Of a stretch of DNA of 64,000 bases, positions 1 through 64,000 are shown piece after piece. The position numbers and the translations under genes were made by a program. Within the stretch, counting starts at the first letter, position 1, and each line of letters starts with the position of its first letter. The notes beneath the pieces were generated by a model, which saw only the letters and a list, made by a program, of their open reading frames with translations, was not told where the DNA came from and made no database searches. The stretch comes from Candidatus Moraniibacteriota bacterium (GTDB lineage Bacteria; Patescibacteriota; Minisyncoccia; Moranbacterales; UBA1568): positions 329,745 to 393,744 of the forward strand of contig JBAQEZ010000003.1 of assembly GCA_049287005.1 (NCBI GenBank), read 5' to 3'.

Positions 1-758
1 GAGAGAATGGAGATTTTCGATGAGCGGGAAGCGAAATCTTCTGGATGTGATATAAAAAAATCATAAAACATCGGCGCAGCAGCGACGAAGGCTCCCAGGA
101 TGAAAAGGGCAGCGTGCTTCCAGTAGCGTTGGAGAAAACGTTCGTAGGACAGCATGAGCGCCGGCAGGAGAATCACGAGGATGAGCGGGGCGACGCGAAA
201 CGCGATATACGTATGCAGACCAAGACCGAAGATGATGCCGGAGAAGAGAAAGTCACGGAACTGTCTGGTACGCAGGCCGCGAAAGAAGAAATAAAAGGAG
301 AAGGAGAGGATGAACGTGGTCATGATGGCGCGGAATCCGATGCGGGAAAAGTTGATTGCCCAATAGGAGGTCGCGATCATGAACGCCGCGATGATGCCGA
401 CTGCCCGCCGGTGGAAAAGTTCTTTGCCGAGAAGATAGAGTCCGAGCACCGACAGCGTGCCGAAAAGAATGGACCAGAGTTTGAGTCCGAGAATGGTATT
501 GCCGAGGATGGCGATTGAAAGCGTCTGCAGGTTGATAAAGAGCCCTTCCCGGCCGTAGTTGGCGGGGTAGAAAAGTTTGAAGTCATGGGTCTCGATGGCG
601 TGCAGGGCATCCACGCCGTTGGCGGCCTCGTCAGGATAGATGCCGGTGGGGATGCTGTCGATGTGATAGATTCTGACGGTAAAAGCCAGGATCAGAATGA
701 GAAGCAGAAGAACCGTTGTCGCGACATGGTGCGGACGATACGTGAAGCGTTCAAACAT
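1..758 (-). CDS. GT-C fold glycosyltransferase, ArnT/PMT-like (family 39/83), N-terminal part; the ORF runs off the window start
   Basis: Reverse-strand translation from ATG at 756-758 gives MFERFTYRPHH..IYPDEAANGVDALH.. with many hydrophobic TM segments and the early DE motif typical of ArnT/PMT transferases. The open frame continues to position 1. The plus-strand ORF 114-518 is a shadow of this gene. Confidence 0.6.
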   Translation of the reverse strand, partial: MFERFTYRPHHVATTVLLLLILILAFTVRIYHIDSIPTGIYPDEAANGVDALHAIETHDFKLFYPANYGREGLFINLQTLSIAILGNTILGLKLWSILFGTLSVLGLYLLGKELFHRRAVGIIAAFMIATSYWAINFSRIGFRAIMTTFILSFSFYFFFRGLRTRQFRDFLFSGIIFGLGLHTYIAFRVAPLILVILLPALMLSYERFLQRYWKHAALFILGAFVAAAPMFYDFFISHPEDFASRSSKISIL

Positions 759-821
759 ATATTATTTTTGTTTTTTATGATAGAATTATAGCAAAGATAA
801 GCTGAAAAGAAAAATCAAATC

Positions 822-3467
822 ATGAGAGGTGAAGGAAGAATCGATCCGCAATCATACCGCAAGGGAGAAAAGAGTTTCTCCAAAAGTTTTCCGTTTCCCG
901 AAGATGGGAAAATAATTTTTACGGATGGTATCGCACCACATGTGGAGCAATCTAAAAAGACTCCACCGAGCAAGGGTGACGTTTTTGAAAATACTACGAG
1001 CGGAGATCGTATTGTTGTGCGTGGGGTAAGAACGCAGGGTGGGGAGCAGAATGTTTCGTATATAGAAACGTATTCTCATGGAGGAGCGAAAAATGGGAAG
1101 AAAGTGATGGAAAAGCCGCTCAGAAACTTCACTGTTTTGGCTGCTGTAGCGGAAATGGAGAAGATCGATCCCATCAAGGAAAAGGATCCAGAGCTTTATG
1201 CGGCGTATGAGGAACAGATGGAGAAATTAGCCGCTGCTTTTGTCCGCGAGTTCACGGCCGTTGACAGGTTGATAGATGCATGGGGCGAATCTTTACAAGA
1301 GACGGCCGATATTGATCTGTACGATCAATTGTATGAAGCAATGGAGAAAATAACCAAGCAATGGAACACGCTGGATGATCGTTTCGTGGAACAGGGAAGG
1401 CACAGAATGCGATTGTTCGCTGAACTCCGTGGACTTGAAGGAAAAATGCCCGGAGACCATCGGGCGGAAATCATGGAACCCAAAGCACTCTATGCTGATT
1501 CGGAGTTCCAGCTCGGGACCGAGTTGGTAGAGAAGATATATCAGAACACTCTGCTGGATAAAAAAGTTGAGGCTCTGCAGAAAAAATACGACCGTGCTAA
1601 AGCCGGCAGGATCGCTATCGCTTCGGATGCGCCGAGTCCCGTGGCTTTCGCAGCGCAGGTCAATGATTTATTCGCTTCCATCGGAGAAGCATCATCGTCA
1701 GAAGATATAAAAAGCGTATTGACTCAATTGGGCGCGCTTGAGGAGCGGGTATTCGTGGGAGAAAAGGAGGCTGTCAGCGGCGATGCGGATAAAAAGAGCC
1801 ATCGCGAGAGCAAGGGGAAATGGCTGAAGCGGTTTCGCGATGTAACGGTTGATGATAAGGTGAAGCCATCGGGTAAGCAGGACGGGAAAAAGATCGCTGG
1901 CACCCGGGCGAGAGGAGGATGGACACCAAAAGACGCAGCCTCAGAGCCGGTTGCTCTGCCCTCCGCTGTTTCAGTGGATGAAAATGGTGTAGAATCAAAA
2001 GAAGAAACCACGCAAGCCATGACAGATACTCCCGTCGCCTCACCATCTGTCGCGGAGTATCTCAATAATACCGATACTATGCATCCCAATGAAAATCCAG
2101 CGCAGCCAGATTCCAAAAAACAGGAGTTTTTGGATGCTTTTGCTCAGACCTTTGAAGATTTGAAGGTAAAAATCTCGGGAGCAGAAAATATGAAAGCATT
2201 GAAAGATCTGAAACGCGGCGGCCGGGATGCAAGGTATATGTTTTTTGATCTGGATAACTTTGCCGAGTATCTCAATCATTTGAATGGCAAGAGCAAGGAA
2301 GAGGAGCGCAGGGAAACATTCGATAAGATAGTGGCAGCAGACAAAGAACTGGACAAGCTCTGCCGGGCAAGAAAGAGGCAGCTAGGGGAAGTGGTATCAA
2401 AACAGACAGGTGTCACAGGGCGTCCCACAAAAGAGAGCGGAGAGAGGGCGGCCAGACGGGAGGGCAAAAAACTTTCCAATGAAGAGGTGTTCGCTCAACT
2501 TACCGGCACATTGAAAGTAGGTCGAATTTTTAAAAAGGATGGAGAGCCCTTGCTCATCATACGTTCTGTCACTTCCGAAGGGATAGATATAGAATTTCGC
2601 AATGATACCAAAGATACGGAATGGAAACATGGGAAGATTGGGCCGAAACAAGCGTCAGTATTTTGGCAACAGTTAGAGACAAGCTTCGGTTGGACCGGAG
2701 AGAAGGCATCGATCAGAAAAGCCAGAACTGCTAAACCTCCTTTTCAGCAGCCCATGCCAGTTGATATAGATGAGGCGGTGAGAGAGGCGCATAATAAGGA
2801 TGCGCTCACTGATGAAGAGAGGAAGCATCAGAAAAAAGTAGGTGCAGAAAAAGTAAAATCAAAACAAGCGTCTTTTGCGAACAAGGAGACAGCCAAGGAG
2901 AGAGCGACTAAAGAGCTGGCGGAGTTGCGCGCTGTCATTGAAGAGAAGAAAAAATGGACCCAAGATTTTTTTGCCGATCCGGCGAATGCCGGCCTGGTGA
3001 CGCAGGAATCGCTCGATAATCTCATCAATTATCTGGATAAATTACGGACAGATTCTGAGAGTGCGGTGGCGGATGGCCGGCACAAGAGAGTGTCTTACGC
3101 TCTCAAAGAGGCTCGTGAAGCCAAATTCATGCCAGAAGAGCCGAAGCAGGAGCCAGCCGTCTCAGCGTCGGCGGAGCAGCTCCAGACACCAGAAAGAACC
3201 TATGAAGCGCTGTATACAGAGGCAGAAAAAAGCGGTTATTCTTATACGCTTATCGGCGCTCTCGCTAGCGGCATTCGTACGATGAAGGAAACCTCTCCGG
3301 AATTGGCAGCTCAGAAGGCAAAATATCAGCAGCAGATCGCCGATGCTCTTATCGATAATATGGAAGATACTTTCAAGGTGACAGGAGAAAAACTTGGCTG
3401 GTCGGCGGCAGAAAAGAAAATTTTTATTGCAGAAATCGTCGCCAGCAGTATTGAAAAATTCCTCTAG
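822..3467 (+). CDS. large hypothetical protein (881 aa), highly charged and Lys/Glu-rich, coiled-coil-like, no TM segment
   Basis: Uninterrupted 2.6-kb ORF in a 55% GC background. It is the first gene of a co-directional cluster that ends with the VirD4-like ATPase. No recognisable catalytic motif. Confidence 0.5.
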   Translation: MRGEGRIDPQSYRKGEKSFSKSFPFPEDGKIIFTDGIAPHVEQSKKTPPSKGDVFENTTSGDRIVVRGVRTQGGEQNVSYIETYSHGGAKNGKKVMEKPLRNFTVLAAVAEMEKIDPIKEKDPELYAAYEEQMEKLAAAFVREFTAVDRLIDAWGESLQETADIDLYDQLYEAMEKITKQWNTLDDRFVEQGRHRMRLFAELRGLEGKMPGDHRAEIMEPKALYADSEFQLGTELVEKIYQNTLLDKKVEALQKKYDRAKAGRIAIASDAPSPVAFAAQVNDLFASIGEASSSEDIKSVLTQLGALEERVFVGEKEAVSGDADKKSHRESKGKWLKRFRDVTVDDKVKPSGKQDGKKIAGTRARGGWTPKDAASEPVALPSAVSVDENGVESKEETTQAMTDTPVASPSVAEYLNNTDTMHPNENPAQPDSKKQEFLDAFAQTFEDLKVKISGAENMKALKDLKRGGRDARYMFFDLDNFAEYLNHLNGKSKEEERRETFDKIVAADKELDKLCRARKRQLGEVVSKQTGVTGRPTKESGERAARREGKKLSNEEVFAQLTGTLKVGRIFKKDGEPLLIIRSVTSEGIDIEFRNDTKDTEWKHGKIGPKQASVFWQQLETSFGWTGEKASIRKARTAKPPFQQPMPVDIDEAVREAHNKDALTDEERKHQKKVGAEKVKSKQASFANKETAKERATKELAELRAVIEEKKKWTQDFFADPANAGLVTQESLDNLINYLDKLRTDSESAVADGRHKRVSYALKEAREAKFMPEEPKQEPAVSASAEQLQTPERTYEALYTEAEKSGYSYTLIGALASGIRTMKETSPELAAQKAKYQQQIADALIDNMEDTFKVTGEKLGWSAAEKKIFIAEIVASSIEKFL

Positions 3468-3519
3468 ACGAGGGCGAGGGGCGAAAACATCAAAAGGTGA
3501 AAGCTATTCATAAAAAAGC

Positions 3520-6306
3520 ATGAGCGAAAAAGATATCCTTGCGGCTATTCAAAAAGGAGCGCATATCGCAGGTGAGGAGGCGCGCAAACACTTGGGAGCG
3601 GATATCGCTGCTGCGCGGGTTGCGGCGATGACTCCTGATACTTTAAACGTGGAGCAGGCTGCTGGTCCCGATGCTCCTGTGGCCGTGGAGGCGATATCAG
3701 GAGCGACGGATATTGATGCAACGAATGTAAGAAGTCTTCGTAAAAGAGCAAGAAGAGATAAGGGGGCAAAATTGACAACATCATCGGCTACTCCTGTGGC
3801 GGTTGCCGTTCAACCTGTACCGGAACCAGCATCGGAGCCCGCGGTAGCGGCGGACGTAAAGATGCCGGAAGAGCGGCAGGCGCGGGAATTCGTGGAAAGT
3901 ATCCCGGATGGCGAGGAGATAATTTTGGTGAGCAGGAAAGGGAGAAGGGAACACTATCGGCGGGATGGCGCTGATCTGGTAAAGAAAAATGGCGATATCG
4001 TGACATTACCGGCCTGGAAAAAACATCGGGACGGATGGACACGGTCTCAGGAAGGAGTGAGGATCGAGCCTGTTCCGCAGAAGAAGCAGTTACCGCAGCG
4101 TGAGGGGGAAACAGTCGAGCTCATGGATCCTGTGGCCATGGAACTTTTCGAATACGTGCGACGCGGAGACGGATATACTCTTGTCGGTTCGGACGGCAAG
4201 GATGCTGAGTCGATTACGGCGGACGAACTGGAGCGTTTGCTGCGGACTGGCAAACTGTCCTTTACCGAGCAAGTCGCATCGCTCGACAACGAGGAGCATG
4301 AGCAAGGCGATCCATTGGAGGAGACAGAGCTGTTGCCGCATGACAGTCCTGAGGGCAAAGCGATTCTGGAGCAGTTCGGATTGAATCCAGAGTCCGTCCG
4401 AACGCCGGCCGAGATTGAACAAAACGCCATCGAAGAAAAAATTGCCGCGCTGAAAAACGAGGTGGGAGAGATGCGCGCGAAGTACGCGAAGGAAGACTAC
4501 GAAAGCGCGAATAATTGGAAGAAGCTCGCGGCTTTTTTCCGTCTGAAAAAATCAGATGAAAAAAATGCGGATACCGCGTATTGGAAGGCGCATTATAATA
4601 ATAAGCTCATTGATCTGAAAAATCTGGAGCTTGAGAAAATCAAGTCGTCAGATATGACTGAGGCAGCCGCGAAAAAAGAAATAATCGGTTTGCTCGAGTA
4701 TTATAAAAAGAGTGAGCCGCTTCAGCTCCATGCAGACCGTACACAAGTGAAAGCGGAACATCAAGGATGGCCAGGCAAGGTGATGGGTGCGTTTGAGGCT
4801 ATCGGAAGGAAATACAACCAGCGTTCTCGTAAAGAGAAGTATGTGACTGCGGCGGCATTGTTCGGACTGGCTGGCGCGACTGGCGGTGCCTCGCTTATGG
4901 CGGGGAGATTTTTTTCGAGTGCGGGCACTTTTGTCGGTCTGGATGCTTTTTTTGAAGGAATGGCTGAGAAGAAAATGAATAAGAGAGCCACAGCAGAAGC
5001 TCAGGAAGCGATGTCGGTTTGGGAGGGGCGACGAGAAGAGGGTCGGTTATCGAAAGTGGATATCGAACATTTCAGCGAACTTTTGCAGAATGATATTTTT
5101 GCATCGGATAAAAGGCTCCAAGATCAGAAGCGCAGCGCGTTGTTTCGAAAATCTTTGGCAGCGGCGATGGCGGCGGGCGTAGCCTTCGGCTTGCCCGGGT
5201 GGCTGTTCAATGAGTTGGGCGGACGAGAGTTGGCGGGCGCGACAGCGGGGTTCGTGATGAAGGACCTGGGCGGACGCGAAGCGGCAGATTTGGCCAAAGA
5301 GCAATTGTCAGATGCTTTTCATGGCACCGATATGGCTCATCCCGAGATGGTGATTCATCCCCATAGTCTTGGAGAAACACTCGCGCCTGAACCACAGACC
5401 GCAGAGGCGACCGGTATGACGGATGAGCAGTCGCGCGCCCTGGCAGCATCATCCGCGGAAGCACGGCCCGATTTTATCAATGAATTCGTAACGAAAGATA
5501 TCGTCGTCCGGCAAGGCGACTCGGTATGGAAAATCGCCGACCGATTGGCGAAAGAGCTCGGCCTGGAAGAGAAAAGCCCCCAAAGCACGCATTTTATTGA
5601 TGCGATTAAAGACAAATATGGGGATGTTTTATTGAAAGAAGGGGAAACGATTAATTTTTCATCCCAGGGCATTGATAAGGGCTTTATTGAGAATGCTTTG
5701 GGAGACGCGAAGGCATTGACGGCAGAACAGGCGGCTTCCATCGCGGCCCATGATGTGAAGATTGAGGAATTCGCGGCGGCTCATCCGGATGTCACGCTGA
5801 CGGATGAAAGCGTGGACGCGATCTTGCGGGAGCCAGACGGAGCGGATGTTCCAGCCGATGCGGTATCGGAGACCGGAGGAGATGATGGGGGATTGGTCGC
5901 CAGCACCGCCGTGGCCCATGAGAAGGGTTGGCAGCCTGCGGATATACAGTATGATCGGGATATCGTATTGGGAGCCAAGTATGATGTCACGGCGTACACG
6001 GAGTTTTTCAAGTTGAATCCGGAAGCTTTTCCGCAGTTTAAGAAGGTCGGAGAATCCTATCTGGAATTCATCTTCCAAGGAGATCAGACTGACACGAGGG
6101 CTATCGGAGGGAAAATGTTCGGTGAGTTGCGACGTCTGCCGAGCGAATCTTTGGGTCAGTTTGTCAAAATGGCACAGGAAACCTATGGAAGCAAGTTCGG
6201 CCTGCCCAATCCGAAGGAACAAGTGTATGCATACGTCGCGCGCATGGCGATGCTCGGTATGGAGCATCCGACTGGCAAACTCATCCGTTTACCGCAGGCG
6301 ATATGA
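3520..6306 (+). CDS. large hypothetical membrane protein (928 aa) with two central hydrophobic segments and a possible LysM-like segment
   Basis: Long ORF spaced 52 nt after the previous gene. Hydrophobic stretches YVTAAALFGLAGATGGASLMAG and LAAAMAAGVAFGLPGWLF. The segment DIVVRQGDSVWKIADRLAKELGL resembles a LysM motif. Confidence 0.5.
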   Translation: MSEKDILAAIQKGAHIAGEEARKHLGADIAAARVAAMTPDTLNVEQAAGPDAPVAVEAISGATDIDATNVRSLRKRARRDKGAKLTTSSATPVAVAVQPVPEPASEPAVAADVKMPEERQAREFVESIPDGEEIILVSRKGRREHYRRDGADLVKKNGDIVTLPAWKKHRDGWTRSQEGVRIEPVPQKKQLPQREGETVELMDPVAMELFEYVRRGDGYTLVGSDGKDAESITADELERLLRTGKLSFTEQVASLDNEEHEQGDPLEETELLPHDSPEGKAILEQFGLNPESVRTPAEIEQNAIEEKIAALKNEVGEMRAKYAKEDYESANNWKKLAAFFRLKKSDEKNADTAYWKAHYNNKLIDLKNLELEKIKSSDMTEAAAKKEIIGLLEYYKKSEPLQLHADRTQVKAEHQGWPGKVMGAFEAIGRKYNQRSRKEKYVTAAALFGLAGATGGASLMAGRFFSSAGTFVGLDAFFEGMAEKKMNKRATAEAQEAMSVWEGRREEGRLSKVDIEHFSELLQNDIFASDKRLQDQKRSALFRKSLAAAMAAGVAFGLPGWLFNELGGRELAGATAGFVMKDLGGREAADLAKEQLSDAFHGTDMAHPEMVIHPHSLGETLAPEPQTAEATGMTDEQSRALAASSAEARPDFINEFVTKDIVVRQGDSVWKIADRLAKELGLEEKSPQSTHFIDAIKDKYGDVLLKEGETINFSSQGIDKGFIENALGDAKALTAEQAASIAAHDVKIEEFAAAHPDVTLTDESVDAILREPDGADVPADAVSETGGDDGGLVASTAVAHEKGWQPADIQYDRDIVLGAKYDVTAYTEFFKLNPEAFPQFKKVGESYLEFIFQGDQTDTRAIGGKMFGELRRLPSESLGQFVKMAQETYGSKFGLPNPKEQVYAYVARMAMLGMEHPTGKLIRLPQAI

Positions 6307-6367
6307 GGCTCGGGGGGCGTGTTTCGGATAATCATAAAACAATATAACCATGTAACCCTAAAAACAT

Positions 6368-6673
6368 ATGGCACTTGATCAAGAAGCACTGAAAAAAGAA
6401 TTGATTGAAGTTTTTCATCTGGAAGACGTTCCGGCAAGCAAGCAAGAGGAATTACTGTCCAAAGTAGGAGAGGCGTTGCTCAAGCGGATTTTTCTAGAAA
6501 CCATGGAAAAGATGGGCGATGCGAACGTGACAGAATATGAAGCATTGTTAGACAAGGGAGCCAAACAGGAAGAACTCGAAGCATTTTTTGAAAAGAAGAT
6601 TCCAGGGTATACTGTCTTTGTACGTGGTGTTGTCACGCGATTCAAGGAAGAGATGGCAGAGGGCTTGGTTTAA
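6368..6673 (+). CDS. small hypothetical protein (101 aa)
   Basis: ORF in operon context between the large proteins and the ATPase; acidic and helical in composition. Confidence 0.4.
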   Translation: MALDQEALKKELIEVFHLEDVPASKQEELLSKVGEALLKRIFLETMEKMGDANVTEYEALLDKGAKQEELEAFFEKKIPGYTVFVRGVVTRFKEEMAEGLV

Positions 6674-6707
6674 ACATTTTTTCTCGCAGCGGCGAGCAGC
6701 ACATATT

Positions 6708-7142
6708 ATGTCAGAAGAAAAAATTGAGGGAGGGGTAGAGAGCGGGAAAATGAGTGAAGATGGTTCCGAAAAACAGCCGGGGGATGAAGGAACATTGGAA
6801 ATCTTTCCGGCGCAAGAAAAGGCAGTATCTGCCGAAGGGGAGTCAGAGCGGCTCGAAGGAAAATATAACGAGATTCTTGCGAAAGTGGCGCCTCAGACCG
6901 CGACGAGCGGCCAGTTATCTGATCAGGATGCCATGCTGGATGCCAAGAGTATCAGCGCTACGGTTGATGAAGAAAGCAAGATTCAGAAGCTGCTTGATCT
7001 GGCATCATCCAAGGGGGTTGTCTATGCAGTCAAGGTGGCTCGATCTCTTCAGGATTATTACGCGTTGGATCGGATGCACGACGAGTTGGCGGATAAATTG
7101 TACGCAGGGCTTTTGGCGAAAGGCCTTATCACGAAAGAATAA
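6708..7142 (+). CDS. small hypothetical protein (144 aa)
   Basis: Start reassigned to the internal ATG at 6708 (MSEEKIEGG...) because the 6588 start overlaps the upstream gene. Followed by a GC hairpin CGGGATC-CGC-GATCCCG at about 7176-7192. Confidence 0.4.
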   Translation: MSEEKIEGGVESGKMSEDGSEKQPGDEGTLEIFPAQEKAVSAEGESERLEGKYNEILAKVAPQTATSGQLSDQDAMLDAKSISATVDEESKIQKLLDLASSKGVVYAVKVARSLQDYYALDRMHDELADKLYAGLLAKGLITKE

Positions 7143-7287
7143 AAGGAACCATTTGTTTCATTCGTGTCGCCCGCCGGATCGGGATCCGCGATCCCGCCAA
7201 GGCGGTGGCGCGCAATGCTCTATTTTTTAATTTTAAAATTCAGACATTGTTGAGAAATGAGCAAGTGAGCGTTGGAAATTTTCATCT

Positions 7288-9783
7288 ATGGGAGGACTCG
7301 ATTTTAATAGTATTCTCATGCCATTGGCATGGATTTTCGCCTCCGTGGCGATCGTCAGCGGAGCATATCTGGTCATCCGTAGTTTTTTGCGTTTCCGTTT
7401 TCAAGTGAACCAATCGATTAATATGGATTTGGAAATGATTCGGGTGACACGGAAAGAAGCTCCCGAGGGAGGCAATCAGCAACAGCCGCCGGGCGCGGAA
7501 GCGTGGAAAGAAGAGATCTTGGCTATGGAGCAGCTCCTTTCGTCTCTGACGATGCTCAAGCCCAAGGGAGGCTTTCTGAAGCGATTATTTTTTGATACGC
7601 CGACTATCGTTTTTGAGATTGCGAATCCGTCCTTGAGTGAAGAAATATTTTTTTACCTTTCGGTACCGAAGCGTTTTCGTGAAAACGCGGAAAAACAGGT
7701 GCATAGTTTTTTCCCTCACGCGGTGATTGAAAAAGTTCCTGATTATACTGTTTTCGCTCCGCAAAGCCACACTGCCGTAGCGGTATTGGGACTGGCGCAT
7801 GGACACGCTCTCCCGTTGCGCACCTATCGGACCGTGGACGTCGATCCGCTCAATGAGATTTCCAACGCGCTCAGTAAATTGAATGCGATCGAGGAAGGAG
7901 CCGCTATTCAGATTTTGTTGGCGAGGTCGAATTCTCACTGGCGCGGAGAGGGAAAACATATCGCCCAGAGAATGCAAGAAGGAAAACGGTTGAAGGATGC
8001 AAGAAATCAATCGGTTTTACGTGAAGCCTCTGCTACTTTGGGAAAGGGGATGCTGAGAACATTGACGAGCGGGAAGAATAAAAGCAGCCCAGAGGAAACC
8101 AAACAAGTGAGTCTGACTCCTGAAGAGCAAGAGCTGGTGAAATCTATCGATGAGAAGGCTAACAAGGGGGCGTTTCGTGTGAATATACGTCTTATCGCAT
8201 CGGGAGCGACAGAGGAGCGAGCAGAAGAGATTCTCGGGCACATGGAAAATGCTTTTGGGCAATTCGAAAATCCGGAAGTGAACAATTTTCGTATCAAAAG
8301 ACGTTATAAAGAAAAACGGACCGTGTACGATTTCATTTTCCGCAATTTTGACGATGAAACGGAGATGATCCTGACCGTCGAGGAGCTGGCCAGCATTTTC
8401 CATTTCCCGATTTCTACGACAGCAACGCCGAAAATCAAATGGCTCAAAGCCGGAGCGGCTCCGCCGCCGGTCAATATCCCGCCGGAAGGGCTGCTGCTCG
8501 GCTATAATGATTATCGCGGGGTGAAAACGGATATTCGCATCACGGAGAATGATCGACGACGGCATATGTACGTCATCGGTCAGACGGGCGTGGGCAAATC
8601 CGTCTTTCTGCAAGAAATGGCCAAGAAGGACGCGGCGGCCGGCAAAGGTTTCTGCTTCATCGATCCGCATGGCGATGCCATCGAGGATATTCTGACGGCT
8701 ATTCCCAAAGAACGCGCGGAGGACGTAATCCTGTTTGATCCCTCCGATACGGAACGCCCGATCGGACTCAATATGCTCGAGTATGATCCTGCGCATCCGG
8801 AACAGAAAACCTTCGTCATCAACGAGATGATCGGCATTTTCGACCAGCTGTACGATTTGAAAGCGACGGGAGGGCCGATGTTCGAGCAGTATATGCGCAA
8901 CGCCATGCTCCTGATCATGGAGGATCCGGAGAGCGGATCGACGCTGATGGAGATTTCCAGGGTGCTGGCCGATGAGGAGTTCCGCAGATACAAGCTGTCC
9001 AAATGCAACAATCCGATCGCTTATGATTTCTGGACGAAAGAAGCGGAAAAGGCCGGCGGGGAAGCGGCTCTGGCGAACATGGTGCCGTATATCACCTCCA
9101 AGCTCACCACCTTCATCAGCAACGATATGATGCGGCCGATCATCGCCCAGCAGAAGAGCACGCTCAATTTCCGCGAGATCATGGACGGCAAGAAAATCCT
9201 GCTCGTCAATCTTTCCAAGGGCAAGATCGGTGAGATCAACGCGCGCCTGCTCGGCATGGTCATCGTGGGGAAGATCCTGATGGCGGCCCTGTCGCGGGTG
9301 GATACGCCGGAAGACGAGCGTACGGATTTCTATCTCTATATGGATGAATTCCAGAACGTCACCACCAATTCTATCGCGCAGATCCTTTCGGAAGCGCGCA
9401 AGTATCGGCTGGTGCTGACGATGGCGCATCAGTTCATCGCGCAGCTGAAGGAAGAGATCGCCAAGGCGGTCTTCGGAAACGTCGGATCGCTGGTCTCGTT
9501 CCGGGTCGGATCGGAAGACGGCGAGTTTTTAGAAAAGCAGTTCCTCCCGGTGTTTACGGCGCGTGATCTCATCAATGTGGATAACCGCAACTGTTTCGTG
9601 AAGCTGCTCATGAACAACGAACTGACCAAGCCGTTCAATATGAAAACCTATCCGCCGACGCACGGCAATCAGGAGGTGGCCAACGCCCTCAAGGAGCTCT
9701 CCCGCCTGCGCTATGGCCGCGATGCCACCATCGTCAACCGCGAGATCATGAGTCGCATCAAGCTGGCGGAAAAACCAGTCTAG
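7288..9783 (+). CDS. type IV secretion coupling protein-like P-loop ATPase (VirD4/TraG/TraD/TrwB family), membrane anchored
   Basis: N-terminal TM helix (PLAWIFASVAIVSGAYLVI). Walker A GQTGVGKS, followed by FIDPHGD as in the TrwB/VirD4 IDPKGD motif. Walker B-like FYLYMDEF. C-terminal TMAHQFIAQL matches the motif C/Q-L signature of coupling proteins. Confidence 0.75.
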   Translation: MGGLDFNSILMPLAWIFASVAIVSGAYLVIRSFLRFRFQVNQSINMDLEMIRVTRKEAPEGGNQQQPPGAEAWKEEILAMEQLLSSLTMLKPKGGFLKRLFFDTPTIVFEIANPSLSEEIFFYLSVPKRFRENAEKQVHSFFPHAVIEKVPDYTVFAPQSHTAVAVLGLAHGHALPLRTYRTVDVDPLNEISNALSKLNAIEEGAAIQILLARSNSHWRGEGKHIAQRMQEGKRLKDARNQSVLREASATLGKGMLRTLTSGKNKSSPEETKQVSLTPEEQELVKSIDEKANKGAFRVNIRLIASGATEERAEEILGHMENAFGQFENPEVNNFRIKRRYKEKRTVYDFIFRNFDDETEMILTVEELASIFHFPISTTATPKIKWLKAGAAPPPVNIPPEGLLLGYNDYRGVKTDIRITENDRRRHMYVIGQTGVGKSVFLQEMAKKDAAAGKGFCFIDPHGDAIEDILTAIPKERAEDVILFDPSDTERPIGLNMLEYDPAHPEQKTFVINEMIGIFDQLYDLKATGGPMFEQYMRNAMLLIMEDPESGSTLMEISRVLADEEFRRYKLSKCNNPIAYDFWTKEAEKAGGEAALANMVPYITSKLTTFISNDMMRPIIAQQKSTLNFREIMDGKKILLVNLSKGKIGEINARLLGMVIVGKILMAALSRVDTPEDERTDFYLYMDEFQNVTTNSIAQILSEARKYRLVLTMAHQFIAQLKEEIAKAVFGNVGSLVSFRVGSEDGEFLEKQFLPVFTARDLINVDNRNCFVKLLMNNELTKPFNMKTYPPTHGNQEVANALKELSRLRYGRDATIVNREIMSRIKLAEKPV

Positions 9784-9874
9784 AAAAAGAGCAGGGATCG
9801 AGAGTTATGAATCAGGAAAGAGACTCTTTTGATTTAAGGAAAGCCTTGCTTCGGGGATTTATGGGCGGCTCCCC

Positions 9875-9903
9875 TTGACTTTCTATGTCTTTTGGAGTAT
9901 AAT
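9875..9903 (+). promoter_or_regulatory. sigma70-like promoter: TTGACT, 17-nt spacer, TATAAT
   Basis: Near-consensus -35 at 9875-9880 and perfect -10 at 9898-9903, about 60 nt upstream of the ATG at 9965, which has a GAGGAG RBS. Confidence 0.6.
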
Positions 9904-9964
9904 TGCGATTTGTACCTTTTGAAACAACCGGCAATGGTGCCGATTCCTCCGAGGAGAATGCGAT

Positions 9965-10357
9965 ATGTTGAAAAACTGGCTGAAGGGTCTGATAATCGGT
10001 CTGATGATCATGGGTTGCACGCTGATTCTGATGTTTGCCAGTCTGCTCATCATTTGGATGGCGGGCGGCAATGAACTTTCTCTGCGCCAGCTTCTCATGG
10101 GCGTGCTGCTGAGCTGGTTCCTGGAGGTTGTGATCCTGATACCGCTCGGATCACTGCCGAGAGAGGTGAACAGGAACGCATTCCTGGCGCGTGCCATCTT
10201 CGTGTGGCTCCCGGTGTCCGGCGGGTGGTTCCTGATGCTCCAGGGGATGCCTCTCTGGGTTTTCCCCGCAGGCATGCTGATCTCCTCCACCTGCGTCGGT
10301 TACAACATGATGGTGACGCACGAGAAGAAAAAACAAGCGGCCAGCAGACGTCCCTAG
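9965..10357 (+). CDS. small integral membrane protein (130 aa), hypothetical
   Basis: Four predicted hydrophobic helices; strong promoter and RBS upstream. Confidence 0.5.
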   Translation: MLKNWLKGLIIGLMIMGCTLILMFASLLIIWMAGGNELSLRQLLMGVLLSWFLEVVILIPLGSLPREVNRNAFLARAIFVWLPVSGGWFLMLQGMPLWVFPAGMLISSTCVGYNMMVTHEKKKQAASRRP

Positions 10358-10539
10358 AGACGGAAAGAGATATGCCAAGAGCAGTGAGGGTAAATCCCGA
10401 TAGCTGCTCTTTGTTTTTTCTTTAAAAAGCTTATTACCAAACCTTTCATTATTGACTTATAACTATCAAAGAAGAGACCAAAGTTTTTGAGGAAACCGCC
10501 TCGAAAAATTGCTTTGCTATTGCGGTGGACGTATCTGCG

Positions 10540-13074
10540 CTATTGTTCCAGATTGAGTTTGAATGAGAGAAGGGAATGGGCGGTTGTGACGAGGGCTTCG
10601 CTGGTTTTCTCATTGACGGTAATGGTTTGGGCGTCAGCCAGCGTTTCGGAGAAGTACTGGGCGATGAGCGCGCCGTCTTGGTTCCAGACGAGGATGCGCT
10701 TATTGTCCGCGTCGAGAGCGTAGATGTTGGCTAAGTCTGGATTGGTGAAGAGGCTGGTGACAGAGAGCGGGGTGTTGGGAGACTCGAGGTTTTTCACGAA
10801 ACGGCCGCGAAAAACTGCCGAGACGGTTGTTCGGTTTTGTGCCAGGAAAATGGTCTCATGGATGGCCATTTTTGCACTGTCTTCGATAGCCAGCGTGTCC
10901 TTGAGCCAAGGGGATCCTGTACCAAAGCCGCCTTCTGCGCGTGGGAAACGGTAGATCTGATCCGTGGTTTCATCGAGGACATAGAGGTACGTGAGATAGG
11001 TGCCGATATCCTCTACGCGGGCGTCTGCGGGAAGTGCCAGCGTGTTCTCTGTGAACGTGTGGCTGATGGGACTCCAGGAAAACAGTGCGTTCGTATCGGT
11101 ATAGACAAAAATAAGACGCAAATCATCCATGGGAGAGGCGAATTTGATTGCTCCTTTTCCGGGCGGCAAGGGGTATTGTTTTTCGTCATCGGTACTGAGA
11201 ATATACGCAGAGGTTATGAGGTAAATCTCATCACTGAGTACGACGGACGCAATCACGGAATCTGGTACCGTGGCGATGGTAATAGGCGCGTTGGCTAAGG
11301 CATGAGCGTTTTTTTCGTCCTCGAGAGGGAAGACGGATGTTTCGCTGGGCGCTTGCGGGGTTTCTGCGATCGGCGTCGGACTGTTCTTCGTCGAGATATA
11401 TCGTGCCAGCAGGAGGCTGGTCACCAAAACAGCAGCAGCCAATAACCACAGCATGAGGGTGCGCTTTTCGTATCGGGTGCCGAGCTTTTTGAAGGAACGG
11501 AAGGAATGATTGAACAGATCCCGTGTGGTGCGCATGCCCTTTTCCCAGAGCGCACGCAGGATGAGCCAGCCTGCGTGAAATGTCTTCTGGAGAGCAGCAA
11601 AGGAAGCGGTGACTCGTTTCTTCCGGAATGTTTGAGGAGCAGGCGCTACGACAGAAATGTGCGTTATGGGGGGAGGAACACTGTTTTTTTGATAAAACGC
11701 AGCCAGTTTGTCTCTCATAAAAGGCGGAATGACTTCATCCTCGTCCGCAGCGATACGCGCGGACGCGTTGTGGACAAGCGCTTCCGTGACGGCAGGAGCA
11801 GGGAGAGTACTCTCTATTTTTTTTGCGGAGGACGGCTGTGAGAGCGGAGTCGGGATATGTGCCGTCTGCAGCAGGTTGTCCGGGCGAGTGTTTTCGGCAG
11901 TCGCTTGTGATTTTTTCGGCAGCCGGAGGGTAGCTATTTTTGACGCTGAAGCGACAATACCGTTGCGCAGTTGTTTGCGGAGAAAACGCGTCGTTTTCCG
12001 TGTTACGACGACACTCTGTCTCGAGAGAGCATACAAGAAGAGGAGACTTTGTTTTTTTCCTTTGCGGAGCAGTTTCCCTTGGGAAATGAAAAATGAGCCG
12101 AGGGCATGGGACGAGTCTTGCAACGAGAGTTTGGTGCGTTCGAGGAAGGGGTATCCTTGCGTGTGCCTGGGCGTGTCTCCTTGGACATAGATGTGGCCAG
12201 TTTTGGAATCGGTATATTCTTCCTCAGCATTATTACTCGCATGTTCCGTGGGTTGGCCGGCGGCTTGCTCTGTTGTGGGGCGTGGAACGAAAGCTTGCCC
12301 GCTGAAAACATTCGCGGTCGTTTCCACGGCCTTTTTTGACTCTTTGTGTGGCAGAGGAAGAGGCAGGCCTTCTTTTATATCAACGACGAGAGAACCGCCC
12401 ATATCGAGTTCGTTGATCAAGGCGGTACGGAGAAATTGAGCGAAACGTTCCGTATCCATACGGACAGCATTCTTTTCGAGGTCTTCCATGGGGAGTATGT
12501 CGAAAAGCTCCGGTGAGGTAAGAATAATTTTGTCTTGGGCCATGAGGCGACCGCTTGAGACCTCGACGAATGTTTTGATAGGGTGAATGTTGGATTCTTC
12601 GGAGGCCAGGCCGCTGCTGATTTCGGAAAAATTGTCACCACGCAAGAGCAGAATCTCCGCTTTGCCGGTAACGGAGAAATGGAGGTTATTTTTTTCGAGC
12701 ACGCCCAGCGCGCCGTGCAATTTGCCGAGCCACGCGATATTGCCGTGTTTGACGAGTTCGGCCAAAGCCAGATTGATCTTATGAAGCGCCGCTTCGAAAC
12801 TTTCGATGGAACCACGCCGGGGGTTGCTGAAGTATTCTTTTTTGGCGACAGAAGCGAGAAAATTGATGATGTAGGCCGAATCCTCGCTGTTTTCGGCAAT
12901 TTCAAAAACACCGATCAAAGAGCCGAGGGAGCTCCTGGTGACATTTTCGTCGCTGTAATTGAAAACCTTGACGAATGGTTCGATGGCACGACCGTTCGCC
13001 ACAAGGATTTCCGTTATAACTTTTTCTAATTCGATAGTCGGCCTGATTTTTTCCGGGCGTTTTTTCTCCAACAT
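10540..13074 (-). CDS. large hypothetical protein (844 aa): cytoplasmic N-domain, single TM (MLWLLAAAVLVTSLLLARYI), C-terminal beta-propeller-like repeats
   Basis: Long minus-strand ORF. Repeated YxLD/IYRF-type beta-strand repeats after the TM. Overlapping plus-strand ORFs are antisense shadows. Confidence 0.5.
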   Translation of the reverse strand: MLEKKRPEKIRPTIELEKVITEILVANGRAIEPFVKVFNYSDENVTRSSLGSLIGVFEIAENSEDSAYIINFLASVAKKEYFSNPRRGSIESFEAALHKINLALAELVKHGNIAWLGKLHGALGVLEKNNLHFSVTGKAEILLLRGDNFSEISSGLASEESNIHPIKTFVEVSSGRLMAQDKIILTSPELFDILPMEDLEKNAVRMDTERFAQFLRTALINELDMGGSLVVDIKEGLPLPLPHKESKKAVETTANVFSGQAFVPRPTTEQAAGQPTEHASNNAEEEYTDSKTGHIYVQGDTPRHTQGYPFLERTKLSLQDSSHALGSFFISQGKLLRKGKKQSLLFLYALSRQSVVVTRKTTRFLRKQLRNGIVASASKIATLRLPKKSQATAENTRPDNLLQTAHIPTPLSQPSSAKKIESTLPAPAVTEALVHNASARIAADEDEVIPPFMRDKLAAFYQKNSVPPPITHISVVAPAPQTFRKKRVTASFAALQKTFHAGWLILRALWEKGMRTTRDLFNHSFRSFKKLGTRYEKRTLMLWLLAAAVLVTSLLLARYISTKNSPTPIAETPQAPSETSVFPLEDEKNAHALANAPITIATVPDSVIASVVLSDEIYLITSAYILSTDDEKQYPLPPGKGAIKFASPMDDLRLIFVYTDTNALFSWSPISHTFTENTLALPADARVEDIGTYLTYLYVLDETTDQIYRFPRAEGGFGTGSPWLKDTLAIEDSAKMAIHETIFLAQNRTTVSAVFRGRFVKNLESPNTPLSVTSLFTNPDLANIYALDADNKRILVWNQDGALIAQYFSETLADAQTITVNEKTSEALVTTAHSLLSFKLNLEQ

Positions 13075-13480
13075 ACTTTTTATTCTCGTTCCGACGCGAG
13101 TAGCATAAACGTCGCAAATACACTTTATTATACCACACCTCCGGCGTGAAAGCTCTTCAATAAGAGCTTTTTGGCATTCTTGGGCACAGGGCTGGAAGCT
13201 TTTGGCTGAATAACACGGAGTTTTTGACTTTTCAGCCCTTTTTTCCTATACTGCAGCTAAGAGTCCATTCAATATCTCAACGCATTGGATAAAGAGAAAA
13301 TGTCCTGCTCGTCGGATAAAAGTTCCTGATTTCGGCTGCAAAGCACTCATCGTTCGTCGGCTTCTCGCTCCGCATGCTTTTCGCTCGAAATCAGAAACTT
13401 TTTTCTCGACAGGATATTTTGAACAGACTCTCAGAGGGAATGTCTTTGTTTTCGGTATATTTGGTAACGATTGTAATTCT

Positions 13481-14086
13481 ATGTCATTGGTTCTCTTTGA
13501 TGCTTTATTCGGATCGAAAGCGCGGGCTCGGCTCATTCGTTTTTTCCTTCTCAACCCCGGCGTGGAGTTCGGAACGGCCACGGTTGTTGAAAAGACGCTG
13601 ATTCCAAAACCAGAAGCGACTCGCGAGCTCACCCGTCTTGCCAGGATGAAGTTCGTTATCGAACATTCTCGCAAGGGGAGGAAACAATTTATGGTGAACG
13701 AAGACTTTCCTTTCTATACGGAGCTGAAAAGCCTCGTTTCGAAATTGAACGTCCATGCGCAGTCCCAGGTCTTTCGTAAATTGAAAATAGTCGGAGAAGT
13801 CAAGCTGATTCTTATCAGCGGATTGTTTCTCAATTACGCCAAGAGCAAAGTGGATATGATCCTGGTGGTAAACAACATCAATCGAACCAAGCTCAAGCAT
13901 GCTATCGCGCATTTGGAGGCGGAGGTAGGCAAGGAGATCCGTTTCGTGCTCATGAGTAGCGAGGAACTACACTATCGCTTGAATATGCTGGATCGCTTTT
14001 TCATCGAGTTTCTAGAAGGGCCGTACGAAGAGGTGTCGAACAAAGTTCCGGAGCTCAAGCGTTTTATTGCCGGTTTGAAGAAGTAA
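13481..14086 (+). CDS. winged-HTH plus minimal nucleotidyltransferase-like domain protein (201 aa)
   Basis: N-terminal ARARLIRFFLLNPGVEFGTATVVEKT resembles an ArsR/MarR-like wHTH. ISGLFLNYAKSKVDMILVV fits the Gx..S..DhhLLV signature of pol-beta-type nucleotidyltransferases. Confidence 0.45.
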   Translation: MSLVLFDALFGSKARARLIRFFLLNPGVEFGTATVVEKTLIPKPEATRELTRLARMKFVIEHSRKGRKQFMVNEDFPFYTELKSLVSKLNVHAQSQVFRKLKIVGEVKLILISGLFLNYAKSKVDMILVVNNINRTKLKHAIAHLEAEVGKEIRFVLMSSEELHYRLNMLDRFFIEFLEGPYEEVSNKVPELKRFIAGLKK

Positions 14087-14106
14087 ATAGTGGTAGGAAA
14101 AAACGT

Positions 14107-15177
14107 ATGGTGTCGTGGATAATGATCATTCTTCTGTTCGCGGTAGCCGGCCTCGTCTTGTGGCTGGTTTTTTCTTTGCACGGACGAGAATCTTCCGGGG
14201 ATACCGCCAAGCTAGAGATAGAAAACATGAGCCGGCGTTTCGATACGGAGCTGCATTCGGTCGCCAACGCTTTCAACCAGCAACTCGCGAATTTCCAGCA
14301 TACGTTGGATAATCGTCTGGCAGATAACGGGAAGCGTCTGGATGAGCGTTTGGATACGGCGGCGCGTTCGTATGCGGATGTGCAGAAAGGCCTGGAACAG
14401 ATGCGCCATTCGAGCGAAAAGATCCTCGAGGTGGGCAAAGAAGTCGCCTCGCTTCAGGAAATTTTGAAGGCCCCGAAGATCCGTGGCGGATTCGGCGAGC
14501 TGATGCTCCAGGATTTGCTCTCGCAGATGCTGCCCAAAGAGAATTTTGCCCTGCAGTATGTGTTCAAAAGCGGCGAGGCGGTAGACGCGATTATCAAGCT
14601 GAAGGGAGGATTGGTGAGTGTCGATTCGAAGTTCCCTTTGGAAAACTTCAAGAAGATCATCACCGCCAAAACTGATGAAGAAAAGCGCGTGGCCCGGAAG
14701 CAATTTTATAACGACGTGAAAAAACATGTCGACGCGATCGCCAATAAATATATCGTGCCCGAAGAGGGGACGTTGGATTTCGCGCTGATGTATATTCCGG
14801 CTGAGAACGTGTATTACGAGATCATCATCAAGGATGACGACGAGCAGGGACTTTTGGATTATCTGACGCAGAAGCGCATCATGCCGGTCTCGCCGAATTC
14901 TTTTTATGCGTATATGCGCACGATCTTGTTCGGATTACAAGGACTGCAGATCGAGAAAAGAGCCAAAGAAATCATGGGGCAGTTGGAAAAATTGGCTCGC
15001 GAGCATGAAAAATTCGAGCAGGAGTTCGATATACTGGGTAGTCATATCGGGAATGCTCACAAGAAATATGATGAAGCGGAAAAGCGCTTGTTCAAAGTAA
15101 CGAATCAGCTGGAGCATGCGCGTCTCGGCGTAGAACATAGCGCCGCTGAGCCTTTGCCCGCTCCTGCGGAGGAATAA
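14107..15177 (+). CDS. rmuC: DNA recombination protein RmuC
   Basis: N-terminal TM followed by a long coiled coil. Conserved RmuC core: KIRGGFGELMLQDLL, VDAIIKLKGGLVSVDSKFPLENF, DFALMYIPAENVYYE. Confidence 0.85.
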   Translation: MVSWIMIILLFAVAGLVLWLVFSLHGRESSGDTAKLEIENMSRRFDTELHSVANAFNQQLANFQHTLDNRLADNGKRLDERLDTAARSYADVQKGLEQMRHSSEKILEVGKEVASLQEILKAPKIRGGFGELMLQDLLSQMLPKENFALQYVFKSGEAVDAIIKLKGGLVSVDSKFPLENFKKIITAKTDEEKRVARKQFYNDVKKHVDAIANKYIVPEEGTLDFALMYIPAENVYYEIIIKDDDEQGLLDYLTQKRIMPVSPNSFYAYMRTILFGLQGLQIEKRAKEIMGQLEKLAREHEKFEQEFDILGSHIGNAHKKYDEAEKRLFKVTNQLEHARLGVEHSAAEPLPAPAEE

Positions 15178-15198
15178 CATCCATTTCCACGGCAACCT

Positions 15199-15606
15199 AT
15201 GATGAAACAACCAAGGAGCTCTCAGATGGATTGGAATGCGGATGTTGCCCAATCAGGGAGGGGCGTGTCTTTCTTCGACAATCTGATTGTGCGAGCGCTC
15301 CTCGGCGTGAACATTTTTTGTTGCTGTGTCAGTTTTGGCTTGCTCTGGTACTTTATCAGACCGACTGAGAATATTCTCATCTTGCATTATAATGTATATT
15401 TCGGGGTGGATATCCAAGGTATCTGGTGGCAGGTGTTTATGCTGCCGATAGCGGGGCTCTTTTTTTTTGGAAGCCATCTTTTTTTCGCATATCGTTTTTA
15501 TAGGGAGGCCGAACGCGTTGCTGCTTATCTGATGCTTTTCAGCGCCGGCCTGCTCAATATCGGTATCATCATCGGGAGCGCGAGTATTGCCTTTATTAAT
15601 TACTGA
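15199..15606 (+). CDS. hypothetical integral membrane protein (135 aa)
   Basis: Four hydrophobic helices; tightly spaced between rmuC and the MraY-like gene. Confidence 0.4.
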   Translation: MMKQPRSSQMDWNADVAQSGRGVSFFDNLIVRALLGVNIFCCCVSFGLLWYFIRPTENILILHYNVYFGVDIQGIWWQVFMLPIAGLFFFGSHLFFAYRFYREAERVAAYLMLFSAGLLNIGIIIGSASIAFINY

Positions 15607-15618
15607 TATTTCTGATCT

Positions 15619-16662
15619 ATGCGGATAGAGCTTTTTCTCACTCCATTCGTTACGGCGTTCACTCTGACGGCAGGCTTGATCTTGCTCTTTCTGCTGACGC
15701 CTCTGTTTCGCCGTGCCGTTTGGCGGACAGAGAAACGGCATGGTCGGAAACAAACCATCTCCCGACTGGGCGGCGTATCCATGCTCTTCGCCTTTTCGTT
15801 TGCGGTGTTTTTTGATCCCCATCTTGTTTTGACTCGGGAATTCTATGGATTGTTATTTGGCAGTGTGCTCATTTTTATTTTTGGGCTCTGGGACGATGTG
15901 AGCGAGCTCGGATGGAAAATTCAGGTTTTTTTCCAAGTCGCTTTGACGGTACTTATTTTTATCTTCGGTATACACATCAGTTCGTTCACCAATCCTTTTG
16001 GAGGCGTCTGGATCCTTCCTGCCGATACTTTCGTCTTGCCTGGCTTTCTCCTTCTTTTTGTGTGGATGTTCTTGGTGATGAATGCTATGAATTGGCTCGA
16101 TGGATTGGATGGTCTCTGCGGGGGAGTCTCTCTTATCACCTTTGTAACCATGTTCTTCCTCAGTCTAAAACCGGAAGTTGCTCAACCGCCGATTGCCATT
16201 CTCGCCGTGATCGGTATCGGCGTCGCTTTGGGATTCCTGTTTTTCAATATATACCCGGCGCGCATTCTAGCGGGGACTGTCGGGTCGATGTTTCTGGGTT
16301 TTCTGGTTGCGACACTCGCGGTTATCGCAGGAACCAAGATTGCCACGGCCTTTCTTGTTTTGTCGTTGCCTATCGTCGATGCACTGTTCGTGCTGTGGCA
16401 GCGTCTGCGAGAAGGGACCTCCGTATTCCAGGCAGATAAGCGGCATCTGCACTTCAAACTCTTGGAGCTTGGCTGGTCCGAACGGCGCATTGCCTGGTTT
16501 TTCTTTTTTGTGACGGCCATCATCGCGGTCATTGCTTTGAACACGCAAGCGTTGGGGAAATTGGTCGCCGTATTGTTGGTTTTCTGTATCATTTTCTTTC
16601 TTCTGTTCTTTGTCGATCGCAAGTTGCGATTCAAGAACAGCCGAAAGAAAGCCTCATCATAG
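15619..16662 (+). CDS. polyprenyl-phosphate sugar-1-phosphate transferase, MraY/WecA family (glycosyltransferase family 4)
   Basis: Multi-TM protein with the DD motif region (GLWDDVSEL) and the hallmark NAMNWLDGLDGL. The assignment between MraY and WecA/TagO is not resolvable by eye. Confidence 0.8.
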   Translation: MRIELFLTPFVTAFTLTAGLILLFLLTPLFRRAVWRTEKRHGRKQTISRLGGVSMLFAFSFAVFFDPHLVLTREFYGLLFGSVLIFIFGLWDDVSELGWKIQVFFQVALTVLIFIFGIHISSFTNPFGGVWILPADTFVLPGFLLLFVWMFLVMNAMNWLDGLDGLCGGVSLITFVTMFFLSLKPEVAQPPIAILAVIGIGVALGFLFFNIYPARILAGTVGSMFLGFLVATLAVIAGTKIATAFLVLSLPIVDALFVLWQRLREGTSVFQADKRHLHFKLLELGWSERRIAWFFFFVTAIIAVIALNTQALGKLVAVLLVFCIIFFLLFFVDRKLRFKNSRKKASS

Positions 16663-16670
16663 CAAATCGT

Positions 16671-17159
16671 ATGTATCAAAAAGGAGCGCGTCTTCTGGCA
16701 TCATTTTTTCGGAAACGATTTTTCCTGCTCGGTCTTCTGACCATTTTGTTTGGTATCCGATTTTTCCTCTTTGCAGACGTGGAAAAAATAGAGCCTGCCT
16801 TTTCTCCGACAGGGATACGCATCAGTGGACAGCTCTATCGTTTGGAAATTGCCGAAACGGACGCCGAACGTGCGCAGGGTCTGGGCGATCGAGATACCCT
16901 GTGTGATAACTGCGGGATGCTGTTCATCTTTGCGGATCCGGGGAAATACGCGTTTTGGATGAAAGACATGCGCTTTCCGATCGATATCATCTGGCTGCTT
17001 GGCGACCGGGTGGTTTTTGTAGAGCACGCCGTGAGTCCTGATTTCGCCGGCATCGTGCATCCGACAGCTCCCGCGGACAGGGTGCTGGAGCTCAACGCCA
17101 ATCAAGGAAGCGGTGTCCGTGCAGGGGAGACGGTGCAGTTCGTGTACGAATCCTTTTGA
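16671..17159 (+). CDS. DUF192 (COG1430) domain protein
   Basis: CGMLFIFADPGKYAFWMKDMRFPIDIIWL matches the DUF192 core; N-terminal signal/TM segment. Confidence 0.75.
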   Translation: MYQKGARLLASFFRKRFFLLGLLTILFGIRFFLFADVEKIEPAFSPTGIRISGQLYRLEIAETDAERAQGLGDRDTLCDNCGMLFIFADPGKYAFWMKDMRFPIDIIWLLGDRVVFVEHAVSPDFAGIVHPTAPADRVLELNANQGSGVRAGETVQFVYESF

Positions 17160-17188
17160 AGTCTTCTCTCTGCCTCCAGGGAAACAAT

Positions 17189-17216
17189 AAAACCCCGCCG
17201 TTGCGGGGTTTTATAT
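17189..17216 (+). terminator. rho-independent terminator
   Basis: AAAACCCCGCCGTTGCGGGGTTTTAT hairpin followed by a T-run. Confidence 0.8.
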
Positions 17217-17261
17217 ATTTCAATGAAAGAAAGAACGGCTTGTCTGTGTTGCGGTTCGCGT

Positions 17262-17855
17262 CTAGCGGTAAGCGCTGACACGCGCAGAATATTTCTGTAG
17301 ATTCTGCAATTGCCTCTCGTTCAATGTCTTTGATTTCTCAATGCCTTGTTTGATAAGATCTTTCGAGAATTCTATCGATGTTTTGGTCGTCACCGCGCCT
17401 TGATAGCTGACGTTTTTTCGGAGGTAGTCTTCGATATACACCTTATGTTCGGCGGTCAAAGACGAGTCAGCATTCTTTTCGAGGTAATGAGCGAGCGCTC
17501 GGCGTGCCAAATGCGTCCTGCCGTTTCCCCGTTCAGCTTGTTCGATAAAGGATGTTTCAGTTTCGCGACTCAGTTCCGCGGTCACTACGACGCTATTCTT
17601 TACTTCTGCTTTTACGGCATCTTGGGACTGGGTGTCTTCGGTCTGCACGGTACTCGTCTCGCCGCTCTTCGTATCGAGGAGCGTATTGTCATCGGAGCTT
17701 ATTTGCGTGCGCTGCGAGTATGAGTAAATGCCCAGGGCAATCGCTGCAACAATGAAGACACTGACGATAATACGGAGATTTTCCTGAACCCAAGCCTTCG
17801 CCTGGTCGGCAGAGGATTCTTCGAATATGGGATCTTGTTGTTCCATGGTTTTCAC
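17262..17855 (-). CDS. hypothetical membrane-anchored protein (197 aa)
   Basis: Single N-terminal TM (IIVSVFIVAAIALGIYSY) then a Ser/Thr/Glu-rich region. Confidence 0.45.
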   Translation of the reverse strand: MKTMEQQDPIFEESSADQAKAWVQENLRIIVSVFIVAAIALGIYSYSQRTQISSDDNTLLDTKSGETSTVQTEDTQSQDAVKAEVKNSVVVTAELSRETETSFIEQAERGNGRTHLARRALAHYLEKNADSSLTAEHKVYIEDYLRKNVSYQGAVTTKTSIEFSKDLIKQGIEKSKTLNERQLQNLQKYSARVSAYR

Positions 17856-18387
17856 CTCTCTTTCTAGCTTATAATTAAGATTGTGAAAGTGCTGCTTGCG
17901 TTGAAGCCTGACTAGCGCTTATCAGGGCTATCTTTTATATCATTGATAAGCCGATCGACCTCCTGTCTTTTCATACTACGTCTTTGAAAAATGGCTGTCA
18001 ACTGGACAAAAGAGGTGTTTTTCGGCCTAATGCAGGGGTTTTTAGCCTGATAAAGATGCACGGCGCGTACCGCTCCCGTTTCGTGCGTGTGACGAACCGC
18101 AGGAAAATAAAAATGGAAAAATCAAAATGGAAAATGACCATGCAAAATAAATAAAAAGAAGCTTCCTTCCTGAAAAAAAATAATATTGCGAGAGAACGAC
18201 GTTGCTCCGCCTTGGCATGCGCAATATGGTTATGAAATCACTGGAAATACTTTTGATATTTTTCTGTATGGTGATAGGGAAGTTGAGATATTGTATTGTT
18301 TGTTTCGGTCATTTCATTTTTGATCCGAGAATAATTTTTCTCAAAGAAATTATTTGCTTGTCTACTCTTGACAAATATTTTTTCTCT

Positions 18388-18414
18388 TTGCATTTTGCAA
18401 AAAAAGAGTATAAT
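18388..18414 (+). promoter_or_regulatory. candidate promoter inside the AT-rich island (TTGCAT, 15 nt, TATAAT)
   Basis: Perfect -10 TATAAT at 18409-18414 with an imperfect -35. The spacer is short, so this is weak support only. Confidence 0.3.
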
Positions 18415-18564
18415 AAAAATGTACAGGAAATTTTTTCTGTATCACGCACAAAAAAATAAATATTTGTTGTGTGAAACAAAAAAATAATTCCATATTCTTT
18501 CTCTCTGTTCCATAAACATATGTGACATGAGAAGGGGGAAGTGGTGTAGAAGGAGGTGAATATT

Positions 18565-18687
18565 ATGGCAGCCAAGAAAAAAGCAGCAGCAAAGAAGAAA
18601 GTGGCAAAAAAGGTAACCAAGAAGAAAGTCGCCAAGAAGGCAGTAAAGAAGGTAACCAAGAGAAAAGCTACTAAGAAGCGCAAATAG
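18565..18687 (+). CDS. 40-aa lysine-rich basic protein, histone H1/Hc1-like or ribosome-associated basic peptide
   Basis: Strong RBS AGGAGGTG 7 nt before the ATG. Translation is MAAKKKAAAKKKVAKKVTKKKVAKKAVKKVTKRKATKKRK. A bidirectional terminator follows. The ORF is absent from the ORF track only because it is short. Confidence 0.6.
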   Translation: MAAKKKAAAKKKVAKKVTKKKVAKKAVKKVTKRKATKKRK

Positions 18688-18719
18688 TTTCAACGTTTCT
18701 TGTTCTTTCGGTTCAAATA

Positions 18720-18752
18720 AACAAAAACCCCGTAAATCGGGGTTTTTGTTTA
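18720..18752. terminator. bidirectional rho-independent terminator
   Basis: AAAAACCCCGTAAATCGGGGTTTTT lies between the small basic protein gene (plus strand) and prmC (minus strand). Confidence 0.8.
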
Positions 18753-18795
18753 TTGCACAAGATTTCCAATCTTTTGCATGCAGCGGTTTTGTTTC

Positions 18796-19719
18796 CTAGT
18801 TAGGAAAGGGTGTCTCGATCTGTTCTCGCCGTATCTCTACCACGCGCTCCCGATGTGCGAGATCCGTATGTATTATTGTCTGGGCTGCAGGGAAAAGAGC
18901 CGTGACGCGGGTTGTCAAAAGAGCGGCTTGTTCCGGGCTGATTTCGAGAAAGAGGACAACAGACTTGCATGTATGCAAGAATTTTTTGACGTCTCGGAGC
19001 AGTCGATAATAATGAGCCAGCCCGGCCTCCTCGCTTATGAGCGCGCTTTTCGGTTCGAAATCATGGACATCGGGCGCGGTATTGTCATACATGGATGATG
19101 AGAGATAGGGGAGGTTGGCAGCGATGATGATCTCACCTGCCAAAGCGAGTTCTGTGATGATCGGGGCAAGGAGATCGCCTTCATGAAATCTGATGAGGTT
19201 GTCAACATTCTGTCGCCGAGCGTTCTCTCTCGCGACAGCCAGGGCGCCTGCAGAGATATCTATAGCATGCAGTACGCAGCTGGGAGCGGAGGAATCCGGA
19301 GGTTGTTTCTCTCTTTCTTTCGCGAGAGAAATAATAATATTGCCGCTTCCTGTGCCAATATCGATCATTGTAATCTGGCTTTCGACTTTCAACTTTCGAC
19401 TTTCAACTTCGTTGAGTACCAGCTCAACGATCAGCTCTGTTTCTGGTCGCGGAATCAGCGTATCGGGAGTGACGAGAAAATCACGGCCATAGAATTCTTT
19501 GCGTCCGATGATAGAGGCGACTGGCTCGTGTGCCGCGCGGCGGGCGAAACACTCACGTACTTTCGTTTCAGCAGCGATGTCGAGCTCGTATTCCGGATGC
19601 GCCAGGAGAAACACCTGCTCTTTTTTGGACGCATACGCCAGCAGAATAAAAAAATCTTCCGGAGCGATCCGTGCTTCGGATGGAGAGAGAAAGATTTTCC
19701 GCAATTCGCTGACAGTCAT
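18796..19719 (-). CDS. prmC: release factor glutamine N5-methyltransferase PrmC (HemK)
   Basis: SAM motif IDIGTGSG and NLPY (NPPY-type) motif; sits immediately downstream of prfA in the classic operon arrangement. Confidence 0.85.
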   Translation of the reverse strand: MTVSELRKIFLSPSEARIAPEDFFILLAYASKKEQVFLLAHPEYELDIAAETKVRECFARRAAHEPVASIIGRKEFYGRDFLVTPDTLIPRPETELIVELVLNEVESRKLKVESQITMIDIGTGSGNIIISLAKEREKQPPDSSAPSCVLHAIDISAGALAVARENARRQNVDNLIRFHEGDLLAPIITELALAGEIIIAANLPYLSSSMYDNTAPDVHDFEPKSALISEEAGLAHYYRLLRDVKKFLHTCKSVVLFLEISPEQAALLTTRVTALFPAAQTIIHTDLAHRERVVEIRREQIETPFPN

Positions 19720-19721
19720 AA

Positions 19722-20804
19722 TTACTGTCCGTGCATTTCAAGTTTGCGGCGCATGTCTTCTTCTTCGAGGGCAGTGATGATCTGTTCAAAATTGCCGGCC
19801 AACACTTGGGGGATATTGCTCCAAGACATCTTGATGCGGTGATCGGTGATGCGATCCTGGGGGAAATTGTAGGTACGGATCTTCTCGCTGCGATCACCGG
19901 TGCCGATCTGGCTCTTGCGCGCGTCGCCCTGTTCTTTGGCTTGACGGTCTTCTTCTAGCTGGTAAAGACGGGAGCGCAAGACCTTGAGCGCCTTCTCTTT
20001 GTTTTTGATCTGAGACTTTTCGTCCTGACAAGAGACGACCGTATTGGTAGGGAGGTGGGTGATGCGGACGGCGCTGTAGGTCGTGTTGACGGATTGGCCG
20101 CCCGGGCCGGAGGAACAGAACGTGTCGATACGGAGGTCTTCGGGGCGGATGACGACTTCCACCTCTTCGATTTGTGGCAAAATCACCACGGTGGCCGTGG
20201 ACGTGTGGATGCGCCCGGATTTTTCCGTTTCCGGGATGCGCTGGACACGATGAACCCCGGATTCGTACTTCATTTTCTGATAGACGGGGGCAGTGCTTAC
20301 ACCGCGATTGATTTCAAACACGACTTCTTTGAATCCGCCGACTTCCGTTTGGTTGGAGTGGAGCATGACCGTCTGCCAACCTTGTTTCTCAACGTAATGC
20401 GAGTACATGCGGAAAAGTTCCGCGGCGAAAAGACTGGATTCGTCGCCGCCGGCTCCGCCGCGAATTTCGACGATGACATCTTTCTCATCAGCCGGATCTT
20501 TGGGGAGAAGGAGACGTTTGAGTTCCTCTTCGAGCGTGGATTTTTCTCCCGCCAAAGCGAGATTTTCTTCCATGGCCATAGCTTGGAGTTCGGCCTCTTC
20601 CTCATTCTGGGTCAGTTCGGCATTGCCGCGCATGGCAACTTCAATCGCCCGGAGGCGATGCACGCGTTCCAGAATGACGTCCAGTTCGGATTTGCGCCGA
20701 CTCATGGCGACCATTTTCTTGTGGTCATTCTGCAGCGCCTCACTGGCGAGCGCTGCCTCGAGCTCACGATACTCGGCTTCAATTTTCTGAATCAGATTCT
20801 GCAT
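19722..20804 (-). CDS. prfA: peptide chain release factor 1
   Basis: GGQ motif ([11 protein letters not shown]) and RF1-type codon-recognition domain. Confidence 0.95.
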
Positions 20805-20914
20805 ATTTTTGCTTTATAGAAAGCTCAATCTAAAAATTCTTCACTTCCCGCCCCTGACATCTTTCTGTTTTTATGAAGAACATCTTTTGTTAGCCTACGG
20901 TATTTTGAAAGAAA

Positions 20915-20944
20915 AAACAATCCCGCCAAGGCGGGATTGTTTTG
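20915..20944 (-). terminator. rho-independent terminator downstream of rpmE
   Basis: AAAACAATCCCGCCAAGGCGGGATTGTTTT is a perfect hairpin flanked by A and T runs. Confidence 0.75.
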
Positions 20945-20955
20945 TATAAGTAAAG

Positions 20956-21249
20956 CTAGGCTGCCTGCTTGGCAGTTTTCTTTTCCTCTTCTGCTTTGAC
21001 GGTTTTCTTGGCTTTGGAAACCTTGAGACGATCGGCTTGCTTGGCCTCGGATTTGAGCGAGAGCTTCTTGAAGCGGTCTACTCGGCCAGTGGCATCGATA
21101 AATTTCTTCTTGCCGGTATAGAAGGGATGGCACTGGGAACAGATTTCCGTGCGCATGGTTTCGACGGTCGAGCCAGTTTCCAGCACGGCACCGCAGGCGC
21201 ACGTGATGGTTGCTTCTTTGAAATAATTCGGGTGGATGCCTTGCTTCAT
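20956..21249 (-). CDS. rpmE: 50S ribosomal protein L31
   Basis: MKQGIHPNY...CxxC...C.xCHP matches L31. Start placed at the internal ATG; the listed longer ORF has a spurious N-extension. Confidence 0.85.
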
Positions 21250-21461
21250 AATTTTTTTGATGAAATCACGATAAATATGTATAAACCACTCTAGCATGGC
21301 TCGTTAAAGTTGACAACCCCTGCCAAAAGCGTTTCGCGCGAGCCGCCAGTGGCGGAGGACGACCCTGTCTCAGGATAGGCAAACAAGCCTTAGTAAGCAC
21401 TTGCCAGGTTCGCTGTATTCTGTTACGCTGGTAACTGTATTTTCCTGTTGTTTTCCTGTGG

Positions 21462-21490
21462 TTGACAATAGCATACATCAGACATATTTT
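21462..21490 (+). promoter_or_regulatory. sigma70-like promoter for rpsB-tsf (TTGACA, 17 nt, TATTTT)
   Basis: Consensus -35 at 21462-21467 and a -10 at 21485-21490. A structured ~120-nt leader with hairpins follows, including CCCGCCTAAGGCGGG. Confidence 0.55.
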
Positions 21491-21613
21491 TCCGAGGGAT
21501 CCGTTCCTGGCCTGCCCTGCAGTGCTTTCAGGATCCGTATAAGGAAGAATAGGTGGCCCATTCGGGTGATTCCCGCCTAAGGCGGGTAAATAATTCAATA
21601 AGGAAGTAAGAAT

Positions 21614-22450
21614 ATGTCGGAAACGACTCCAGCAGCAGCCGATGCAGGCGCTTCGCAAAAGGCCCCGCAAGCGGAAATAAGCGAACATTTTTTCGCTACG
21701 TTTGATTTTGCCACAATGGATGTCAGCCTGGAAGGGCTGCTCAAAGCAGGTGTCCACTTCGGTCACCTGAAGTCGCGTCGTCATCCGAAAATGGATCAAT
21801 ACATCTATACGACACGCAAGAATATCAATATCTTGGATCTCGAAAAGACATCCGAGAAACTTCGAGTAGCCGCCAAGTTCTTGGCCGAAGTGACGAAAAG
21901 CGGGAAACCGATTCTTTTTGTCGGTATGAAGAAGCAGACGCAGGATACCGTACAGTCGTTAGCTACACGCTTGGGTGAATCATATGTTATCGATCGCTGG
22001 CTCGGAGGAACACTGACGAATTTCTCCTGCATCAATTCTCGTGCGAAATACCTGAACGAAACCCATGACAAGATCGAACAGGGCGAGTTCAAGAAATACA
22101 CCAAATTCGAACAAGCCAAGAAGAATGAGGAAGTTGAGAAGCTGGAGCGGAAGGTCGGCGGTATCAAGCGTATGGGGCAGTTGCCGGGGGCCATCGTGAT
22201 CGCTGATGTCAAGGAAGCGGCACTGGTTATCCATGAGGCGAGAAAAATGCTTATCCCTGTCATTGGTATTACCGATACGAATACCGACCCGAGCTTTGTC
22301 GATTATCCTATTCCAGGGAACGATGATGCTCTTTCTTCCCTCCGTCTGCTTTTGGGATATTTGGGGAAAACTATCCTTGAAACGAAAGAGAAGGCAGTAG
22401 CTGAGAAGGCTGCAGTCAAGGAAGTAGTCAAAGAAAAAGTAGCTGAGTAA
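21614..22450 (+). CDS. rpsB: 30S ribosomal protein S2
   Basis: LLKAGVHFGH motif and S2 fold signature; RBS AGGAAG. Confidence 0.95.
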   Translation: MSETTPAAADAGASQKAPQAEISEHFFATFDFATMDVSLEGLLKAGVHFGHLKSRRHPKMDQYIYTTRKNINILDLEKTSEKLRVAAKFLAEVTKSGKPILFVGMKKQTQDTVQSLATRLGESYVIDRWLGGTLTNFSCINSRAKYLNETHDKIEQGEFKKYTKFEQAKKNEEVEKLERKVGGIKRMGQLPGAIVIADVKEAALVIHEARKMLIPVIGITDTNTDPSFVDYPIPGNDDALSSLRLLLGYLGKTILETKEKAVAEKAAVKEVVKEKVAE

Positions 22451-22521
22451 TTTTTTGTGGGGCGTTCGTTTGGACTCTCCCGCTAAGAAGCTCCAAGCTA
22501 ATCAGCTAAAAAGCTAAAATT

Positions 22522-23106
22522 ATGAGCTCGATGGAACAAGTGAAGATGCTGCGCGAAAAGACCGGCGCTGGCATCGTTGATGTGAAAAAAGCTTTGGATG
22601 AAGCAAACTATGACGAGGCACAAGCTCTTCTCATCCTTCGGAAACGTGGTCAAGATAAGGCGTTGAAGAAAAGCGATCGGGAGGCACACGAGGGCATTAT
22701 TGTTTCTTATATCCACTCGAATGATCATATCGGCGTTCTGATGAAGCTTTTCTGCGAAACGGATTTTGTGGCTCGTAACGAAGAATTTCGTGAGCTGGGT
22801 CGTGATATCGCTTTGCATATCGCTGCCTCCGCGCCACGGTACGTGAAGCCGGAAGAGGTGCCGGAAGTATCAGTGGAAAAAGAGCGTGAGATTTGGCGCG
22901 AACAGCTTGTCAAAGAGAACAAGCCGCAAGAGCTGATGGAAAAAATTATGGCCGGAAAAGAGGAGAAATTCCGGAACGAAAACGCTCTTTTGACACAGGT
23001 TTTTGTCAAAGATCCGAATAAGACTGTCGGGGAATTGTTGACTGAAAAGATTCAGAAGATCGGAGAAAATATCCAGATAGGCGGATTTGTTCGCTACGAA
23101 ATGTAG
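22522..23106 (+). CDS. tsf: elongation factor Ts (short form, 194 aa)
   Basis: MLREKTGAGIVDVKKAL (UBA-like N-terminus) and TDFVARN core. No SD; an AGCTA-repeat motif precedes it. Confidence 0.9.
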   Translation: MSSMEQVKMLREKTGAGIVDVKKALDEANYDEAQALLILRKRGQDKALKKSDREAHEGIIVSYIHSNDHIGVLMKLFCETDFVARNEEFRELGRDIALHIAASAPRYVKPEEVPEVSVEKEREIWREQLVKENKPQELMEKIMAGKEEKFRNENALLTQVFVKDPNKTVGELLTEKIQKIGENIQIGGFVRYEM

Positions 23107-23174
23107 GCGTTGTCATTGCGCTTGGAATTCCGTCACTCCTTAGGAATTATAATCGACCCTCTTATTCAAGTTCC

Positions 23175-23897
23175 ATGTGGTATCTCATCATCCCACCAAT
23201 CGTCGTTGTCGTCAGTTTGTCATTTGTGTTGTGGTACCTGTCTCGTAAAGGAGCTGATCCGTCGGTCGTGAGAAAGATTTCTCAGTTAGCGGGTGGTGTT
23301 GAACAGAAGGTGTCTTTTTTCCGCACCAAAAATTTTTTTCTGCGTATTTTGGAAAAAACAGCCCATCGTTTCAAGATTTTGTTCCTTCAGATGCACAATA
23401 CTTTGAATGATTTGACGCAGTTACTGAAAGAACGGCGGAGACGCTTTCAAGAAAAAGATGGTACGGTAGCCCTGAAGGCTCCTGGAGCAGCTTCTGCGCA
23501 TGAGGTGGTGTCGGAAAGTCCGCAGCCCCTCCTCCGTTCGCAGGCTGTGGCAATTGCTGGAATGAAGCGGTTTGTTCAGCCTGTACCGACAACAAGACTC
23601 GAGGCGACGGAAGCCGTGTCTCGTCCGATGGTGAGTGAAACGATGGTTCATCCGGAAGAGTCTTATCATAAGACGTCGGCAGACGTTGTCCACGAAGATG
23701 GTCTGATCGCGCGTATCGCCGTCAATCCCAAGGATTTTGTCGCCTATGAGGAGCTGGGTGACCATTATCTCAAAATTGGAAACATGAAAGACGCGAAAGA
23801 ATGTTACCGGCAAGTGCTCAAATTGAGCTCGGTTCAGCGTATGGCGAAGATCAAAATCCGTCGTCTGGAAAAAATGCTTTTGCAGAAAGAACAATAG
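23175..23897 (+). CDS. hypothetical membrane-anchored protein with C-terminal TPR-like repeat
   Basis: N-terminal TM (LIIPPIVVVVSLSFVLWYL). The C-terminus YEELGDHYLKIGNMKDAKECYRQVLKL is TPR-like. Confidence 0.45.
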   Translation: MWYLIIPPIVVVVSLSFVLWYLSRKGADPSVVRKISQLAGGVEQKVSFFRTKNFFLRILEKTAHRFKILFLQMHNTLNDLTQLLKERRRRFQEKDGTVALKAPGAASAHEVVSESPQPLLRSQAVAIAGMKRFVQPVPTTRLEATEAVSRPMVSETMVHPEESYHKTSADVVHEDGLIARIAVNPKDFVAYEELGDHYLKIGNMKDAKECYRQVLKLSSVQRMAKIKIRRLEKMLLQKEQ

Positions 23898-23904
23898 AGA
23901 GATG

Positions 23905-23977
23905 GCCACCTTAGCTCAGTTGGTAGAGCAACGCACTTGTAATGCGTGGGTCCTCGGTTCGAGTCCGAGAGGTGGCT
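23905..23977 (+). tRNA. tRNA-Thr (anticodon TGT)
   Basis: Manual fold: 7-bp acceptor GCCACCT/AGGTGGC, D-arm GCTCAGTTGGTAGAGC, anticodon loop CTTGTAA, T-loop TTCGAGT. Confidence 0.85.
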
Positions 23978-24031
23978 CAGTTTGAATAAAAGAGACGAGT
24001 TTGATAGGATGTGGTAGTCCTTTGTAAATAT

Positions 24032-24114
24032 GGGTAGGTGGTAGAGTGGTCTATTACAACAGACTGTAAATCTGTCGGCTTCGGCCTTCGGGGGTTCGAA
24101 TCCCTCCCTACCCA
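24032..24114 (+). tRNA. tRNA-Tyr (anticodon GTA) with long variable arm
   Basis: Acceptor GGGTAGG/CCTACCC, anticodon loop CTGTAAA, long variable arm, T-loop TTCGAAT. Confidence 0.8.
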
Positions 24115-24121
24115 CAAAAAT

Positions 24122-24151
24122 GAAAACAACTCCCGCAAGGGGGTTGTTTTC
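24122..24151 (+). terminator. rho-independent terminator after the tRNA-Thr/tRNA-Tyr pair
   Basis: GAAAACAACTCCCGCAAGGGGGTTGTTTTC hairpin. Confidence 0.7.
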
Positions 24152-24164
24152 ATTTGGGTAGGAG

Positions 24165-24298
24165 GAAGCCAACTGCTTGGCTTCCGAGAGGGATGAGAAG
24201 GCCGGAACGCTGTACGAGTTTGCCCATAGGGCAAGGCGAGTACCGTGAGGCGGGGTCGCGAAATTTTTCCGTCAGGAAAAATATTTGTGACCGAATCC
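24165..24298 (+). ncRNA. candidate structured RNA / repeat element, copy A
   Basis: Begins with hairpin GAAGCCAA-CTGC-TTGGCTTC, shares the block GTGAGGCGGGGTCGCGA with copy B, has a second hairpin ATTTTTCC-GTCA-GGAAAAAT, and ends TTGTGACCGAATCC. The terminal motif recurs at 24414-24430. Confidence 0.4.
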
Positions 24299-24497
24299 AT
24301 GTTAACGTGAAGGGCGTGAGTAGAAAGCGAGCGAGCGCAGCTTTCTGTGTGTAGCGCCAAGGCTCCGCGTCGGAGCGCGGAGGAATCCCTCTCGCTTACT
24401 GTTAGCAAATTATCTGTGACCGAATCCATTCCGCTGGACTTTTTCGTGAAAATCCTTACAATAGAAAAGTCACCGGAAGTAGATTTTTATTGAAACC

Positions 24498-24944
24498 ATG
24501 CAATTCAAAAAGAAACTTGTTTTTGAAACAGAATATTGGCGTGTTGGTTTGGCTGAAGAACAGACGTATCTTGGCTATTGTGTAGTTGCTTTGAAAAGGC
24601 AGGAAGGATTAAGGGGAGATTTGGTGGATCTTACACAAGAGGAGGCTATTGATTTTTTCAATGTGGTGAAGAAGTTTGAGGTAGCTCTTCGCGGCGCTTT
24701 TGATGCAACGATGTTTAATTGGTCCTGTCTCATGAACAATGCGTACCAGTTGCCGGATCCAAAACCACATGTTCATTGGCACGTGAAGCCACGATATAAT
24801 CATTCAGTTGAATTCGAAGGAGAGACCTTTGAAGATGTGAGATTCGGCCACCATTACACATTACTTGAAAATCTCAATCGGACGGTATCTGAGGAAGTGC
24901 AAGAAAAGATTATTGCAAAGATACAAGAGAGTTTGCCGTTGTAG
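24498..24944 (+). CDS. HIT (histidine triad) family hydrolase
   Basis: HVHWHV histidine-triad motif and HIT-like N-terminus. Its TAG stop lies inside the 5' end of the following tRNA-Thr gene. Confidence 0.75.
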   Translation: MQFKKKLVFETEYWRVGLAEEQTYLGYCVVALKRQEGLRGDLVDLTQEEAIDFFNVVKKFEVALRGAFDATMFNWSCLMNNAYQLPDPKPHVHWHVKPRYNHSVEFEGETFEDVRFGHHYTLLENLNRTVSEEVQEKIIAKIQESLPL

Positions 24945-25008
24945 CTCAGTTGGTAGAGCACGTCATTGGTAATGACGAGGTCATCGGTTCAATCCCGATC
25001 AACGGCTC
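24936..25008 (+). tRNA. tRNA-Thr (anticodon GGT)
   Basis: Acceptor GCCGTTG/CAACGGC, anticodon loop TTGGTAA, T-loop TTCAATC. Confidence 0.85.
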
Positions 25009-25187
25009 AAATAAGAGCAGAGGAGTGTTGATCATGTCGCTCGTCCGTCACGTCATTCGAGCAACGATAGTGACAAGTTGGGCGACAGAGTATTGACCAC
25101 GTCGTTCGCGAGCGACGGTGGTTGACGAAAGCAGTGTTTTCCAGTACAGTGAAAAAGCTTTGTAAACAGCTAGCAATCGAGAGGAAT

Positions 25188-25349
25188 ATGGGACAGATAA
25201 AAGATACGATAGTAAAACTCAAGTGTTCTCTGTGTAGCCGTATCACGCATTACACGAAACGCAATAAGAAAAAAGTGAAAGAAAAGCTTGCGCTCAGCAA
25301 ATATTGCCGTTTCTGTCAGAAGAACGCACCTCACACCGAGAGCAAATAG
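25188..25349 (+). CDS. rpmG: 50S ribosomal protein L33 (zinc-ribbon type)
   Basis: MGQIKDTIVKLKCSLCSRITHYTKRNKKKVKEKLALSKYCRFCQKNAPH has the L33 pattern with four Cys. Start reassigned to the internal ATG. Confidence 0.85.
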   Translation: MGQIKDTIVKLKCSLCSRITHYTKRNKKKVKEKLALSKYCRFCQKNAPHTESK

Positions 25350-25426
25350 TTCTCGGTTTTTGGTAATTTTGGTATAATGAATGTGGTTATGTAAGTTGTA
25401 TAACTTATAGTCACTATTCGTTATTT

Positions 25427-26077
25427 ATGTTGAGAGTAGAAGTAAAAGAAAAAGCGACTGCTCTGCGAGAACAGGGGTATTCGCTTAGTGAAATAAGTCA
25501 ACAGTTAAGTATTTCACAAAGTACCGCCAGCTTGTGGTTGAGGGGCATCAAACTATCTGAGAAAGCCAGGGGAAGAATAGATAGTCTGAGTGTTAGTGGA
25601 AGAAAAAAGGCTGTTGAGACAAATAGAAAAAAAAGAGCGGTAGAGGATATAGAAATAGCAGAAAAAGTAGAGAGGTATTTCTTGGGGCAACAAAAAATAG
25701 ATTCTAAAATTGCATGTGCTTTGTTATACTGGGGTGAAGGAACGAAGTATAGTGGCAATAAGTCTGTTTCTTTCATGAATGCGGATCCAGAAATGATAGG
25801 ATATTTTCTCCGTGCCTTCAGAAACTCCTTTTCTCTAGATGAAAAGAGGCTTAGGGCACTTATCCATTTGCATGAGTATCATGATGCGGACAAACAACTT
25901 AAATTTTGGTCAAATATAACAAAGATTCCCACCAGTCAATTCAATAAATCGTATCTCAAGAAGAACACGGGTAAGAGCGAAAAGGAAAATTATCCAGGCT
26001 GTATCAGCATTAGGTACTCTGATAATAAAGTCTATAAAGAATTGATGCTTATTATAGGAAAACTAGCGAAGATATAA
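25427..26077 (+). CDS. hypothetical HTH-domain protein (216 aa), low GC
   Basis: N-terminal HTH (GYSLSEISQQLSISQSTASLWLRG). Codon usage is visibly more AT-rich than neighbouring genes. It is inserted between rpmG and tRNA-Trp. Confidence 0.5.
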   Translation: MLRVEVKEKATALREQGYSLSEISQQLSISQSTASLWLRGIKLSEKARGRIDSLSVSGRKKAVETNRKKRAVEDIEIAEKVERYFLGQQKIDSKIACALLYWGEGTKYSGNKSVSFMNADPEMIGYFLRAFRNSFSLDEKRLRALIHLHEYHDADKQLKFWSNITKIPTSQFNKSYLKKNTGKSEKENYPGCISIRYSDNKVYKELMLIIGKLAKI

Positions 26078-26085
26078 AATAGAAT

Positions 26086-26156
26086 GCGAGTGTAGTTTAA
26101 CGGTAGAACAGCGGCCTCCAAATCCGCTAGCGAAGGTCCGACTCCTTCCACTCGTG
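26086..26156 (+). tRNA. tRNA-Trp (anticodon CCA)
   Basis: Acceptor GCGAGTG/CACTCGT, anticodon loop CTCCAAA. The T-loop TCCGACT has C at position 55. Confidence 0.75.
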
Positions 26157-26202
26157 CTAGAAATCATTTGGTATTTGTCATTTGAATTTTGATATTTCAA
26201 AT

Positions 26203-26274
26203 GGCCCTATCGTCTATCGGCTAGGACGCCAGGTTCTCATCCTGGTAAGAGGGGTCCGACTCCCCTTAGGGCTA
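26203..26274 (+). tRNA. tRNA-Glu (anticodon CTC)
   Basis: Close to E. coli tRNA-Glu in architecture: 3-bp D-stem GTC/GAC, anticodon loop TTCTCAT, T-arm AGGGG-TCCGACT-CCCCT, acceptor GGCCCTA/TAGGGCT. Confidence 0.75.
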
Positions 26275-26296
26275 CAACGAAGTTGAAGACATAAAA

Positions 26297-26406
26297 CACG
26301 CCAACTGCTTGGCGTGTGTGGGGATGTCGAAAGCCGGAGCGATGCCGCAAGGCTGCGAGGCGGGGTCGCGAGCCATACGTCTCGTATGGACTTGTGACCG
26401 ACTCTC
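26297..26406 (+). ncRNA. candidate structured RNA / repeat element, copy B
   Basis: Hairpin CACGCCAA-CTGC-TTGGCGTG has the same loop as copy A with different stem bases. It shares the block GAGGCGGGGTCGCGA, has a second hairpin CCATACG-TCTC-GTATGG, and ends TTGTGACCGACTCTC. It is bracketed by direct repeats of TAGGGCTACAACGAAG at 26267-26282 and 26407-26422. Confidence 0.4.
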
Positions 26407-26448
26407 TAGGGCTACAACGAAGAACCCTCCTTCAGGCCACATGTTTTT

Positions 26449-26478
26449 TTGACACAAAAGGTACTCTCCTGGTATCTT
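26449..26478 (+). promoter_or_regulatory. candidate promoter for purD (TTGACA, 18 nt, TATCTT)
   Basis: -35 at 26449-26454 and a -10-like hexamer at 26473-26478. Confidence 0.35.
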
Positions 26479-26556
26479 TTCTTATCAAGCCGATTCCAAA
26501 GTAATGTGGCTTGATTGGGTTCTTGAACAATATGCCATCGACAAGGAGAGAATGCT

Positions 26557-27885
26557 ATGAAGAGGATACCGGAACAGCAACGAAAGCCTTTGAGCAGAAT
26601 ATTGGTTATCGGTAGCGGTGGCCGTGAACATGCCATCGCGTGGAAACTGGCGCAAAGCCCAGAAGTGGAAGCGGTGTATGTCGCGTCCGGCAATGTTGGA
26701 ACGGCAAGGGAGCCGAAGGTACAGAATATTCCCATTACCGACATTGCGCTCCTCGCGGATTTTGCAGCGCAGAACAGTATCGATGTGACGGTGGTAGGAC
26801 CTGAAGCGCCATTGGTAGCGGGCATCGTGGATCTGTTTCGCGACCGTGGTCTGAAGATTTTTGGTCCGACGCAAGCAGCGGCGCAATTGGAATCCTCCAA
26901 GACTTTCGCGAAGCGTTTCATGAACCGTTGTCATATACCGACTGCGGACTACTGCGAATTCGCTTCCGCGGCATTGGCACATACCTACCTTGTCAGTCGG
27001 TCTCTTGACGATCTGCCGATTGTGGTCAAGGCCGATTGGTTGGCTGCGGGCAAAGGGGTGGTAGTCGCCAAGAGCCACCGTGAGGCGCACGACGCAGTCG
27101 ACATGCTTTTTGCCGCTACGACTGTGCCGGATCAGGAGAAACGGATCATCATCGAAAACTGCATTGCCGGCACGGAGGCGAGTTACATCGTCATGGTTGA
27201 TGGTCGGAATGTTTTGGCATTGGTGACGAGCCAGGATCATAAACGCCTCCTCGACGACAACAGGGGATTGAATACCGGCGGTATGGGAGCGATTTCTCCT
27301 GCGCCTATCATCACGTCTGCTATGAATACGCGCGTCATGCATGAAATTATCATGCCTGCGGTGCACAGAATGGCCGACGAAGGTATCCCGTACACCGGAT
27401 TTCTCTACGCGGGGCTGATGATCGATGCCGAGAACAACCCATATGTACTCGAGTTCAACTGTCGCCTTGGCGATCCGGAAACGGAAGTGATCCTGATGCG
27501 CTTACGGAGCGATCTGTATCCGCTCATCAGGCACGGCGCGAATGGCACGCTGGATTTGGCGAATGCGGAGTGGGATGATCGCGTAGCGCTCGGCGTCGTG
27601 CTGGCAGCTGCCGGTTATCCAGATAAACCGCGCAAGGGGGATCCAATTTCCGGGTTGCCGCGGGAAACCCCTGACTGCAAAGTCTTCCATGCCGGTACCG
27701 CCGAAGCGGGCGACAAGCTCGTTACGGCGGGCGGGCGCGTGTTGTGCGTGACGGTGCTTGGCGACGATATCGGCGATGCGCGGAGGCGAGCTTACGAAGC
27801 GGTGAAAACCGTTCACTTCGCAGGGGTGCAATACCGGAAAGACATCGGCAAATGTGCTTTGGCGGCAGCCGCTGATGTCAACTAA
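26557..27885 (+). CDS. purD: phosphoribosylamine--glycine ligase
   Basis: VLVIGSGGREHAIAWKLAQS N-terminus and an ATP-grasp core (GFLYAGLMI, EFNCRLGDPE). Confidence 0.9.
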   Translation: MKRIPEQQRKPLSRILVIGSGGREHAIAWKLAQSPEVEAVYVASGNVGTAREPKVQNIPITDIALLADFAAQNSIDVTVVGPEAPLVAGIVDLFRDRGLKIFGPTQAAAQLESSKTFAKRFMNRCHIPTADYCEFASAALAHTYLVSRSLDDLPIVVKADWLAAGKGVVVAKSHREAHDAVDMLFAATTVPDQEKRIIIENCIAGTEASYIVMVDGRNVLALVTSQDHKRLLDDNRGLNTGGMGAISPAPIITSAMNTRVMHEIIMPAVHRMADEGIPYTGFLYAGLMIDAENNPYVLEFNCRLGDPETEVILMRLRSDLYPLIRHGANGTLDLANAEWDDRVALGVVLAAAGYPDKPRKGDPISGLPRETPDCKVFHAGTAEAGDKLVTAGGRVLCVTVLGDDIGDARRRAYEAVKTVHFAGVQYRKDIGKCALAAAADVN

Positions 27886-28069
27886 GCGATTGGCAATGTC
27901 GTGACGGATTCCGTTGCGCAAGGGCGGGAGGTGGTAATATGCACCTTTCGCCCGATTTTTTTATACGATTCTTCCTTTTTGACAAAGAGGCCGTGAAGCC
28001 CTATCCTGTAAAGCTGGCTTTGAGCTGGTTTTCGTCCGTTAACAACCGAAAGAGAAAGCGAGGTCTGGA

Positions 28070-28963
28070 ATGACGACATTTCGGGAGCTGCTCCAAATGC
28101 AGTGGCACGCAAGGAAATTCGTCTGCCAGAGGCTCGTCGGTTATCCCGGCAATGGGCCGCAGGTGGAAAAATTCTGGAATGATAGCGATGAAAACGGAAG
28201 GATTGACGCCGCCAATATCACAATCGTGGAAGCGACCAGCGATATTGTTGGTTCCTACGCGTTGAACCTTGCCTTCTACATCGCGCACGGCGACGAGGGT
28301 ATGCATGCTTTGCGCCAGACTGCCTGGTATATTCGTTCCATCGCACCAGAAATTCTTATCATTCTCGACACCATGGATGTCGGCAATACTGATGCCGGCT
28401 CTGTGCGTATGGTATTTGAGTATTGCCAAGCAGACGCTATCATAGTGAATCCCTACCGCGGTATGGAAGCCGCGCAGCCCTTTCTGGATCAGAAAGACAA
28501 AGGTATTATCGTGCTCTGTCGCACGAGTACCGCAGGCGCAAGTGAGTTTCAGGATCTGATTGTGGGCGTTCCTGAAGGTAGCATCGAACCGCTTGTAGGG
28601 AGAGTCGGATCCGAAGTTCCAAAAACCATGCCGCTGTGGGAATATGTGGCGCATAGGGTATCACGGAATTGGAACGGGAATGGCAATTGTGCGCTCGTCG
28701 TCGGAGCTACGTATCCCCAAGAGCTCTCTCAAGTTCGAAGGATTGCCGGTGATATGCCGATGCTTATCCAGGATATCGGCTTTCGTGATGAAGACGTAGA
28801 AAAAACCGTCACAGCGAGTCAGGACAGTCGCGGCCAAGGGATAATCATCAATTCCCGCGGCAGTATATTCGTCATGAAAGGCTGGGATTTCGCTGAAGCG
28901 GCTCGTTCTGACGCGGAAAAGCTCCATAAGCTGATCAACCGATACTCACAAGAAGGAACTTAA
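28070..28963 (+). CDS. orotidine-5'-phosphate decarboxylase-fold protein (type-2 OMPDC-like paralog), atypical active site
   Basis: TIM-barrel OMPDC-like layout. ILDTMDVGNT stands where the catalytic LDxKxGDIGxT would be, with Met in place of the Lys. Ends NSRGSIFVMKG. Confidence 0.45.
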   Translation: MTTFRELLQMQWHARKFVCQRLVGYPGNGPQVEKFWNDSDENGRIDAANITIVEATSDIVGSYALNLAFYIAHGDEGMHALRQTAWYIRSIAPEILIILDTMDVGNTDAGSVRMVFEYCQADAIIVNPYRGMEAAQPFLDQKDKGIIVLCRTSTAGASEFQDLIVGVPEGSIEPLVGRVGSEVPKTMPLWEYVAHRVSRNWNGNGNCALVVGATYPQELSQVRRIAGDMPMLIQDIGFRDEDVEKTVTASQDSRGQGIIINSRGSIFVMKGWDFAEAARSDAEKLHKLINRYSQEGT

Positions 28964-29028
28964 ATATCGAGCAACCAGAAATCGATGATTCATCAACGCA
29001 GGTCCCTTGAACAGAAAAGGAAAAAGAC

Positions 29029-29823
29029 ATGAAAGCATATCCTTATGCAGATCGTTTGATCGTTGCGGCAGACTTTGTCCCGGTGACTAAATTCCCCGTT
29101 GTTGAAGTTCGCGCGAAGGTCATGAGCTTGGCCGAGCAGCTTGAAGGTCTCGGCGTCGGCTTGAAGCTGAATTCCGGTCTCCGAGTCATGGGCTATGATG
29201 TGCTGCGCGATATCACCTCGCTGGGATTGCACGGATTCGCTGACCTCAAGATCGTGGATATCGAAGAAACCATGGCAACTGACGGCAAATTTCTTGCTCA
29301 TTATCAGCCGCGTTACTTGACGGTGATGTGCAATGCCGGTGCTGTGGCGATTCGCGCCATCGCGAAGGAACTACCGAGTACGCGTGTCATCGGCGTCACC
29401 GTTCCCACCAATTGGGACGAAGCGACATGTCAGGGAGTTTATGGTTGCAGTATCCAAGAGGCAGTGATCCGTCTCGCAGGGATTGCCGCGGATGCTGATT
29501 TGCGCGACATCGTCCTCGCCGCCAAGGAAAACCAAGCAGTCCTGAAGTATGGAATTCTCGAGGGAGACAAATTCAAGCATCTCTGCTGCAACAACCCTGC
29601 CATACGTCCGGAATGGGGCAGGGTGAAACGCGACGATCAAGATCCGAAACGCGTTTCTACCGTCACGGGCGCTTTGCAAGCTGGCGCGCAGCGGCTCATC
29701 GTGGGGCGACCGATACTGACTGCGGTGAAGAATAATGAAGGGCTGCCGCAGAGTCCGAGGGAAGCGGTCATCAGAATCCTCGAAGAGATACATCAGTTTG
29801 TTGTTGAAGACAAGACATCCTGA
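29029..29823 (+). CDS. orotidine-5'-phosphate decarboxylase family protein (type 1)
   Basis: LIVAADF N-terminus, DLKIVDIEETM (DxKxxDI motif) and C-terminal LIVGRPI are the OMPDC signatures. Confidence 0.65.
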   Translation: MKAYPYADRLIVAADFVPVTKFPVVEVRAKVMSLAEQLEGLGVGLKLNSGLRVMGYDVLRDITSLGLHGFADLKIVDIEETMATDGKFLAHYQPRYLTVMCNAGAVAIRAIAKELPSTRVIGVTVPTNWDEATCQGVYGCSIQEAVIRLAGIAADADLRDIVLAAKENQAVLKYGILEGDKFKHLCCNNPAIRPEWGRVKRDDQDPKRVSTVTGALQAGAQRLIVGRPILTAVKNNEGLPQSPREAVIRILEEIHQFVVEDKTS

Positions 29824-29849
29824 AACCGACACGAACGAAAGGAAGTCCC

Positions 29850-30593
29850 ATGAGTATCAAGAAACCAGAAATTGTTTTAGGCGATGTTATCGCGACACTG
29901 AGACGCTGCGATGGGGTATACGAATGCCCGATGAGCACGGAAGGGAAACCTCTTGGCCCGCTGGTCGGTTATGCCGGCCAATACGAAGAGGGCGGAAAAC
30001 TCCTGAATTATGTGGGGTTCGTCTACTACAACGTCGGGAAGGGCGACCAGTGGTCGCATATCTCTTCGGGTTGGGCTATGCGTCATGCTCAGCTCCTGAC
30101 CAAGTATTCGCTTGATGTGTTGGTCGCTGCGCCGATGGGCGGTATCTCCTACATGTCGGTCCTCAAGCTCTATATTGATTGTTGCCGTGGCATCTTTGCC
30201 GAAAAGAAGGTGATCGAAGCGGCACAAGAGGGTAAACGGGAGAAATCCAAGCTCATTCTCGGCAGGTATGACATTTGCGAAGGCGATCGGGTTATCCTGC
30301 TCGAGGACATCGTCAATAACTTCTCGACGACGAAGCAGATGATCGAGCTTGTGGAAAATGCCGGCGGAAAAGTGCAGGCTATCGCTTGCGTGATCAATCG
30401 TTCTCTCAAGACCACGTACTGGGAGGCGCCTGCAAGAGATCCTCTTCCTGTCATCTGTTTGGAACACAGGCCGACGCCGCAATACCGGCAAGACGACCCG
30501 GTTGTGGCGGAATATATCGCTGTCGGAAACGTCATCATGAAGCCGAAAGACCGCTGGGCAGAACTGGTCGCAGCAGAAGCGGCATATGCCTGA
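29850..30593 (+). CDS. phosphoribosyltransferase (type I PRTase)-like protein, divergent
   Basis: RVILLEDIVNNFSTTKQMIELV resembles the PRPP-binding hhhhDD..TTG.T motif but lacks the Gly; follows the OMPDC paralogs. Confidence 0.45.
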   Translation: MSIKKPEIVLGDVIATLRRCDGVYECPMSTEGKPLGPLVGYAGQYEEGGKLLNYVGFVYYNVGKGDQWSHISSGWAMRHAQLLTKYSLDVLVAAPMGGISYMSVLKLYIDCCRGIFAEKKVIEAAQEGKREKSKLILGRYDICEGDRVILLEDIVNNFSTTKQMIELVENAGGKVQAIACVINRSLKTTYWEAPARDPLPVICLEHRPTPQYRQDDPVVAEYIAVGNVIMKPKDRWAELVAAEAAYA

Positions 30594-30756
30594 TTCTCAC
30601 GGACGGGACTGACAAAAGGGTACCGAGTGCATCGCACCACGGACCCTGTTTTTTTACCAAAAAATGCTGATACGAGTTATGATATACTTTATATATAATG
30701 ACTTTTATTTTTTCTTAAGCTAAAAAGCTACCAGCTAATCGCTATAAGCTACCCAT

Positions 30757-31470
30757 ATGTCCACTCTTATTTTTGATATCGAGACGGTCGGGGAGGATTT
30801 TGATAGCTTGGATGAGACCAGCCAAGATGTTTTGACGCGCTGGATCAAGAAGGAATCGGAGAGCGGAGGGGATTATACGGCGGCACTGGCGGATCTGAAA
30901 AACGGCATGGGCTTTTCGCCGCTCACCGGACAGATCGTGGCGATCGGCATCTATGACGCGGAGCGTGAGAAAGGCGCCGTTTATTTCCAATCGTCTTCCC
31001 AGGAGGAAGAAAAAAGTCTTGAGGGGCATGGCTGTAAATTGGTAGTGATGACGGAGAAAGAGATGCTGCGGAAATTTTGGAGCGTCGTGGAAAAGTATGA
31101 GACGTTCGTGACGTTCAACGGTCGGCAATTCGATGTGCCGTTCCTGATGGTGCGTTCGGCCATCCACGGCATCCGTCCAAGCAAGAATCTGCTCTCCAAT
31201 CGCTATCTCAATTCTCAACCAGGCAATGCGCGCCACATTGATCTCTTTGATCAGCTGACGTTTTATGGAGCCATGCGCAAGAAGGGGGGTCTGCATCTGT
31301 GGTGCCGGGCCTTCGGCATCGAAAGTCCGAAAACGCAGGGCGTGGATGGCGATGACGTGAAGGCGCTTTTTGAGAACGGCCAGAGCGCGGACATCGCTCG
31401 CTACAATGCCAGGGATCTGCGGGCCACGTACGAACTCTATACGTATTACACGCGTTTTCTCCAATTTTGA
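30757..31470 (+). CDS. DEDDy-type 3'-5' exonuclease (DnaQ/RNase T superfamily, PolB-exo/YprB-like)
   Basis: Exo I motif IFDIETVG, an internal acidic motif, and a C-terminal YNARDLRATYELY (Yx3D) motif. Confidence 0.65.
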   Translation: MSTLIFDIETVGEDFDSLDETSQDVLTRWIKKESESGGDYTAALADLKNGMGFSPLTGQIVAIGIYDAEREKGAVYFQSSSQEEEKSLEGHGCKLVVMTEKEMLRKFWSVVEKYETFVTFNGRQFDVPFLMVRSAIHGIRPSKNLLSNRYLNSQPGNARHIDLFDQLTFYGAMRKKGGLHLWCRAFGIESPKTQGVDGDDVKALFENGQSADIARYNARDLRATYELYTYYTRFLQF

Positions 31471-31552
31471 TCTTTGGGTTATTTCTCTTGTTTTTGGCTT
31501 TTTTTCTTGGTATACTTTCAATCATGTTCCGAATGATAGTAAACAATACGGT

Positions 31553-32629
31553 ATGCAAATTGAGAACGAATTAAAGGCTTTCAAGGCACGTCTCGATCCG
31601 AAAATCGGGGCGTATTTTGATACGGCGATTGCAAGAACGGGCAAAGAAGACGTGTTCGTAGCAGCTACCCTGGAGTATTCGCGCACCTTTATCCTCGCTG
31701 GCGGAAAGCGGCTGCGGGCAGCTTTCATGTACTATGGGTATCTGGGAGCGGGTGGCACCGAAGAGGAAAAAATCCTGGAGACTTCCATGAGCATCGAGTT
31801 GATCCATGCGTTCCTGCTCGTACATGATGATATCATCGACAAGGACGATACGCGGCACGGTGTGGCCACGCTCCATCAGCACTATGCGGACGCGGGGAAG
31901 CTCTTGTTTCATGGAAAGGATAACGCGCACTTCGGCAATGCTATAGCGATCATCATCGGCGATATGCTGGGCGCGTTCGGCAATGACATTATTTTTTCTT
32001 CCGCTTTTCCCTTGGAACAAAAATTCAAAGCGCTTACGAAACTTCAAGATATCGTTTCTTTCACCGTTATCGGGCAGGCGCAGGATGTCTATATGGAATA
32101 CATGGGTGAGGCGAGCGAAGCAGCCATCCTGGCCATGTATAGGAATAAGACGGCCAAGTACACTGTCGAGGGGCCGCTCTATCTTGGCGCGCTGCTCGCC
32201 GGAGCCTCTCAGGATCTGCTTGACGGATTCTCGGCGTATGCGGTACCGTTGGGTATCGCCTTTCAGATTCAGGACGATATTCTGGGGACTTTCGGCAATG
32301 CGAAGCGGCTCGGCAAGCCCGTCGGCTCTGACATCGCCGAGGGCAAGATCACGCTGCTGGTATCTCGGGCACTGCGGGATGGAACGGCAGAGCAAAAAAA
32401 ACGGATCCACGCGCTGCTTTCCCTGGGAGAACATCTCGAACAGCGGGACATAGAGGAATTCCGAGATATTATACGGGTGACGGGCGCTTTCGACAGTACT
32501 CGGGAGCTGGCAGCAGCATATATTGAAGAAGGCAAGCAGGCTCTCGGTGCGATACGCGCTATCTTGGATCCGCGCGCGTATGACTTTCTTTTTTCCATCG
32601 CAGAGTATATGATGGAACGTGAATATTGA
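31553..32629 (+). CDS. polyprenyl diphosphate synthase (trans-isoprenyl diphosphate synthase, IspA/GGPPS family)
   Basis: First Asp-rich motif LLVHDDIIDKDD and second FQIQDDILG. Start moved to the ATG at 31553 to remove overlap with the exonuclease gene. Confidence 0.85.
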   Translation: MQIENELKAFKARLDPKIGAYFDTAIARTGKEDVFVAATLEYSRTFILAGGKRLRAAFMYYGYLGAGGTEEEKILETSMSIELIHAFLLVHDDIIDKDDTRHGVATLHQHYADAGKLLFHGKDNAHFGNAIAIIIGDMLGAFGNDIIFSSAFPLEQKFKALTKLQDIVSFTVIGQAQDVYMEYMGEASEAAILAMYRNKTAKYTVEGPLYLGALLAGASQDLLDGFSAYAVPLGIAFQIQDDILGTFGNAKRLGKPVGSDIAEGKITLLVSRALRDGTAEQKKRIHALLSLGEHLEQRDIEEFRDIIRVTGAFDSTRELAAAYIEEGKQALGAIRAILDPRAYDFLFSIAEYMMEREY

Positions 32630-32641
32630 TTTTTCGCAACT

Positions 32642-33370
32642 ATGTCTTATCAGGAACCGACAACCGCACCAGTGGAGCTCCCACACCATATAGTCATCAT
32701 CCCGGATGGTAACCGGAGATGGGCGACTGAGCGTGGATTGGCAGCATGGGAGGGTCATGAGGCAGGAGCGAAAAATACGGAGAAGCTTATCCGTGCAGCA
32801 CAGCGTTTGGGTGTCAAGGAGATTTCTTTTTGGGGATCATCTTTGGAAAATCTCGTGAAGCGCCCCGTCCTCGAGAGCAAGGCTCTACTTCGTATTTATG
32901 GAACGTATTTCAAGCAGTTGTTGGAAAGCGAGGACATTCACAAGGACGAGGTCCGGATCCGTTTTATCGGGAGGTGGGAGGAACAATTTCCGGCCACGCT
33001 GAAGAAAATCATGCACGATTGCATTGAAGCGACCAAAAATTATAACAAGCGTTTCCTGAATTTTCTGTTGGCCTACAGCGGAGATGATGACATGCGCCAA
33101 GCCATCCAAAGGATAGCCGCAAGTCTCCCCGCTGGAGACACAGTGACAGACGCGGTCATCAAAGAAAACTTGATGACCAGGGATCTCCCGCCAGTCGACC
33201 TTCTGATTCGTACTGGGAGAGAACCCCATCTTTCGGCTGGTTTCATGATGTGGGATATAGCCAATACCCAGCTGTATTTTTCCGAGAAATATTACCCGGA
33301 TTTTGATGAGGCGGCTTTGCAGGAGGCTTTGGCTGATTATGCTTTGCGAGGGCGGCGTTTCGGGAAATAA
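32642..33370 (+). CDS. uppS: isoprenyl transferase (undecaprenyl diphosphate synthase, cis-prenyltransferase)
   Basis: HIVIIPDGNRRWA and the C-terminal RFG motif. Confidence 0.9.
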   Translation: MSYQEPTTAPVELPHHIVIIPDGNRRWATERGLAAWEGHEAGAKNTEKLIRAAQRLGVKEISFWGSSLENLVKRPVLESKALLRIYGTYFKQLLESEDIHKDEVRIRFIGRWEEQFPATLKKIMHDCIEATKNYNKRFLNFLLAYSGDDDMRQAIQRIAASLPAGDTVTDAVIKENLMTRDLPPVDLLIRTGREPHLSAGFMMWDIANTQLYFSEKYYPDFDEAALQEALADYALRGRRFGK

Positions 33371-33443
33371 ATTTTCTTGACAGGGAACCGGCCTTCCTGT
33401 AATCAAGAGATACGGTATTTCCCGTGTCATCTTGGAGGAAAAA

Positions 33444-33659
33444 ATGTCCGATGGAAAACAATACTTGCTTGAATGCGAACCGAGAGTTGCCGCTGCCGTG
33501 AAGATGGCGATTGAAGCGGGCGGAGCGCAAGGTCTTCGACAGTTGATCGACGACGAGACGGGATTCAGGGTTTTTCTTTTTCGTGGTTCATTCAAAGACG
33601 TGATGTCTGCCCGTATGGCGGGCGCACGGAGCGTGTGTTCTCTCGAATCGGAAGATTAG
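33444..33659 (+). CDS. small hypothetical protein (71 aa)
   Basis: GGAGGA RBS in front of the ATG at 33444; no recognisable domain. Confidence 0.35.
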   Translation: MSDGKQYLLECEPRVAAAVKMAIEAGGAQGLRQLIDDETGFRVFLFRGSFKDVMSARMAGARSVCSLESED

Positions 33660-33888
33660 CCCCTGAGGGTGGTTCAGCCAATGGCTAGCCAACCCTCACA
33701 TCAACTCAAAATGATGATGACAGAGAGTCCCGTAAGACCTGTCAGCTATGTTTGAAGCAGATCCACCGCTACCGCTTGATCTCGCGCGAATCCAGGGAAA
33801 ATCGGTCCTGATGACGCGATATCGGGCATAGCCGCCTACCGGCTTGCGCTTGCCGTTTCCGAGAACTGTTGCAAGAATTAGCGCGGGG

Positions 33889-33917
33889 TTGACAAAAATC
33901 CGAAGCTCGTCTAGAAT
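33889..33917 (+). promoter_or_regulatory. sigma70-like promoter for the infA-rpmJ-rpsM operon (TTGACA, 17 nt, TAGAAT)
   Basis: Consensus -35 at 33889-33894 and TAGAAT at 33912-33917. The ~155-nt leader contains the hairpin CTCCTCT...AGAGGAG followed by a T-run at 34008-34047. Confidence 0.55.
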
Positions 33918-34078
33918 AAGACTACATTTTGAAAAATTGCAGAGATTCAGAAGAAGAGTAACCATCAGCCGTATTTCACGAACGAGGATTGCTTACCAGA
34001 AACAAAACTCCTCTTTTTTTCGTTGTTAAAGCCAGAGGAGATTTTTTAGATTCTGAACATTGTACAGAGAAGCAATAT

Positions 34079-34300
34079 ATGGGAAATGACAAGGAGCTGA
34101 TCAAGGTTGAGGGGGAAGTTTTAGAAACTTTGCCCAGCACCACTTTCCGCGTGCGTCTCGACAATGGTCACGAAGTTCTGGCTCATATTTCTGGCCGCAT
34201 GCGTGTCCATTATATTCGGCTTTTGCCGGGAGATCGCGTAACGCTCGAAATGAGTCCTTATGATCTGTCCAAAGGGAGAATTATATTGCGCAATAAATAA
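34079..34300 (+). CDS. infA: translation initiation factor IF-1
   Basis: [58 protein letters not shown] is canonical IF-1. Confidence 0.95.
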
Positions 34301-34315
34301 ACATTACGAGAGTGT

Positions 34316-34429
34316 ATGAAAGTAAGAGCTTCAGTGAAAAAAATTTGTGTCCACTGCAAAATCGTCAAGCGTCGCGGTAAGGTGTTTGTCATTTGTATCA
34401 CTCCCAAGCATAAGCAGCGCCAGGGCTAA
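34316..34429 (+). CDS. rpmJ: 50S ribosomal protein L36
   Basis: [37 protein letters not shown] with the L36 zinc-ribbon pattern. It is too short to appear in the ORF track. Confidence 0.9.
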
Positions 34430-34449
34430 TAAAACAATCTTGTTTCAAT

Positions 34450-34839
34450 ATGATAAGAATTGCCGGAATTAACCTTCCAGATAACAAGAGAATAGAGGTC
34501 GCGCTGACCTATATTTATGGCATTGGTCTTTCTACAAGCCAAAAGATTCTCGAGGAGTTGACGATCGATGTCGATACTCGCGCGAAAGATATCACCGCTG
34601 AAGACGCGAACCGTTTGCGTGAAGTGATCGAGAAAAAGTTTCGCGTCGAAGGAGAGCTCCGGCATGTCGTCAAAAACAATATCAAGCGTTTGAAAGAAAT
34701 CGGCTGTTATCGCGGGACTCGCCATCAGAAGGGACTTCCTTCCCGTGGGCAGCGGACCAAGACCAATACGCGGACAGTGCGCGGTAACACCCGTAAGACG
34801 ATGGGTAGCGGACGGAAGAAATCATCTGACAAGACATAG
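34450..34839 (+). CDS. rpsM: 30S ribosomal protein S13
   Basis: [26 protein letters not shown] matches S13. Confidence 0.95.
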
Positions 34840-34940
34840 GACGGCTTCTTAGGTGGGTAGCTCGTAGCTTGTAGGGAAACCGAAAGGCAAGAGTGTTCCG
34901 CTAAAAAGCTAATAAGCTAAAAAGCTACACGCAGATAACT

Positions 34941-35387
34941 ATGGAAGAAGAAGTAAAAAAAACTGAAGATACGGGAGTCGCTCCAGAAGCTCCGGTCGGC
35001 GAAACGGCGGCTGTGAAAAAGACCAAGAAATCGAAACGTCAAGTTTTGAAAGGACGGGCGAGTATTCAGTGTACCTATAACAATACGATTATCACGATTG
35101 CTGATCTGAATGGTGCTGTTTTGGGCTGGTCTAGCTCCGGTCACTTGAGTTTCAAAGGTGCCAAGAAGTCGACTCCTTATGCGGCAACGCAAGTAGTCGC
35201 GGATGTCGCCGAGAAAGTGAAGAAATACGGTCTCCAGGAATTGGAAGTATTCGTGAAGGGTGTCGGTAGCGGGCGTGAAGCCTCGATCCGTGCTTTGTCC
35301 AACAACGGATTCAATCTGACCGGTATCAAAGATATTACGCCTATTCCGCACAATGGTTGTCGTCCACGTCGTCCACGTCGTATTTAA
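34941..35387 (+). CDS. rpsK: 30S ribosomal protein S11
   Basis: S11 core (ASIQCTYNNTIITIADLNG...GFNLTGIKDITPIPHNGCRP). Preceded by an AGCTA-repeat motif with no SD. Confidence 0.95.
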   Translation: MEEEVKKTEDTGVAPEAPVGETAAVKKTKKSKRQVLKGRASIQCTYNNTIITIADLNGAVLGWSSSGHLSFKGAKKSTPYAATQVVADVAEKVKKYGLQELEVFVKGVGSGREASIRALSNNGFNLTGIKDITPIPHNGCRPRRPRRI

Positions 35388-35418
35388 GACAGCCTTGAGC
35401 TGTTAGCTAAGAAAAACT

Positions 35419-36051
35419 ATGCCAAACAATATTGATTCCAAATGCAAACTCTGTCGCCGCGCCGGGGAAAAACTCTTTCTCAAGGGAGATCGTTGTTTGT
35501 CACCGAAATGTGCCATGGTACGCCGTCCGTATGCCCCGGGCATCCATGGTCACACTCCATCCCGTGGCGGTAGCGAATTCGGCAGACAGCTTGCGATGAA
35601 GCAGAAAATCAAGCGTCTCTACGGCGTGATGGAGCGTCAGTTCCGTCATCATTTTGATGAGGTACGCAAGACTCCTGGTATCACCGGCGATCAGCTCATC
35701 TCTCGTTTGGAACGACGGTTGGACAACGTGGTGTACCGGCTGGGATTCGCTGCTTCTCGCGCTCAGGCCAAGCAGCTCGTGAGTCACAAGATGTTTTCAG
35801 TGAATGGCACGCGTGTCAATATTCCTTCCTACGAAATCCGCGTCAACGATGTCATTACGCTGAAGGACAATAAGAAGGAAAAACAATTCTTCAAGAATCA
35901 GGAAGAAATTTTGAAAAATAAGAAAGATGTTCCTCATTGGTTGGCACTCGATGCCGAGAAGCAGACGGGGAGAGTGCTCTCTATGCCGGCTCGGGAAGAT
36001 GTCGGTGTCCGAGTGGACGCACAGATGGTTGTCGAATATTACTCGAAATAA
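35419..36051 (+). CDS. rpsD: 30S ribosomal protein S4
   Basis: N-terminal zinc ribbon CKLCRR...CLSPKC and the S4 domain. Confidence 0.95.
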   Translation: MPNNIDSKCKLCRRAGEKLFLKGDRCLSPKCAMVRRPYAPGIHGHTPSRGGSEFGRQLAMKQKIKRLYGVMERQFRHHFDEVRKTPGITGDQLISRLERRLDNVVYRLGFAASRAQAKQLVSHKMFSVNGTRVNIPSYEIRVNDVITLKDNKKEKQFFKNQEEILKNKKDVPHWLALDAEKQTGRVLSMPAREDVGVRVDAQMVVEYYSK

Positions 36052-36135
36052 TTTTAATTCATAATACCTAACAATGTTTCCGGTGAGCGGTCCATACGAA
36101 CAGGTCCGACAGTTCATCCGAAACCACTAAGCGGT

Positions 36136-36927
36136 ATGCAGATCATCACTTCTCCTCAAAAGCCGAAATACACGGCATTGGGAACGAATCATGGTAAGTT
36201 TGAAATCCTGGGCTGTTACCCGGGGTACGGTACGACCGTCGGGAACGCGATGCGTCGCGTGTTGCTTTCCTCTTTGGATGGCGCGGCTGCCAAGTCCGTG
36301 AAGATCAGGGGCGTGTCTCATGAGTTTTCTACTATTCCGGGCGTAATGGAGGATGTCGTGCAGATCATTCTCAATCTCAAGCAAGTCCGTTTCCGTCTTC
36401 ATGGAGATGATACGGTGAAAATAACTCTCAAGAGCAAGGGAGAAGGCGTCGTGACGGCAGGTGATTTCAAGACTTCGTCCGATGTCGAAGTAGTGAATCC
36501 GGATCAGGTTATCGCCACGCTTACCGACAAGAAAACGGAATTCGAAATGGAAGTTGAAGTGGATAAGGGCGTCGGTTATGTGCCGGTAGAAAGCCGTGAA
36601 CACGAAGATCGTGAAATCAGCGTGATCGCCATCGATTCCATCTATACTCCGGTCAAGCGCGTGAACTATGAGATCGAGAACATGCGCGTCGGCAAGCGAA
36701 CGGATTATGATAAGGTGACGCTGGAAGTGGTGACGGATGGCAGTATTTCGCCTGTGGAGGCGTTTGAAAAAAGCGTGGCTATTCTCGTCTCCCAATTTTC
36801 TTCCCTGACTGAAGTGGAGGGAGAAATTCCCGAAATGAAAGAAGAGAGCAGAACGGAAGAGGTCAAAGAGAAAAAAACCAAGAAGGTAACCAAGAAAAAA
36901 GCTGCCAAAGAAGAATCTGCTGAATAA
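36136..36927 (+). CDS. rpoA: DNA-directed RNA polymerase subunit alpha, N-terminal domain only (263 aa), Lys-rich tail
   Basis: Alpha-NTD dimerisation and assembly domain is recognisable. The protein ends in EEVKEKKTKKVTKKKAAKEESAE, with no visible alpha-CTD helix-hairpin-helix. Confidence 0.85.
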   Translation: MQIITSPQKPKYTALGTNHGKFEILGCYPGYGTTVGNAMRRVLLSSLDGAAAKSVKIRGVSHEFSTIPGVMEDVVQIILNLKQVRFRLHGDDTVKITLKSKGEGVVTAGDFKTSSDVEVVNPDQVIATLTDKKTEFEMEVEVDKGVGYVPVESREHEDREISVIAIDSIYTPVKRVNYEIENMRVGKRTDYDKVTLEVVTDGSISPVEAFEKSVAILVSQFSSLTEVEGEIPEMKEESRTEEVKEKKTKKVTKKKAAKEESAE

Positions 36928-36949
36928 TACTACCGAATAAAGAGAGTAT

Positions 36950-37315
36950 ATGAAACACAGACACGCGGGCCGCGTTTTGAGTCGCGGACGAAACCAACGT
37001 CGAGCATTGATCAAAACCTTATTGGGGAGCTTGATCATGCATGAACGGATTACGACGACTGAGGCCAAGGCTAAAGAAATCAAAAATTTCATCGATCAGA
37101 TTGTCAACAAGGCAAAAGTGGGAAGAGCTGATCCGATTCGGCGCGTCGCCATCATCCGCGAGTTTCAGGGCATGATTCCGGAAATGGCATCCAAGAAGCT
37201 GCTCGGTGAGTTCGGCGTACGTTTTGAAGAGCGGGTCAGCGGGTACGTGCGTATCGTGAAGCTCGAACGACGCAAGAGCGATGCCGCAGAAATGGCAATT
37301 ATTGAGTTTGTATAA
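36950..37315 (+). CDS. rplQ: 50S ribosomal protein L17
   Basis: MKHRHAGRVLSRGRNQRRALIKTL matches L17. Confidence 0.95.
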   Translation: MKHRHAGRVLSRGRNQRRALIKTLLGSLIMHERITTTEAKAKEIKNFIDQIVNKAKVGRADPIRRVAIIREFQGMIPEMASKKLLGEFGVRFEERVSGYVRIVKLERRKSDAAEMAIIEFV

Positions 37316-37324
37316 ACGAAACGT

Positions 37325-37741
37325 ATGGCACAGAATAAAAGAACGATGATTGATCGGAAATATCATCTTTTTGATGCAAAAGATAAGGTGCTGGGTCGCT
37401 TGGCGACACAGCTCGCGCGTTTGCTTATGGGCAAACACAAGGTGAGCTACGCTCCGCATATTGACGGGGGCGATTTCGTGGTGATTCTCAATTCTGATAG
37501 TGTCGTCGTCACCGGCAACAAGACGAAGGACAAGATGTATCATCGTTTCAGCGGCTATCCAGGTGGTATCACTTCCATCAATTTTGAGGATCAGGTGAAA
37601 AAAGATTCTCGCAAAGTCATCTGGCAAGCGGTATACAATATGCTTCCCAAGAATGCGCTGCGCGGCAGGATGATGCGGAGACTGCTGATCAATAAGGACG
37701 GCGAGCACAAGCAGAAAGTTATTCACGTGACTCACGAATAA
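37325..37741 (+). CDS. rplM: 50S ribosomal protein L13
   Basis: KYHLFDAKDKVLGRLATQLARLLMGKHK matches L13. Confidence 0.95.
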   Translation: MAQNKRTMIDRKYHLFDAKDKVLGRLATQLARLLMGKHKVSYAPHIDGGDFVVILNSDSVVVTGNKTKDKMYHRFSGYPGGITSINFEDQVKKDSRKVIWQAVYNMLPKNALRGRMMRRLLINKDGEHKQKVIHVTHE

Positions 37742-37748
37742 ACGAATT

Positions 37749-38285
37749 ATGGCAACCAAGAAAGAAACAACCAAGAAGGTGACGGCGAAGAAAGAGATCG
37801 TCAAGGATGACGAAGCTCCAAAAGCGGTCAAGAAAGCTCCTGCAAAAAAGAAAGTTGCAACTGTTTCTGCCGCTGCGTCCGTCGAGGCTGTTGAGGAACG
37901 CTATGTGTACGCTGTCGGTCGTCGCAAGACGGCTGTCGCGCAAGTACGCTTGTATCCGAGCCCGAGCGCAGAGGTGATCGTCAATAAGAAGCCTATCCGT
38001 GAATATTTCGGTACCGCGGCTCTCGAAGCTGTCGCCCTCTCGCCGCTCAAGGTGACTGGTTTGGAAACCGCTTTCAGAGTGTCAGTGGTGGTGCGTGGTG
38101 GCGGACTGCATGGTCAGACCGGGGCTATCAAGCTCGGTATCGCTCGTTGTCTCATCAAGCACGATATCCTGCTTCGCCCTGTTCTCAAAGCACAGGGATT
38201 CCTCACTCGTGATGCCCGTGCGGTAGAACGCAAGAAACCGGGTCTGAAGAAGGCGCGCCGCGCTCCACAATGGGCCAAGCGTTAA
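37749..38285 (+). CDS. rpsI: 30S ribosomal protein S9 with a ~45-aa Lys-rich N-terminal extension
   Basis: C-terminal ...GLKKARRAPQWAKR and the S9 core; N-terminus KKETTKKVTAKKEIVKDDEAPKAVKKAPAKKK. Confidence 0.9.
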   Translation: MATKKETTKKVTAKKEIVKDDEAPKAVKKAPAKKKVATVSAAASVEAVEERYVYAVGRRKTAVAQVRLYPSPSAEVIVNKKPIREYFGTAALEAVALSPLKVTGLETAFRVSVVVRGGGLHGQTGAIKLGIARCLIKHDILLRPVLKAQGFLTRDARAVERKKPGLKKARRAPQWAKR

Positions 38286-38494
38286 GCTTGGGCTAGTGTG
38301 CGGGAAGGGGTCGGGAAAACGGGAGTTTTCCAGTTGCGGAGAGCAGGACGAAGTCCGCTGAGAACGGAGGAGTTCTCAGAGCGCGAAGCGATGCAATGGG
38401 CAAAACGTTAGTTTCGACCACAGGGCGGAAGTCCTATCGGAGATTCCGAAGGAATCTGCAGCGGTGCCAAGCGTTAGGTTTTATCAAGAATCAG

Positions 38495-38524
38495 AACCCC
38501 CTGGATGGCCAGGGGGTTTTTATT
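38495..38524. terminator. bidirectional rho-independent terminator
   Basis: AACCCCCTGGATGGCCAGGGGGTTTTTA lies between the rpsI operon (plus strand) and the HD-domain gene (minus strand). Confidence 0.8.
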
Positions 38525-38543
38525 TTTCGGAGCATCTTATTGT

Positions 38544-39707
38544 CTATCCTATGAAGGTCAGGATTTTTTGCAGCGCCCGAGACTCATCGTTGCTGCCGGG
38601 AATATTTCTTTGTGATGACTCGAGCTTTTTATAGAGGTCGCGGATGACGTATTTCGTGAGTTCGGGTTCGGTGAATTCTATTTCGGCCTCTTTGATGAGA
38701 ATTTCGAGAGCCAAGAGCGGGTGGTAGGAATCCTTGTATGAACGGTCATCCGAAGTGAGCGCATCGTAGACGTCCATAGAGCGCAGGATAGACAGTTCGA
38801 ATCCGAGACGGACGACAGAGGTTTCAGTCTGATAGCGTTGCAAGCGGATGGGACGGTGCTCGTAGTCATGGTGGTGTGAGGCGATGTCGGAGGCGACATA
38901 CATCTTGTGGTGTCGCAGGATCGCTCCAGTGGCCTTTTCGTGGCACTCGAGGACCTTCCGGAAGGTATCGTGCGGGGAAATGCCGTGTCGCTCGAGTTCT
39001 CTGAGAATCTCAGGACTGAATATTTCTTCCAGAGGAACGATATTGAGAGGGTCGGTCGTGTTGAGCGCGTGCACCTGCATAAAATAATGATCCAGTTCGA
39101 CTTCATCGAGCGTTTCAAGTTTTTCCGGGTCGAAATGCCGGTCGCGGCCGTTTTTTCTCGCCCAGTCATTGGCACGCTTTCCCCATTCGCGGCGGGAGTG
39201 ATTATCATGAAGAATTTCGTTCGGTATAGCGGTTTTCCCGATATCATGGAAAAGAGCTGCGGTAAAAAGCTCTTCTAGCGAGCTTTGTTCTATCTCAACC
39301 CGGCTTTTCATATAGGCGGCTGTTTCTCCGGCGCCGGAGGCCATATCGTAGACGAATGCGGCCACCCGGAGTGAATGATCGAAGGTCCGTTTATCGTATG
39401 CTTCGAGTGTCGCCGCTATTTCCCAGTGTTCCGTTCTGAAGTAGGGGTCGAGCTTGCCCAAGATGCCCTCGCAATCAGGCAGCGCTCGCAACCTCTCGAT
39501 GCGCTCGTGAAGCGCTTCGGGGTCTCGTCTGAGTTGTTCCAAAAGAGTGTCGAATCCGGCACAGAGCTGCTGCTCGATTCGTTCTTGTTCGGGTCGCCGT
39601 TCGGAAGAGTGTGAACCTCCGCCTACCGTGGCACCGCTTTCATTGACAACCCGAGACCTTTCTTGTTTTTTGTAGGCTGCACCAAATATTTTTTCTTCGA
39701 ATGTCAT
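38544..39707 (-). CDS. HD-domain phosphohydrolase family protein
   Basis: HSLRVAAF...LFHDIGK is the HD metal-binding motif; further His-rich stretches follow. Confidence 0.7.
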   Translation of the reverse strand: MTFEEKIFGAAYKKQERSRVVNESGATVGGGSHSSERRPEQERIEQQLCAGFDTLLEQLRRDPEALHERIERLRALPDCEGILGKLDPYFRTEHWEIAATLEAYDKRTFDHSLRVAAFVYDMASGAGETAAYMKSRVEIEQSSLEELFTAALFHDIGKTAIPNEILHDNHSRREWGKRANDWARKNGRDRHFDPEKLETLDEVELDHYFMQVHALNTTDPLNIVPLEEIFSPEILRELERHGISPHDTFRKVLECHEKATGAILRHHKMYVASDIASHHHDYEHRPIRLQRYQTETSVVRLGFELSILRSMDVYDALTSDDRSYKDSYHPLLALEILIKEAEIEFTEPELTKYVIRDLYKKLESSQRNIPGSNDESRALQKILTFIG

Positions 39708-39738
39708 ACTGTTTGTGATATTGGATCAAGCAGTTTTC

Positions 39739-41214
39739 TTAGAATCCGAAGAGGCCGCTTTTCTCGGAAAATGGGAACCGACTGACGGCGTTGGTTTCTG
39801 CGTTCCCAGGCGATACGAAGTACACATAATTTTCATCGAAACGTGGGAGAATCTGGAGCAGGGGCGCAGAAAATGTGGCGAGGTCAGCCATGTTCCTCCG
39901 ATCGCGATTATCGAGCTCGATTATTTTCGCGGCGTTACCCAGAGAAAAAATGACGTGTTCATAGTCTTCCGCCCACACCACATTTTTGATCGTATTGGAG
40001 AAACGGGCTATTTGGATCATTGTTCCGCTGGCTCGTACCGGCTGAGCTTCCCAATCGCGGAGGAAATAAGCGAAAATCTCATTATTGGTGAAAAAGAGCA
40101 GTTTTTTGCCATCATCCGAAAATTGTACACCTTTCACGTTGCTATCAACGATGGTTTTCAGAACGATTTCGGAAGGAGAAATTTTATTGTAGACCCAGAG
40201 TTTTCCCGTTTTTTGTTCTCGGATGGTTAGGCGGGCATCATCATAGAGAATGAGCGCATAGAGGCTATCTTGGAGCAGGGTAATCGGTATGGTTGTGATC
40301 TGAGTCGGCGTGCTGTCGACGCTTCCGGCAGGAATGCGATAAATAATGCCATTGTCGTTGCTCAAATAGTAGATGTTCTGACCGGAAAAATTGTAATCCC
40401 GAACGTTTTCTTTGACAAAAAGAGGGGTTGCGTCAGTCGCTCCGGCATCAATACGATTGAGGACATTGTTTGTTACATAGAGCAGGAAGTTCCGATTGGC
40501 TGGATCCCAGCGCGGATTGCGAAGACTCCCTGTCGTTTTTATCTTGGCGAGGTCATGGAGGGAGGTTGTTTGCTTGGTTGCTCTGTCGACCACGAAATAG
40601 TTGCGCCCCCCGGCTTGTTCTATGGGAATGAGTATTTTTTTGTCATCTGGTGACCACTCGATATTTTCCTCGCCATTTTCTGGAAGCGAAACATCGGAGA
40701 GAGAGAAGACTTCCTCTGTCGTTTTGGCATTCGTATCGAGGATATCTACAGTGAAGAGGCTTCCTTGCTTTTTGGCGACAGCCAGCAGCCCTTGCTCCCG
40801 AGCCTGAAAGATTTTCAGGGTGCCTGCGGTGCCTGCGATGCTTTCTTGAGCATTCTTTTCTTTCACCAGAAAGACATTCCAGAATTCTGTCGAGAGCCCG
40901 CTCTGCACGGTGGTTTTTTTGGACCATGGAATGTAGCCTGGTGCAGAGACATCGATGAAATGTTCTCCCGGAGTCAGACCTCCGATGTGGATGGAACGAT
41001 TGAGGAGCCCCAGCTTTTTCTGGGGAATCAGCTCGTTGTCAATGCGGATCTCTACCGTTTCCGGGGTGGATTTGATGGATATCGATCCGGTGTAAATGAA
41101 AATACCCCGTTCGAAATTGAAGCGGTAGCCGAAGGTATAAAAAAGCACTCCGCTGGTAGTGCAGAAAAATAATCCGACGAAAAGCCAGAATAAAAGTGGG
41201 CGGATACGGCGCAT
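39739..41214 (-). CDS. membrane-anchored PEGA-domain protein with TolB-like beta-propeller
   Basis: N-terminal TM, a PEGA-like module (ISIKSTPETVEIRIDNE...DVSAPGYIPW), and WD/TolB-like repeats. Confidence 0.5.
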   Translation of the reverse strand: MRRIRPLLFWLFVGLFFCTTSGVLFYTFGYRFNFERGIFIYTGSISIKSTPETVEIRIDNELIPQKKLGLLNRSIHIGGLTPGEHFIDVSAPGYIPWSKKTTVQSGLSTEFWNVFLVKEKNAQESIAGTAGTLKIFQAREQGLLAVAKKQGSLFTVDILDTNAKTTEEVFSLSDVSLPENGEENIEWSPDDKKILIPIEQAGGRNYFVVDRATKQTTSLHDLAKIKTTGSLRNPRWDPANRNFLLYVTNNVLNRIDAGATDATPLFVKENVRDYNFSGQNIYYLSNDNGIIYRIPAGSVDSTPTQITTIPITLLQDSLYALILYDDARLTIREQKTGKLWVYNKISPSEIVLKTIVDSNVKGVQFSDDGKKLLFFTNNEIFAYFLRDWEAQPVRASGTMIQIARFSNTIKNVVWAEDYEHVIFSLGNAAKIIELDNRDRRNMADLATFSAPLLQILPRFDENYVYFVSPGNAETNAVSRFPFSEKSGLFGF

Positions 41215-41386
41215 AGGAGGGTATATGAATGCCTCTCCAGTATACCGTGAAAGATGGCTTTTTGGGAAGAAAACAGGCTAGGGAGGCTGTGCTGGCGGGG
41301 CATCGTTTTTTTTGACGGGCAGGAAGCGAAAGAGTACACTGGCTGTACCGAACAGGCATGAAGGGTTCGTGTATATTTTTCCTCTT

Positions 41387-41890
41387 ATGTCGCAATTTTT
41401 GGATTTCTTCACCGCGTTGCACCTGCCGAAAAATATTGCTGGAGATTTGTCTCTGTTGTTTCTTTTTGTCGGGATGAGCCTGGGATTCGGCTTCGTATTC
41501 GGCCGCTGGAAGCTCATCAATATCCTGATCAATGTCTATATCGCATTGGCGTTTATTGGTGTGATTCCTGCGACCTGGTTTGCGGCATCACTCTATGCCA
41601 AGGCCGGGATGTTTGTTGTCCTGCTCATTTTTCTCACGGCGATCGATAACCGTCTTTTCGATCTGCATATTTCCAACGCGGGTACAGACTTTTTTTGGCG
41701 GCTCTTCGTGACCAGTATGCTCGTTACCGGGATGGTGGTCAGTGTCATTCTTTCCTTCCTTCCTCAGAAGATTGCCCTCGGCTATATTTCCGCGACGGCT
41801 TTTGGCTATTTCGCTTCGCCATTGGCTCTTATCTTCTGGATGGTGGTACCGCTGCTTTCTCTGCTCTTTATCAACAATCGACTGAAGTAG
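41387..41890 (+). CDS. hypothetical integral membrane protein
   Basis: Five hydrophobic helices. Start chosen at the internal ATG 41387, but the upstream alternative at 41312 is possible. A terminator follows at 41912-41953. Confidence 0.45.
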   Translation: MSQFLDFFTALHLPKNIAGDLSLLFLFVGMSLGFGFVFGRWKLINILINVYIALAFIGVIPATWFAASLYAKAGMFVVLLIFLTAIDNRLFDLHISNAGTDFFWRLFVTSMLVTGMVVSVILSFLPQKIALGYISATAFGYFASPLALIFWMVVPLLSLLFINNRLK

Positions 41891-41911
41891 CGGGTAGCTT
41901 TTGGGAAAATG

Positions 41912-41953
41912 AAAAGCCGCACCCCGAATCTTTGTTCAGGTGTGCGGTTTTCT
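41912..41953 (+). terminator. rho-independent terminator
   Basis: AAGCCGCACC...GGTGTGCGGTTTT stem-loop with a T-run. Confidence 0.6.
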
Positions 41954-42217
41954 TTAGGCGGTGAGAGGGGCATAGGTACGATCGTAGCGCTCTTGCCATT
42001 CGGCGAGTTCTGTATCGGTCACTTTGCAGAGGTATTTCGCCTGAGCGATGGCTTCCAGATCCGCGGGATCGCGGTACCGCTGGAGGAAGACTTGAAAAGT
42101 GGCCACTGTCCGTTTCGCACGCATGTCTACGATGGCTCGGCACACTTGTCGGAACAGCTGGTGACTCTCTTCGCTCGGTTGAGCGACCCGGGTTTTGCGC
42201 GTCTTGTTGGCTTTCAT
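41954..42217 (-). CDS. small hypothetical protein (87 aa)
   Basis: ORF with coding-like composition; basic N-terminus; no recognisable motif. Confidence 0.35.
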   Translation of the reverse strand: MKANKTRKTRVAQPSEESHQLFRQVCRAIVDMRAKRTVATFQVFLQRYRDPADLEAIAQAKYLCKVTDTELAEWQERYDRTYAPLTA

Positions 42218-42221
42218 TTGC

Positions 42222-42668
42222 TTATCCTTCTGTCGTGAATGAAGCGATAGTCGCGTCAGCGTGTACCTGTCCGGCGGCGTTGTGAGGAGGTATCAGATCT
42301 TGATGCACCGCCAGGGACGCTATCGCCAACAGGAGCGATAAGCTGAACCGATGGGGGATATCTTGACTGAAGCAGTAGGTGAGAAGCGGAAGCATCAGAA
42401 AGGGTACGCCATACAGCAACACAGCGCGCGGCGTCAGGCGGACTCCTTTCCTCAGGAAGATATCCACAAGGAGTACGACGATGATGAATTGATAGAGAAC
42501 AAACCCGAGGCGAACGGATGCGGTCACCATCTGCGGAATGACTTCTTTGCCGTTTGGGTCGAGCATGCTGAAATAGAGACCGCCGGCGTAGAGGGAGAGA
42601 AACATAATCCCGAGGCCGCCGATCAAGCTGGGTATCACGAGCGTGAAGCTGAACTTTTCCGTCTGCAT
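42222..42668 (-). CDS. hypothetical integral membrane protein
   Basis: Start at ATG 42666-42668 (MQTEKFSF...); four TM helices. Confidence 0.45.
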   Translation of the reverse strand: MQTEKFSFTLVIPSLIGGLGIMFLSLYAGGLYFSMLDPNGKEVIPQMVTASVRLGFVLYQFIIVVLLVDIFLRKGVRLTPRAVLLYGVPFLMLPLLTYCFSQDIPHRFSLSLLLAIASLAVHQDLIPPHNAAGQVHADATIASFTTEG

Positions 42669-42825
42669 TTTTAAGGTTCTCCTACCGTTACTCAAACACC
42701 ATTGTTTGAGTTTCCTATGATACGGCATAATGATTCAAGAGTCAATTTTTTTGCTTTAAATAAAGGACAGAAAGCCATCTTGTATCCGTCGTGGGTCTAC
42801 CGTACACCCCCTGATGCATGCGCCC

Positions 42826-42854
42826 TTGACAGGGCTCGAACAGTTGTCTATACT
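42826..42854 (+). promoter_or_regulatory. rRNA promoter: TTGACA, 17 nt, TATACT
   Basis: Consensus -35 at 42826-42831 and a -10 at 42849-42854, about 380 nt upstream of the mature 16S 5' end. Confidence 0.6.
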
Positions 42855-43236
42855 GGTTAAGCAATCTATGAGCCTCAAAGCTCGAGTTTGCTTTTGTTTC
42901 TCTTTGTTTTTCTCAGGGTGAAATCAATAAAAGTCTTCGGACTTTTTTTCTAACGCTCTGAAAGTAACTTAACAATTGAGCCAAACCGTTTTACTTCATT
43001 TACCCCTCGTAAATTGGAGTAAGACAAAACAATAAAATAATCACAATTTTTTGTGGTTAGTCCTTGTTTTCTTTTTGTCCCAAGATTTATTTCTGGGATG
43101 AGAGGAAAATAATTGTAACATGAGGTTACACGGAAGAATCTCTATTCGGTAGCAGCGATGCTACCAACTAAATTGAATTTTTTTCTATCTTATTTTTTAC
43201 CTTCGGGTACGAAGTGGGGTGGATTGGATTGAATTT

Positions 43237-44735
<1,499 letters not shown>

Positions 44736-45112
44736 TAGGGAGATAAAGGTGTACGAATTCTGACTCAAAATCAGGTTCACAACCATTATGGTCGTTCATT
44801 ACGCTTTATCTGCAGACGTTTCGACGAAAGCAGACGTAGTAATGAAACATAATAGCATGGAGACTTACGCAAAGGACTAACCACAAAAGGTTTTGATTAT
44901 TGTTTATTTCGGTGAAAGCGCTCTTCAATGAGTAATCCCTCGCGAGGGGATTTCACCGGATAGGTTATCAGGCTTTACGCAACAGTATCCCAAGATAAAG
45001 GAATTTCTTCGGGTATTGCTGTAAGACATTGAAACTCGTCGCAAGACGGGTTTTCTTGTTTTTTGATAGCAAAGTTGACTTGAATAAAAACGAAGATTAT
45101 AATGGGCGTACT

Positions 45113-45376
45113 ATGAAAAAGAAGAAGCTCACGACTATTGAAGATTTGGCAGTACTCATGCCGAATGAGTTTTTAGTAATACAGGAAAGATTCGATGGTG
45201 TAGATAACCGTTTTGATCAGGTTGATAAGCAATTTGATGAGATCAAAGCAGGAATCAAAGAATTGCGCAGAGACATAGAAGATCTGAAACTGCGCACGGG
45301 GGAGATGGTATTTCGTTTTGAAATTAAGGAAATCGAAAAACGCCTGCGCAAATTGGAACTCAAACTGGTTAAATAA
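45113..45376 (+). CDS. small coiled-coil hypothetical protein (87 aa)
   Basis: Start moved to MKKKKLTTIEDL. Heptad-like Lys/Glu/Leu pattern. Located immediately downstream of the 16S gene, where a 23S gene would be expected. Confidence 0.35.
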   Translation: MKKKKLTTIEDLAVLMPNEFLVIQERFDGVDNRFDQVDKQFDEIKAGIKELRRDIEDLKLRTGEMVFRFEIKEIEKRLRKLELKLVK

Positions 45377-45406
45377 GATGAGAATTCTAACGAAGACCAG
45401 CTCGCA

Positions 45407-45445
45407 AGGGCTCCCTCCCATGGCGGGCAGGGTTTTTTGTTTGAC
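45407..45445 (+). repeat. 38-nt repeat element, copy 1 (GGGCTCCCTCCCATGGCGGGCAGGGTTTTTTGTTT)
   Basis: Near-identical copy at 52719-52758, with 33 of 38 nt shared. Both copies sit just after a stop codon and end in a T-run, which suggests a terminator-like role. Confidence 0.5.
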
Positions 45446-45563
45446 AATCTAAGGGAAAAGAGTAGCCTATTTTCAGAGTGTTTTTTCCTCAGGCATTGGG
45501 CCAAGGAAGGCATTTGAGGGGACCGCTAGAGTGCGGTAGATCCCGACAATAGGAGTAGTTCTT

Positions 45564-46625
45564 ATGACAACCAAAATCGGTAAGGGCTTGTGGCAGGAGG
45601 GTGTACACCCGCTGATTAACAGCATGGATGGCCACCTTCAGACCTGGTCACAGTGGAAAGATGAGTTCCGGAACGCCCGTCTCTGCGAGCACTATGAAAT
45701 GCTCATTCGTCGAGGATGGTGTATGGATACCGACGATATCCATGGCGAGGAATCCGTCGAGCGTATTCTGTTCTACTTGCGTATGGCCGAGGGTCATCTC
45801 ACGGCACGGACGCTTGAAAAGCCGGGCGACAGGCGTCATGAGTGGAGTGATATGCGGTCGTCGCTTTGGTGGAATTCTGGACGCGGTACCGATCGGGACT
45901 GGCGTCGGAACCTTGCCCATCTTGCGTACAAAGAGTTTGTCTACAATTTCTTGCGCGACCGGACCATCCGCAATAATGACGAGAGTCAGGCTTCCCGGTA
46001 CCCCTGGCTGAAGTGGATCGTTGACGAACGCGTTATGACGGCGCTTCTCCGCTTCTTCCGGATCGAAAGCGGTGTTATGCCGAACTTTCCAGTGACTGGT
46101 AACAGCGACGAGGACAAAAAAACGGCAGAGATCGTTACGGAAACCCTTGTCAATCTGAGCGCTGCCAAATGGCATATGGGCCATTACTATTCGATGGCAG
46201 GCAAGGAATTGCCCACGGAGTTTCTTGTCAAACACGCACTCACATTCCTGGAAATCCTTTTCGTATTGAAGCGGCTGGATGTCTTCGAGAGGAATGGGAT
46301 GTACATTGCTGGCTATACAAAACTCTCTGATTATGAATTGAGATTGTCGCCAGATGATCCGGGAGTGAAGTTTCCAGAGCCGATATGGTCGCCAATTCAC
46401 TTCGAGGAAACGGAGCTTGCGAAGCTTCGAGACCTGGCTCTTTATGAGCAGTTTGTTTTTCCCGAAGCACGGCTTATAAAGGATGGGTGGGGGCCTTATG
46501 CTTCCCACAGAAGTGAAAAACGAAATCCTGTTTCGATTCATGAGGCCATCACTGTTGTGAACTCCCAGATTGCGAAGATTTACACGCTGATCTGCAATCG
46601 GCAGGGCGTCGACTGGCGGCCATAG
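45564..46625 (+). CDS. hypothetical protein (353 aa), Trp/Arg-rich
   Basis: Long ORF with no recognisable motifs; followed by the terminator GGACGCACCCGCGTCCTTTTT at 46676-46698. Confidence 0.45.
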   Translation: MTTKIGKGLWQEGVHPLINSMDGHLQTWSQWKDEFRNARLCEHYEMLIRRGWCMDTDDIHGEESVERILFYLRMAEGHLTARTLEKPGDRRHEWSDMRSSLWWNSGRGTDRDWRRNLAHLAYKEFVYNFLRDRTIRNNDESQASRYPWLKWIVDERVMTALLRFFRIESGVMPNFPVTGNSDEDKKTAEIVTETLVNLSAAKWHMGHYYSMAGKELPTEFLVKHALTFLEILFVLKRLDVFERNGMYIAGYTKLSDYELRLSPDDPGVKFPEPIWSPIHFEETELAKLRDLALYEQFVFPEARLIKDGWGPYASHRSEKRNPVSIHEAITVVNSQIAKIYTLICNRQGVDWRP

Positions 46626-46717
46626 CAAGGTAGCTTCGACAACAATTTCAGAGGAGATCAATGTATTTCCGACAAGGACGCACCCGCGTCCTTTTTGGTT
46701 TTCAAAGGACCGGATTA

Positions 46718-46749
46718 TATCATAATTTCACGGCCGTGAAATTATGATA
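46718..46749. promoter_or_regulatory. perfect 15-bp inverted repeat with 2-bp spacer (TATCATAATTTCACG GC CGTGAAATTATGATA)
   Basis: The reverse complement of the left arm equals the right arm exactly. It lies in an intergenic region between a terminator and a divergently oriented secreted-protein gene. Confidence 0.45.
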
Positions 46750-46927
46750 TAAATTGAATTGCTGAAAAATCTGCTTACCAGGGCGCCCTCCCAACTACTT
46801 TTTATTTTACTTCTACCCGCTTTCTTGTGATATTCTTGATTTTTACAAATTGAAAACCGCGTAGCTTGGGAGCTAGCGGTTTCAGGTACTTCGTAGTTGC
46901 GAAGCCTTTTTTTAGGGGGGGTGCCGT

Positions 46928-47326
46928 TTAATGCTCTCGTTCCTTGAGATTGAGATTGCGGACGAATTGGGCAACGTCCCAGTGGAAAGAGAGTGCCGGC
47001 CCGAATCCGGTCACTGTCGAGGTGGAGGCGTAGTTTCCATTGTTTCCGCTGGAACTACTTTGAGACACTCCCCAGCCCAACTTGAGCTCGGAATTTTCTC
47101 CTTTCGCTTGGAACCAGGGGTTGACGGCCGTGTAGGTTTGCATCGAGCCGGTGCTCTGGACAGAACACTCGAGTTTGTTCTCGATGCAGAATTCCTCAAA
47201 AGTGAGGATTCTTGTGGACGCCGGTTTTTTGGCTGGCTGGTCGATATTGGTGGTAAAGTACCATCCCAGCGTAGTCAGACCACAGATCAGGAGCAATGCT
47301 GACGCAATCTTACTTGTCTTGCTCAT
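46928..47326 (-). CDS. small secreted protein (132 aa), hypothetical
   Basis: RBS GGAGG 5 nt before ATG 47326. Signal peptide MSKTSKIASALLLICGLTTLGWY. The listed 47338 start is a GTG further upstream. Confidence 0.5.
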   Translation of the reverse strand: MSKTSKIASALLLICGLTTLGWYFTTNIDQPAKKPASTRILTFEEFCIENKLECSVQSTGSMQTYTAVNPWFQAKGENSELKLGWGVSQSSSSGNNGNYASTSTVTGFGPALSFHWDVAQFVRNLNLKEREH

Positions 47327-48081
47327 TTGAGCCTCCACTTAGGTTGTTGACGAACGCAGTCAGAATAAATATTCTGATTCACCATTATAGCACTATTTTG
47401 TGCTTTTGTCAATTGTAGAAAAATGGCTTTCTTTGCTGATTTTCTCCTTCTTTTTTATTTGTCTTGCTATATTGCATTTTTATGTATCTGGGGCTATACT
47501 CGACTGACACTAGAGTTGACCCAGTGAAATTGCTTATTTGATGAGCACCCGCAGAGCGGGATTTTACAGGGTAAACAACTGATATCAGGATTCTTGAGAG
47601 ATGATTCTATCTCACGGATTTCCTACCAGCATCCTGCAACTGTGAAGAAGCAGGAAAAGGATGGGCTTGCTCGAAAGCCGCCCAAGGCCAGGGAAGTCGC
47701 TTCTCAGTCCATGCGCAAGCATACCCGCTCGAAAACCCATGTGCGGAAGGCTAAGCGACGTTATAGAGGTGATAACTTGGCAGGACCGGCACTAGACACG
47801 CCGGCACCCTGTAGCCAGGAAAAAACCTCGGCAAGTGCTGGAGGACGGCAGAGTGCAACGCTCTGTCGGACTACACGAGGGAAAGGAAGCCAACGGTTTC
47901 CTTTCCTCTCTCTCAAGAGTCCTGATACGTATGATAAAAAACCAACTTCCTCTGGATTGGTTTTTTGTTGTATGGTGTGTGACTATCCGAGATAAAAAAA
48001 GCAGCGGGCGCCTCTTGTGAAAAGGGGCGTTCGCTGCGTGAGGGGTAGTGCGTTCCTACCGAAACATGAATTGCATGAAGG

Positions 48082-48909
48082 TTACTTGTTGCCGGCGATG
48101 GCGAAGTTCGTCCAGGTGAGGGCGCCGGCGTAATTGGCGCTGATGGTCACGGTGGCCGGATTGCCCACGGTGCCAGGCAGGGTGTTGTTCGCACCGAGCA
48201 CGGTCAGACTATTGGTTGCTGACCCGCCGTAAGCGAAGCTGCCGATACCGTTGGCCGTGTAGTTGGCTTGGGTGTAGATGCCTTGGCCATTGCCCATTTT
48301 GAAGCTGTTGGCAGAGGCACCGGAACTGGCCAAGATGACTGCGCCGGTGCCGGAGCCGCTGGCGTTGAAGCCGCTGACGTTGTTTGCAGTACCGGTATTC
48401 ACCGTGTAACCGAGACTGAAGGCCGAGCCGCTGGCGTCCATGGTATTGCCGCCCGTGGTGTGCGCCTGGCCGTAGCCCACGTCGTTCATCGACGCGTAGT
48501 TGACGGTCGAGTGCTGTACGAGAGCCGCTGTGCCATCCGAGGACTGCGCGATCGCTGAGATGGATTGGCCGCTGGCGCCGTACATGGGCACGTACGACCC
48601 GATCCGGTTGTTCACCACTTGGATACCGCCGCCACCAGTGACAGATGCGTTGACGTCCAGTTTAGTCGTATCCACGCCGTACCCGTAAGGGTTATCGTTG
48701 TTGTTCAGAAACGAAGCGGTGCCGGCGACAGCGAAGCCGCCTGTCTGCACATTGGCATGCGTGGAGCCGGCTGCTACTGCATCGAAAGTGATGGTGCCAC
48801 TTCCGTTCCAGGTCGAGGTGACCGTGGTCGGAGCGGCGGAGGCTGTAGCCGGAGCCAGTGCTGCCGCGATGGCGAGGGAGAGGATCGTCGTCAAGAGATT
48901 CTTATTCAT
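48082..48909 (-). CDS. secreted Gly/Asn/Thr/Ser/Ala-rich repeat protein (275 aa), candidate CsgG-dependent substrate
   Basis: Signal peptide MNKNLLTTILSLAIAAALAPATASA. No Cys. Imperfect Gly/Asn/Gln/Thr-rich repeats such as GNGQGIYTQANYTANGIG. It is the last gene of the CsgG operon. Confidence 0.55.
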   Translation of the reverse strand: MNKNLLTTILSLAIAAALAPATASAAPTTVTSTWNGSGTITFDAVAAGSTHANVQTGGFAVAGTASFLNNNDNPYGYGVDTTKLDVNASVTGGGGIQVVNNRIGSYVPMYGASGQSISAIAQSSDGTAALVQHSTVNYASMNDVGYGQAHTTGGNTMDASGSAFSLGYTVNTGTANNVSGFNASGSGTGAVILASSGASANSFKMGNGQGIYTQANYTANGIGSFAYGGSATNSLTVLGANNTLPGTVGNPATVTISANYAGALTWTNFAIAGNK

Positions 48910-49056
48910 TCTATTCCCTTTTTAAAAGAAAGCAGGACATTGCCCTGTTTCAAACTAACATAGACCGGATGGCCTACGCCTTTAGTACCGTAGCATAGAA
49001 AAAACCCGGTGTCAAGAGTGACCCCGGGCCTCGTGCAATTTTTGCAGTACTGCTTA

Positions 49057-49998
49057 TTATTGTGTTGGGACAGTGTAGTCGAATGTGACAGGCTTCACGT
49101 AGAAGAACTGCTGATTCGCTTCCAGCTGCCGCATGAGGCTGGCAACCAGCACATCCATCACGGCGTAGTCGATCGGCAACTGGGTAGCTCCACCTACTTC
49201 GCCGGAGATGACGTGGTTATGCGCCGCTGACGTTGCTGTCGCGACACCGCCTACGGCCGTGGCCACGATGCTGGTCACGTCTCCGATGAAACGAGTGATG
49301 TGAAAGCCGGCGCTTTTTCCGACGACGGCCGTCTCGAGAGCGAGAGAGCTCATGACGAGACCTGTCGAGATATCGACGATCCGCAGGATAATGCCCACGC
49401 GTGCCGTCGATCCTTTTACGGAGAAACCGATGGCATCGACGTCGGCACCACCACCACCCGTGGCAACAGAGGAAGCATACATGGAGATGGCTCCCGTGAG
49501 CATGTAATTCGCTCCCGTCAGACCTCCATTCGGACCTCCTTTCTGGATCAGGCCGATATTTTTGGGTACGGTTTGTTGAACCATATCCGAGGATTGCTGC
49601 TTGGAGGGAGCCAGAAACTCATGACTGAGCTTGTACTCTTGCGCGATCAGCCCCAGATTGAAGGGGCTGCGTTCGGCAACCTTGAAACCGGCCAGTCTTG
49701 CATAATTGATCAGCAGGTCGGCACAAGCCTGTGTGACTGCTCGAGAATAGCGGACCTGTTCCGCATCGAGGAATTTGCCGGTTTTGTCCGTGCAGTCTCC
49801 TACCATGAGGACAATGCTTGGATTTGCATTCGATGCCCCTTGTTTGAGTTGCTCGATGAGCGAGAGTCCGGATACGACTTTCTCTCCCACGTATTCAGTC
49901 GGAGGTTCCTTCACGACTGTTAACGATGTACATCCTGTAGCCAAAAAGCCAAGCGCCAGCACTATGGCGAAGCGCGTAAACCAGACTGAATTCTTCAT
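49057..49998 (-). CDS. CsgG-family lipoprotein (curli production/transport component-like secretion channel)
   Basis: Lipobox LATGC. Segments PSIVLMVGDCTDKTGKF, TGANYMLTGAISMYASSVATGGGGAD and RVGIILRIVDISTGLVMSS align in order with E. coli CsgG segments KIFVSVYNIQDETGQF, ANIMVEGSIIGYESNVKSGGVGAR and IAVNLRVVNVSTGEILSS. Confidence 0.75.
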   Translation of the reverse strand: MKNSVWFTRFAIVLALGFLATGCTSLTVVKEPPTEYVGEKVVSGLSLIEQLKQGASNANPSIVLMVGDCTDKTGKFLDAEQVRYSRAVTQACADLLINYARLAGFKVAERSPFNLGLIAQEYKLSHEFLAPSKQQSSDMVQQTVPKNIGLIQKGGPNGGLTGANYMLTGAISMYASSVATGGGGADVDAIGFSVKGSTARVGIILRIVDISTGLVMSSLALETAVVGKSAGFHITRFIGDVTSIVATAVGGVATATSAAHNHVISGEVGGATQLPIDYAVMDVLVASLMRQLEANQQFFYVKPVTFDYTVPTQ

Positions 49999-50030
49999 TA
50001 TTATTCGCCTCTCTGTGTCGGGGGGGGGGA

Positions 50031-50477
50031 TTACTTGGGGCCGTTGGTAGACGTTGATGTCGTCAATGACGAGCCCGGGCCCTGCGATGAATCAACACTG
50101 ACCGCTGAACTGGAGTTGTTCTGCGCCGCCGAATCTTTGAAAGCCGGATCGTGTTGCGTCGAAACATAGACCGATCCGCCGTTTTGCAATAACGGCTGCG
50201 CATTCACATTGGTTTCTCCACCGGTCACAGTCTTGGTGGAGTAGTCGTTGAAAGTCGGCGAGCTCGGAGCAAGCGTGATATTGCCTGGTAGCAATCCTCC
50301 GCCACTCATGCGATAGGCCGCCTGAGCTTCCCAATATCCCGGTGGAACAAATGCTCCACCTGCGGCGGTCGTCGGTTGCCAAGTCATCAAATCGCCAGCT
50401 ATTGCTGCCAGCGAAGTGATTCCCAGAATGAAAAACAGCATGATGCCTTTAAGGATGGCAAACTGTTGGTATTTCAT
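50031..50477 (-). CDS. small secreted protein (148 aa), candidate CsgE/CsgF-like accessory
   Basis: Signal peptide, Gly/Ser/Thr/Asn-rich; immediately upstream of the CsgG-like gene. Confidence 0.45.
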   Translation of the reverse strand: MKYQQFAILKGIMLFFILGITSLAAIAGDLMTWQPTTAAGGAFVPPGYWEAQAAYRMSGGGLLPGNITLAPSSPTFNDYSTKTVTGGETNVNAQPLLQNGGSVYVSTQHDPAFKDSAAQNNSSSAVSVDSSQGPGSSLTTSTSTNGPK

Positions 50478-50763
50478 TGTCGATCTCCTTGGTTGAGGGT
50501 TGTATTGCCGGCTTCGGGAAAAGGGTCACTGTGTTCGGATCTACGAACGATGGAGACACTTGTCCTTGTTCCGTTTCGGCAGGACGCGCTCCACCGGGAG
50601 CACGTAAGTCGAACTCAAGACCCGCCGGAGCGGGAGGTATTCCTGGGTGTTGGGGACAAATCGGCATGGCTGCCGTTTTCTCCACATGCGCCAAGTTTTC
50701 CGAAGATGCTTGTGCGATCAAACCGACCGAAAGAAACACCATCAGAATAACGGACTTGTACAT
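50449..50763 (-). CDS. small secreted protein (104 aa), Pro-rich
   Basis: Start at MYKSVILMVFLSVGLIAQASS (signal peptide); first gene of the minus-strand operon. Confidence 0.4.
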   Translation of the reverse strand: MYKSVILMVFLSVGLIAQASSENLAHVEKTAAMPICPQHPGIPPAPAGLEFDLRAPGGARPAETEQGQVSPSFVDPNTVTLFPKPAIQPSTKEIDNEIPTVCHP

Positions 50764-51037
50764 AACAACTCCTTTCACGTATTTGAACCTGATTGTCAAC
50801 GAACGATTTGACATTTATTGATAGCATATTCCAGCGTTCTTGTCAAGAATGAGTATCCGAGGGTTGAAAACCTATTGAAGCAGCACTTAGTTGACAGGAG
50901 TTTTTCGCGCGAGTATACTTCACAGTGTTGTTTTTTCAAATCCTTTCAAAACAAGATATCCGGATTTTTTCGGTCCGGTATTTTTTTATAATCCAGGAAA
51001 GTATATGTGTGAACATATGCTTTTTATTTTTTGACTG

Positions 51038-52681
51038 ATGCCTATGCACAAATATTTGAGCCTCCAAGAAAAAATAAAGCGGAATTGGAAATCAGGATTG
51101 ACCGTTTCTTTCGTATCGGTACCATTGTCGATCTCATTGGCGGTAGCCGCCGGTGCCACTCCTTTGATGGGGGTGATCACGGCTATTTGGGCCGGACTCA
51201 TCGCCTCTTTTGTCGGCGGAAGCAACTATAATATCGTCGGTCCGACCGGAGCGCTCTCCGGGATCTTGATCGTGTACGCCATGACGTACGGTGTAGCCAT
51301 CCTGCCGATGCTCGCCATCCTGGCGGGACTCTTCATCCTGGTCGTTTATGCTCTCCGTTGGGAGCGGTACATCATCTTCGTCCCATCCAGCGTCGTCCAC
51401 GGCTTTACGCTCGGCGTGGCGTTCATCATAGCTCTCGGGCAGCTCAATTTCGCGCTGGGGTTGCAGGGTCTCGCTGCCCACGAAAGATTGATAGACAATA
51501 TGGCGGAAAGCATGCTTCATCTGAACACTCTCCATTGGTGGACTTTCGCCGTGTTCACTTTCGGAGTGCTGTTTCTTTTCGTTTGGAAAAAGTTTTACAG
51601 TAATGTGCCCGGAGTGATCATTCTTGCTCCGCTCGGCATACTCTTGGGCTATGTTTCCCAGGCGGGTATCGTCGATATCCATCTGCAGACGCTCTTTTCG
51701 AAATTCGGGGACATTTCCGGCAGTCTGTGGGCGATACCGAAGATATCATTGGTCATGAACGAGAATATCGTCACAGGAGCGCTCGCTATCAGCCTGGTCG
51801 CTATCCTGGAAACGTTGTTGTCCGCGAAAGTGGCTGATGGGATGACCAAAACGAAACATAACGTGAGAAAAGAAGTACTCGGCGCCGGTCTTGCCAATAT
51901 CGCATCCGGCGTATTCGGAGGGATACCGGCCACGGCTGCTCTGGCGAGAACCGCGCTCAATATCAAGAGCGGGGCGACCGACAAGATGTCCGCGACCATC
52001 AATAGCGTCTGTGTCATTCTTATTTCCCTCGTGTTCCTTTCCGTATTCAAATATCTCCCGCTTTCCATTATTGCCGCTGTGCTTGTTTTTATCGCCATCC
52101 AGATGGTCGAGAAAAAACACTACATCGCCATCTATAGGAATGATAAGTCGGCCCTGTTCGTCTCTCTCTTGGTAGCGGTGGTCACTATCGTCATCGATCC
52201 GATGTCCGGACTGTTGATGGGGGCCGCGGCCGCGCTGCTCATCTTTGTCGACAAAATGTCAAAATCTGAAGCGGAAATAACGATCAACAAGAACAAGAGG
52301 ATCATCCGCAGGGTGAATGCGACCCAGCTGCTCAAGACCAAGGATCATGGGGATGTCCTGGTCTACCGTTTCGCCGGACAGCTGACGTATGTCAATGTCC
52401 GCTCGCATATGAATACGATCGTGGCGATGAACGGCGGCGCCAAGTTCGTGATACTCAGTTTGCGCAACCTGTTTTTCATCGATATGGATGGCGTCGAGGC
52501 GCTCGGGGAAATGATCGATATCCTGGAGGCCAAAGGCAAGAAAGTTTTTATTTCCGCCATCAGCGGATTGGTGAGCGATTCCTTGAAAAAGGAACATTGG
52601 TCTATCGAAATGCACAAGAAAGAACGGGTGTTCGAGAGTACCCAAGACGCCCTCCAATCGATTGATGCGGTGTCCGCCTGA
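51038..52681 (+). CDS. SulP family anion transporter with C-terminal STAS domain
   Basis: The SulP signature region VGPTGALSGIL and surrounding residues, multiple TM helices, and a STAS domain (VLVYRFAGQLTYVNV...FIDMDGVEAL). Confidence 0.85.
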   Translation: MPMHKYLSLQEKIKRNWKSGLTVSFVSVPLSISLAVAAGATPLMGVITAIWAGLIASFVGGSNYNIVGPTGALSGILIVYAMTYGVAILPMLAILAGLFILVVYALRWERYIIFVPSSVVHGFTLGVAFIIALGQLNFALGLQGLAAHERLIDNMAESMLHLNTLHWWTFAVFTFGVLFLFVWKKFYSNVPGVIILAPLGILLGYVSQAGIVDIHLQTLFSKFGDISGSLWAIPKISLVMNENIVTGALAISLVAILETLLSAKVADGMTKTKHNVRKEVLGAGLANIASGVFGGIPATAALARTALNIKSGATDKMSATINSVCVILISLVFLSVFKYLPLSIIAAVLVFIAIQMVEKKHYIAIYRNDKSALFVSLLVAVVTIVIDPMSGLLMGAAAALLIFVDKMSKSEAEITINKNKRIIRRVNATQLLKTKDHGDVLVYRFAGQLTYVNVRSHMNTIVAMNGGAKFVILSLRNLFFIDMDGVEALGEMIDILEAKGKKVFISAISGLVSDSLKKEHWSIEMHKKERVFESTQDALQSIDAVSA

Positions 52682-52718
52682 TGCCCTCTTGCTGCTTCTT
52701 TCTTTCGGCCAACCTGAG

Positions 52719-52758
52719 AGGGCTCCCTCCCAAGGCAGGCAGGGGTTTTTGTTTCATG
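52719..52758 (+). repeat. 38-nt repeat element, copy 2
   Basis: GAGGGCTCCCTCCCAAGGCAGGCAGGGGTTTTTGTTT; see copy 1 at 45407. Confidence 0.5.
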
Positions 52759-52843
52759 TGGAAAACTTTTTCCCAGAAGCACCTTCACATTTTGCTGAAA
52801 AGTGGTATAATTGGGATGTCACTTTGATAACAAACACAAAATC

Positions 52844-53275
52844 ATGTTGAAAATAAAAAAGAGCACTGCGCTGATCGCGCTGGTGGTGTTGGTGAGCGTC
52901 TTCGTGTATTACCGGTACGCGACAAAAATATTGCAGGTGAATAAGGGCAAGGAAGCGATCCCGACGACCGAGGTTCTGCCGGTCGCATCGAAAAAAGTGA
53001 GCGCGGTAGTGAGTTATATGGTGACGGAGGACAAAAAAGACACGCTCCGATTCGCTCTGACGCTGGATAAGCAAGGAATAATCACCGAGGTTGCCACGCT
53101 GGACGCGGAGACGAATGAAGTTCCTGAAAAGAAAAAGCCGTTCAATGAGCAGGTCTCGGTTATGATCGTAGGGAAGAAATTAAGCGAACTCTCGGCCATT
53201 GATAACGTCGCCAAATCGACTTTGACGACGAATGCTTTCAACAGCGTCGTCGATCAACTGAAAGCGCAGCTCTAA
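52844..53275 (+). CDS. membrane-anchored FMN-binding-domain-like protein, probable ApbE flavinylation substrate
   Basis: N-terminal TM. The C-terminal DNVAKSTLTT resembles the D.[VI]SGAT.[ST] flavinylation motif. It is immediately upstream of and abutting apbE. Confidence 0.5.
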   Translation: MLKIKKSTALIALVVLVSVFVYYRYATKILQVNKGKEAIPTTEVLPVASKKVSAVVSYMVTEDKKDTLRFALTLDKQGIITEVATLDAETNEVPEKKKPFNEQVSVMIVGKKLSELSAIDNVAKSTLTTNAFNSVVDQLKAQL

Positions 53276-53278
53276 GTG

Positions 53279-54148
53279 ATGGAAAAATTTTCTTTTACCG
53301 GATTGGGGACAGAGTGGTCTGTCACCGTTGACGGCCAACCGTTACGAGACCAGGCACAGGCGGCCATTCTCCGCTTTGTTCAGGAGTTCGAAGCCCGCTT
53401 CTCGCGGTTTTTGCCGGGATCTGAAGTCAATACATTCCGAGAATCGCCCGCGGGCGATTTTATGCTTTCTCGGGAATTCGCACTCTTGCTGGCTACGGCG
53501 GACCGGCTGAGGGTTTTGACCAATGGCGCCTATGATCCAGCCGTGGCCAGCGCGCTCGAAGATGCCGGCTATGGCGCTCAGTATGGATTGAAGCCGCTCG
53601 CAAAAAGCGAGGGAGCACGCGTTCCCGGATGGTCGCTCGCAGGCGACAGGCTGACGATCGAGGGTCCGATTGCATTTGATCTCGGAGGTATTGGGAAAGG
53701 ATATTGCATCGATCGGGTAGCTGAGATAGTTAAGCGTTTTGGATATAATTATTTTCTTGTGGATGGCGGTGGAGATATGACGGCGACAACGAAAGCGGAC
53801 GGAAGCACATGGCGGATTGCCGTTGAATATCCCGGGAAACCGGATACGGCTGCGAGCATTGTGAATTTATCAAATCAGGGGATCGCTGTATCAGACAGTT
53901 TTCGTCGGCGCTTTGGAAAAGGGCATCATTTGATAGATGCACAAAAGAGAAAACCAGTGGAGAAAATCATCGGGTGTGCCGCCGTAGCGAGAGATGCCTG
54001 GGCGGCTGACTGCATGACTTCCGGACTTTTCTTCGCGCCACCTGAGAATTATCACGCTTTGGCACAGGAGTTCGAAGCTAGTTATATCGTTTTTCAAAAC
54101 GATGGGACGGCAAAAGTAAGTCCTGATTGGCAAGGGGAATTATTATGA
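53279..54148 (+). CDS. apbE: FAD:protein FMN transferase (ApbE family)
   Basis: ApbE core FDLGGIGKGYCIDRV and the GGDMTA region; the ATG at 53279 follows the listed GTG. Confidence 0.85.
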   Translation: MEKFSFTGLGTEWSVTVDGQPLRDQAQAAILRFVQEFEARFSRFLPGSEVNTFRESPAGDFMLSREFALLLATADRLRVLTNGAYDPAVASALEDAGYGAQYGLKPLAKSEGARVPGWSLAGDRLTIEGPIAFDLGGIGKGYCIDRVAEIVKRFGYNYFLVDGGGDMTATTKADGSTWRIAVEYPGKPDTAASIVNLSNQGIAVSDSFRRRFGKGHHLIDAQKRKPVEKIIGCAAVARDAWAADCMTSGLFFAPPENYHALAQEFEASYIVFQNDGTAKVSPDWQGELL

Positions 54149-54191
54149 GTGGGGTTTGACTTCCCTTCTGTTTTTTGCGATACTCCATTGA

Positions 54192-55634
<1,443 letters not shown>

Positions 55635-55924
55635 ACCGGAAGTTTCAAACCTCCGCTTAAGATAGTTCATCAATATAACGATGCTATTGGAAGCGGAGGC
55701 TATTTTTTTGATTCTGCGTAAATTCGAATATGTTTGACTTTTTTCTTTCGGCAATTTATACTATTGGCACAGGGGTTACTATTGAATACGGATGTATGCG
55801 AGGAAATATTAGTTTCATTATTAAGACAAAGACAAGCTCATTTTTGAGAGCTGGTTTTTGACTTTCTTCTGAACTTCCAAGGAAATTTCAAACGAGCTCT
55901 CAAGAAGGGCTCGTTTTTCTTTTT

Positions 55925-56254
55925 ATGGAGGAAAATCAAATGCCAAGTTTAGAGAAACAGAACCTTAATAATCAGCAATCCGATGCAAACAAGGAGCAAG
56001 CACGTTTTTGTAGTGCTATACGCGAAGCCTTTAGTTTGTTGAAAAAACAAAAGAAAGGATGTGTCGTCATTGATACTGGCTTCATTTTTCGTACGCATAG
56101 GCTAGTCCTTGAGCTCACGGAAAATGGTTGGGTTTTACGGCCAAATAATTATCTTCATCCCTCGGAGGTAATCAAACGTTACCCAGAAAGGAGTCGTCGC
56201 GCGCGATTTTACAGAATGCGCCATGCCCAAAAATGTTGGCTCAGCCTTGTTTGA
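55925..56254 (+). CDS. small hypothetical protein (109 aa)
   Basis: ORF preceded by a hairpin; no known motif. Confidence 0.3.
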   Translation: MEENQMPSLEKQNLNNQQSDANKEQARFCSAIREAFSLLKKQKKGCVVIDTGFIFRTHRLVLELTENGWVLRPNNYLHPSEVIKRYPERSRRARFYRMRHAQKCWLSLV

Positions 56255-56393
56255 TTGGAATAACAGTCACTGGAGCAGAACCTTGCTCCAGTTTTTCTTT
56301 GTTAAAAAGCATTTTTTGAGAAAAAAAACGGCCGCATCCTTGGGGGATTCCCAAAGACACGGCGTGAAAAGTTTTGTATACAAGCAGGGGATG

Positions 56394-57944
56394 TTACTCC
56401 CATTCGATCGTTGCGGGGGGCTTGGTGTTGTAATCGAAGATGCAACGAGAAATGCCATGCGTGCTCGTTGCTATTGCCCGGATTTCTTCTTCGATATCCC
56501 GCGGCAGGTAGTAGGGATCAGCTGTCATGAAATCGACTGACACAACCGGACGAACAGCGATGACCGGGCCATAGACGCGGCTGTCACCTTTTTGGCCTGT
56601 GGTATTGATTCCCCACAATCCGACGACGAGCTGTGAAATCATTTCCAGGTGGCCGGTGCGTTCGAGAATGAGACTGGTACCCTCTTCTTTTTCAGCGACA
56701 ATGTCAAGGCGCTGGAGAGTGACCGGAATACCAATCACCCTTGGGATATTACCCGGTCCTGGAAAGGGCGGACGATTGTAGACGCTTTCTGGGAGACCAG
56801 CCTCCCGTCCCAAGAGACGTACTTGATGCTTGAAAAGATGTGCCAAAGGAGTGAGCTCTTTAAAGCCGAGCTCTTTCCATGGGATACCCTTGTTGTGATG
56901 GGTTTTGATGTGGACTCCACCCCGGTGTCCCGATTCAATTTCATCCGCGATGTTGGTACCATCGCCCATCGTCACTCCTTCCTTGAACCGCTGGCGGAAG
57001 GCGACGATTTGTCGAGTGTAAATGCCCTGGAATATCTTGCGCTTCTCTTCGCCATTGATGGTGTGAGCGAAAGCTTCATCCACTTCATCTCTTGCATCCA
57101 AAAGGTGCCAGGGCAAGCCGAGATGTTTGGCGATGCTCTTCTGAAAAGCAACATCACCCCTTCGCTGGTTGCCACAGTCCACGGTGACCAAGTGCGTGCG
57201 GTCTTTCAGTTCCTTTGGGACATGGGCGGCCATGGTCGAAGAGTCAACGCCGGCGCTGAAGGGAATGACGAGCTGGCCGTCACCAACGATCTCAATGATA
57301 CGCTCGCGGATAGCATCGCCTTCTCGCGATTTTTGTATGTTGGCTTGGCATCCGGCGATCTTCGTCAGAAAGTTGACGATCATCTTTTCTCCCCACTTCG
57401 TGTGAGTTACCTCGGGATGGAATTGGACTGCCTCATGCGTACCATCGCCCATGGCCGCGAGCACATCCTGACCTGTGTAGGCATAAGCGGTAAAGCCAGG
57501 CGGGACTTTTACGACACGATCCCCGTGATTGGACCAGACCACTTGCTCCGATGGCATTTCGCTGAGGAGGCTACCGTGATGAATGATACGCAAGTTGGTT
57601 CTGCCGTGTTCAGGCTGGCCGGGTTTGACCTCTCCTCCGAGGAGATAAGCCATAGCTTGCATGCCGAAGCAGATTCCGAAAATTGGCATGAGCCGTCCAT
57701 CTTTCCGCTTGAGGTCAAAGAGTTCTTTGGGTGGCAGAGGAGCGTCTTTGTCATCCACGCTCATTGCGCCGCCGGAGAGAATGACGGTTTGAACGGGATT
57801 TTGGTTGAGCCAATTCATGAGGCCTTCCAGTCCTATGACCGTAGAACGAAAACCATGCTTTTCAACGACTTCCTTGATCTTGAATGTAGTTTGCGACCGG
57901 CATTGGACGATTGCGACTTGCGGGAGATTCGAGGCTGTAAGCAT
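56394..57944 (-). CDS. guaA: GMP synthase (glutamine-hydrolysing)
   Basis: GATase domain (GICFGMQ), ATP-PPase SAGVDSS, and the C-terminal KPPATIEWE signature. Confidence 0.95.
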   Translation of the reverse strand: MLTASNLPQVAIVQCRSQTTFKIKEVVEKHGFRSTVIGLEGLMNWLNQNPVQTVILSGGAMSVDDKDAPLPPKELFDLKRKDGRLMPIFGICFGMQAMAYLLGGEVKPGQPEHGRTNLRIIHHGSLLSEMPSEQVVWSNHGDRVVKVPPGFTAYAYTGQDVLAAMGDGTHEAVQFHPEVTHTKWGEKMIVNFLTKIAGCQANIQKSREGDAIRERIIEIVGDGQLVIPFSAGVDSSTMAAHVPKELKDRTHLVTVDCGNQRRGDVAFQKSIAKHLGLPWHLLDARDEVDEAFAHTINGEEKRKIFQGIYTRQIVAFRQRFKEGVTMGDGTNIADEIESGHRGGVHIKTHHNKGIPWKELGFKELTPLAHLFKHQVRLLGREAGLPESVYNRPPFPGPGNIPRVIGIPVTLQRLDIVAEKEEGTSLILERTGHLEMISQLVVGLWGINTTGQKGDSRVYGPVIAVRPVVSVDFMTADPYYLPRDIEEEIRAIATSTHGISRCIFDYNTKPPATIEWE

Positions 57945-58208
57945 GGTAGTTATCCTCTCGGTAGGAAGGGTTGATGGGATACAGATTGGAAATGAACTTC
58001 CCCACAGGCTAGCAGAAAAGCCATATTTTGGGAAGAAATCAAGTTCTAGTCCGAAAACTTGTGCGACTGGCCCCTCTTTTCTTTTTGTGCGGTTTCGTTG
58101 ACTGGAGGATGAACTTTTGCTACTCTATAATATGGTCTTTAAAAATATATTCTAGCGAGGCTTTATTAAAGCCTTATTTTTGCAACTGTTTCCTGAAAGG
58201 AGGATGTC

Positions 58209-58928
58209 ATGGCGATGAAAGTAAAACCAAGGATTTGGGTGTTGGCATCGGGTGATGCAACTGGCGGTGGTTCCGGTTTTCAGGAAATGGTGGAATACAC
58301 CAAGACAGAGCCTGCCATACTACACGCCGAGATTGTTGGTGTGACATCAAACCATCCTTCTGGCGGAGTGTTCAAGAGAGCTCGCGCGCTGGGGATGGGA
58401 GGCATCTTTCATTACTGGCCTGGACCTTTTACGGCAGCAGGATACCGCGAGCGGTTCGAAGCATCTGGTGCGGAATGGATCATGTGTTCTGGGTGGCTGT
58501 ATCCGGTCTCTGGTCTGAATCCGGCGAGAACCGTCAACATCCATCCGGGACCGCTGCCGCGCTTCGGCGGCAAGGGGATGTGGGGGCACCACGTTCACGA
58601 GGCGGTCATGGCTGCCTATCATCGTGGCGAACTGCAGCAGAGTGCCGTGACGATGCACTTCGTTTTTGACTATGAAGAGCAGAAAAAGCGAGGGGTCGCT
58701 GACCCATACGACAAGGATCCGATCATCTGTCAATTTCCTGTCCTCATCCGCCTCGACGATACGCCGGAAACGTTGGCGAAACGGGTGAACGAGGTGGAGC
58801 GGGTCATGCAATCCCGCGTCCTCGATCTTCTCGTGAATGGGCACGTCTGGTTGGACGATGGCGGCGGGGTGCAGTATGACCTGCTCGCCGGCATGACACT
58901 TTCTGCGATGGGAGGGATGCCCCGATAG
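58209..58928 (+). CDS. purN: phosphoribosylglycinamide formyltransferase-like (PurN family)
   Basis: RIWVLASG N-terminus and NIHPGPLPRFGG (compare PurN NIHPSLLPxF.G). Confidence 0.65.
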   Translation: MAMKVKPRIWVLASGDATGGGSGFQEMVEYTKTEPAILHAEIVGVTSNHPSGGVFKRARALGMGGIFHYWPGPFTAAGYRERFEASGAEWIMCSGWLYPVSGLNPARTVNIHPGPLPRFGGKGMWGHHVHEAVMAAYHRGELQQSAVTMHFVFDYEEQKKRGVADPYDKDPIICQFPVLIRLDDTPETLAKRVNEVERVMQSRVLDLLVNGHVWLDDGGGVQYDLLAGMTLSAMGGMPR

Positions 58929-59199
58929 CTCGGTGGATTTTCATAGCTCCGCCAATGAACGCCGCATCCTAGAGTTGCTTGCCGCTTGCCGCTCGAATCA
59001 TGGGTTGCCAGCGGTTTTTCTTTTTCTTGCCTCTTTTGAGGCCTTTTGATAGACTATGAGACCTGCTTTGGCAGGCGAGGCGCCCTTTAAAAACCTGTAT
59101 TTTAACGAAGAGCCAGCTAGATTTCAGCCAGTGGAGGTTGTTTTTGGCCTTCACAGCCATATTCGCAGTTTCGTGCAGTTCAACCAGAGGAGAGTCACC

Positions 59200-61950
59200 A
59201 TGGCTATCACTCGTATTGTTGTCGCGCCGCAGAAGGAGTCGGGGGAGTCTCCGGATGATATCTTTTGCATCATCAATCTGGAAACAGCAATCCCTCTCTC
59301 GAATGTTTCCGTACTACATTCCTTGTTTGCTGACGGTATCACGGCAGATGTCGTGGAAATGATGCCGGCAGGAAACTTCAAGGAAGTCATGTACCACAAC
59401 GGTGTCATCGATCCCAAGCAGCAGGCGATCATTGAGCTCTGCGCCAAGCGGGGCGTCGCCGTTGAAGCGGTCAAGGTGGGCTATCGGTACTACGGCAAGA
59501 GCATGAACGACCTGTATGTGAACAAGGTCGTGCATATCGCTTTCACCGCAGAACCGCAGCTCACAACGCTCAAGCCCAGCGGCGTCCGTCAGGAGATGCA
59601 ATATTTCGATCTCTGCGTGATGGAAGATACAACGCTGACACAGCTGAGCCAGGATCGCGAGTTGCATCTTTCGCTCTCGCAGATGAAGCAGCTGGTACAC
59701 TTCCAGAAACAGCTCGGCCTCCTCGCGGTATCTGATGTCTATCTGGAAACATTCGCTGCCTTCTGGAGCGAGCACTGCTTTCACACGTTGTGGAAGGCAC
59801 TCGGCCTGTTCAAGATGCTCAAGGCGGCGACCGCCCGTATCGGCAATCCCAATTTGCTGTCGGCTTTTGTTGACAACGCCGGCGTGTGGGATTTCTACGA
59901 TGGGCTCGCCCTCCTGTTCAAGCTCGAGACGCACAACTCACCGACGCAGTCCGAGCCCTTCGGTGGGCAGATGACGAAATTGGGCGGGGTCATTCGTGAC
60001 ATTCTCGAGAATGGCCTCGGCGCCAAATCTATCGGCAACCTGGAGCTCACCGTCATCGGCGAGCTTGTGCGCAAGCGCTATTCGGAATTGCAGGGCGCTA
60101 TGTCGGCATCCGTGATGGCTCGGGAGACCGTGCGGGCGATCGCCAGTTATGGCAACCCGATGGGCATTCCGATGCTGTTGGCACGCATGATGAGCCACCC
60201 GGACTTCAGCGGCAAACCATTCGCACTCGGCGGCACCGTCGGTATCACGACTCGGGCCGCCGCGGAAAAGGGCGTGCCTCATGAGGGCGACCTGGTGGTG
60301 CTCGTCGGCGGACGGACAGGCAACGATGGGTTGCACGGAGCGACGATCAGCTCCGGTGGCATTACCGAACATACCGATAGCGGTGACAAAACGCATGTGC
60401 AAATCGGCCTCCCATTCACGGAACAGAAGATGGTGCGGGCCGGAGTTGCACTGCGTGACGCTGGCTGTTGCAGCGCGCGCAATGATTTCGGCGCGGCCGG
60501 CATCGTGTCGTGTTTCGGTGAAATGGGCAAGGGTACAGACGGGGTGGGCGGCATTCTCGTCAATCTCGCCTTGGTGCCGCTGAAGTGTGCCGGCATGGCG
60601 AATTGGCAGATCGCTCTCTCTGAAAGTCAGGAACGCTTCGGTCACGCCGTGAAACCGGAGAAATGGGCAGAGGCACGGGCTATCTACGAGCAGTACGGTC
60701 TGGAAGCGACGGTCATCGGCGTCTTTACCAAGAGCCAGCGTTTTCAGATGTTCTATGACGCTGGCGTCATATCGGTGCCGGGGATGGAGCTGTCGGGCGA
60801 AATTTGCCTGGATGTTCCGTATGCGTTTTTCGACGAATGTCCCTTGCCCGAAGTCGTTGTGCAGGAACCGGTACGAGCGATGAAATCGTTACTCTGCCCG
60901 AAATATCCGAAAATCACGCCTGCCAATGTGAGAGAGATGGGTCTGCATGTCGTCGGGCATTTCGATGTCTGCGATCAATCCTCCGCGATAACGCAGTATG
61001 ACGCATCGGTCCAGGGAATTACCTTCCAAGGGCCGCTCTATGGCAAGGATTACAACGTCGCTACGTCGCTGGCGGTTCTCCGTCCGGTGTTCGGAAAACC
61101 TTTCGGGGCTACGGTGAGTATCAGTTTTTCGCCGTGGCATTTCGAAGCGGATCCGGTCAGTGCTGCTGTCAATACCATGATGGACGTCCTAGTGACCCAA
61201 GTGGTGGCCGGCGTGCAGGTGCAGGACATTGCGCTGTCGGATAATTTCTACACCGATGGTGCTGATCCGGTATCGCTCTGGTATCTGCGTGAACAGGTTA
61301 AGGCGCTGACAGGCCTTTCTCTCATCACCGGAACGCCGTTCATCACGGGGAAGGACAGTTCGTCGGGGCGCGGGACATTCGGTGGTGTTACTGTCAAAGT
61401 GCCGCCGAGCGTCGCCATTACCGCATTGGGCAAAGTGCCCGATGTGCACCGGCTCGTGCCTCATCAATGGCAAGGGGCGGGGAACAAGCTTGTTGTTTTG
61501 GGGCCGCGCGCTGTGCTTCTCGACGGGTCGATCCTCTCTTCGTCACTGGGTATTGCCGGAACGACTTTGGACCGCTTCCCTGTTGCAGAGGCGCGGACCT
61601 ACCTGGAAGAGCTCGACGCATCGGCTCGGCAAGGCGTCTTCGCATCGGCTGTGCCTATCAACCGCGGCGGAGTATTCCTGCGTTTGTTCGAAGGCATCGA
61701 GGCTTCGGGGCTGGGATTCGAGGCGGAGGTGTGTGCTGAACTCTTTCCGGAAAGTATGGGATGTGTTCTGGTGGAAGTTTCACCGGAGGATGCGGAATGG
61801 CTTCTTCAGGAATCCGATTTTGATACGCTCGTGGTGGGAACCATCGTGTCGGATCGGAAGCTATCGGTTCAAGGGGTGGAGTTTGATCTCAATTCGCTCC
61901 GCCAGGTATGGCAGGGCACATTCAAGGAGGCACTCTATGGCAACGAGTAG
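59200..61950 (+). CDS. purL: phosphoribosylformylglycinamidine synthase subunit PurL (with PurS-like N-terminal segment)
   Basis: ETHNSPTQSEPFGG (PurL ETHNHPS motif) and duplicated AIR-synthase-like domains. Start at ATG 59200 with a GAGGAGAG RBS; the listed 59056 start gives a spurious N-extension. Confidence 0.85.
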   Translation: MAITRIVVAPQKESGESPDDIFCIINLETAIPLSNVSVLHSLFADGITADVVEMMPAGNFKEVMYHNGVIDPKQQAIIELCAKRGVAVEAVKVGYRYYGKSMNDLYVNKVVHIAFTAEPQLTTLKPSGVRQEMQYFDLCVMEDTTLTQLSQDRELHLSLSQMKQLVHFQKQLGLLAVSDVYLETFAAFWSEHCFHTLWKALGLFKMLKAATARIGNPNLLSAFVDNAGVWDFYDGLALLFKLETHNSPTQSEPFGGQMTKLGGVIRDILENGLGAKSIGNLELTVIGELVRKRYSELQGAMSASVMARETVRAIASYGNPMGIPMLLARMMSHPDFSGKPFALGGTVGITTRAAAEKGVPHEGDLVVLVGGRTGNDGLHGATISSGGITEHTDSGDKTHVQIGLPFTEQKMVRAGVALRDAGCCSARNDFGAAGIVSCFGEMGKGTDGVGGILVNLALVPLKCAGMANWQIALSESQERFGHAVKPEKWAEARAIYEQYGLEATVIGVFTKSQRFQMFYDAGVISVPGMELSGEICLDVPYAFFDECPLPEVVVQEPVRAMKSLLCPKYPKITPANVREMGLHVVGHFDVCDQSSAITQYDASVQGITFQGPLYGKDYNVATSLAVLRPVFGKPFGATVSISFSPWHFEADPVSAAVNTMMDVLVTQVVAGVQVQDIALSDNFYTDGADPVSLWYLREQVKALTGLSLITGTPFITGKDSSSGRGTFGGVTVKVPPSVAITALGKVPDVHRLVPHQWQGAGNKLVVLGPRAVLLDGSILSSSLGIAGTTLDRFPVAEARTYLEELDASARQGVFASAVPINRGGVFLRLFEGIEASGLGFEAEVCAELFPESMGCVLVEVSPEDAEWLLQESDFDTLVVGTIVSDRKLSVQGVEFDLNSLRQVWQGTFKEALYGNE

Positions 61951-62581
61951 AAGAAGGGTGAGCGTGCTCTATGCGCCCGGAACCAATACCGAGGAAGAAA
62001 CCCTGGAGGCTTTGCGGCTTGCCGGGGGCGATCCTCGCCTGGTTTTTCTGAAAGATCTCCGCACCGGCAAGGAGCGGATTACCGATTGCGATTGTTTCGT
62101 CGTACCGGGCGGCTTCTCCTATGGGGACTATCCGGAAACGGGCGTGGCCGTCGCTGAGTTTCTCGGTGATCAATTCCCTCTGCTCGTGGAACAGAAGATC
62201 CCGACTATCGGCATCTGCAACGGTATGCAGATCCTGATGCGGGCGGGGCATTTCGGGCCGGGGTTGGCGATGACCGAGAATGACTCGGGTGTTTTTGTCA
62301 GTCGGCCTATCCGGCACCGCGTCGAGGAAACGGACTGTCCGTGGACTCGGGGGTTGGCGGGACAAGTGCTGACTTTCCCAGCCGCCCACCGTTACGGCAA
62401 GCTCGTGGGGCCAGAGGTCGGCACAGCGAAGGTCGTCATGACATATGATGGCCTATCGCCGAGCGGGAGCAGGATTGCGGCCATCTACGTCGGTAACAGC
62501 ATCGCGATGATGGACCATCCTGAACGGTTGCCGGACGATGAGCAATGTCTCAAGATTTTCCGCAACGGTCTCGCTGCCTGA
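61937..62581 (+). CDS. purQ: phosphoribosylformylglycinamidine synthase glutaminase subunit PurQ
   Basis: VLYAPGTN...VPGGFSYGD...IGICNGMQIL (GATase class I, Cys nucleophile). ATG at 61937 with an AAGGAGG RBS; overlaps the purL stop by 14 nt. Confidence 0.85.
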   Translation: MATSRRRVSVLYAPGTNTEEETLEALRLAGGDPRLVFLKDLRTGKERITDCDCFVVPGGFSYGDYPETGVAVAEFLGDQFPLLVEQKIPTIGICNGMQILMRAGHFGPGLAMTENDSGVFVSRPIRHRVEETDCPWTRGLAGQVLTFPAAHRYGKLVGPEVGTAKVVMTYDGLSPSGSRIAAIYVGNSIAMMDHPERLPDDEQCLKIFRNGLAA

Positions 62582-62766
62582 AGCGGAGCAAAGAAAGGAG
62601 GAAAAAGGACCCTGCTAGTCAACGACTGGCGGGGCTTCTTCATTTATATATGTATTCTTATGAAACTTGCCTCTTTGGAGCGCTTCTGATAGGGTTTGAA
62701 TCAAGGAGACTCGGTCAGCGTATCGAGTCGTTTTTTAACAGTATTATTCCAAAAAGAGGTGAGAAG

Positions 62767-63936
62767 ATGGAACAAAGTCAATATGCACGGCTCGGCGTTG
62801 ATGCGGGTAAGGGCTCCGTTCGGAAAGTATTCGGCCAGCTCGTCGATAACGATTTTCCCGGGGCGTTCGTCAATATTATCCGCGATCCGGAAAGGCCTGG
62901 CGAGGTGCTCACCGGGCACGTGGATGGGGACGGCAGTAAGTTCGTCCAGCGCGTCCTCATGCTTCGCGAACTCGGCGATCCCGCAGTTTTCCGTGGGGCG
63001 GCGGACGATGCTCTTTCCATGAACACGGGGGATATCGCGGCGGCCGGTTTCGTTTCCGGGCTGATGATCGTCAAGGACGTTATCGATCTGAACCGCTTTC
63101 ATGTTCCGAAAGATGTCGTCATGGAACAGATCGGCGACCGCCTGGCGGAACTTAAAGCCCTCTATCGCCAGCATGGTTTCAAGATGTATTTCTTGGGTGG
63201 CGAGACAGCGGATCTGCCTCATCAGGTGCAGACGGGAGTATTGAATGTCTGCGTCGATGCGCGGGCAGAGGAAAGCGACCTGGTCCTCGGAAACGTACAG
63301 TCAGGTGACCTCATCTGGGGATTTGCCAGCGACGGCCAGGCTGTCTGGGAAGACGAGCCGAATTCCGGTATCATGTCCAATGGTCTGACGTTGGGCAGGA
63401 TGTGTACGATGTCCCGGGATTACACGGCCAAATATCCTGATTTGGTGAGGCAGGACGGAACCTATGAAGGACGCTTTTTCGTGAATGATGATGGAAAGGG
63501 CCGTCTCATTGGCGAAGCGCTGATTTCTCCGACGCGGCAGTGGGCCATCCTCATCAAGGTTCTCCTGGACAAGTTGAAAGAGCGGAAGCTTATTCATTTG
63601 CTTCACGGCATCACGATGAATACCGGCGGTGGCGCGACCAAGGTTCTGCATCTGGGAAAGGGAGGGATCATCTATCAGAAACAGATGCCCGCTCCGCCGA
63701 AAATTTTCGATGTCATTCAGGCTGAATCCGGCGAAGCCTGGCGCAATATGTACGAGGATTTCAACTGCGGCATCGGCATCGATATCGTCGGTGACGACAG
63801 GCTCGAGCCTCTCTTGTCTGAGGTGCGCGAGGAAACGGGTGTGCATCTCTATGTCCTTGGGGAATGCGAGCCCTGGGCCGGAGAGGGGAACAAGGTGGCG
63901 TTGCAAACCCCCTTTGGGTATTTCGACGCCTACTGA
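62767..63936 (+). CDS. purM: phosphoribosylformylglycinamidine cyclo-ligase-like (PurM/AIR synthase family)
   Basis: GVDAG, HVDGDGSK, GGETADLP and TGGG...FNCGIGI match PurM blocks. Start at ATG 62767 with an AGAGGTGAG RBS. A terminator hairpin at 62707-62736 separates it from purQ. Confidence 0.75.
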   Translation: MEQSQYARLGVDAGKGSVRKVFGQLVDNDFPGAFVNIIRDPERPGEVLTGHVDGDGSKFVQRVLMLRELGDPAVFRGAADDALSMNTGDIAAAGFVSGLMIVKDVIDLNRFHVPKDVVMEQIGDRLAELKALYRQHGFKMYFLGGETADLPHQVQTGVLNVCVDARAEESDLVLGNVQSGDLIWGFASDGQAVWEDEPNSGIMSNGLTLGRMCTMSRDYTAKYPDLVRQDGTYEGRFFVNDDGKGRLIGEALISPTRQWAILIKVLLDKLKERKLIHLLHGITMNTGGGATKVLHLGKGGIIYQKQMPAPPKIFDVIQAESGEAWRNMYEDFNCGIGIDIVGDDRLEPLLSEVREETGVHLYVLGECEPWAGEGNKVALQTPFGYFDAY

Positions 63937-64000
63937 TTTCCCCGGGCCGAGACATTCGAGCATCTGAAATCTGAAACAGCACTGGCATCAAGCGGGCCCA

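Follow-up and report, generated by a model that had tools for sequence, protein, structure and literature searches.

A probable pyrF-pyrE segment of Candidatus Moraniibacteriota with a degenerate type-2 and an intact type-1 OMP decarboxylase gene: a candidate case of gene replacement in progress

The described systems closest to the locus reported here are orotidine-5'-phosphate (OMP) decarboxylases (OMPDC, PyrF) and orotate phosphoribosyltransferases (OPRTase, PyrE). Bacterial type-1 PyrF proteins (PRK00230/TIGR01740; structures 3ldv, 3ru6, 8cso, 1eix, and 1dbt) possess a (beta/alpha)8 fold with an Asp-Lys-Asp-Lys-Asp array plus a Thr, a Gln, and an Arg residue, and solved type-2 OMPDCs (TIGR02127; 3qw3, 4mjz, 3r89, and 2f84 from Plasmodium) read LDAKRGDIxxT around the catalytic Lys. 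The Thermus/Helicobacter-type OPRTase (TIGR01367; 4paw, HP1257 of H. pylori) is a type I phosphoribosyltransferase (PRTase) with a (N/T)-T-G-G-S loop, the gene of which is located directly 3' of pyrF. Bifunctional OMPDC/OPRTase proteins (NF004034 PRK05500; Leishmania UMP synthase 3qw4) contain a type-2 OMPDC followed by a PRTase. Literature searches for orotate, OPRTase, or orotidine in Patescibacteria or Parcubacteria, for inactive OMPDC paralogs, and for HP1257 yielded nothing relevant.

The window, a 64-kb stretch of the chromosome of a Candidatus Moraniibacteriota bacterium (Patescibacteria/CPR), contains three consecutive open reading frames on the plus strand, A, B, and C. Their coordinates and the motifs that a preliminary description had quoted for them were exact. 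The features of this region are the following.

27922 to 27953, plus strand: terminator-like hairpin 3' of purD, 12 pairs, 8 of them G-C, followed by a T run
27979 to 28007, plus strand: promoter-like site, TTGACA and TATCCT with a 17-nt spacer, 63 nt 5' of the A start codon
28070 to 28963, plus strand: protein A, 297 aa, putative descendant of a type-2 pyrF, reading frame intact, active site destroyed
28952 to 28982, plus strand: junction repeat copy 1, decayed version of the C ribosome-binding site and first codons
29029 to 29823, plus strand: protein B, 264 aa, type-1 OMP decarboxylase with all catalytic residues present, probable working PyrF
29842 to 29872, plus strand: junction repeat copy 2, start region of C with its functional ribosome-binding site and first 8 codons
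29850 to 30593, plus strand: protein C, 247 aa, PyrE-like type I PRTase, probable orotate phosphoribosyltransferase

The hairpin, identified in a scan for consensus sites, marks the upstream edge of the A-B-C unit. The total number of terminator-like sites in the region was at chance level, and the stem at 27922 to 27953 was the strongest by far. The promoter-like site agreed with the consensus at 10 of 12 positions and should be read as a consensus match and not as evidence of function. The gene upstream of A is purD, and purB, guaA, a purN-like gene, and purL are also present in the window, so that de novo nucleotide synthesis appears to take place in this genome. Searches with tblastn of the 64-kb window revealed no pyrB, pyrC, pyrD, pyrG, or canonical pyrE gene, which agrees with the earlier statement that pyrB, pyrC, and pyrD are missing from the vicinity and that purD is the neighbor. 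No additional tailoring genes were found beside the three genes. Taken together with the evidence below, the locus is probably not a new pathway but the pyrF-pyrE end of ordinary pyrimidine synthesis, caught in the middle of a gene replacement.

B belongs to a Patescibacteria subgroup of the type-1 OMP decarboxylases and is a probable working PyrF. It matched Pfam OMPdecase with 63.3 bits and contains the motifs D72-L-K74-I-V-D77-I-E-E-T81 and I-V-G-R227-P-I. The residues D15, K46, D72, K74, D77, T81, Q204, and R227, invariant across 45 relatives, are all present in B, and this catalytic array agreed with HMMER alignments to 3ldv, 3ru6, and 3tr2; none of the 29 family-invariant columns contained a mismatch. 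The AlphaFold2 model (pLDDT 96.2) displayed the (beta/alpha)8 fold of OMPDCs, and the top 50 Foldseek matches in the PDB were all OMPDC chains, with TM-scores on the target of at most 0.90 and rmsd values between 2.1 and 3.6 Å. An assignment of B to the KGPDC/HPS proteins was rejected: these proteins did not occur among the top 50 structural matches, and no KGPDC/HPS model matched B at an E value of 0.1 or below in NCBIfam. B remained below the curated equivalog cutoffs (PRK00230, 94.5 versus 193 bits; TIGR01740, 50.6 versus 92.3 bits), and a more typical member of its subgroup (P0150) passed TIGR01740 (97.4 versus 92.3). B and its closest relative deviate at some positions. The Ser residue of the LTS motif is replaced by Asn (PTN/LTN) with T81, Q204, and R227 being kept, a Glu residue occupies the place of Pro (DIEET where type-1 OMPDCs have DIPxT), and two residues, DP, are inserted after the conserved Q204. 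The gene of this closest homolog (68% identity, L002) is immediately followed by a PyrE-like gene of the Thermus type. A 194-aa reading frame upstream of it was considered as a decayed A gene and was discarded because it displayed no similarity to A and no NCBIfam match. The base composition of B did not appear foreign, with GC and GC3 equal to those of its neighbors.

C matched Pfam Pribosyltran with 27.2 bits (cutoff, 26.3), and its PRPP segment reads V-I-L-L-E152-D153-I-V-N-N-F-S-T-T161, with the acidic pair E152-D153 and the hydrophobic strand kept and a N-N-F-S-T-T loop devoid of Gly. The missing Gly, noticed before, is a property of the whole family and not of the copy in the window only, since at least 95% of 120 relatives have the NNFST loop; C showed no mismatch in 29 family-invariant columns. 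In the structure model (pLDDT 94.9), which has a type I PRTase fold, the loop still runs into the N terminus of helix H159-170. A structure search gave 413 PDB matches at an E value of 0.001 or below, with a PRTase fold in all of the matches listed and 4paw at the top. The curated PyrE cutoffs were not reached (TIGR01367, 45 versus 150 bits; TIGR00336, 21.9 versus 106.8 bits), and among the 19 PRTase models that matched C, TIGR01367 (pyrE_Therm) ranked first (E = 9e-12, below the cutoff). A profile of the C family, which comprises hundreds of sequences, found 4paw, “Orotate phosphoribosyltransferase,” in the PDB with E = 3.9e-10, compared to 2e-6 for the best APRT; 4paw is the best solved relative by sequence profile and by fold. 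An hhalign comparison of the family with the Thermus-type PyrE-like proteins of Patescibacteria gave a probability of 98.9% (E = 1e-17). C is by these four measures, curated HMM, PDB profile, fold, and hhalign, closest to the Thermus/Helicobacter-type PyrE. Its N-terminal hood (residues 1 to 55), the domain that would determine the base specificity, aligned to no PyrE and has no characterized homolog. The best match in the species-representative collection, which does not contain the genome of the window, was 66% identical. The C family is a lineage-specific, experimentally uncharacterized OPRTase-like type, and occurs across the Patescibacteria. By its gene context, C itself is a probable orotate phosphoribosyltransferase.

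In 80 species loci with a member of the C family, an OMPDC gene was adjacent in 51 and fused to it in 11. Two more of the upstream neighbors passed Pfam OMPdecase, and another two are probable OMPDCs, one just under the Pfam cutoff and one sharing a variant motif. The OMPDC partners were interchangeable and came from three different lineages, all with the canonical DxKxxD motif. In one operon, pyrC-pyrB-pyrF-C-pyrD (L006), C occupies the place of PyrE, and a second (L025) is similar, pyrC-pyrB-pyrF-C. In other Patescibacteria, the gene in this slot, 3' of pyrF, encodes a PyrE-like protein of the Thermus type, the loop of which is canonical. Because they share this slot, the NNFST and the Thermus-type PRTases look like functional alternatives.

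A is by its sequence a descendant of the Patescibacteria type-2 PyrF, with an active site that has been destroyed. It matched Pfam OMPdecase with 30.7 bits (cutoff, 27) and passed TIGR02127 with 118.4 bits (cutoff, 110.6), compared to 214.6 bits for the canonical relative P0010 and about 215 bits for canonical relatives in general. The earlier observation that A reads ILDTMDVGNT in place of the motif with the catalytic Lys was confirmed, and the damage extends to further active-site residues. The motif I98-L-D-T-M-D-V-G-N-T107 stands where solved type-2 proteins have LDAKRGDIxxT, and the Lys was lost by a deletion of two codons (LDT--MDVGNT versus LDAKxxDIGNT) that occurs only in the copy of the window; all 119 listed relatives keep this residue. 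The beta-1 Asp and the beta-2 Lys are gone as well (G21R, D23V, and K64A), so that GLD became RLV and YKPN became YALN. The T-S-N motif reads TST (N154T), and the phosphate/pyrimidine gripper PGIGAQGG was changed into QDIGFRDE; all four of these sites are canonical in 119 of 119 listed relatives. With mismatches in 19 of 94 family-invariant columns (family median, 1), A ranked first of 120 sequences. Compared to outgroup members of the family, A retained 85% of the clade identity at variable and 82% at invariant columns. This nearly equal extra divergence at both kinds of sites indicates relaxed selection. The nearest protein is 59% identical and fully canonical; at this distance synonymous sites are saturated, so that a dN/dS ratio is not derivable for A. 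Two databases, of 5.8 billion and 15 billion proteins, contained no relative sharing the dead state of A. The DxKxxD motif was absent from 9 of 150 type-2 representatives, 5 of which were full-length with a clearly degenerate active site. That A might belong with other inactive type-2 paralogs in one conserved clade was rejected, because in a distance tree the degenerate copies clustered with canonical proteins and not with A.

A and B had been described as tandem OMPDC paralogs. Both match Pfam OMPdecase, but they are not recent tandem paralogs: they showed no pairwise BLASTP similarity (E = 5) and belong to different subfamilies, A to type 2 (TIGR02127) and B to type 1 (PRK00230/TIGR01740). 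The origin of their arrangement is indicated by a Moraniibacteriota relative (L005/L009), in which an intact A gene, C, a PolB-exo gene, a polyprenyl synthase gene, uppS, infA, and the gene for S13 follow each other in the same order, with no B between A and C. By position, A and the intact type-2 gene in L005 are orthologs; synteny was looked for as far as purD and does not extend that far. In the window, a 31-nt direct repeat (family D1) brackets B, with 23 of 31 positions identical and a spacing of 890 nt. It sits at the stop codon of A and the start codon of C, with copy 1 covering the last 4 codons of A including the stop codon plus the start of the A-B spacer. This was the only such repeat pair between 28800 and 30000. 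A pair of this quality appeared in 1 of 300 shuffles of the region and in none of 2,000 shuffles of the junction windows. The relative with an intact A and C but without B, together with the repeat around B, points to an insertion of B into an A-C operon.

The events may be reconstructed as follows. The ancestral operon would have been A-C, a type-2 OMP decarboxylase gene followed by that of a Patescibacteria-type PyrE-like PRTase. The type-1 gene B would have been inserted exactly at the A-C junction, thereby duplicating about 31 nt of the ribosome-binding site and 5' end of C. Today, C most likely turns orotate and PRPP into OMP, and B most likely decarboxylates OMP to UMP. A would have become redundant after the arrival of B, and under relaxed constraint the catalytic Lys and the remaining active site would have been lost while the frame is still open at the head of the operon. 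A is best read as a displaced relic, or possibly as a retained pseudoenzyme.

The preliminary description had proposed that the trio may form an alternative pathway for (deoxy)nucleotides or modified bases. In this case, the trio, or at least B and C, would act on a base other than orotate, with C phosphoribosylating a carboxylated or modified base and B decarboxylating the product, leading to a modified or salvaged nucleotide instead of UMP. Some observations fit: the hood and the C-terminal tail of C are unlike those of characterized PyrE proteins and its loop reads NNFST instead of T-G-G-S/T; B and C are both under curated equivalog thresholds; in B and its closest relative, LTS is changed to LTN and DIPxT to DIEET, and DP is inserted after the pyrimidine-binding Gln; pyrB, pyrC, and pyrD are absent from the window; and pairs of an OMPDC with C are widespread in Patescibacteria, although a complete de novo route to nucleotides is reportedly missing from 93% of the genomes of this group (bioRxiv 10.64898/2026.06.21.733656). 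On the other hand, the invariant residues of B are exactly the OMP-binding and catalytic set, the C family is combined with, or fused in 11 species to, OMPDCs of three lineages that all keep DxKxxD, it takes the slot of PyrE in operons with pyrB, pyrC, and pyrD, the same slot elsewhere holds a PyrE-like gene with a canonical loop, and no extra tailoring genes accompany the trio. With a complete active site in B, C in the place of PyrE, and A as a displaced pyrF, an alternative pathway was not supported, and action on another base is quite improbable. The unusual character of the pyrF/pyrE module is real insofar as A is dead and C is glycine-less and below the PyrE thresholds; a replacement of UMP synthesis does not follow from it. 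The profile searches recommended earlier gave matches of A and B to OMPdecase and of C to Pribosyltran, and KGPDC/HPS models did not match B.

Within the UMP pathway as proposed here, the fate of A may still differ from that of a decaying relic. With C making OMP and B making UMP, A could be a retained non-catalytic pseudoenzyme that, for example, regulates B and/or C or serves them as a scaffold. Alternatively, its translation may be kept to avoid the polar effects that a premature stop would exert on B and C. Its reading frame is open despite an extra divergence of about 15 to 20%, and in a simulation of neutral decay to 20% amino acid divergence, which considered substitutions only, 8% of the runs remained free of stops. 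This probability of about 0.08 is not strong evidence. Both indels are in frame, a Shine-Dalgarno-like GAGG precedes A, and a promoter-like site is present. Streamlined Patescibacteria genomes usually shed dead DNA. Moreover, dead OMPDC-fold genes beside live ones arose independently elsewhere: a dead type-1-like OMPDC with a live type-1 protein and C (L007/L008/L019), a dead type-1 OMPDC with a live type-2 protein and C (L088), and a dead type-2 OMPDC beside a PyrE-OMPDC fusion (L091). A dead paralog of the Falkowbacteria type, 66% identical between two species, had a dN/dS ratio of about 0.21 compared to 0.19 for its live neighbor. These recurring pairs, with one dead paralog at such a ratio, hint that dead copies can be retained for a reason. 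For A itself, the equal spread of extra substitutions over invariant and variable columns indicates loss of constraint and not remodeling, changes in core strands (V20Q/G21R, T125I, and L130R) look destabilizing, and its dead state is shared neither by its canonical nearest relative nor, as a clade, by other degenerate type-2 copies. Retention of A for one of these reasons is a minority possibility, somewhat unlikely at this locus. The broader proposal that the C family is a distinct OPRTase-like class, with its NNFST loop and new hood, and that in addition the recurrent dead OMPDC-fold genes are maintained non-catalytic partners, is as a whole tentative and rather unlikely. A further variant, in which A acquired another chemistry on the OMPDC barrel, could draw on the open frame and on the persistence of the SRG, VVGAT, and DKG loop residues and of the barrel-forming segments. 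However, no family conserves the new residues of A, a singleton in both databases, three acidic residues now stand in the phosphate-gripper loop (QDIGFRDED), and the divergence was blind to the kind of site, which makes a new function very improbable. Displacement of A by B is the preferred interpretation.

The locus is of relevance for annotation. The dead A is automatically annotated as “orotidine-5'-phosphate decarboxylase” due to its passing of a curated HMM, and C merely as “phosphoribosyltransferase” or “hypothetical.” As a result, pathway surveys of Patescibacteria by KEGG or eggNOG could include a dead pyrF in their counts and overlook the PyrE step, which bears on the debate about which ultrasmall bacteria make their own nucleotides. 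The C family, usually adjacent to an OMPDC and sometimes fused to it, is a well-defined target for biochemistry with respect to PRPP binding without the loop glycine and to orotate as the base. The locus also points to a recurring arrangement of dead plus live OMPDCs, one instance of which is under purifying selection.

Compared with the known systems, B shares the fold of the type-1 PyrF proteins (TM-score on the target, 0.82 to 0.90) and their Asp-Lys-Asp-Lys-Asp array, Thr, Gln, and Arg, but the identity is only 20 to 26%, with DIEET for DIPNT, PTN for LTS, 6 residues inserted at “ILEGDK,” and the “DP” insertion after Gln. A is a clear homolog of the type-2 OMPDCs (E = 6e-25 to 3qw3) without the beta-1 Asp, the beta-2 Lys, the catalytic Lys, the Asn of TSN, and the Gln-Gly-Gly phosphate gripper. 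C shares with the Thermus/Helicobacter-type OPRTase the type I PRTase fold, an “AEK” loop, the acidic E-D pair, an “NR” motif, and the gene position directly 3' of pyrF, whereas its N-N-F-S-T-T loop differs from (N/T)-T-G-G-S, its hood (conserved G-Y-Y-E-C-P and GPLVGYAG) and its tail (PTPQYRQDDP...KPK..W) have no counterpart there, and the CPLC...GKG tail of Thermus-type members is missing. The order of A and C is that of the bifunctional OMPDC/OPRTase proteins, A and C both match the Leishmania UMP synthase 3qw4, and the single-frame OMPDC-C fusions of the 11 Patescibacteria species have the same domain order; in the window, however, A and C are encoded separately with a type-1 OMPDC gene between them, and the type-2 partner is dead. 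The PRTase domain of the 11 fusions is of the NNFST family and not a canonical PyrE. Closest in process is in-situ gene displacement, in which likewise a distant isofunctional homolog from another subfamily arrives beside the resident gene and the resident decays to a dead paralog or pseudoenzyme. Such displacement is a pattern seen in evolution generally rather than a defined family, and the locus would be a clean and datable example of it with the insertion scar preserved.

Three consecutive genes on the + strand of the window encode a descendant of a type 2 OMP decarboxylase (OMPDC, the pyrF product), a type 1 OMPDC and a PyrE-like phosphoribosyltransferase (PRTase), termed here proteins A, B and C. 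The preliminary description had placed all three ORFs exactly:

28070-28963, + strand: protein A, 297 aa, Pfam OMPdecase with 30.7 bits (cutoff 27)
29029-29823, + strand: protein B, 264 aa, Pfam OMPdecase with 63.3 bits (cutoff 27)
29850-30593, + strand: protein C, 247 aa, Pfam Pribosyltran with 27.2 bits (cutoff 26.3)

Among the NCBIfam models, the type 2 pyrF equivalog TIGR02127 was passed by A (118.4, cutoff 110.6), the type 1 pyrF models matched B far under the cutoff (PRK00230, 94.5 against 193), and the best match of C was the Thermus-type pyrE model TIGR01367 (45 against a cutoff of 150). A and B had been introduced as tandem paralogs; they belong to different OMPDC subfamilies, and their pairwise similarity was undetectable (BLASTP E = 5). 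A, B and C may form a single transcription unit, as suggested by a promoter-like site ahead of A and by a strong hairpin, resembling a terminator, that follows purD. Long antisense ORFs of 259 to 395 aa over purD (26485-27366, − strand) and overlapping the polyprenyl synthase and exonuclease genes (31571-32758 and 30742-31521, both − strand) most likely do not encode proteins and only shadow the sense genes.

Protein A was compared with 119 listed relatives, all from Patescibacteria and 47% to 59% identical. The motifs GLD, YKPN, LDAKxxDIGNT, CRTSN, PGIGAQGG and SRG were canonical in all 119, and the A protein of the window was the only deviating copy. It carries G21R and D23V in GLD, K64A in YKPN and N154T in TSN, reads QDIGFRDE in place of PGIGAQGG, and has lost the catalytic Lys through a deletion of two codons. 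In the alignment to solved type 2 OMPDCs, “iildtm..dvgnt” stands where the structures have “vvlDaKrgDiadT”, and “yalnlafy” where they have “yKpNaaFF”. Of the 94 near-invariant columns, A mismatched 19, more than any other of the 120 members (median 1). OMPDCs depend on an Asp-Lys-Asp-Lys network and a phosphate gripper of Gln, Gly and Arg; because of these active-site losses, A cannot be expected to decarboxylate OMP, and nucleotide binding has probably been lost as well. Compared with outgroup members, A kept 85% of the clade identity at variable and 82% at invariant columns, with a similar result in a second calculation, and its extra divergence is therefore largely blind to site constraints, a pattern that loss of selection would be expected to leave. 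The reading frame is still open, which is weak evidence for retention; simulated neutral substitution starting from the intact ortholog left the frame free of stop codons in 25% of the runs at 10% amino acid divergence and in 8% at 20%. The two indels of A are in frame.

Protein B, in turn, kept all residues invariant across 45 type 1 relatives (D15, K46, D72, K74, D77, T81, T127, R193, Q204, R208, R227 and P228) and agreed with its close family at all 29 invariant columns. The best 50 PDB structural matches of its AlphaFold2 model (pLDDT 96.2) were OMP decarboxylases only, from V. cholerae, C. jejuni, K. pneumoniae, E. coli, B. subtilis and M. thermautotrophicus, with TM-scores of up to 0.90 on the target; neither KGPDC nor HPS was among these 50. 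The closest relative, P0122 (68% identical), shares with B a DIEET where others have DIPxT, an Asn in place of the Ser in LTS, and a “DP” inserted after the conserved Gln. Directly downstream of P0122 is a Thermus-type PyrE-like gene with the canonical EDILTTGGS loop. The base composition of B is like that of the neighboring genes.

The position of B between A and C can be compared with that in a Moraniibacteriota relative (loci L005 and L009), which has the same gene order of A, C, PolB-type exonuclease, polyprenyl synthase, uppS, infA and S13, with identities to the window of 54% for A (motifs intact), 66% for C and 84% for the exonuclease, and with B absent. In the window, B is flanked by a direct repeat of 31 nt (23 of 31 identical), the first copy of which covers the last codons and stop codon of A plus the start of the A-B spacer, and the second the ribosome-binding site and first eight codons of C. 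There was no second such pair in the region. Shuffling the region gave an equally good pair in 1 of 300 trials, and shuffling the junction segments gave none in 2000. Since the order without B is found in the relative and the repeat flanks B in the window, B appears to have been inserted at an ancestral A-C junction, with duplication of the 5′ end of C.

The PRPP loop of C indeed lacks the canonical Gly, as had been noticed, and this is a family-wide trait: E-D-x-x-N-N-F-S-T-T was kept in at least 95% of 120 relatives, N156, N157, T160 and T161 were invariant in an alignment of 36 sequences, and the C protein of the window mismatched no family-invariant column. Modeled with a pLDDT of 94.9, C adopts a type I PRTase fold, its NNF loop running into a helix N terminus like canonical PRPP loops. 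The best solved relative by fold and sequence profile was 4paw, which the PDB lists as “Orotate phosphoribosyltransferase” (TM-score 0.71 to 0.75 on the target; profile E-value 3.9e-10, compared with 2e-6 for the best APRT). Profile-profile comparison with seven Thermus-type PyrE-like sequences of Patescibacteria gave a probability of 98.9% and E = 1e-17 over 146 columns, aligning FAEKK with YAEK, EDIVNNFSTT with EDVINTGGSV and NRS with NRG, with residues 1-55 and the C-terminal tail of C falling outside the alignment.

The gene context of the C family was surveyed with one genome per species, yielding 80 loci, nearly all from Patescibacteria MAGs, which were annotated with HMMs built from our own alignments. 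An OMPDC gene was located within 400 bp of the C gene at 51 of the 80 loci, and 11 others encoded an in-frame fusion of an N-terminal OMPDC domain with C (480 to 550 aa). One locus had an OMPDC farther off, 5 were ended by the contig end, and at 12 of the 80 these HMMs saw no OMPDC; among those 12, the upstream neighbor passed Pfam OMPdecase in two cases, was just under its cutoff in one, and in one shared the DHQKAGxDIP variant motif of the others. The partner was a type 2, type 1 or B-like type 1 OMPDC, with DxKxxD intact at every adjacent or fused locus except two with a fragmented OMPDC. The gene orders pyrC-pyrB-pyrF-C-pyrD (L006) and pyrC-pyrB-pyrF-C (L025) were found, and in other Patescibacteria the slot downstream of pyrF is held by a Thermus-type PyrE-like protein. 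On the most economical reading, the C family would serve as the orotate PRTase in the organisms that carry it.

The fusion ORFs (482 to 548 aa; L018, L024, L037, L048, L049, L056, L064, L071, L077, L079 and L080) resemble UMP synthase, with DxKxxD in the OMPDC domain and a C-terminal NNFST-loop PRTase. Variant OMPDC-fold genes directly upstream of the C-family gene combine D-H-Q-K-A-G-x-D-I-P, with altered Asp-Lys-Asp spacing, and A-P-G-F-x-x-Q-G-G; two of these three pass Pfam OMPdecase:

L013, 7217-7960
L061, 509-1231
L075, 3421-4269

Taken together, C would convert orotate and PRPP into OMP, B would decarboxylate OMP to UMP, and A, redundant once B was present, would have drifted. The preliminary description is borne out in its observations and in part of its interpretation. 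Its anomalies are real, since the catalytic Lys is intact in only one of the two decarboxylase-fold proteins and C does not match a bona fide PyrE. The alternative (deoxy)nucleotide or modified-base pathway proposed from them is less well founded: gene displacement and a lineage-specific PyrE-like family explain the locus better.

No pyrB, pyrC, pyrD or pyrG gene was present within the 64-kb window, which contains a scattered set of de novo purine genes, unusual for Patescibacteria:

26557-27885: purD
54240-55634, + strand: purB-like adenylosuccinate lyase
56394-57944, − strand: guaA
58209-58928, + strand: purN-like formyltransferase
59056-61950, + strand: purL-like FGAM synthase

A 463-aa ORF without a Pfam match follows at 62545-63936 (+ strand). 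De novo nucleotide synthesis is reported to be missing in 93% of Patescibacteria (recent preprint, bioRxiv 10.64898/2026.06.21.733656); because of its purine genes, this genome seems to be among the minority that possesses it. The window is chromosomal because it also contains a full-length bacterial 16S rRNA gene (43238-44734), tRNA genes and ribosomal protein genes, and the rRNA genes are unlinked since no 23S or 5S gene occurs across the 64 kb. At 23905-26275, tRNA genes for Thr, Tyr, Thr, Trp and Glu form a cluster of five in which two protein genes intervene, one of the HIT family (24498-24944) and one encoding a 216-aa helix-turn-helix protein (25427-26077). At 822-13074, a possible type IV secretion or conjugation-like region, a gene for a TraG/TrwB-like coupling protein of type IV (7288-9783) is flanked by three exceptionally long ORFs (881, 928 and 844 aa), all lacking Pfam matches.

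Instead of being a relic, A might be a retained pseudoenzyme, as some “dead” OMPDC copies, those without the catalytic motif, appear to be maintained. Pairs of dead and live OMPDC genes recur at other loci, listed here with two lone degenerate genes:

L007, 4300-5136: dead type 1-like OMPDC-fold paralog without catalytic motif, then live type 1 gene, then C
L008, 2074-2910: same order
L019, 6311-7117: same order
L088, 2086-2829 and 3024-4169: type 1 OMPDC-fold gene without DxKxxD, then 382-aa type 2 gene with DCKRGDLGAT, then C
L091, 4001-4948 and 5108-6415: dead type 2 gene (P0446), then 435-aa PyrE(N)-OMPDC(C) fusion
L089, 4001-4918: lone degenerate type 2 OMPDC-like gene P0301, adjoining greA
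L092, 897-1751: lone degenerate type 2 OMPDC-like gene P0431, adjoining the ribosomal protein L21 gene

The L007/L008/L019 paralog, upstream of a canonical type 1 OMPDC and a C-family gene, has the motifs ALN, WDGRLAGIAST and IGKPIS. This Falkowbacteria-type dead paralog, 66% identical between two species, had a dN/dS of about 0.21 compared with 0.19 for the live neighbor, both values being approximate with synonymous sites near saturation; because of this ratio at this identity, it appears to be under purifying selection, and some dead copies would therefore be maintained. A itself, however, is a singleton with nothing closer than 59% identity in the databases searched, the other degenerate type 2 copies do not group with it, and its decay is site-blind. 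No PRTase or live OMPDC was near P0301 or P0431 on their short contigs. A relic was judged roughly three times as probable for A as a retained pseudoenzyme.

Nothing on the C family or the dead OMPDC paralogs was found in the searchable literature. New here, with modest novelty, are the divergent PyrE-like family, the clear insertion scar and the recurring dead-OMPDC arrangement. The latter is worth testing, and in comparison with the window, L088 and L091 present mirror-image or analogous arrangements of a dead and a live OMPDC.

Follow-up and report, generated by a model that had tools for sequence, protein, structure and literature searches.

The gene for the RNA polymerase alpha subunit (rpoA) of this Candidatus Moraniibacteriota bacterium sits in an rpsM-rpsK-rpsD-rpoA-rplQ operon, all of whose other members were identified by Pfam. 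It was analyzed within a 64-kb stretch of DNA (here called the window). Its product consists of an N-terminal domain (NTD) and a tail, residues 225 to 263, made up of an acidic linker, a Lys motif, and a short acidic end; no C-terminal domain (CTD) follows. These features are listed in Table 1, together with the ribosomal protein genes and the other Lys-dense stretches discussed below.

Table 1. Features of the rpoA region and other Lys-rich stretches, in window coordinates
Feature	Coordinates	Strand	Basis or remark
rpoA, RNA polymerase alpha subunit without CTD, 263 aa	36136..36927	+	ORF; Pfam PF01000 and PF01193 only
Alpha NTD, residues 1-224	36136..36807	+	Dimerization and beta/beta' assembly platform; alignment to solved alphas
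Acidic linker, residues 225-243, TEVEGEIPEMKEESRTEEV, net charge -6	36808..36864	+	Homologous to interdomain linker of CTD-bearing relatives
Lys motif, residues 244-258, KEKKTKKVTKKKAAK, net charge +8	36865..36909	+	Clade consensus E-KK-[AP]-KK-V-x-KKKK
Short acidic C-terminal end EESAE, net charge -3, and TAA stop	36910..36927	+	Sequence
rpoA-rplQ spacer, 22 nt, purine-rich AAAGAGAG before ATG	36928..36949		Sequence
rplQ (bL17)	36950..37315	+	PF01196, E = 7e-26
rplM (uL13)	37325..37741	+	PF00572, E = 7.5e-40
rpsI (uS9), 178 aa; residues 1-50 (37749-37898) form a Lys/Ala/Val/Thr-rich N-terminal extension	37749..38285	+	PF00380
rpsK (uS11), 148 aa, ~37-aa acidic-then-basic N-terminal extension	34941..35387	+	PF00411 at residues 38-147
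rpmE (bL31), ~35-aa Lys-rich C-terminal extension	20956..21249	-	PF01197 at residues 19-80 of translated stretch
40-aa poly-Lys ORF MAAKKKAAAKKKVAKKVTKKKVAKKAVKKVTKRKATKKRK, gene status uncertain	18565..18684	+	Lys-dense stretch scan

An alpha subunit without its C-terminal domain

Pfam matched the rpoA product to PF01000 (E = 4e-36) and PF01193 (E = 3e-20), and PF03118 was absent from it even at E ≤ 1. NCBIfam rpoA equivalogs covered it only with their N-terminal parts (model positions ~5 to 245 of 320); it passed the cutoffs of NF003519 (292.3 bits; cutoff, 277) and TIGR02027 (274.4 bits; cutoff, 227.8) and scored under the cutoffs of six other PRK05182 submodels because its C-terminal third is missing. 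The NTD aligned to solved alpha NTDs with E values down to 6e-62, and to residues ~18 to 235 of Escherichia coli alpha, and its GNAMRRVLLSS motif matched the same motif in the solved proteins. The pair R40/R41, which we take to be the equivalent of E. coli R44/R45, a conserved assembly determinant, was invariant in 44 relatives, as were 90 further positions. The protein thus has the NTD, equivalog score, operon position, and assembly determinants of RpoA (TIGR02027/PRK05182); the linker that would join the helix-hairpin-helix CTD is there, and the domain is gone.

We searched for the domain with an alpha-CTD HMM (jackhmmer, seeded with the E. coli CTD), which detected a CTD in 92 of 150 representative alphas. 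Run with --max on the six-frame translation of the whole 64-kb window, it found no alpha-CTD (best E = 0.62, which is noise), and the spacer downstream of rpoA likewise gave no CTD match. There is no room for a CTD downstream because rplQ begins after 22 nt. The first-pass annotation had described a 263-aa alpha lacking the helix-hairpin-helix CTD, and Pfam, NCBIfam, and the six-frame search all agree; it had also placed rplQ close behind, correctly, although with 23 rather than 22 nt between stop and ATG. The CTD profile search that it had called for was run on the window and on 80 related loci and found no separate CTD, including none outside rpoA at any of those loci.

An assembly or frameshift artefact that truncated a normal rpoA is effectively refuted. 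The source is a metagenome-assembled genome (MAG), and the protein library does include several unrelated representatives that seem to carry frameshifts; however, more than 100 independent assemblies share this rpoA architecture, with the stop at conserved positions, rplQ follows at once, and the other reading frames hold no CTD-like sequence. The protein itself is identical to one from a Candidatus Moraniibacteriota MAG (P0001). We also looked at programmed frameshifting at the A7 run within the Lys motif and rejected it, as the other frames, judged by eye, appear to stop within ~55 nt and no hidden domain could be reached.

It is very unlikely that another locus supplies the CTD, whether through a split gene, a fusion to some other protein, or a second rpoA paralogue of full length like that found in Francisella. 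The contig is at least 767 kb long, of which the window covers 64 kb, and a protein search with a Moranbacteria CTD as the query did return four short CTD-only proteins (the search was word indexed and shallow and did not return the query's own parent protein). However, one of the four, P0287, is a piece of an ordinary rpoA cut off by the edge of its contig, where it begins at base 17 and has rplQ, rplM, and rpsI behind it; the other three lie on contigs of 1.3 to 2.8 kb. Moreover, no genome gave two rpoA loci in the species-level scan, and a free CTD would be untethered from the polymerase. We are highly confident that the CTD is truly absent from the RNA polymerase of this organism. An rpoA of ~260 aa in Patescibacteria is complete, not truncated, and annotators should not read it otherwise.

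Distribution and independent losses of the domain

The CTD is missing from all 120 of the closest homologues. Among 80 Moranbacteria species loci, 65 encode an alpha without the domain, 14 encode one with it, and 1 encodes a partial one. CTD loss is thus an inherited trait of a large Moranbacteria clade and not an artefact. In a neighbor-joining (NJ) tree of seven concatenated proteins (1,050 columns; a small protein set), the window's clade and its CTD-bearing sisters L040 and L044 together received 100% bootstrap support, as did a second, acidic-tail clade without the CTD, and the two CTD-less clades were grouped in 0 of 100 replicates; monophyly of the window's clade itself received only 69%. 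This topology indicates that the CTD was lost at least twice, independently, within Moranbacteria. Other Patescibacteria have also lost the CTD independently, among them the Falkowbacteria-type clade (120 of 120 alphas without it); Moraniibacteriota and Falkowiibacteriota both belong to the Parcubacteria group.

The domain retained by L040 and L044 carries K and T at the positions equivalent to E. coli R265 and G296. The B. subtilis equivalents of these residues, R261 and G292, are reported to be essential (PMC4495994). Members of one CTD-less clade (L064 to L067, L072, L074, and L076, including the complete genome CP175956.1) have only short or purely acidic tails, and the tails of L056 and L065 are of the same kind. 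A CTD-less polymerase can therefore function without a basic motif.

Composition of the tail and of other Lys-rich segments

CTD-bearing Moranbacteria carry an E/V/A-rich linker of 25 to 55 aa at the position of the acidic part of the window's tail. Because these relatives have the same long acidic linker, we read the tail as the ancestral interdomain linker, a newly acquired Lys motif of 11 to 15 aa in the former place of the CTD, and a short acidic end. Across the window's clade, median length is 27 aa for the linker (net charge, -7) and 5 aa for the acidic end (net charge, -2). The whole tail carries a net charge of about -1 in the window, and the clade median is -2. The first-pass annotation had called this segment a Lys/Glu-rich, basic extension: the composition is as it described, but the tail is not net basic, and it is a linker with a new motif rather than an extension. 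AlphaFold placed the final NTD helix at residues 206 to 224 and predicted no secondary structure beyond it, with pLDDT values below 50 from residue 233 to the C terminus and a mean below 40 over residues 231 to 263, so that the tail is predicted to be disordered. The model as a whole was mediocre (mean pLDDT, 62; shallow alignment of near-identical sequences), and we used it solely for tail disorder and for the end of the last NTD helix.

The strict Lys-motif pattern was present in 113 of 150 distinct CTD-less tails, with variants in most of the others, and K249, K250, K254, and K255 were at least 90% conserved. At the codon level, AAA and AAG were mixed at the invariant Lys positions and Val was encoded by four codons. 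The motif is thus maintained as a peptide, with variation among its codons.

In the Falkowbacteria-type clade, an equally acidic linker ends in a different basic peptide. There, 108 of 120 alphas close with an AT-hook of the KKRGRPKK type (KK[KR]RGRPKK), in which G278, R279, P280, and K282 are at least 90% conserved and are the sole near-invariant columns of the tail. Pfam AT_hook was the top non-alpha motif in these proteins, in 40 of the 120 and always below threshold (best E = 0.021); a single 9-aa motif scores under the Pfam gathering cutoff, and we base the call on the conserved RGRP core rather than on the HMM. The window's motif, KEKKTKKVTKKKAAK, has no G-R-P core and is not an AT-hook (PF02178). 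Among representatives no more than 50% identical to each other, a Lys patch after the NTD was found in 19 of 35 CTD-less alphas versus 6 of 91 CTD-bearing ones (Fisher P = 1.8e-8, uncorrected for phylogeny). Judging from these tails, other CTD-less clades acquired basic patches or AT-hooks independently.

These patterns bear on whether the tail might have no function at all, being a drifting leftover linker whose Lys run reflects a lineage-wide low-complexity bias or an mRNA constraint upstream of rplQ. Some CTD-less relatives manage with tails of 9 to 25 aa without a basic motif, the linker is highly variable in sequence and length (11 to 42 aa), and a 30-bp palindromic element is tolerated within the tail of L001 and L007. 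However, the motif holds its place near the C terminus while the linker varies, and different codons are used for its fixed Lys and Val residues, which argues against a constraint on the mRNA. The window has a GC content of ~50% (range, 43 to 58%), which rules out AT-driven enrichment in Lys codons. Together with the independent basic patches and AT-hooks of other CTD-less clades, this makes a functionless tail improbable, and we retain the reading of an old linker with a new, conserved motif.

A density of 7 or more Lys per 16 residues is reached in five stretches of the window: the alpha tail, the N terminus of uS9, the C terminus of bL31, the normally basic bL33, and the poly-Lys ORF. This ORF has no Pfam match, is overlapped by an antisense ORF of 124 aa (18309-18683), and has the heptapeptide KKVTKKK in common with the alpha tail. 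For uS9, PF00380 matched at full length (positions 1 to 121 of 121; E = 1.6e-40) over residues 57 to 178; the domain starts at residue 57 by Pfam or 50 by NCBIfam, and the N-terminal 50 aa (~50 aa with 13 K/R and 8 D/E) lie outside every model. These domain starts bear out the Lys-rich N-terminal extension that had been noted on the first pass. Most uS9 orthologues open with MATK or a near variant, and the extension measures 6 to 71 aa in relatives with and without an alpha-CTD.

The uS11 extension, too, is common to CTD-bearing and CTD-less relatives. Extensions of this kind are already published for Parcubacteria, as an Ala/Lys-rich C terminus of uS19 and as enlarged uS11 and bL31, with uS11 listed among the proteins enlarged in CPR bacteria (PMC9297842). 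They match those of the window in composition and lineage; that list does not include uS9, and the window's extensions do not track the alpha-CTD state. The extensions of uS9, uS11, and bL31 are thus real and occur irrespective of the presence of an alpha-CTD, and since those of uS9 and uS11 occur equally in CTD-bearing Moranbacteria (e.g., L052, L060, and L070), they are independent of CTD loss. The earlier suggestion that the alpha tail and the ribosomal extensions form a single phenomenon of basic extensions is not supported in that form, as the tail is an old linker plus a motif.

Possible role of the tail and comparison with known systems

In textbook accounts, UP-element recognition and both class I and class II activation converge on the alpha-CTD. 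From what is established about alpha, the NTD in the window's polymerase would still nucleate alpha2-beta-beta' assembly, but the enzyme would neither read UP elements nor contact activators through CTD surfaces. Promoter strength and regulation would therefore rest on sigma-DNA contacts, on factors that contact sigma, beta, or beta', and on repressors. The Lys motif would stand at the end of a flexible tether of ~20 to 40 residues, precisely where the CTD used to be, and our best guess is that it could touch upstream promoter DNA through a minimal electrostatic contact that depends little on sequence. Such a contact would replace part of the promoter binding of the CTD, without its specificity and its activator surfaces.

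That the Lys motif touches DNA is a possibility to which we give slightly less than an even chance. We counted in its favor the AT-hooks of the Falkowbacteria-type clade, the excess of Lys patches among CTD-less alphas, and the confinement of Lys-dense patches in the window to nucleic-acid-binding proteins and the poly-Lys ORF. Against it stand the CTD-less Moranbacteria clade that has no basic motif and the net negative charge of the tail, in which the acidic linker may shield the motif or keep DNA away. The ribosomal proteins of this lineage also have a general habit of Lys-rich low-complexity segments (see also PMC9297842), and RNA or other partners of the motif are therefore equally conceivable. 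The motif might then be a short linear motif for a partner other than promoter DNA, such as nascent or ribosomal RNA (e.g., in transcription-translation coupling), an acidic lineage-specific transcription factor, or, intramolecularly, the acidic linker; as a blocky polyampholyte, the tail could also tune RNA polymerase clustering on the nucleoid. Conservation of the peptide shows function, not ligand, the RNA-binding uS9, uS11, and bL31 carry similar Lys/Ala/Val/Thr-rich segments, and the charges of the tail are segregated into blocks (-6, +8, and -3). Two observations speak against such a partner and leave it rather unlikely: the convergent Falkowbacteria-type solution is a canonical RGRP AT-hook, best known for the DNA minor groove, and the motif sits at the tip of the same tether, where a DNA-binding domain would otherwise be.

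Taken as a whole, the explanation that we favor, with somewhat better than even confidence, is an inherited loss of the CTD combined with a linker and Lys-motif tail that would serve as a minimal tethered DNA contact. We further propose, tentatively, that patescibacterial polymerases may repeatedly have swapped the globular alpha-CTD for a minimal peptide borne on the linker, either an AT-hook (Falkowbacteria type) or KKxKKVxKKKK (the Moranbacteria clade). Generic contact with the AT-rich minor groove would be kept and activator control through the CTD dropped, which would amount to a convergent "mini UP-reader."

Large and abundant groundwater lineages without an alpha-CTD are a natural experiment on what the domain is needed for. 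If the "mini UP-reader" proposal is true, it would show how cells with few transcription factors come to do without a domain that is essential in E. coli and B. subtilis. The coexisting forms (CTD-bearing, degenerating, acidic-tail, Lys-motif, and AT-hook) provide a ready comparative series in which to test whether upstream DNA contacts can be replaced by a short basic peptide on a tether. The same series yields the prediction that CTD-less organisms lack CTD-dependent activators and should be useful for the design of minimal RNA polymerases.

Short basic DNA-binding peptides have known counterparts. AT-hooks (HMGA; PF02178) are short, disordered, and basic and recognize the minor groove of AT-rich DNA, a target like that of the alpha-CTD on UP elements, and Lys-rich DNA-binding tails are found on histone H1 (C terminus) and on mycobacterial HupB and topoisomerase I. 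The Falkowbacteria-type tails resemble the former; for the window's motif, DNA binding is putative. As for the subunit as a whole, archaeal Rpo3 (subunit D) and eukaryotic Rpb3 and AC40 are homologous to the alpha NTD (PF01193/PF01000) and, with no alpha-CTD attached, act as an assembly platform. The likeness, which extends to a weak match of the window's protein to the archaeal subunit D model NF001988 (E = 1e-5), is one of architecture only: the protein passes bacterial equivalog cutoffs, lies in a bacterial operon, and is a genuine alpha of the bacterial kind.

The alpha-CTD is essential in the two model bacteria in which this was tested, E. coli and B. subtilis (PMC4495994). The NTD alone (E. 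coli alpha(1-235) or B. subtilis RpoA-del) assembles core enzyme and supports basal transcription, with UP-element- and CTD-dependent activation lost (PMC8321222, on classical work; PMC4495994), and such a truncation is not viable as the sole alpha in either species (PMC4495994). In contrast with these constructs, the CTD-less state of the window's alpha is natural and inherited by whole clades, and its linker is retained with a conserved terminal Lys motif.

Full-text literature searches returned a single sentence on CTD loss in Parcubacteria and nothing beyond it, for Patescibacteria, on alphas that lack the CTD, on AT-hooks carried by alpha, or on Lys tails. The source cited in that sentence is Nelson and Stegen 2015 (PMC4508563), whose main text does not contain "polymerase," "rpoA," or "CTD." The sentence describes the same phenomenon at the group level and is silent on distribution, independent losses, the retained linker, the Lys motif, and AT-hooks.

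The closest natural parallels are the endosymbionts Hodgkinia and Tremblaya and the chloroplasts of Euglena, in which alpha has likewise lost the CTD and kept the NTD (PMC8321222, referring to Sheveleva et al. 2002). These are organelles or organelle-like symbionts with extremely reduced genomes, and the window's lineage is not: the identical protein is encoded on a contig of 766,823 bp, contigs of relatives measure 0.6 to 1.3 Mb, and the window carries purD, a purL-like gene, and guaA. Unlike in endosymbionts and plastids, moreover, the loss in Moranbacteria recurs within one candidate phylum, beside CTD-bearing sisters and with what appears to be a replacement motif.

The alpha operon and the missing C-terminal domain

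Seven plus-strand genes, rpsM to rpsI, were identified from open reading frames (ORFs) and Pfam matches as the end of the alpha operon. The rpoA product contained both halves of the N-terminal assembly domain (NTD; PF01193 and PF01000) and no further Pfam domain even at E ≤ 1. NCBIfam rpoA equivalogs matched over only the first ~245 of ~320 positions, with two still passing their cutoff, and the protein could be aligned to all solved bacterial alphas over their NTD (~18 to 235 in E. coli numbering). We then used a jackhmmer profile seeded with the E. coli C-terminal helix-hairpin-helix domain (CTD), which detected a CTD in 92 of 150 representative alphas; run unfiltered on all six frames of the whole window, it returned only noise (best E = 0.62). 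The first-pass annotation was therefore correct in describing a 263-aa alpha that lacks the CTD, and it was right that rplQ follows closely, the ATG lying 22 nt (not 23 nt) downstream of the rpoA stop (TAA, 36925-36927). A CTD hidden by a frameshift or carried by a neighboring ORF was ruled out by the same search. By its NTD, its scores, and its operon context, the product is a genuine bacterial alpha, yet one without the CTD. A CTD encoded elsewhere in the genome has to be considered because the search covered only 64 kb of it; we think this very improbable, and the one CTD-only protein (of four) whose context was read proved to be a piece of an ordinary rpoA cut at a contig end. True loss of the CTD is, in our judgment, highly likely.

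Features of the window and of related Moranbacteria loci (L001 to L037)
Feature	Position	Strand	Details
rpsM	34450-34839	+	Pfam
rpsK	34941-35387	+	Pfam
rpsD	35419-36051	+	Pfam
rpoA	36136-36927	+	263 aa; Pfam
rplQ	36950-37315	+	Pfam
rplM	37325-37741	+	Pfam
rpsI	37749-38285	+	Pfam
Acidic linker, alpha	residues 225-243		TEVEGEIPEMKEESRTEEV
Lys motif, alpha	residues 244-258		KEKKTKKVTKKKAAK
Acidic end, alpha	residues 259-263		EESAE
rpmE (bL31)	20956-21249	-	Lys-rich C-terminal extension, ~35 aa past Pfam L31 domain
Poly-Lys ORF	18565-18684	+	40 aa; nearly all Lys/Ala/Val/Thr (MAAKKKAAAKKKVAKKVTKKKVAKK...)
Antisense ORF	18309-18683	-	124 aa; weak DoxD/DsbB matches
purD (GARS)	26557-27885		Purine synthesis
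guaA (GMP synthase)	56394-57944		Purine synthesis
purL-like FGAM synthase	59056-61950		Purine synthesis
Four very large ORFs, clustered	822-13074		881, 928, 831, 844 aa
Third large ORF	7288-9783		Weak matches to type IV secretion coupling proteins TraG/TrwB
Palindrome in rpoA tail	L001 3727-3756; L007 3787-3816
Palindrome in rpsI N-extension	L002 4851-4880; L033 4675-4704
Palindrome in rpsK N-extension	L004 1815-1844; L005 1801-1830; L007 1709-1738; L012 64-93; L037 1813-1842

Distribution and repeated loss

Candidatus Moraniibacteriota is a phylum within the Parcubacteria group of Patescibacteria. A protein identical to the window alpha was found on a 766,823-bp contig of a Candidatus Moraniibacteriota MAG, and a CTD was absent from all 120 of its closest homologues in a collection of 5.8 billion proteins. 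Scanning one genome per GTDB species yielded 80 Moranbacteria loci, with an alpha lacking the CTD in 65, a normal CTD in 14 more distant ones, and an alpha cut by a contig end in 1. Neighbor joining on a 1050-column concatenation of seven operon proteins, trimmed of their low-complexity extensions, placed the window within a large clade lacking the CTD. The sister lineages of this clade, L040 and L044, keep the domain, and the whole group has 100% bootstrap support; in these simple distance trees, monophyly of the window's clade alone was supported at only 69%. A second CTD-less clade (L064-L067, L072, L074, and L076; 100% support) adjoins the CTD-bearing loci L068 and L070, and the two CTD-less clades were grouped together in 0 of 100 replicates. 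Two such clades, each beside CTD-bearing relatives and never joined, indicate at least two losses within one candidate phylum.

The CTD of L040 and L044 is itself divergent, with changes equivalent to E. coli R265 to K, G296 to T, and N268 to K. The B. subtilis counterparts of R265 and G296 (R261 and G292) were reported to be indispensable (PMC4495994), and the K and T at these residues suggest that canonical UP-reading function was decaying already near the point of CTD loss, before or alongside it.

Alpha operons 62 to 81% identical to that of the window also occur in many MAG records that bear the titles "uncultured Bdellovibrionales," "Micavibrio sp.," or "Candidatus Saccharibacteria" (L009, L013, L016-L019, and many other loci). 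These loci nest inside Moranbacteria in the tree, and the taxonomic labels of the third-party records look wrong.

The tail of CTD-less alphas

In CTD-bearing Moranbacteria, NTD and CTD are joined by an unusually long E/V/A-rich linker of 25 to 55 aa. This acidic linker persists in the window's CTD-less clade (median, 27 aa; net charge, -7) and is followed in 113 of 150 distinct tails by the strict motif E-KK-[AP]-KK-V-x-KKKK (net charge, +8), with variants in most others, and then by a short acidic end (median, 5 aa). The first-pass annotation had read the alpha tail as a basic extension; since its net charge is -1 and it consists of the retained linker plus the motif, that description does not fit, and the tail is better viewed as an old tether with a new tip. 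AlphaFold predicted no structure past the last NTD helix (residues 206-224), with a mean pLDDT of <40 over residues 231 to 263. K249, K250, K254, and K255 were at least 90% conserved among 44 relatives, and codons at the fixed Lys and Val positions varied (AAA and AAG mixed; four Val codons), which indicates that selection acts on the motif peptide rather than on the mRNA.

Among the best 150 representatives (clusters at 50% identity), a Lys patch after the NTD (a 12-residue stretch with ≥6 K) was present in 19 of 35 clean sequences without a CTD versus 6 of 91 with one (Fisher P = 1.8e-8, uncorrected for phylogeny). Several CTD-less representatives end in KRGRPKK. One of these, P0138, retrieved at least 120 homologues, several named Candidatus Falkowbacteria, which also belong to the Parcubacteria group. 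Of the 120 listed, none had a CTD, and in 108 the acidic linker was closed by KK[KR]RGRPKK; the only near-invariant columns past the NTD were G, R, P, and K. The commonest nonalpha motif was Pfam AT_hook (40 of the 120 listed), with every score under the threshold, an expected outcome for one motif of 9 residues. AT-hooks recognize AT-rich DNA through its minor groove, as the alpha CTD does when it reads UP elements. The Lys motif of the window alpha lacks the GRP core and so is not an AT-hook. Because both the Lys motif and the RGRP tip end acidic linkers of CTD-less alphas, two different basic peptides have been placed independently on the same type of tether, replacing the same DNA-binding domain.

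The NTD of the window alpha is intact, with the invariant RR pair and the dimerization elements, so the protein should be able to nucleate core assembly. Judging from known alphas, such an enzyme would make no use of UP elements or CTD-contacting activators. The convergence raises the possibility that each alpha, through its Lys motif, holds the DNA upstream of the promoter by a flexible and largely nonspecific electrostatic contact, which would make up in part for the contacts lost with the CTD. We regard DNA contact as the likeliest role of the motif, at slightly less than even odds. The main counterevidence is the second CTD-less clade, which includes a complete genome: its tails, and those of L056 and L065, are short or purely acidic, so a basic tip can be an aid at most and is not a requirement. 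The net negative charge of the tail also weighs against contact. Binding of the motif to RNA or a protein partner instead is a serious alternative; because the motif is conserved, a tail that has lost all function is less likely.

Other features of the window and known systems

The Lys-rich N-terminal extension noted earlier on rpsI (~45 aa) is present: ~50 aa of uS9, rich in K, A, V, and T, lie outside the S9 domain. The uS11 extension, also N-terminal, is acidic and then basic. The broader proposal of lineage-specific basic extensions on nucleic-acid-binding proteins holds insofar as Lys-dense patches in the window occur only on such proteins and the poly-Lys ORF; however, the uS9 and uS11 extensions, variable in length, occur in both CTD-bearing and CTD-less Moranbacteria. 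Ala/Lys-rich extensions and enlarged uS11 and bL31 are described for CPR/Parcubacteria ribosomes (PMC9297842), and these extensions are a separate, largely known lineage trait, apart from the alpha story. The poly-Lys ORF has the peptide KKVTKKK in common with the alpha tail and matches no Pfam model. The strand opposite this ORF encodes the hydrophobic N terminus of the overlapping antisense ORF, and so it is likely that only one of the two is real.

In different Moranbacteria genomes, a 30-bp two-hairpin palindrome, TCCGCCnnnGGCGGATCCGCCnnnGGCGGA, forms an in-frame insert (10 codons; peptide SA.GGSA.GG) in the disordered tails of three proteins. It is missing from the same site in sister species and was not found in the window, nor were its sequence strings found in the literature searched. 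A metagenome scan gave at least 120 stretches with the palindrome; in 80 metagenome loci (L082-L161), 59 of 83 copies analyzed lay in phase 0 of long ORFs encoding numerous unrelated proteins. The palindrome resembles a very small mobile element tolerated within coding DNA, comparable to the Rickettsia palindromic elements but much shorter.

Three of the four large ORFs had no Pfam match, and the cluster may be a conjugation-like or type IV secretion island. The purine genes are worth noting because CPR bacteria are commonly portrayed as incapable of nucleotide synthesis. GC skew was positive in every 2-kb bin and cumulative skew climbed monotonically; the window thus falls inside a single replichore and contains neither an origin nor a terminus.

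The absence of the CTD is real and not an artifact, yet it is not wholly new: one sentence in a 2021 paper states that CTD loss "is also present in Parcubacteria" (PMC8321222), and the reference behind it contains nothing on RNA polymerase. Our literature searches found no paper on the distribution, repeated losses, retained linker, Lys motif, or AT-hook of CTD-less alphas, and the evolutionary pattern and replacement motifs appear undescribed. Laboratory-truncated alpha assembles and supports basal transcription, but neither E. coli nor B. subtilis is viable with it alone (PMC4495994; PMC8321222). Natural precedents for an alpha without a CTD are two endosymbionts, Hodgkinia and Tremblaya, and the plastids of Euglena (PMC8321222); archaeal Rpo3 and eukaryotic Rpb3 resemble the window alpha in architecture only.

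Follow-up and report, generated by a model that had tools for sequence, protein, structure and literature searches.

CsgG, a nonameric pore, is the textbook outer-membrane channel and serves as the nanopore of commercial sequencing. In the curli (type VIII) system of E. coli, csgE and csgF are located upstream of the channel gene, csgBA is transcribed separately, and the substrate is free of Cys and rich in Gly, Asn, Ser, and Thr. Another member of the CsgG family, HfaB of Caulobacter, exports HfaA and HfaD, which stay cell-associated and anchor the adhesive holdfast. CsgG also belongs to the pores that assemble without BamA; to our knowledge, the characterised representatives of this kind all reside in a true outer membrane, and none of them originates from a monoderm bacterium. 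PMC13067283 describes the GspD/PulD secretins, Wza, and CsgG as multimeric pores of identical subunits assembled without BamA and states, citing Dunstan 2015, that CsgG assembly in E. coli is BamA-independent; the lack of BAM in a lineage is thus no obstacle of principle to a ring of the CsgG type. Furthermore, approximately 74% of the matches to the Pfam family CsgG (PF03783) were reported to lie outside curli systems, in a 'larger protein family' (Dueholm et al. 2012, PMC3521004), so that a CsgG match alone does not imply curli.

The locus studied here is situated in a window of 64 kb (the whole stretch of DNA analysed, 64,000 nucleotides) inside a contig of 767 kb (766,823 bp). This window also carries a 16S gene and a Moranbacteria-type RF1, which is 70–86% identical to proteins named Candidatus Moranbacteria or Moraniibacteriota. 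Moreover, two of the proteins encoded at the locus, referred to as g3 and g4 below, are 100% identical to MFZ2187555.1 and MFZ2187554.1, respectively, both being NCBI MAG proteins of Candidatus Moraniibacteriota. Judged by these markers, the host is a CPR bacterium, namely Candidatus Moranbacteria. Patescibacteria (CPR) have been described as monoderm (PMC11665869), the outer membrane having been lost in the CPR (PMC10160955). An earlier note on this DNA had regarded the window as non-proteobacterial and a CsgG channel in it as unusual; the RF1 identities agree with the former, and the oddity is sharper than first thought because the host belongs to a group described as monoderm. Apart from two irrelevant co-mentions with Patescibacteria and one co-mention with 'candidate phyla radiation', no paper on CsgG in the CPR was found in the searchable literature.

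Four co-directional open reading frames on the minus strand (g1 to g4) were present at the positions that the earlier note had given, and signal sequences were recognised by inspection at the N-termini of all four products. The first gene, g1 (50449–50763), encodes a secreted, Pro-rich protein of 104 aa and starts with the ATG at 50763, which is preceded by the Shine-Dalgarno sequence GAAAGGAG. The mechanically called frame of g1 comprises 121 aa and starts farther upstream than this ATG. It is followed by g2 (50031–50477), encoding a secreted protein of 148 aa and sharing its first 29 nt with the 3' end of g1, by g3 (49057–49998), encoding a CsgG-family lipoprotein of 313 aa, and by g4 (48082–48909), encoding a secreted, Cys-free all-beta protein of 275 aa. 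The promoter region of g1 (50818 to 50939, minus strand) is divergent from a SulP transporter gene at 51038 and contains a promoter-like TTGAAA-16-TATACT at 50939–50912, as well as TTGACA (50846–50841) with a 17-nt spacer and TG-n-TATCAA (to 50818), the latter found by eye; both are consensus matches only. At its end, the module is bordered by a terminator-like hairpin with a run of seven T (47994 to 48036, minus strand), read from the sequence as GCAGCG..GCC...GGC..CGCTGC followed by TTTTTTT. The gene located 3' of the module (46928–47338) possesses its own 12/12 consensus promoter and showed no conservation in the other module loci.

The product of g3 matched the Pfam CsgG model with 63.2 bits (gathering score 20.8, E=2.7e-17), and PF03783 was the precomputed assignment for all 30 of its 30 homologues. 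Solved E. coli CsgG chains from the PDB were matched with E=3e-19, and hhalign aligned g3 to E. coli CsgG over 188 columns (probability 98.4%, E=4.8e-15, 28% identity). The score against the NCBIfam CsgG equivalog NF011731 was 36.4 bits and thus below the cut-off of 505 bits, the NCBI annotation being 'CsgG/HfaB family protein'. A lipobox (LATG/C) was identified by inspection, with Cys23 invariant in 25 homologues. The most conserved stretch of the g3 family is the constriction loop, in which R83, Y84, and S85 show no variation among 25 sequences and R86 is nearly invariant. The rings formed by Tyr51, Asn55, and Phe56 in CsgG are absent; the aligned residues of g3 are Ala, Arg83, and Tyr84, falling within the invariant RYS motif. 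Cys69 and Cys92 flank the loop and are lost together among the homologues; the constriction is probably braced by a disulfide between them. Both barrel hairpins could be aligned to E. coli CsgG: TM1 is neither longer nor shorter than its counterpart and has kept the Gly-rich motif, whereas TM2 carries an insertion of approximately 23 aa at the hairpin tip. The hairpin columns are conserved and amphipathic, alternating between hydrophobic and polar residues. The AF2 model, of moderate confidence overall (mean pLDDT 64), features long strands at 165–181, 190–209, and 215–234 and is of low confidence at the TM2 tip. The N-terminal linker, counted from the alignments, is about as long as that of E. 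coli. According to these sequence comparisons, g3 is a true member of the CsgG family, its homology covering the entire core, as the earlier note had held.

The two small secreted proteins are characterised by motifs of their own. For g1, homologues in the same position were detected in nine other loci, and the conserved motifs are GL.FD..APGGARP and DP.TVTLFP. One Cys is located near each end of the protein, and both are lost together in the loci L007 and L020; the two probably form a disulfide. Searches of Pfam, NCBIfam, and the PDB returned no match for g1, which also showed no similarity to CsgE (PF10627), the hhalign comparison with E. coli CsgE not being significant. The mature N-terminus of g2 bears the nearly invariant motif W-x-P-x-T-x-A-G-G, with P35, T37, A39, G40, and G41 being invariant in an alignment of 11 sequences, and the C-terminus represents a Ser/Thr/Asn-rich tail. 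In the loci compared, g2 is always located directly upstream of the CsgG-like gene. Neither Pfam, NCBIfam, nor the PDB returned a match for g2, hhalign against E. coli CsgF was not significant, and all 11 of the 11 family members lacked a Pfam match at E≤10, CsgF (PF10614) included.

The product of g4 contains no Cys, consists to 65% of Ala, Gly, Thr, Asn, and Ser, and carries only 5 Lys+Arg and 7 Asp+Glu in its 275 residues. The absence of Cys and a small number of charges are typical of proteins that are threaded unfolded through narrow channels, which counts for g4 being a cargo passed by a channel. The best local self-alignment of g4 was no better than that of shuffled sequence (z = −0.12); its sequence character is a compositional bias and does not consist of repeats. 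The AF2 model (pLDDT 87.8, pTM 0.83) shows one compact all-beta domain with strands of 15–21 residues, and structure and sequence searches yielded no significant relative of fold or sequence. Likewise, no Pfam match was obtained at E≤1, the curlin repeat PF07012 included, and none in NCBIfam; the hhalign probability against CsgA was 0.45%, and CsgA was not among the structural matches of the model. The conserved positions cluster in the Tyr/Gly-rich loops NPYGYGV, SY.PMYG..GQS, and GYGQ, a pattern expected less of an amyloid core than of a protein that is folded and has a binding or structural role. The g4 family comprises 149 cluster representatives among 1.84 billion. Its CsgG-linked clade, in which 8 out of 10 representatives are Cys-free, is alone in the family in being almost entirely so, which suggests an adaptation to the CsgG partner. 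With g1 and g2, g4 adds up to three unannotated protein families, the g4 fold being confidently predicted and having no significant structural relative.

A leader of conserved architecture separates g3 and g4 (48910 to 49056, minus strand), the order of its elements being common to five CPR loci. It begins with a terminator hairpin and T-run (49029–48999), followed by an extended −10-like TGcTACGGT (48995–48987), a second hairpin, a third hairpin (48947–48933) with a U-run, which was also picked up by the terminator scan, and finally the ribosome-binding site AAGGGAA in front of g4. Among the five loci, 16 of the 37 predicted pairs keep their pairing by changes on both sides; no Rfam family matched the leader. 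Furthermore, g4 has the highest GC3 of the window (0.77) and the strongest codon bias in it. Conservation of the leader with compensatory changes, together with the top GC3, fits a structural gene that is expressed separately from g3 and at a high level.

The earlier note had also suggested looking for homologous operons in related genomes, and these were indeed found. Besides this one, seven or more lineages show the order g1-g2-CsgG-g4, in five genomic neighbourhoods. The complete order was observed in the window and in the loci L001/2, L003, L004/5/11, and L012/13, whereas L010 shows g3-g4; on two JGI contigs, the genes surrounding a CsgG-like gene follow each other in the same succession of sizes, one of these contigs having a confirmed g4 homologue. 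Proteins of the module are 47–77% identical across loci, and, in the close clade, g4 is located downstream of g3 in every one of the eight lineages whose contig extends beyond g3. The module is placed between SulP and 16S, between trmD and rpoB, at the cyo operon, and between PG_binding proteins and PAP2; in the fifth neighbourhood, extending from RNR to a secreted protein, only g1-g2-g3 was seen, the contig ending there. The occurrence in five different neighbourhoods indicates that the module travels as a unit. RpoB proteins of L001, L003, L004, and L012 fall into 90%-identity clusters with proteins of Patescibacteria, Parcubacteria, and Paceibacterota, and the module lineages with named markers are Parcubacteria/Paceibacterota. 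In a sister clade (L016–L020 and L008), g1-g2-g3 occurs without g4, and g4-like proteins of 31–39% identity were found without a nearby CsgG gene in L006, L024, and L025. Among the GTDB species representatives, the sole matches were relatives of 35–37% identity from contigs of 2.7 kb, the bins of which are labelled Syntrophobacter and Deltaproteobacteria.

Compared to the curli system of E. coli, the module shows several common features. Like CsgG, g3 possesses a lipobox, the constriction loop, and both barrel hairpins; g1 and g2 are likewise located directly upstream of the channel gene, and g4, as the putative substrate, resembles the curli substrate in separate transcription and in its Cys-free, Gly/Asn/Ser/Thr-rich composition. 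However, the module differs in having neither curlin repeats of CsgA/B nor CsgE or CsgF homology, in the residues lining the pore and the lengthened TM2 hairpin of g3, in the predicted folded single beta domain of g4, and in its monoderm CPR host as opposed to the diderm host of curli. The four-gene cluster is not a curli system and is unlikely to produce a functional amyloid of the curli kind. In this respect the earlier note fared unevenly: a CsgG HMM match was obtained, g4 fell into no well-known unrelated family, and the descriptions of g4 as Cys-free, secreted, Gly/Asn/Thr-rich, and unlike CsgA and of its two small partners as unlike CsgE and CsgF were sound, whereas the imperfect repeats were not confirmed, and neither the suggested beta-solenoid (the model offering no stack of repeat units) nor the functional amyloid found support. 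The likeness to HfaB, at the level of description, consists in a CsgG-family lipoprotein flanked by genes of secreted proteins, and an adhesion or anchoring role as at the holdfast would suit a surface-attached lifestyle. Scanning g1, g2, and g4 against NCBIfam (E≤1) gave matches at chance level and returned no Hfa model, such models perhaps not being part of the library. HfaB differs in its partner families and in its alphaproteobacterial diderm host. Similar to the non-curli paralogues of PF03783, g3 is located outside a csg operon, but it differs from them in having three defined, conserved partner families and a defined lineage, the CPR.

We favour, with about as much trust as doubt, the reading that the module represents a CPR-specific envelope apparatus of the Parcubacteria group, based on CsgG and equipped with new partners, whose task is the export or anchoring of a surface protein made in abundance, as an analogue of curli or the holdfast anchor. 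As deduced from the signal sequences, g1 to g4 would leave the cytoplasm via Sec; g3 would then be lipidated at Cys23 and may form a CsgG-like oligomeric ring, the two amphipathic hairpins of each subunit building a beta-barrel conduit. Resemblance to the BamA-independent pores would let such a ring form in a lineage without BAM. Strict co-occurrence and gene position suggest that g2 and g1 are dedicated ring subunits, i.e., analogues and not homologues of CsgF and CsgE, with the invariant mature N-terminus of g2 as the candidate contact to the ring. g4, presumably overproduced by means of a separate promoter and the structured leader, would be the cargo that is passed or anchored by the ring and would serve as an abundant, folded, beta-rich surface coat, adhesin, or fibre protein. 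As the cell has no classical outer membrane, such a ring would in all likelihood span or organise the zone of the wall and S-layer. Several points speak against this reading: a channel seems unnecessary in a monoderm cell, where an outer membrane need not be crossed, the stable folded domain predicted for g4 could not pass a constriction of CsgG size, and g4 without CsgG, g1-g2-g3 without g4, and the terminator and promoter-like element between g3 and g4 fit it poorly.

Some of these points can be read as the signature of two separate functions, g1-g2-g3 being an envelope complex (e.g., a wall-zone scaffold or solute conduit) and g4 an independently exported S-layer protein or adhesin encoded at the same locus. 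Sec export alone should release g4 in a monoderm, and both the separate occurrence of the two parts and the elements between g3 and g4 agree with this explanation. Nevertheless, we consider it unlikely, though deserving of attention, because g4 of the close clade follows g3 in each of the eight lineages with a continuing contig and across five neighbourhoods, the structured spacer is conserved, and the loss of Cys in the CsgG-linked g4 clade suggests adaptation to the partner. The possibility that a self-inserting CsgG-like ring puts its hairpins into the membrane of a host cell, as a conduit for nutrients or g4, appears quite improbable: in the CsgG structure, one membrane takes up both the hairpins and, next to them, the lipid anchor, and the linker of g3 is of about E. 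coli length. In addition, the wall and S-layer would separate the two membranes, an epibiont lifestyle of this lineage is not indicated by the present data, and no toxin-like or contact-site genes are adjacent to the module. In favour of this pore are the conserved, amphipathic hairpins in an organism without an outer membrane of its own (PMC11665869), the BamA-independent assembly of CsgG (PMC13067283), the TM2 hairpin being longer by approximately 23 residues, and the fact that the route by which Patescibacteria extract nutrients from their hosts is acknowledged as unknown (PMC11665869).

A curli-like amyloid, in which g4 would leave unfolded via the CsgG-like channel and polymerise outside the cell while g1 and g2 act as CsgE/CsgF analogues, is improbable as well. 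It is contradicted by g4 itself, since repeats, a curlin-repeat match, and likeness to CsgA are absent, the predicted single domain is not a stack of short units, and conservation resides in the loops instead of a repeated core; moreover, g1 and g2 have no CsgE or CsgF homology, g4-like proteins also exist without a nearby CsgG gene, and most PF03783 proteins lie outside curli systems (PMC3521004). Finally, an artefact in the form of a contaminating or mis-binned Gram-negative fragment, or a very recent, non-functional transfer, is hardly credible, even though GC is raised at 48–50 kb (0.568 compared to roughly 0.43–0.58 elsewhere) and the GTDB representatives offered only the distant, short contigs mentioned above. 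The GC3 values of g1 to g3 (0.49–0.62) are within the range of other genes, a second Moraniibacteriota MAG has the module, and its intact reading frames are conserved in several CPR lineages. This explanation is effectively refuted by this conservation across CPR genomes and by the contiguity of the module with the 16S gene and the Moranbacteria-type RF1.

A conserved CsgG-family gene in Patescibacteria raises the question of what an 'outer-membrane' pore does in a cell that is described as having a single membrane. One bold answer, to which we attach little probability, is that monoderm CPR episymbionts kept or recruited a BAM-independent, self-assembling CsgG-type ring as a trans-envelope or host-directed conduit, the conserved and lengthened hairpins of which would cross the zone of the S-layer and wall or enter the host membrane, with g2 as a CsgF-like plug and g4 as adhesin or cargo. 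If true, no 'outer-membrane' secretion channel before it would have been seen to operate in a bacterium lacking that membrane, and the ring could be the route, so far unknown, by which symbiont and host exchange material. Regardless of its role, g3 represents a naturally occurring variant of CsgG whose pore is lined differently, with an Arg/Tyr ring and a probable disulfide brace. The module bears on the poorly known envelope of CPR bacteria, on adhesin display and host exchange by ultra-small symbionts, counted among the unknowns of the field (PMC11665869), and on the survival and re-use of diderm machinery after the loss of the outer membrane.

The earlier note had described a four-gene module on the minus strand, and its open reading frames were found as described: g1 (50449-50763, 104 aa from the ATG at 50763, downstream of a GAAAGGAG Shine-Dalgarno), g2 (50031-50477, 148 aa, overlapping g1 by 29 nt), g3 (49057-49998, 313 aa), and g4 (48082-48909, 275 aa). 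By inspection, all four products carry an N-terminal signal sequence, and the lipobox cysteine of g3 (Cys23) was unchanged in an alignment of 25 homologues. Membership of g3 in the CsgG family, already reflected in its NCBI name 'CsgG/HfaB family protein', was confirmed by Pfam (63.2 bits; gathering score 20.8), while the protein stayed far below the cut-off of the NCBIfam curli-CsgG equivalog (36 versus 505 bits). Pfam and NCBIfam scans of g1, g2, and g4 yielded no family match.

A clade profile matched the solved E. coli CsgG chains with E=3e-19, and hhalign aligned g3 with E. coli CsgG from the first core strand to the C-terminal helix (98.4% probability, E=4.8e-15, 28% identity, 188 columns). 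The constriction loop was alignable, with Tyr51, Asn55, and Phe56 of E. coli CsgG corresponding to Ala, Arg83, and Tyr84, and its LRYSRAVTQ is the best-conserved stretch of the g3 family. Cys69 and Cys92 (49720-49795) bracket this loop and are absent together in four sequences, a joint loss suggesting a bracing disulfide. Both barrel hairpins, TM1 and TM2, are conserved, with alternating hydrophobic and polar columns; TM1 equals that of E. coli CsgG in length and keeps the Gly-rich turn, whereas TM2 bears an insertion of ~23 residues at its tip. The AlphaFold2 model of g3 was moderate (pLDDT 64), with long strands as expected for the TM1 hairpin and a disordered TM2 tip. From the demonstrated homology, we infer an oligomer and a barrel, g3 most likely forming a CsgG-type ring with a barrel-like conduit.

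As the earlier note had it, g1 and g2 do not resemble CsgE or CsgF; nor did either resemble any Pfam or PDB entry. Being strictly upstream of g3, they are probably dedicated partners of it. The product of g1 is rich in Pro and carries the motifs GL.FD..APGGARP and DP.TVTLFP, and its Cys34 and Cys102, located near the N- and C-terminal ends, are either both kept or both lost across homologues. The cysteine pairs of g3 and g1 suggest extracytoplasmic disulfides, in g1 one between the two chain ends, in a bacterium of the CPR (Patescibacteria). The mature g2 chain opens with a near-invariant W-x-P-x-T-x-A-G-G followed by a variable Ser/Thr/Asn-rich tail; by analogy, this N-terminus might plug the barrel in the manner of CsgF.

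The secreted protein g4 contains no Cys, and Ala, Gly, Thr, Asn, and Ser make up 65% of its residues. Its description as a repeat protein did not hold, as internal repeats were absent and the best self-alignment was no better than shuffled (z = -0.12). Based on an alignment of 14 sequences, AlphaFold2 confidently predicted an all-beta antiparallel meander with strands of 15-21 residues (pLDDT 87.8, pTM 0.83). Foldseek searches of this model against the PDB and viral models gave no convincing relative (E of at least 0.02, TM below 0.16), sequence searches of the PDB and PHROGs were empty, and IMG/VR held no g4 relatives. Conserved residues lie mostly in Tyr/Gly-rich loops (NPYGYGV, SY.PMYG..GQS, GYGQ, G.G.G.YT), a pattern that looks like that of a folded surface or binding protein and not of an amyloid core.

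Few homologues exist of g3 (30 clusters, 36-100% identity) or g4 (14 clusters), and nearly all of them are metagenomic. Module order was read from context look-ups and HMM mapping across every fetched locus. Gene order proved to be conserved in related genomes, with g1-g2-g3-g4 present in the window, L001/L002, L003, L004/L005/L011, and L012/L013; L009, L014, and L015 show g1-g2-g3 up to the contig end, and L010 shows g3-g4. Two JGI contigs have a matching gene-size order around a CsgG-like gene, with the g4 homologue confirmed on one. The 2370-bp L010 (CAJDUX010000515.1) opens and closes inside one g3 sequence, its ends sharing identical 32-aa stretches (g3-g4-g3); either the gene is duplicated in tandem, or the assembly is circular or collapsed and the pattern an artefact. 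Since the module occurs in five different neighbourhoods (SulP to 16S; trmD to rpoB; beside the cyo operon; PG_binding proteins to PAP2; and after RNR and a secreted protein, where g1-g2-g3 alone is visible before the contig end), it moves as a unit. RpoB proteins of L001, L003, L004, and L012 fall into 90%-identity clusters with proteins of the Patescibacteria group, Parcubacteria bacterium C7867-004, and Candidatus Paceibacterota. This ties the full module to CPR genomes of the Parcubacteria group, where the contigs that carry it measure 0.37-0.77 Mb. Genes 3' of g4 are not conserved among related loci. Directly 3' of the module, a minus-strand ORF (46928-47338) encodes 136 aa that include a hydrophobic segment at the N-terminus and a stretch rich in Ser/Asn; a sigma-70 promoter with a full 12/12 consensus match (47412-47384) precedes this ORF, which is not conserved in related loci.

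A more distant sister clade (L007, L008, L016-L020) possesses g1-, g2-, and g3-like genes (35-40% identity), including the g2 motif, and is without g4, the TM2 insertion, and the Cys pairs. Two members, both 2.7-kb contigs, were binned as Deltaproteobacteria, a weak indication of their taxonomy. In the low-GC L016-L020, g1- and g2-like products measure 106 and 119 aa (e.g., L020 1093-2630), and the g3-like ORF stops after 'SAEAG' at 232-264 aa, so that this gene may be interrupted; in L020, a 494-aa ORF follows on the opposite strand.

Exhaustive HMMER searching of 1.84 billion cluster representatives returned only 149 g4 relatives, nearly all stand-alone proteins of 250-330 aa. The CsgG-linked clade is Cys-free in 8 of 10 representatives, whereas other clades contain Cys. 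CsgG was absent near three distant members, so the g4 superfamily extends beyond the CsgG module. Distant Cys-containing secreted proteins (31-39% identity) were seen in L006 (6001-6846, a Dehalococcoidia MAG), L023, L024, and L025 among small family-less ORFs, followed in L006 and L023 by a conserved ~260-aa neighbour; none of these four loci shows a CsgG gene, L023 being without upstream sequence.

Promoter-like elements lie upstream of g1. The g3-g4 spacer (window 48910-49056, minus strand; L001 6964-7130; L003 6949-7125; L004 5835-6000; L012 5853-6040) is a structured leader with identical element order in all five CPR loci: a GC-rich terminator hairpin with T-run, an extended -10-like TGnTAnnnT, a second hairpin, a third hairpin with U-run just 5' of the ribosome-binding site, and TTGACA (absent from the window's copy) with a GGGAA ribosome-binding site. 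Its stems show compensatory changes at 16 of 37 predicted pairs across these loci, an Rfam search gave no match, and the leader may act as an attenuator or as a 5' UTR that stabilises the mRNA. A hairpin and T7 run terminate g4, whose GC3 of 0.77 is the window maximum (0.49-0.71 in 22 other genes) and points to the kind of codon bias seen in highly expressed genes. These signals fit a structural gene that is expressed separately and at a high level, paralleling curli, where csgBA is transcribed apart from csgDEFG.

Both g3 and g4 are 100% identical to proteins of a Candidatus Moraniibacteriota MAG (766,823-bp contig) and occur in a second MAG so named; as an independent check, the best named relatives of the RF1 gene (19722-20804) are all Candidatus Moranbacteria/Moraniibacteriota (70-86% identity), in line with the non-proteobacterial character proposed earlier. 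Together with the 16S and housekeeping genes, and a GC3 of g1-g3 inside the range of the remaining genes, these data make contamination or a very recent transfer untenable, and an artefact is hardly conceivable. Many large ORFs of the window lack a family. The complete 16S rRNA gene (43238-44734, plus strand, Rfam 1399 bits) stands alone, and because 23S, 5S, and spacer tRNAs were not found within the 64 kb, the rRNA operon is unlinked. Nucleotide-biosynthesis pathways are often missing from CPR genomes; here, 26557-30593 and 54240-61950 encode PurD, two adjacent OMP-decarboxylase-like proteins, a phosphoribosyltransferase, PurB, GuaA, a formyltransferase, and PurL. A VirD4/TraG-like coupling ATPase (7288-9783) amid Pfam-less ORFs of 881, 928, and 844 aa (822-13074) may mark a type IV secretion or conjugation-like surface apparatus.

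Apart from CsgG-family membership, each curli-defining feature failed on testing, and the module is therefore not a curli system. A true amyloid system, set against the missing repeats and predicted fold of g4, is quite improbable. Somewhat less so, yet still unlikely, are two independent neighbouring functions of g1-g3 and g4; in favour, the sister clade does without g4, and against, the complete module keeps its order across neighbourhoods. The best-supported reading, with about an even chance of being correct, is a CsgG-based apparatus peculiar to CPR, through which an abundant surface protein is exported, threaded, or anchored. Its function would parallel that of curli (type VIII) or holdfast-anchor systems, but its three partner families are new.

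Roughly three in four PF03783 proteins are encoded outside curli operons (PMC3521004), and no paper in the searched library takes up CsgG or curli for CPR, for Patescibacteria, or for monoderm bacteria, one co-mention aside. Patescibacteria are described as monoderm (PMC11665869) and as having lost the outer membrane (PMC10160955), which makes the location of the g3 hairpins a problem for this apparatus. Because CsgG assembles independently of BamA (PMC13067283), a lineage without BAM could form such a ring. The hairpins might serve as the lining of a conduit across the wall or S-layer zone; insertion into the cell's own membrane is unlikely because a leak would result, and entry into a host membrane is quite improbable.
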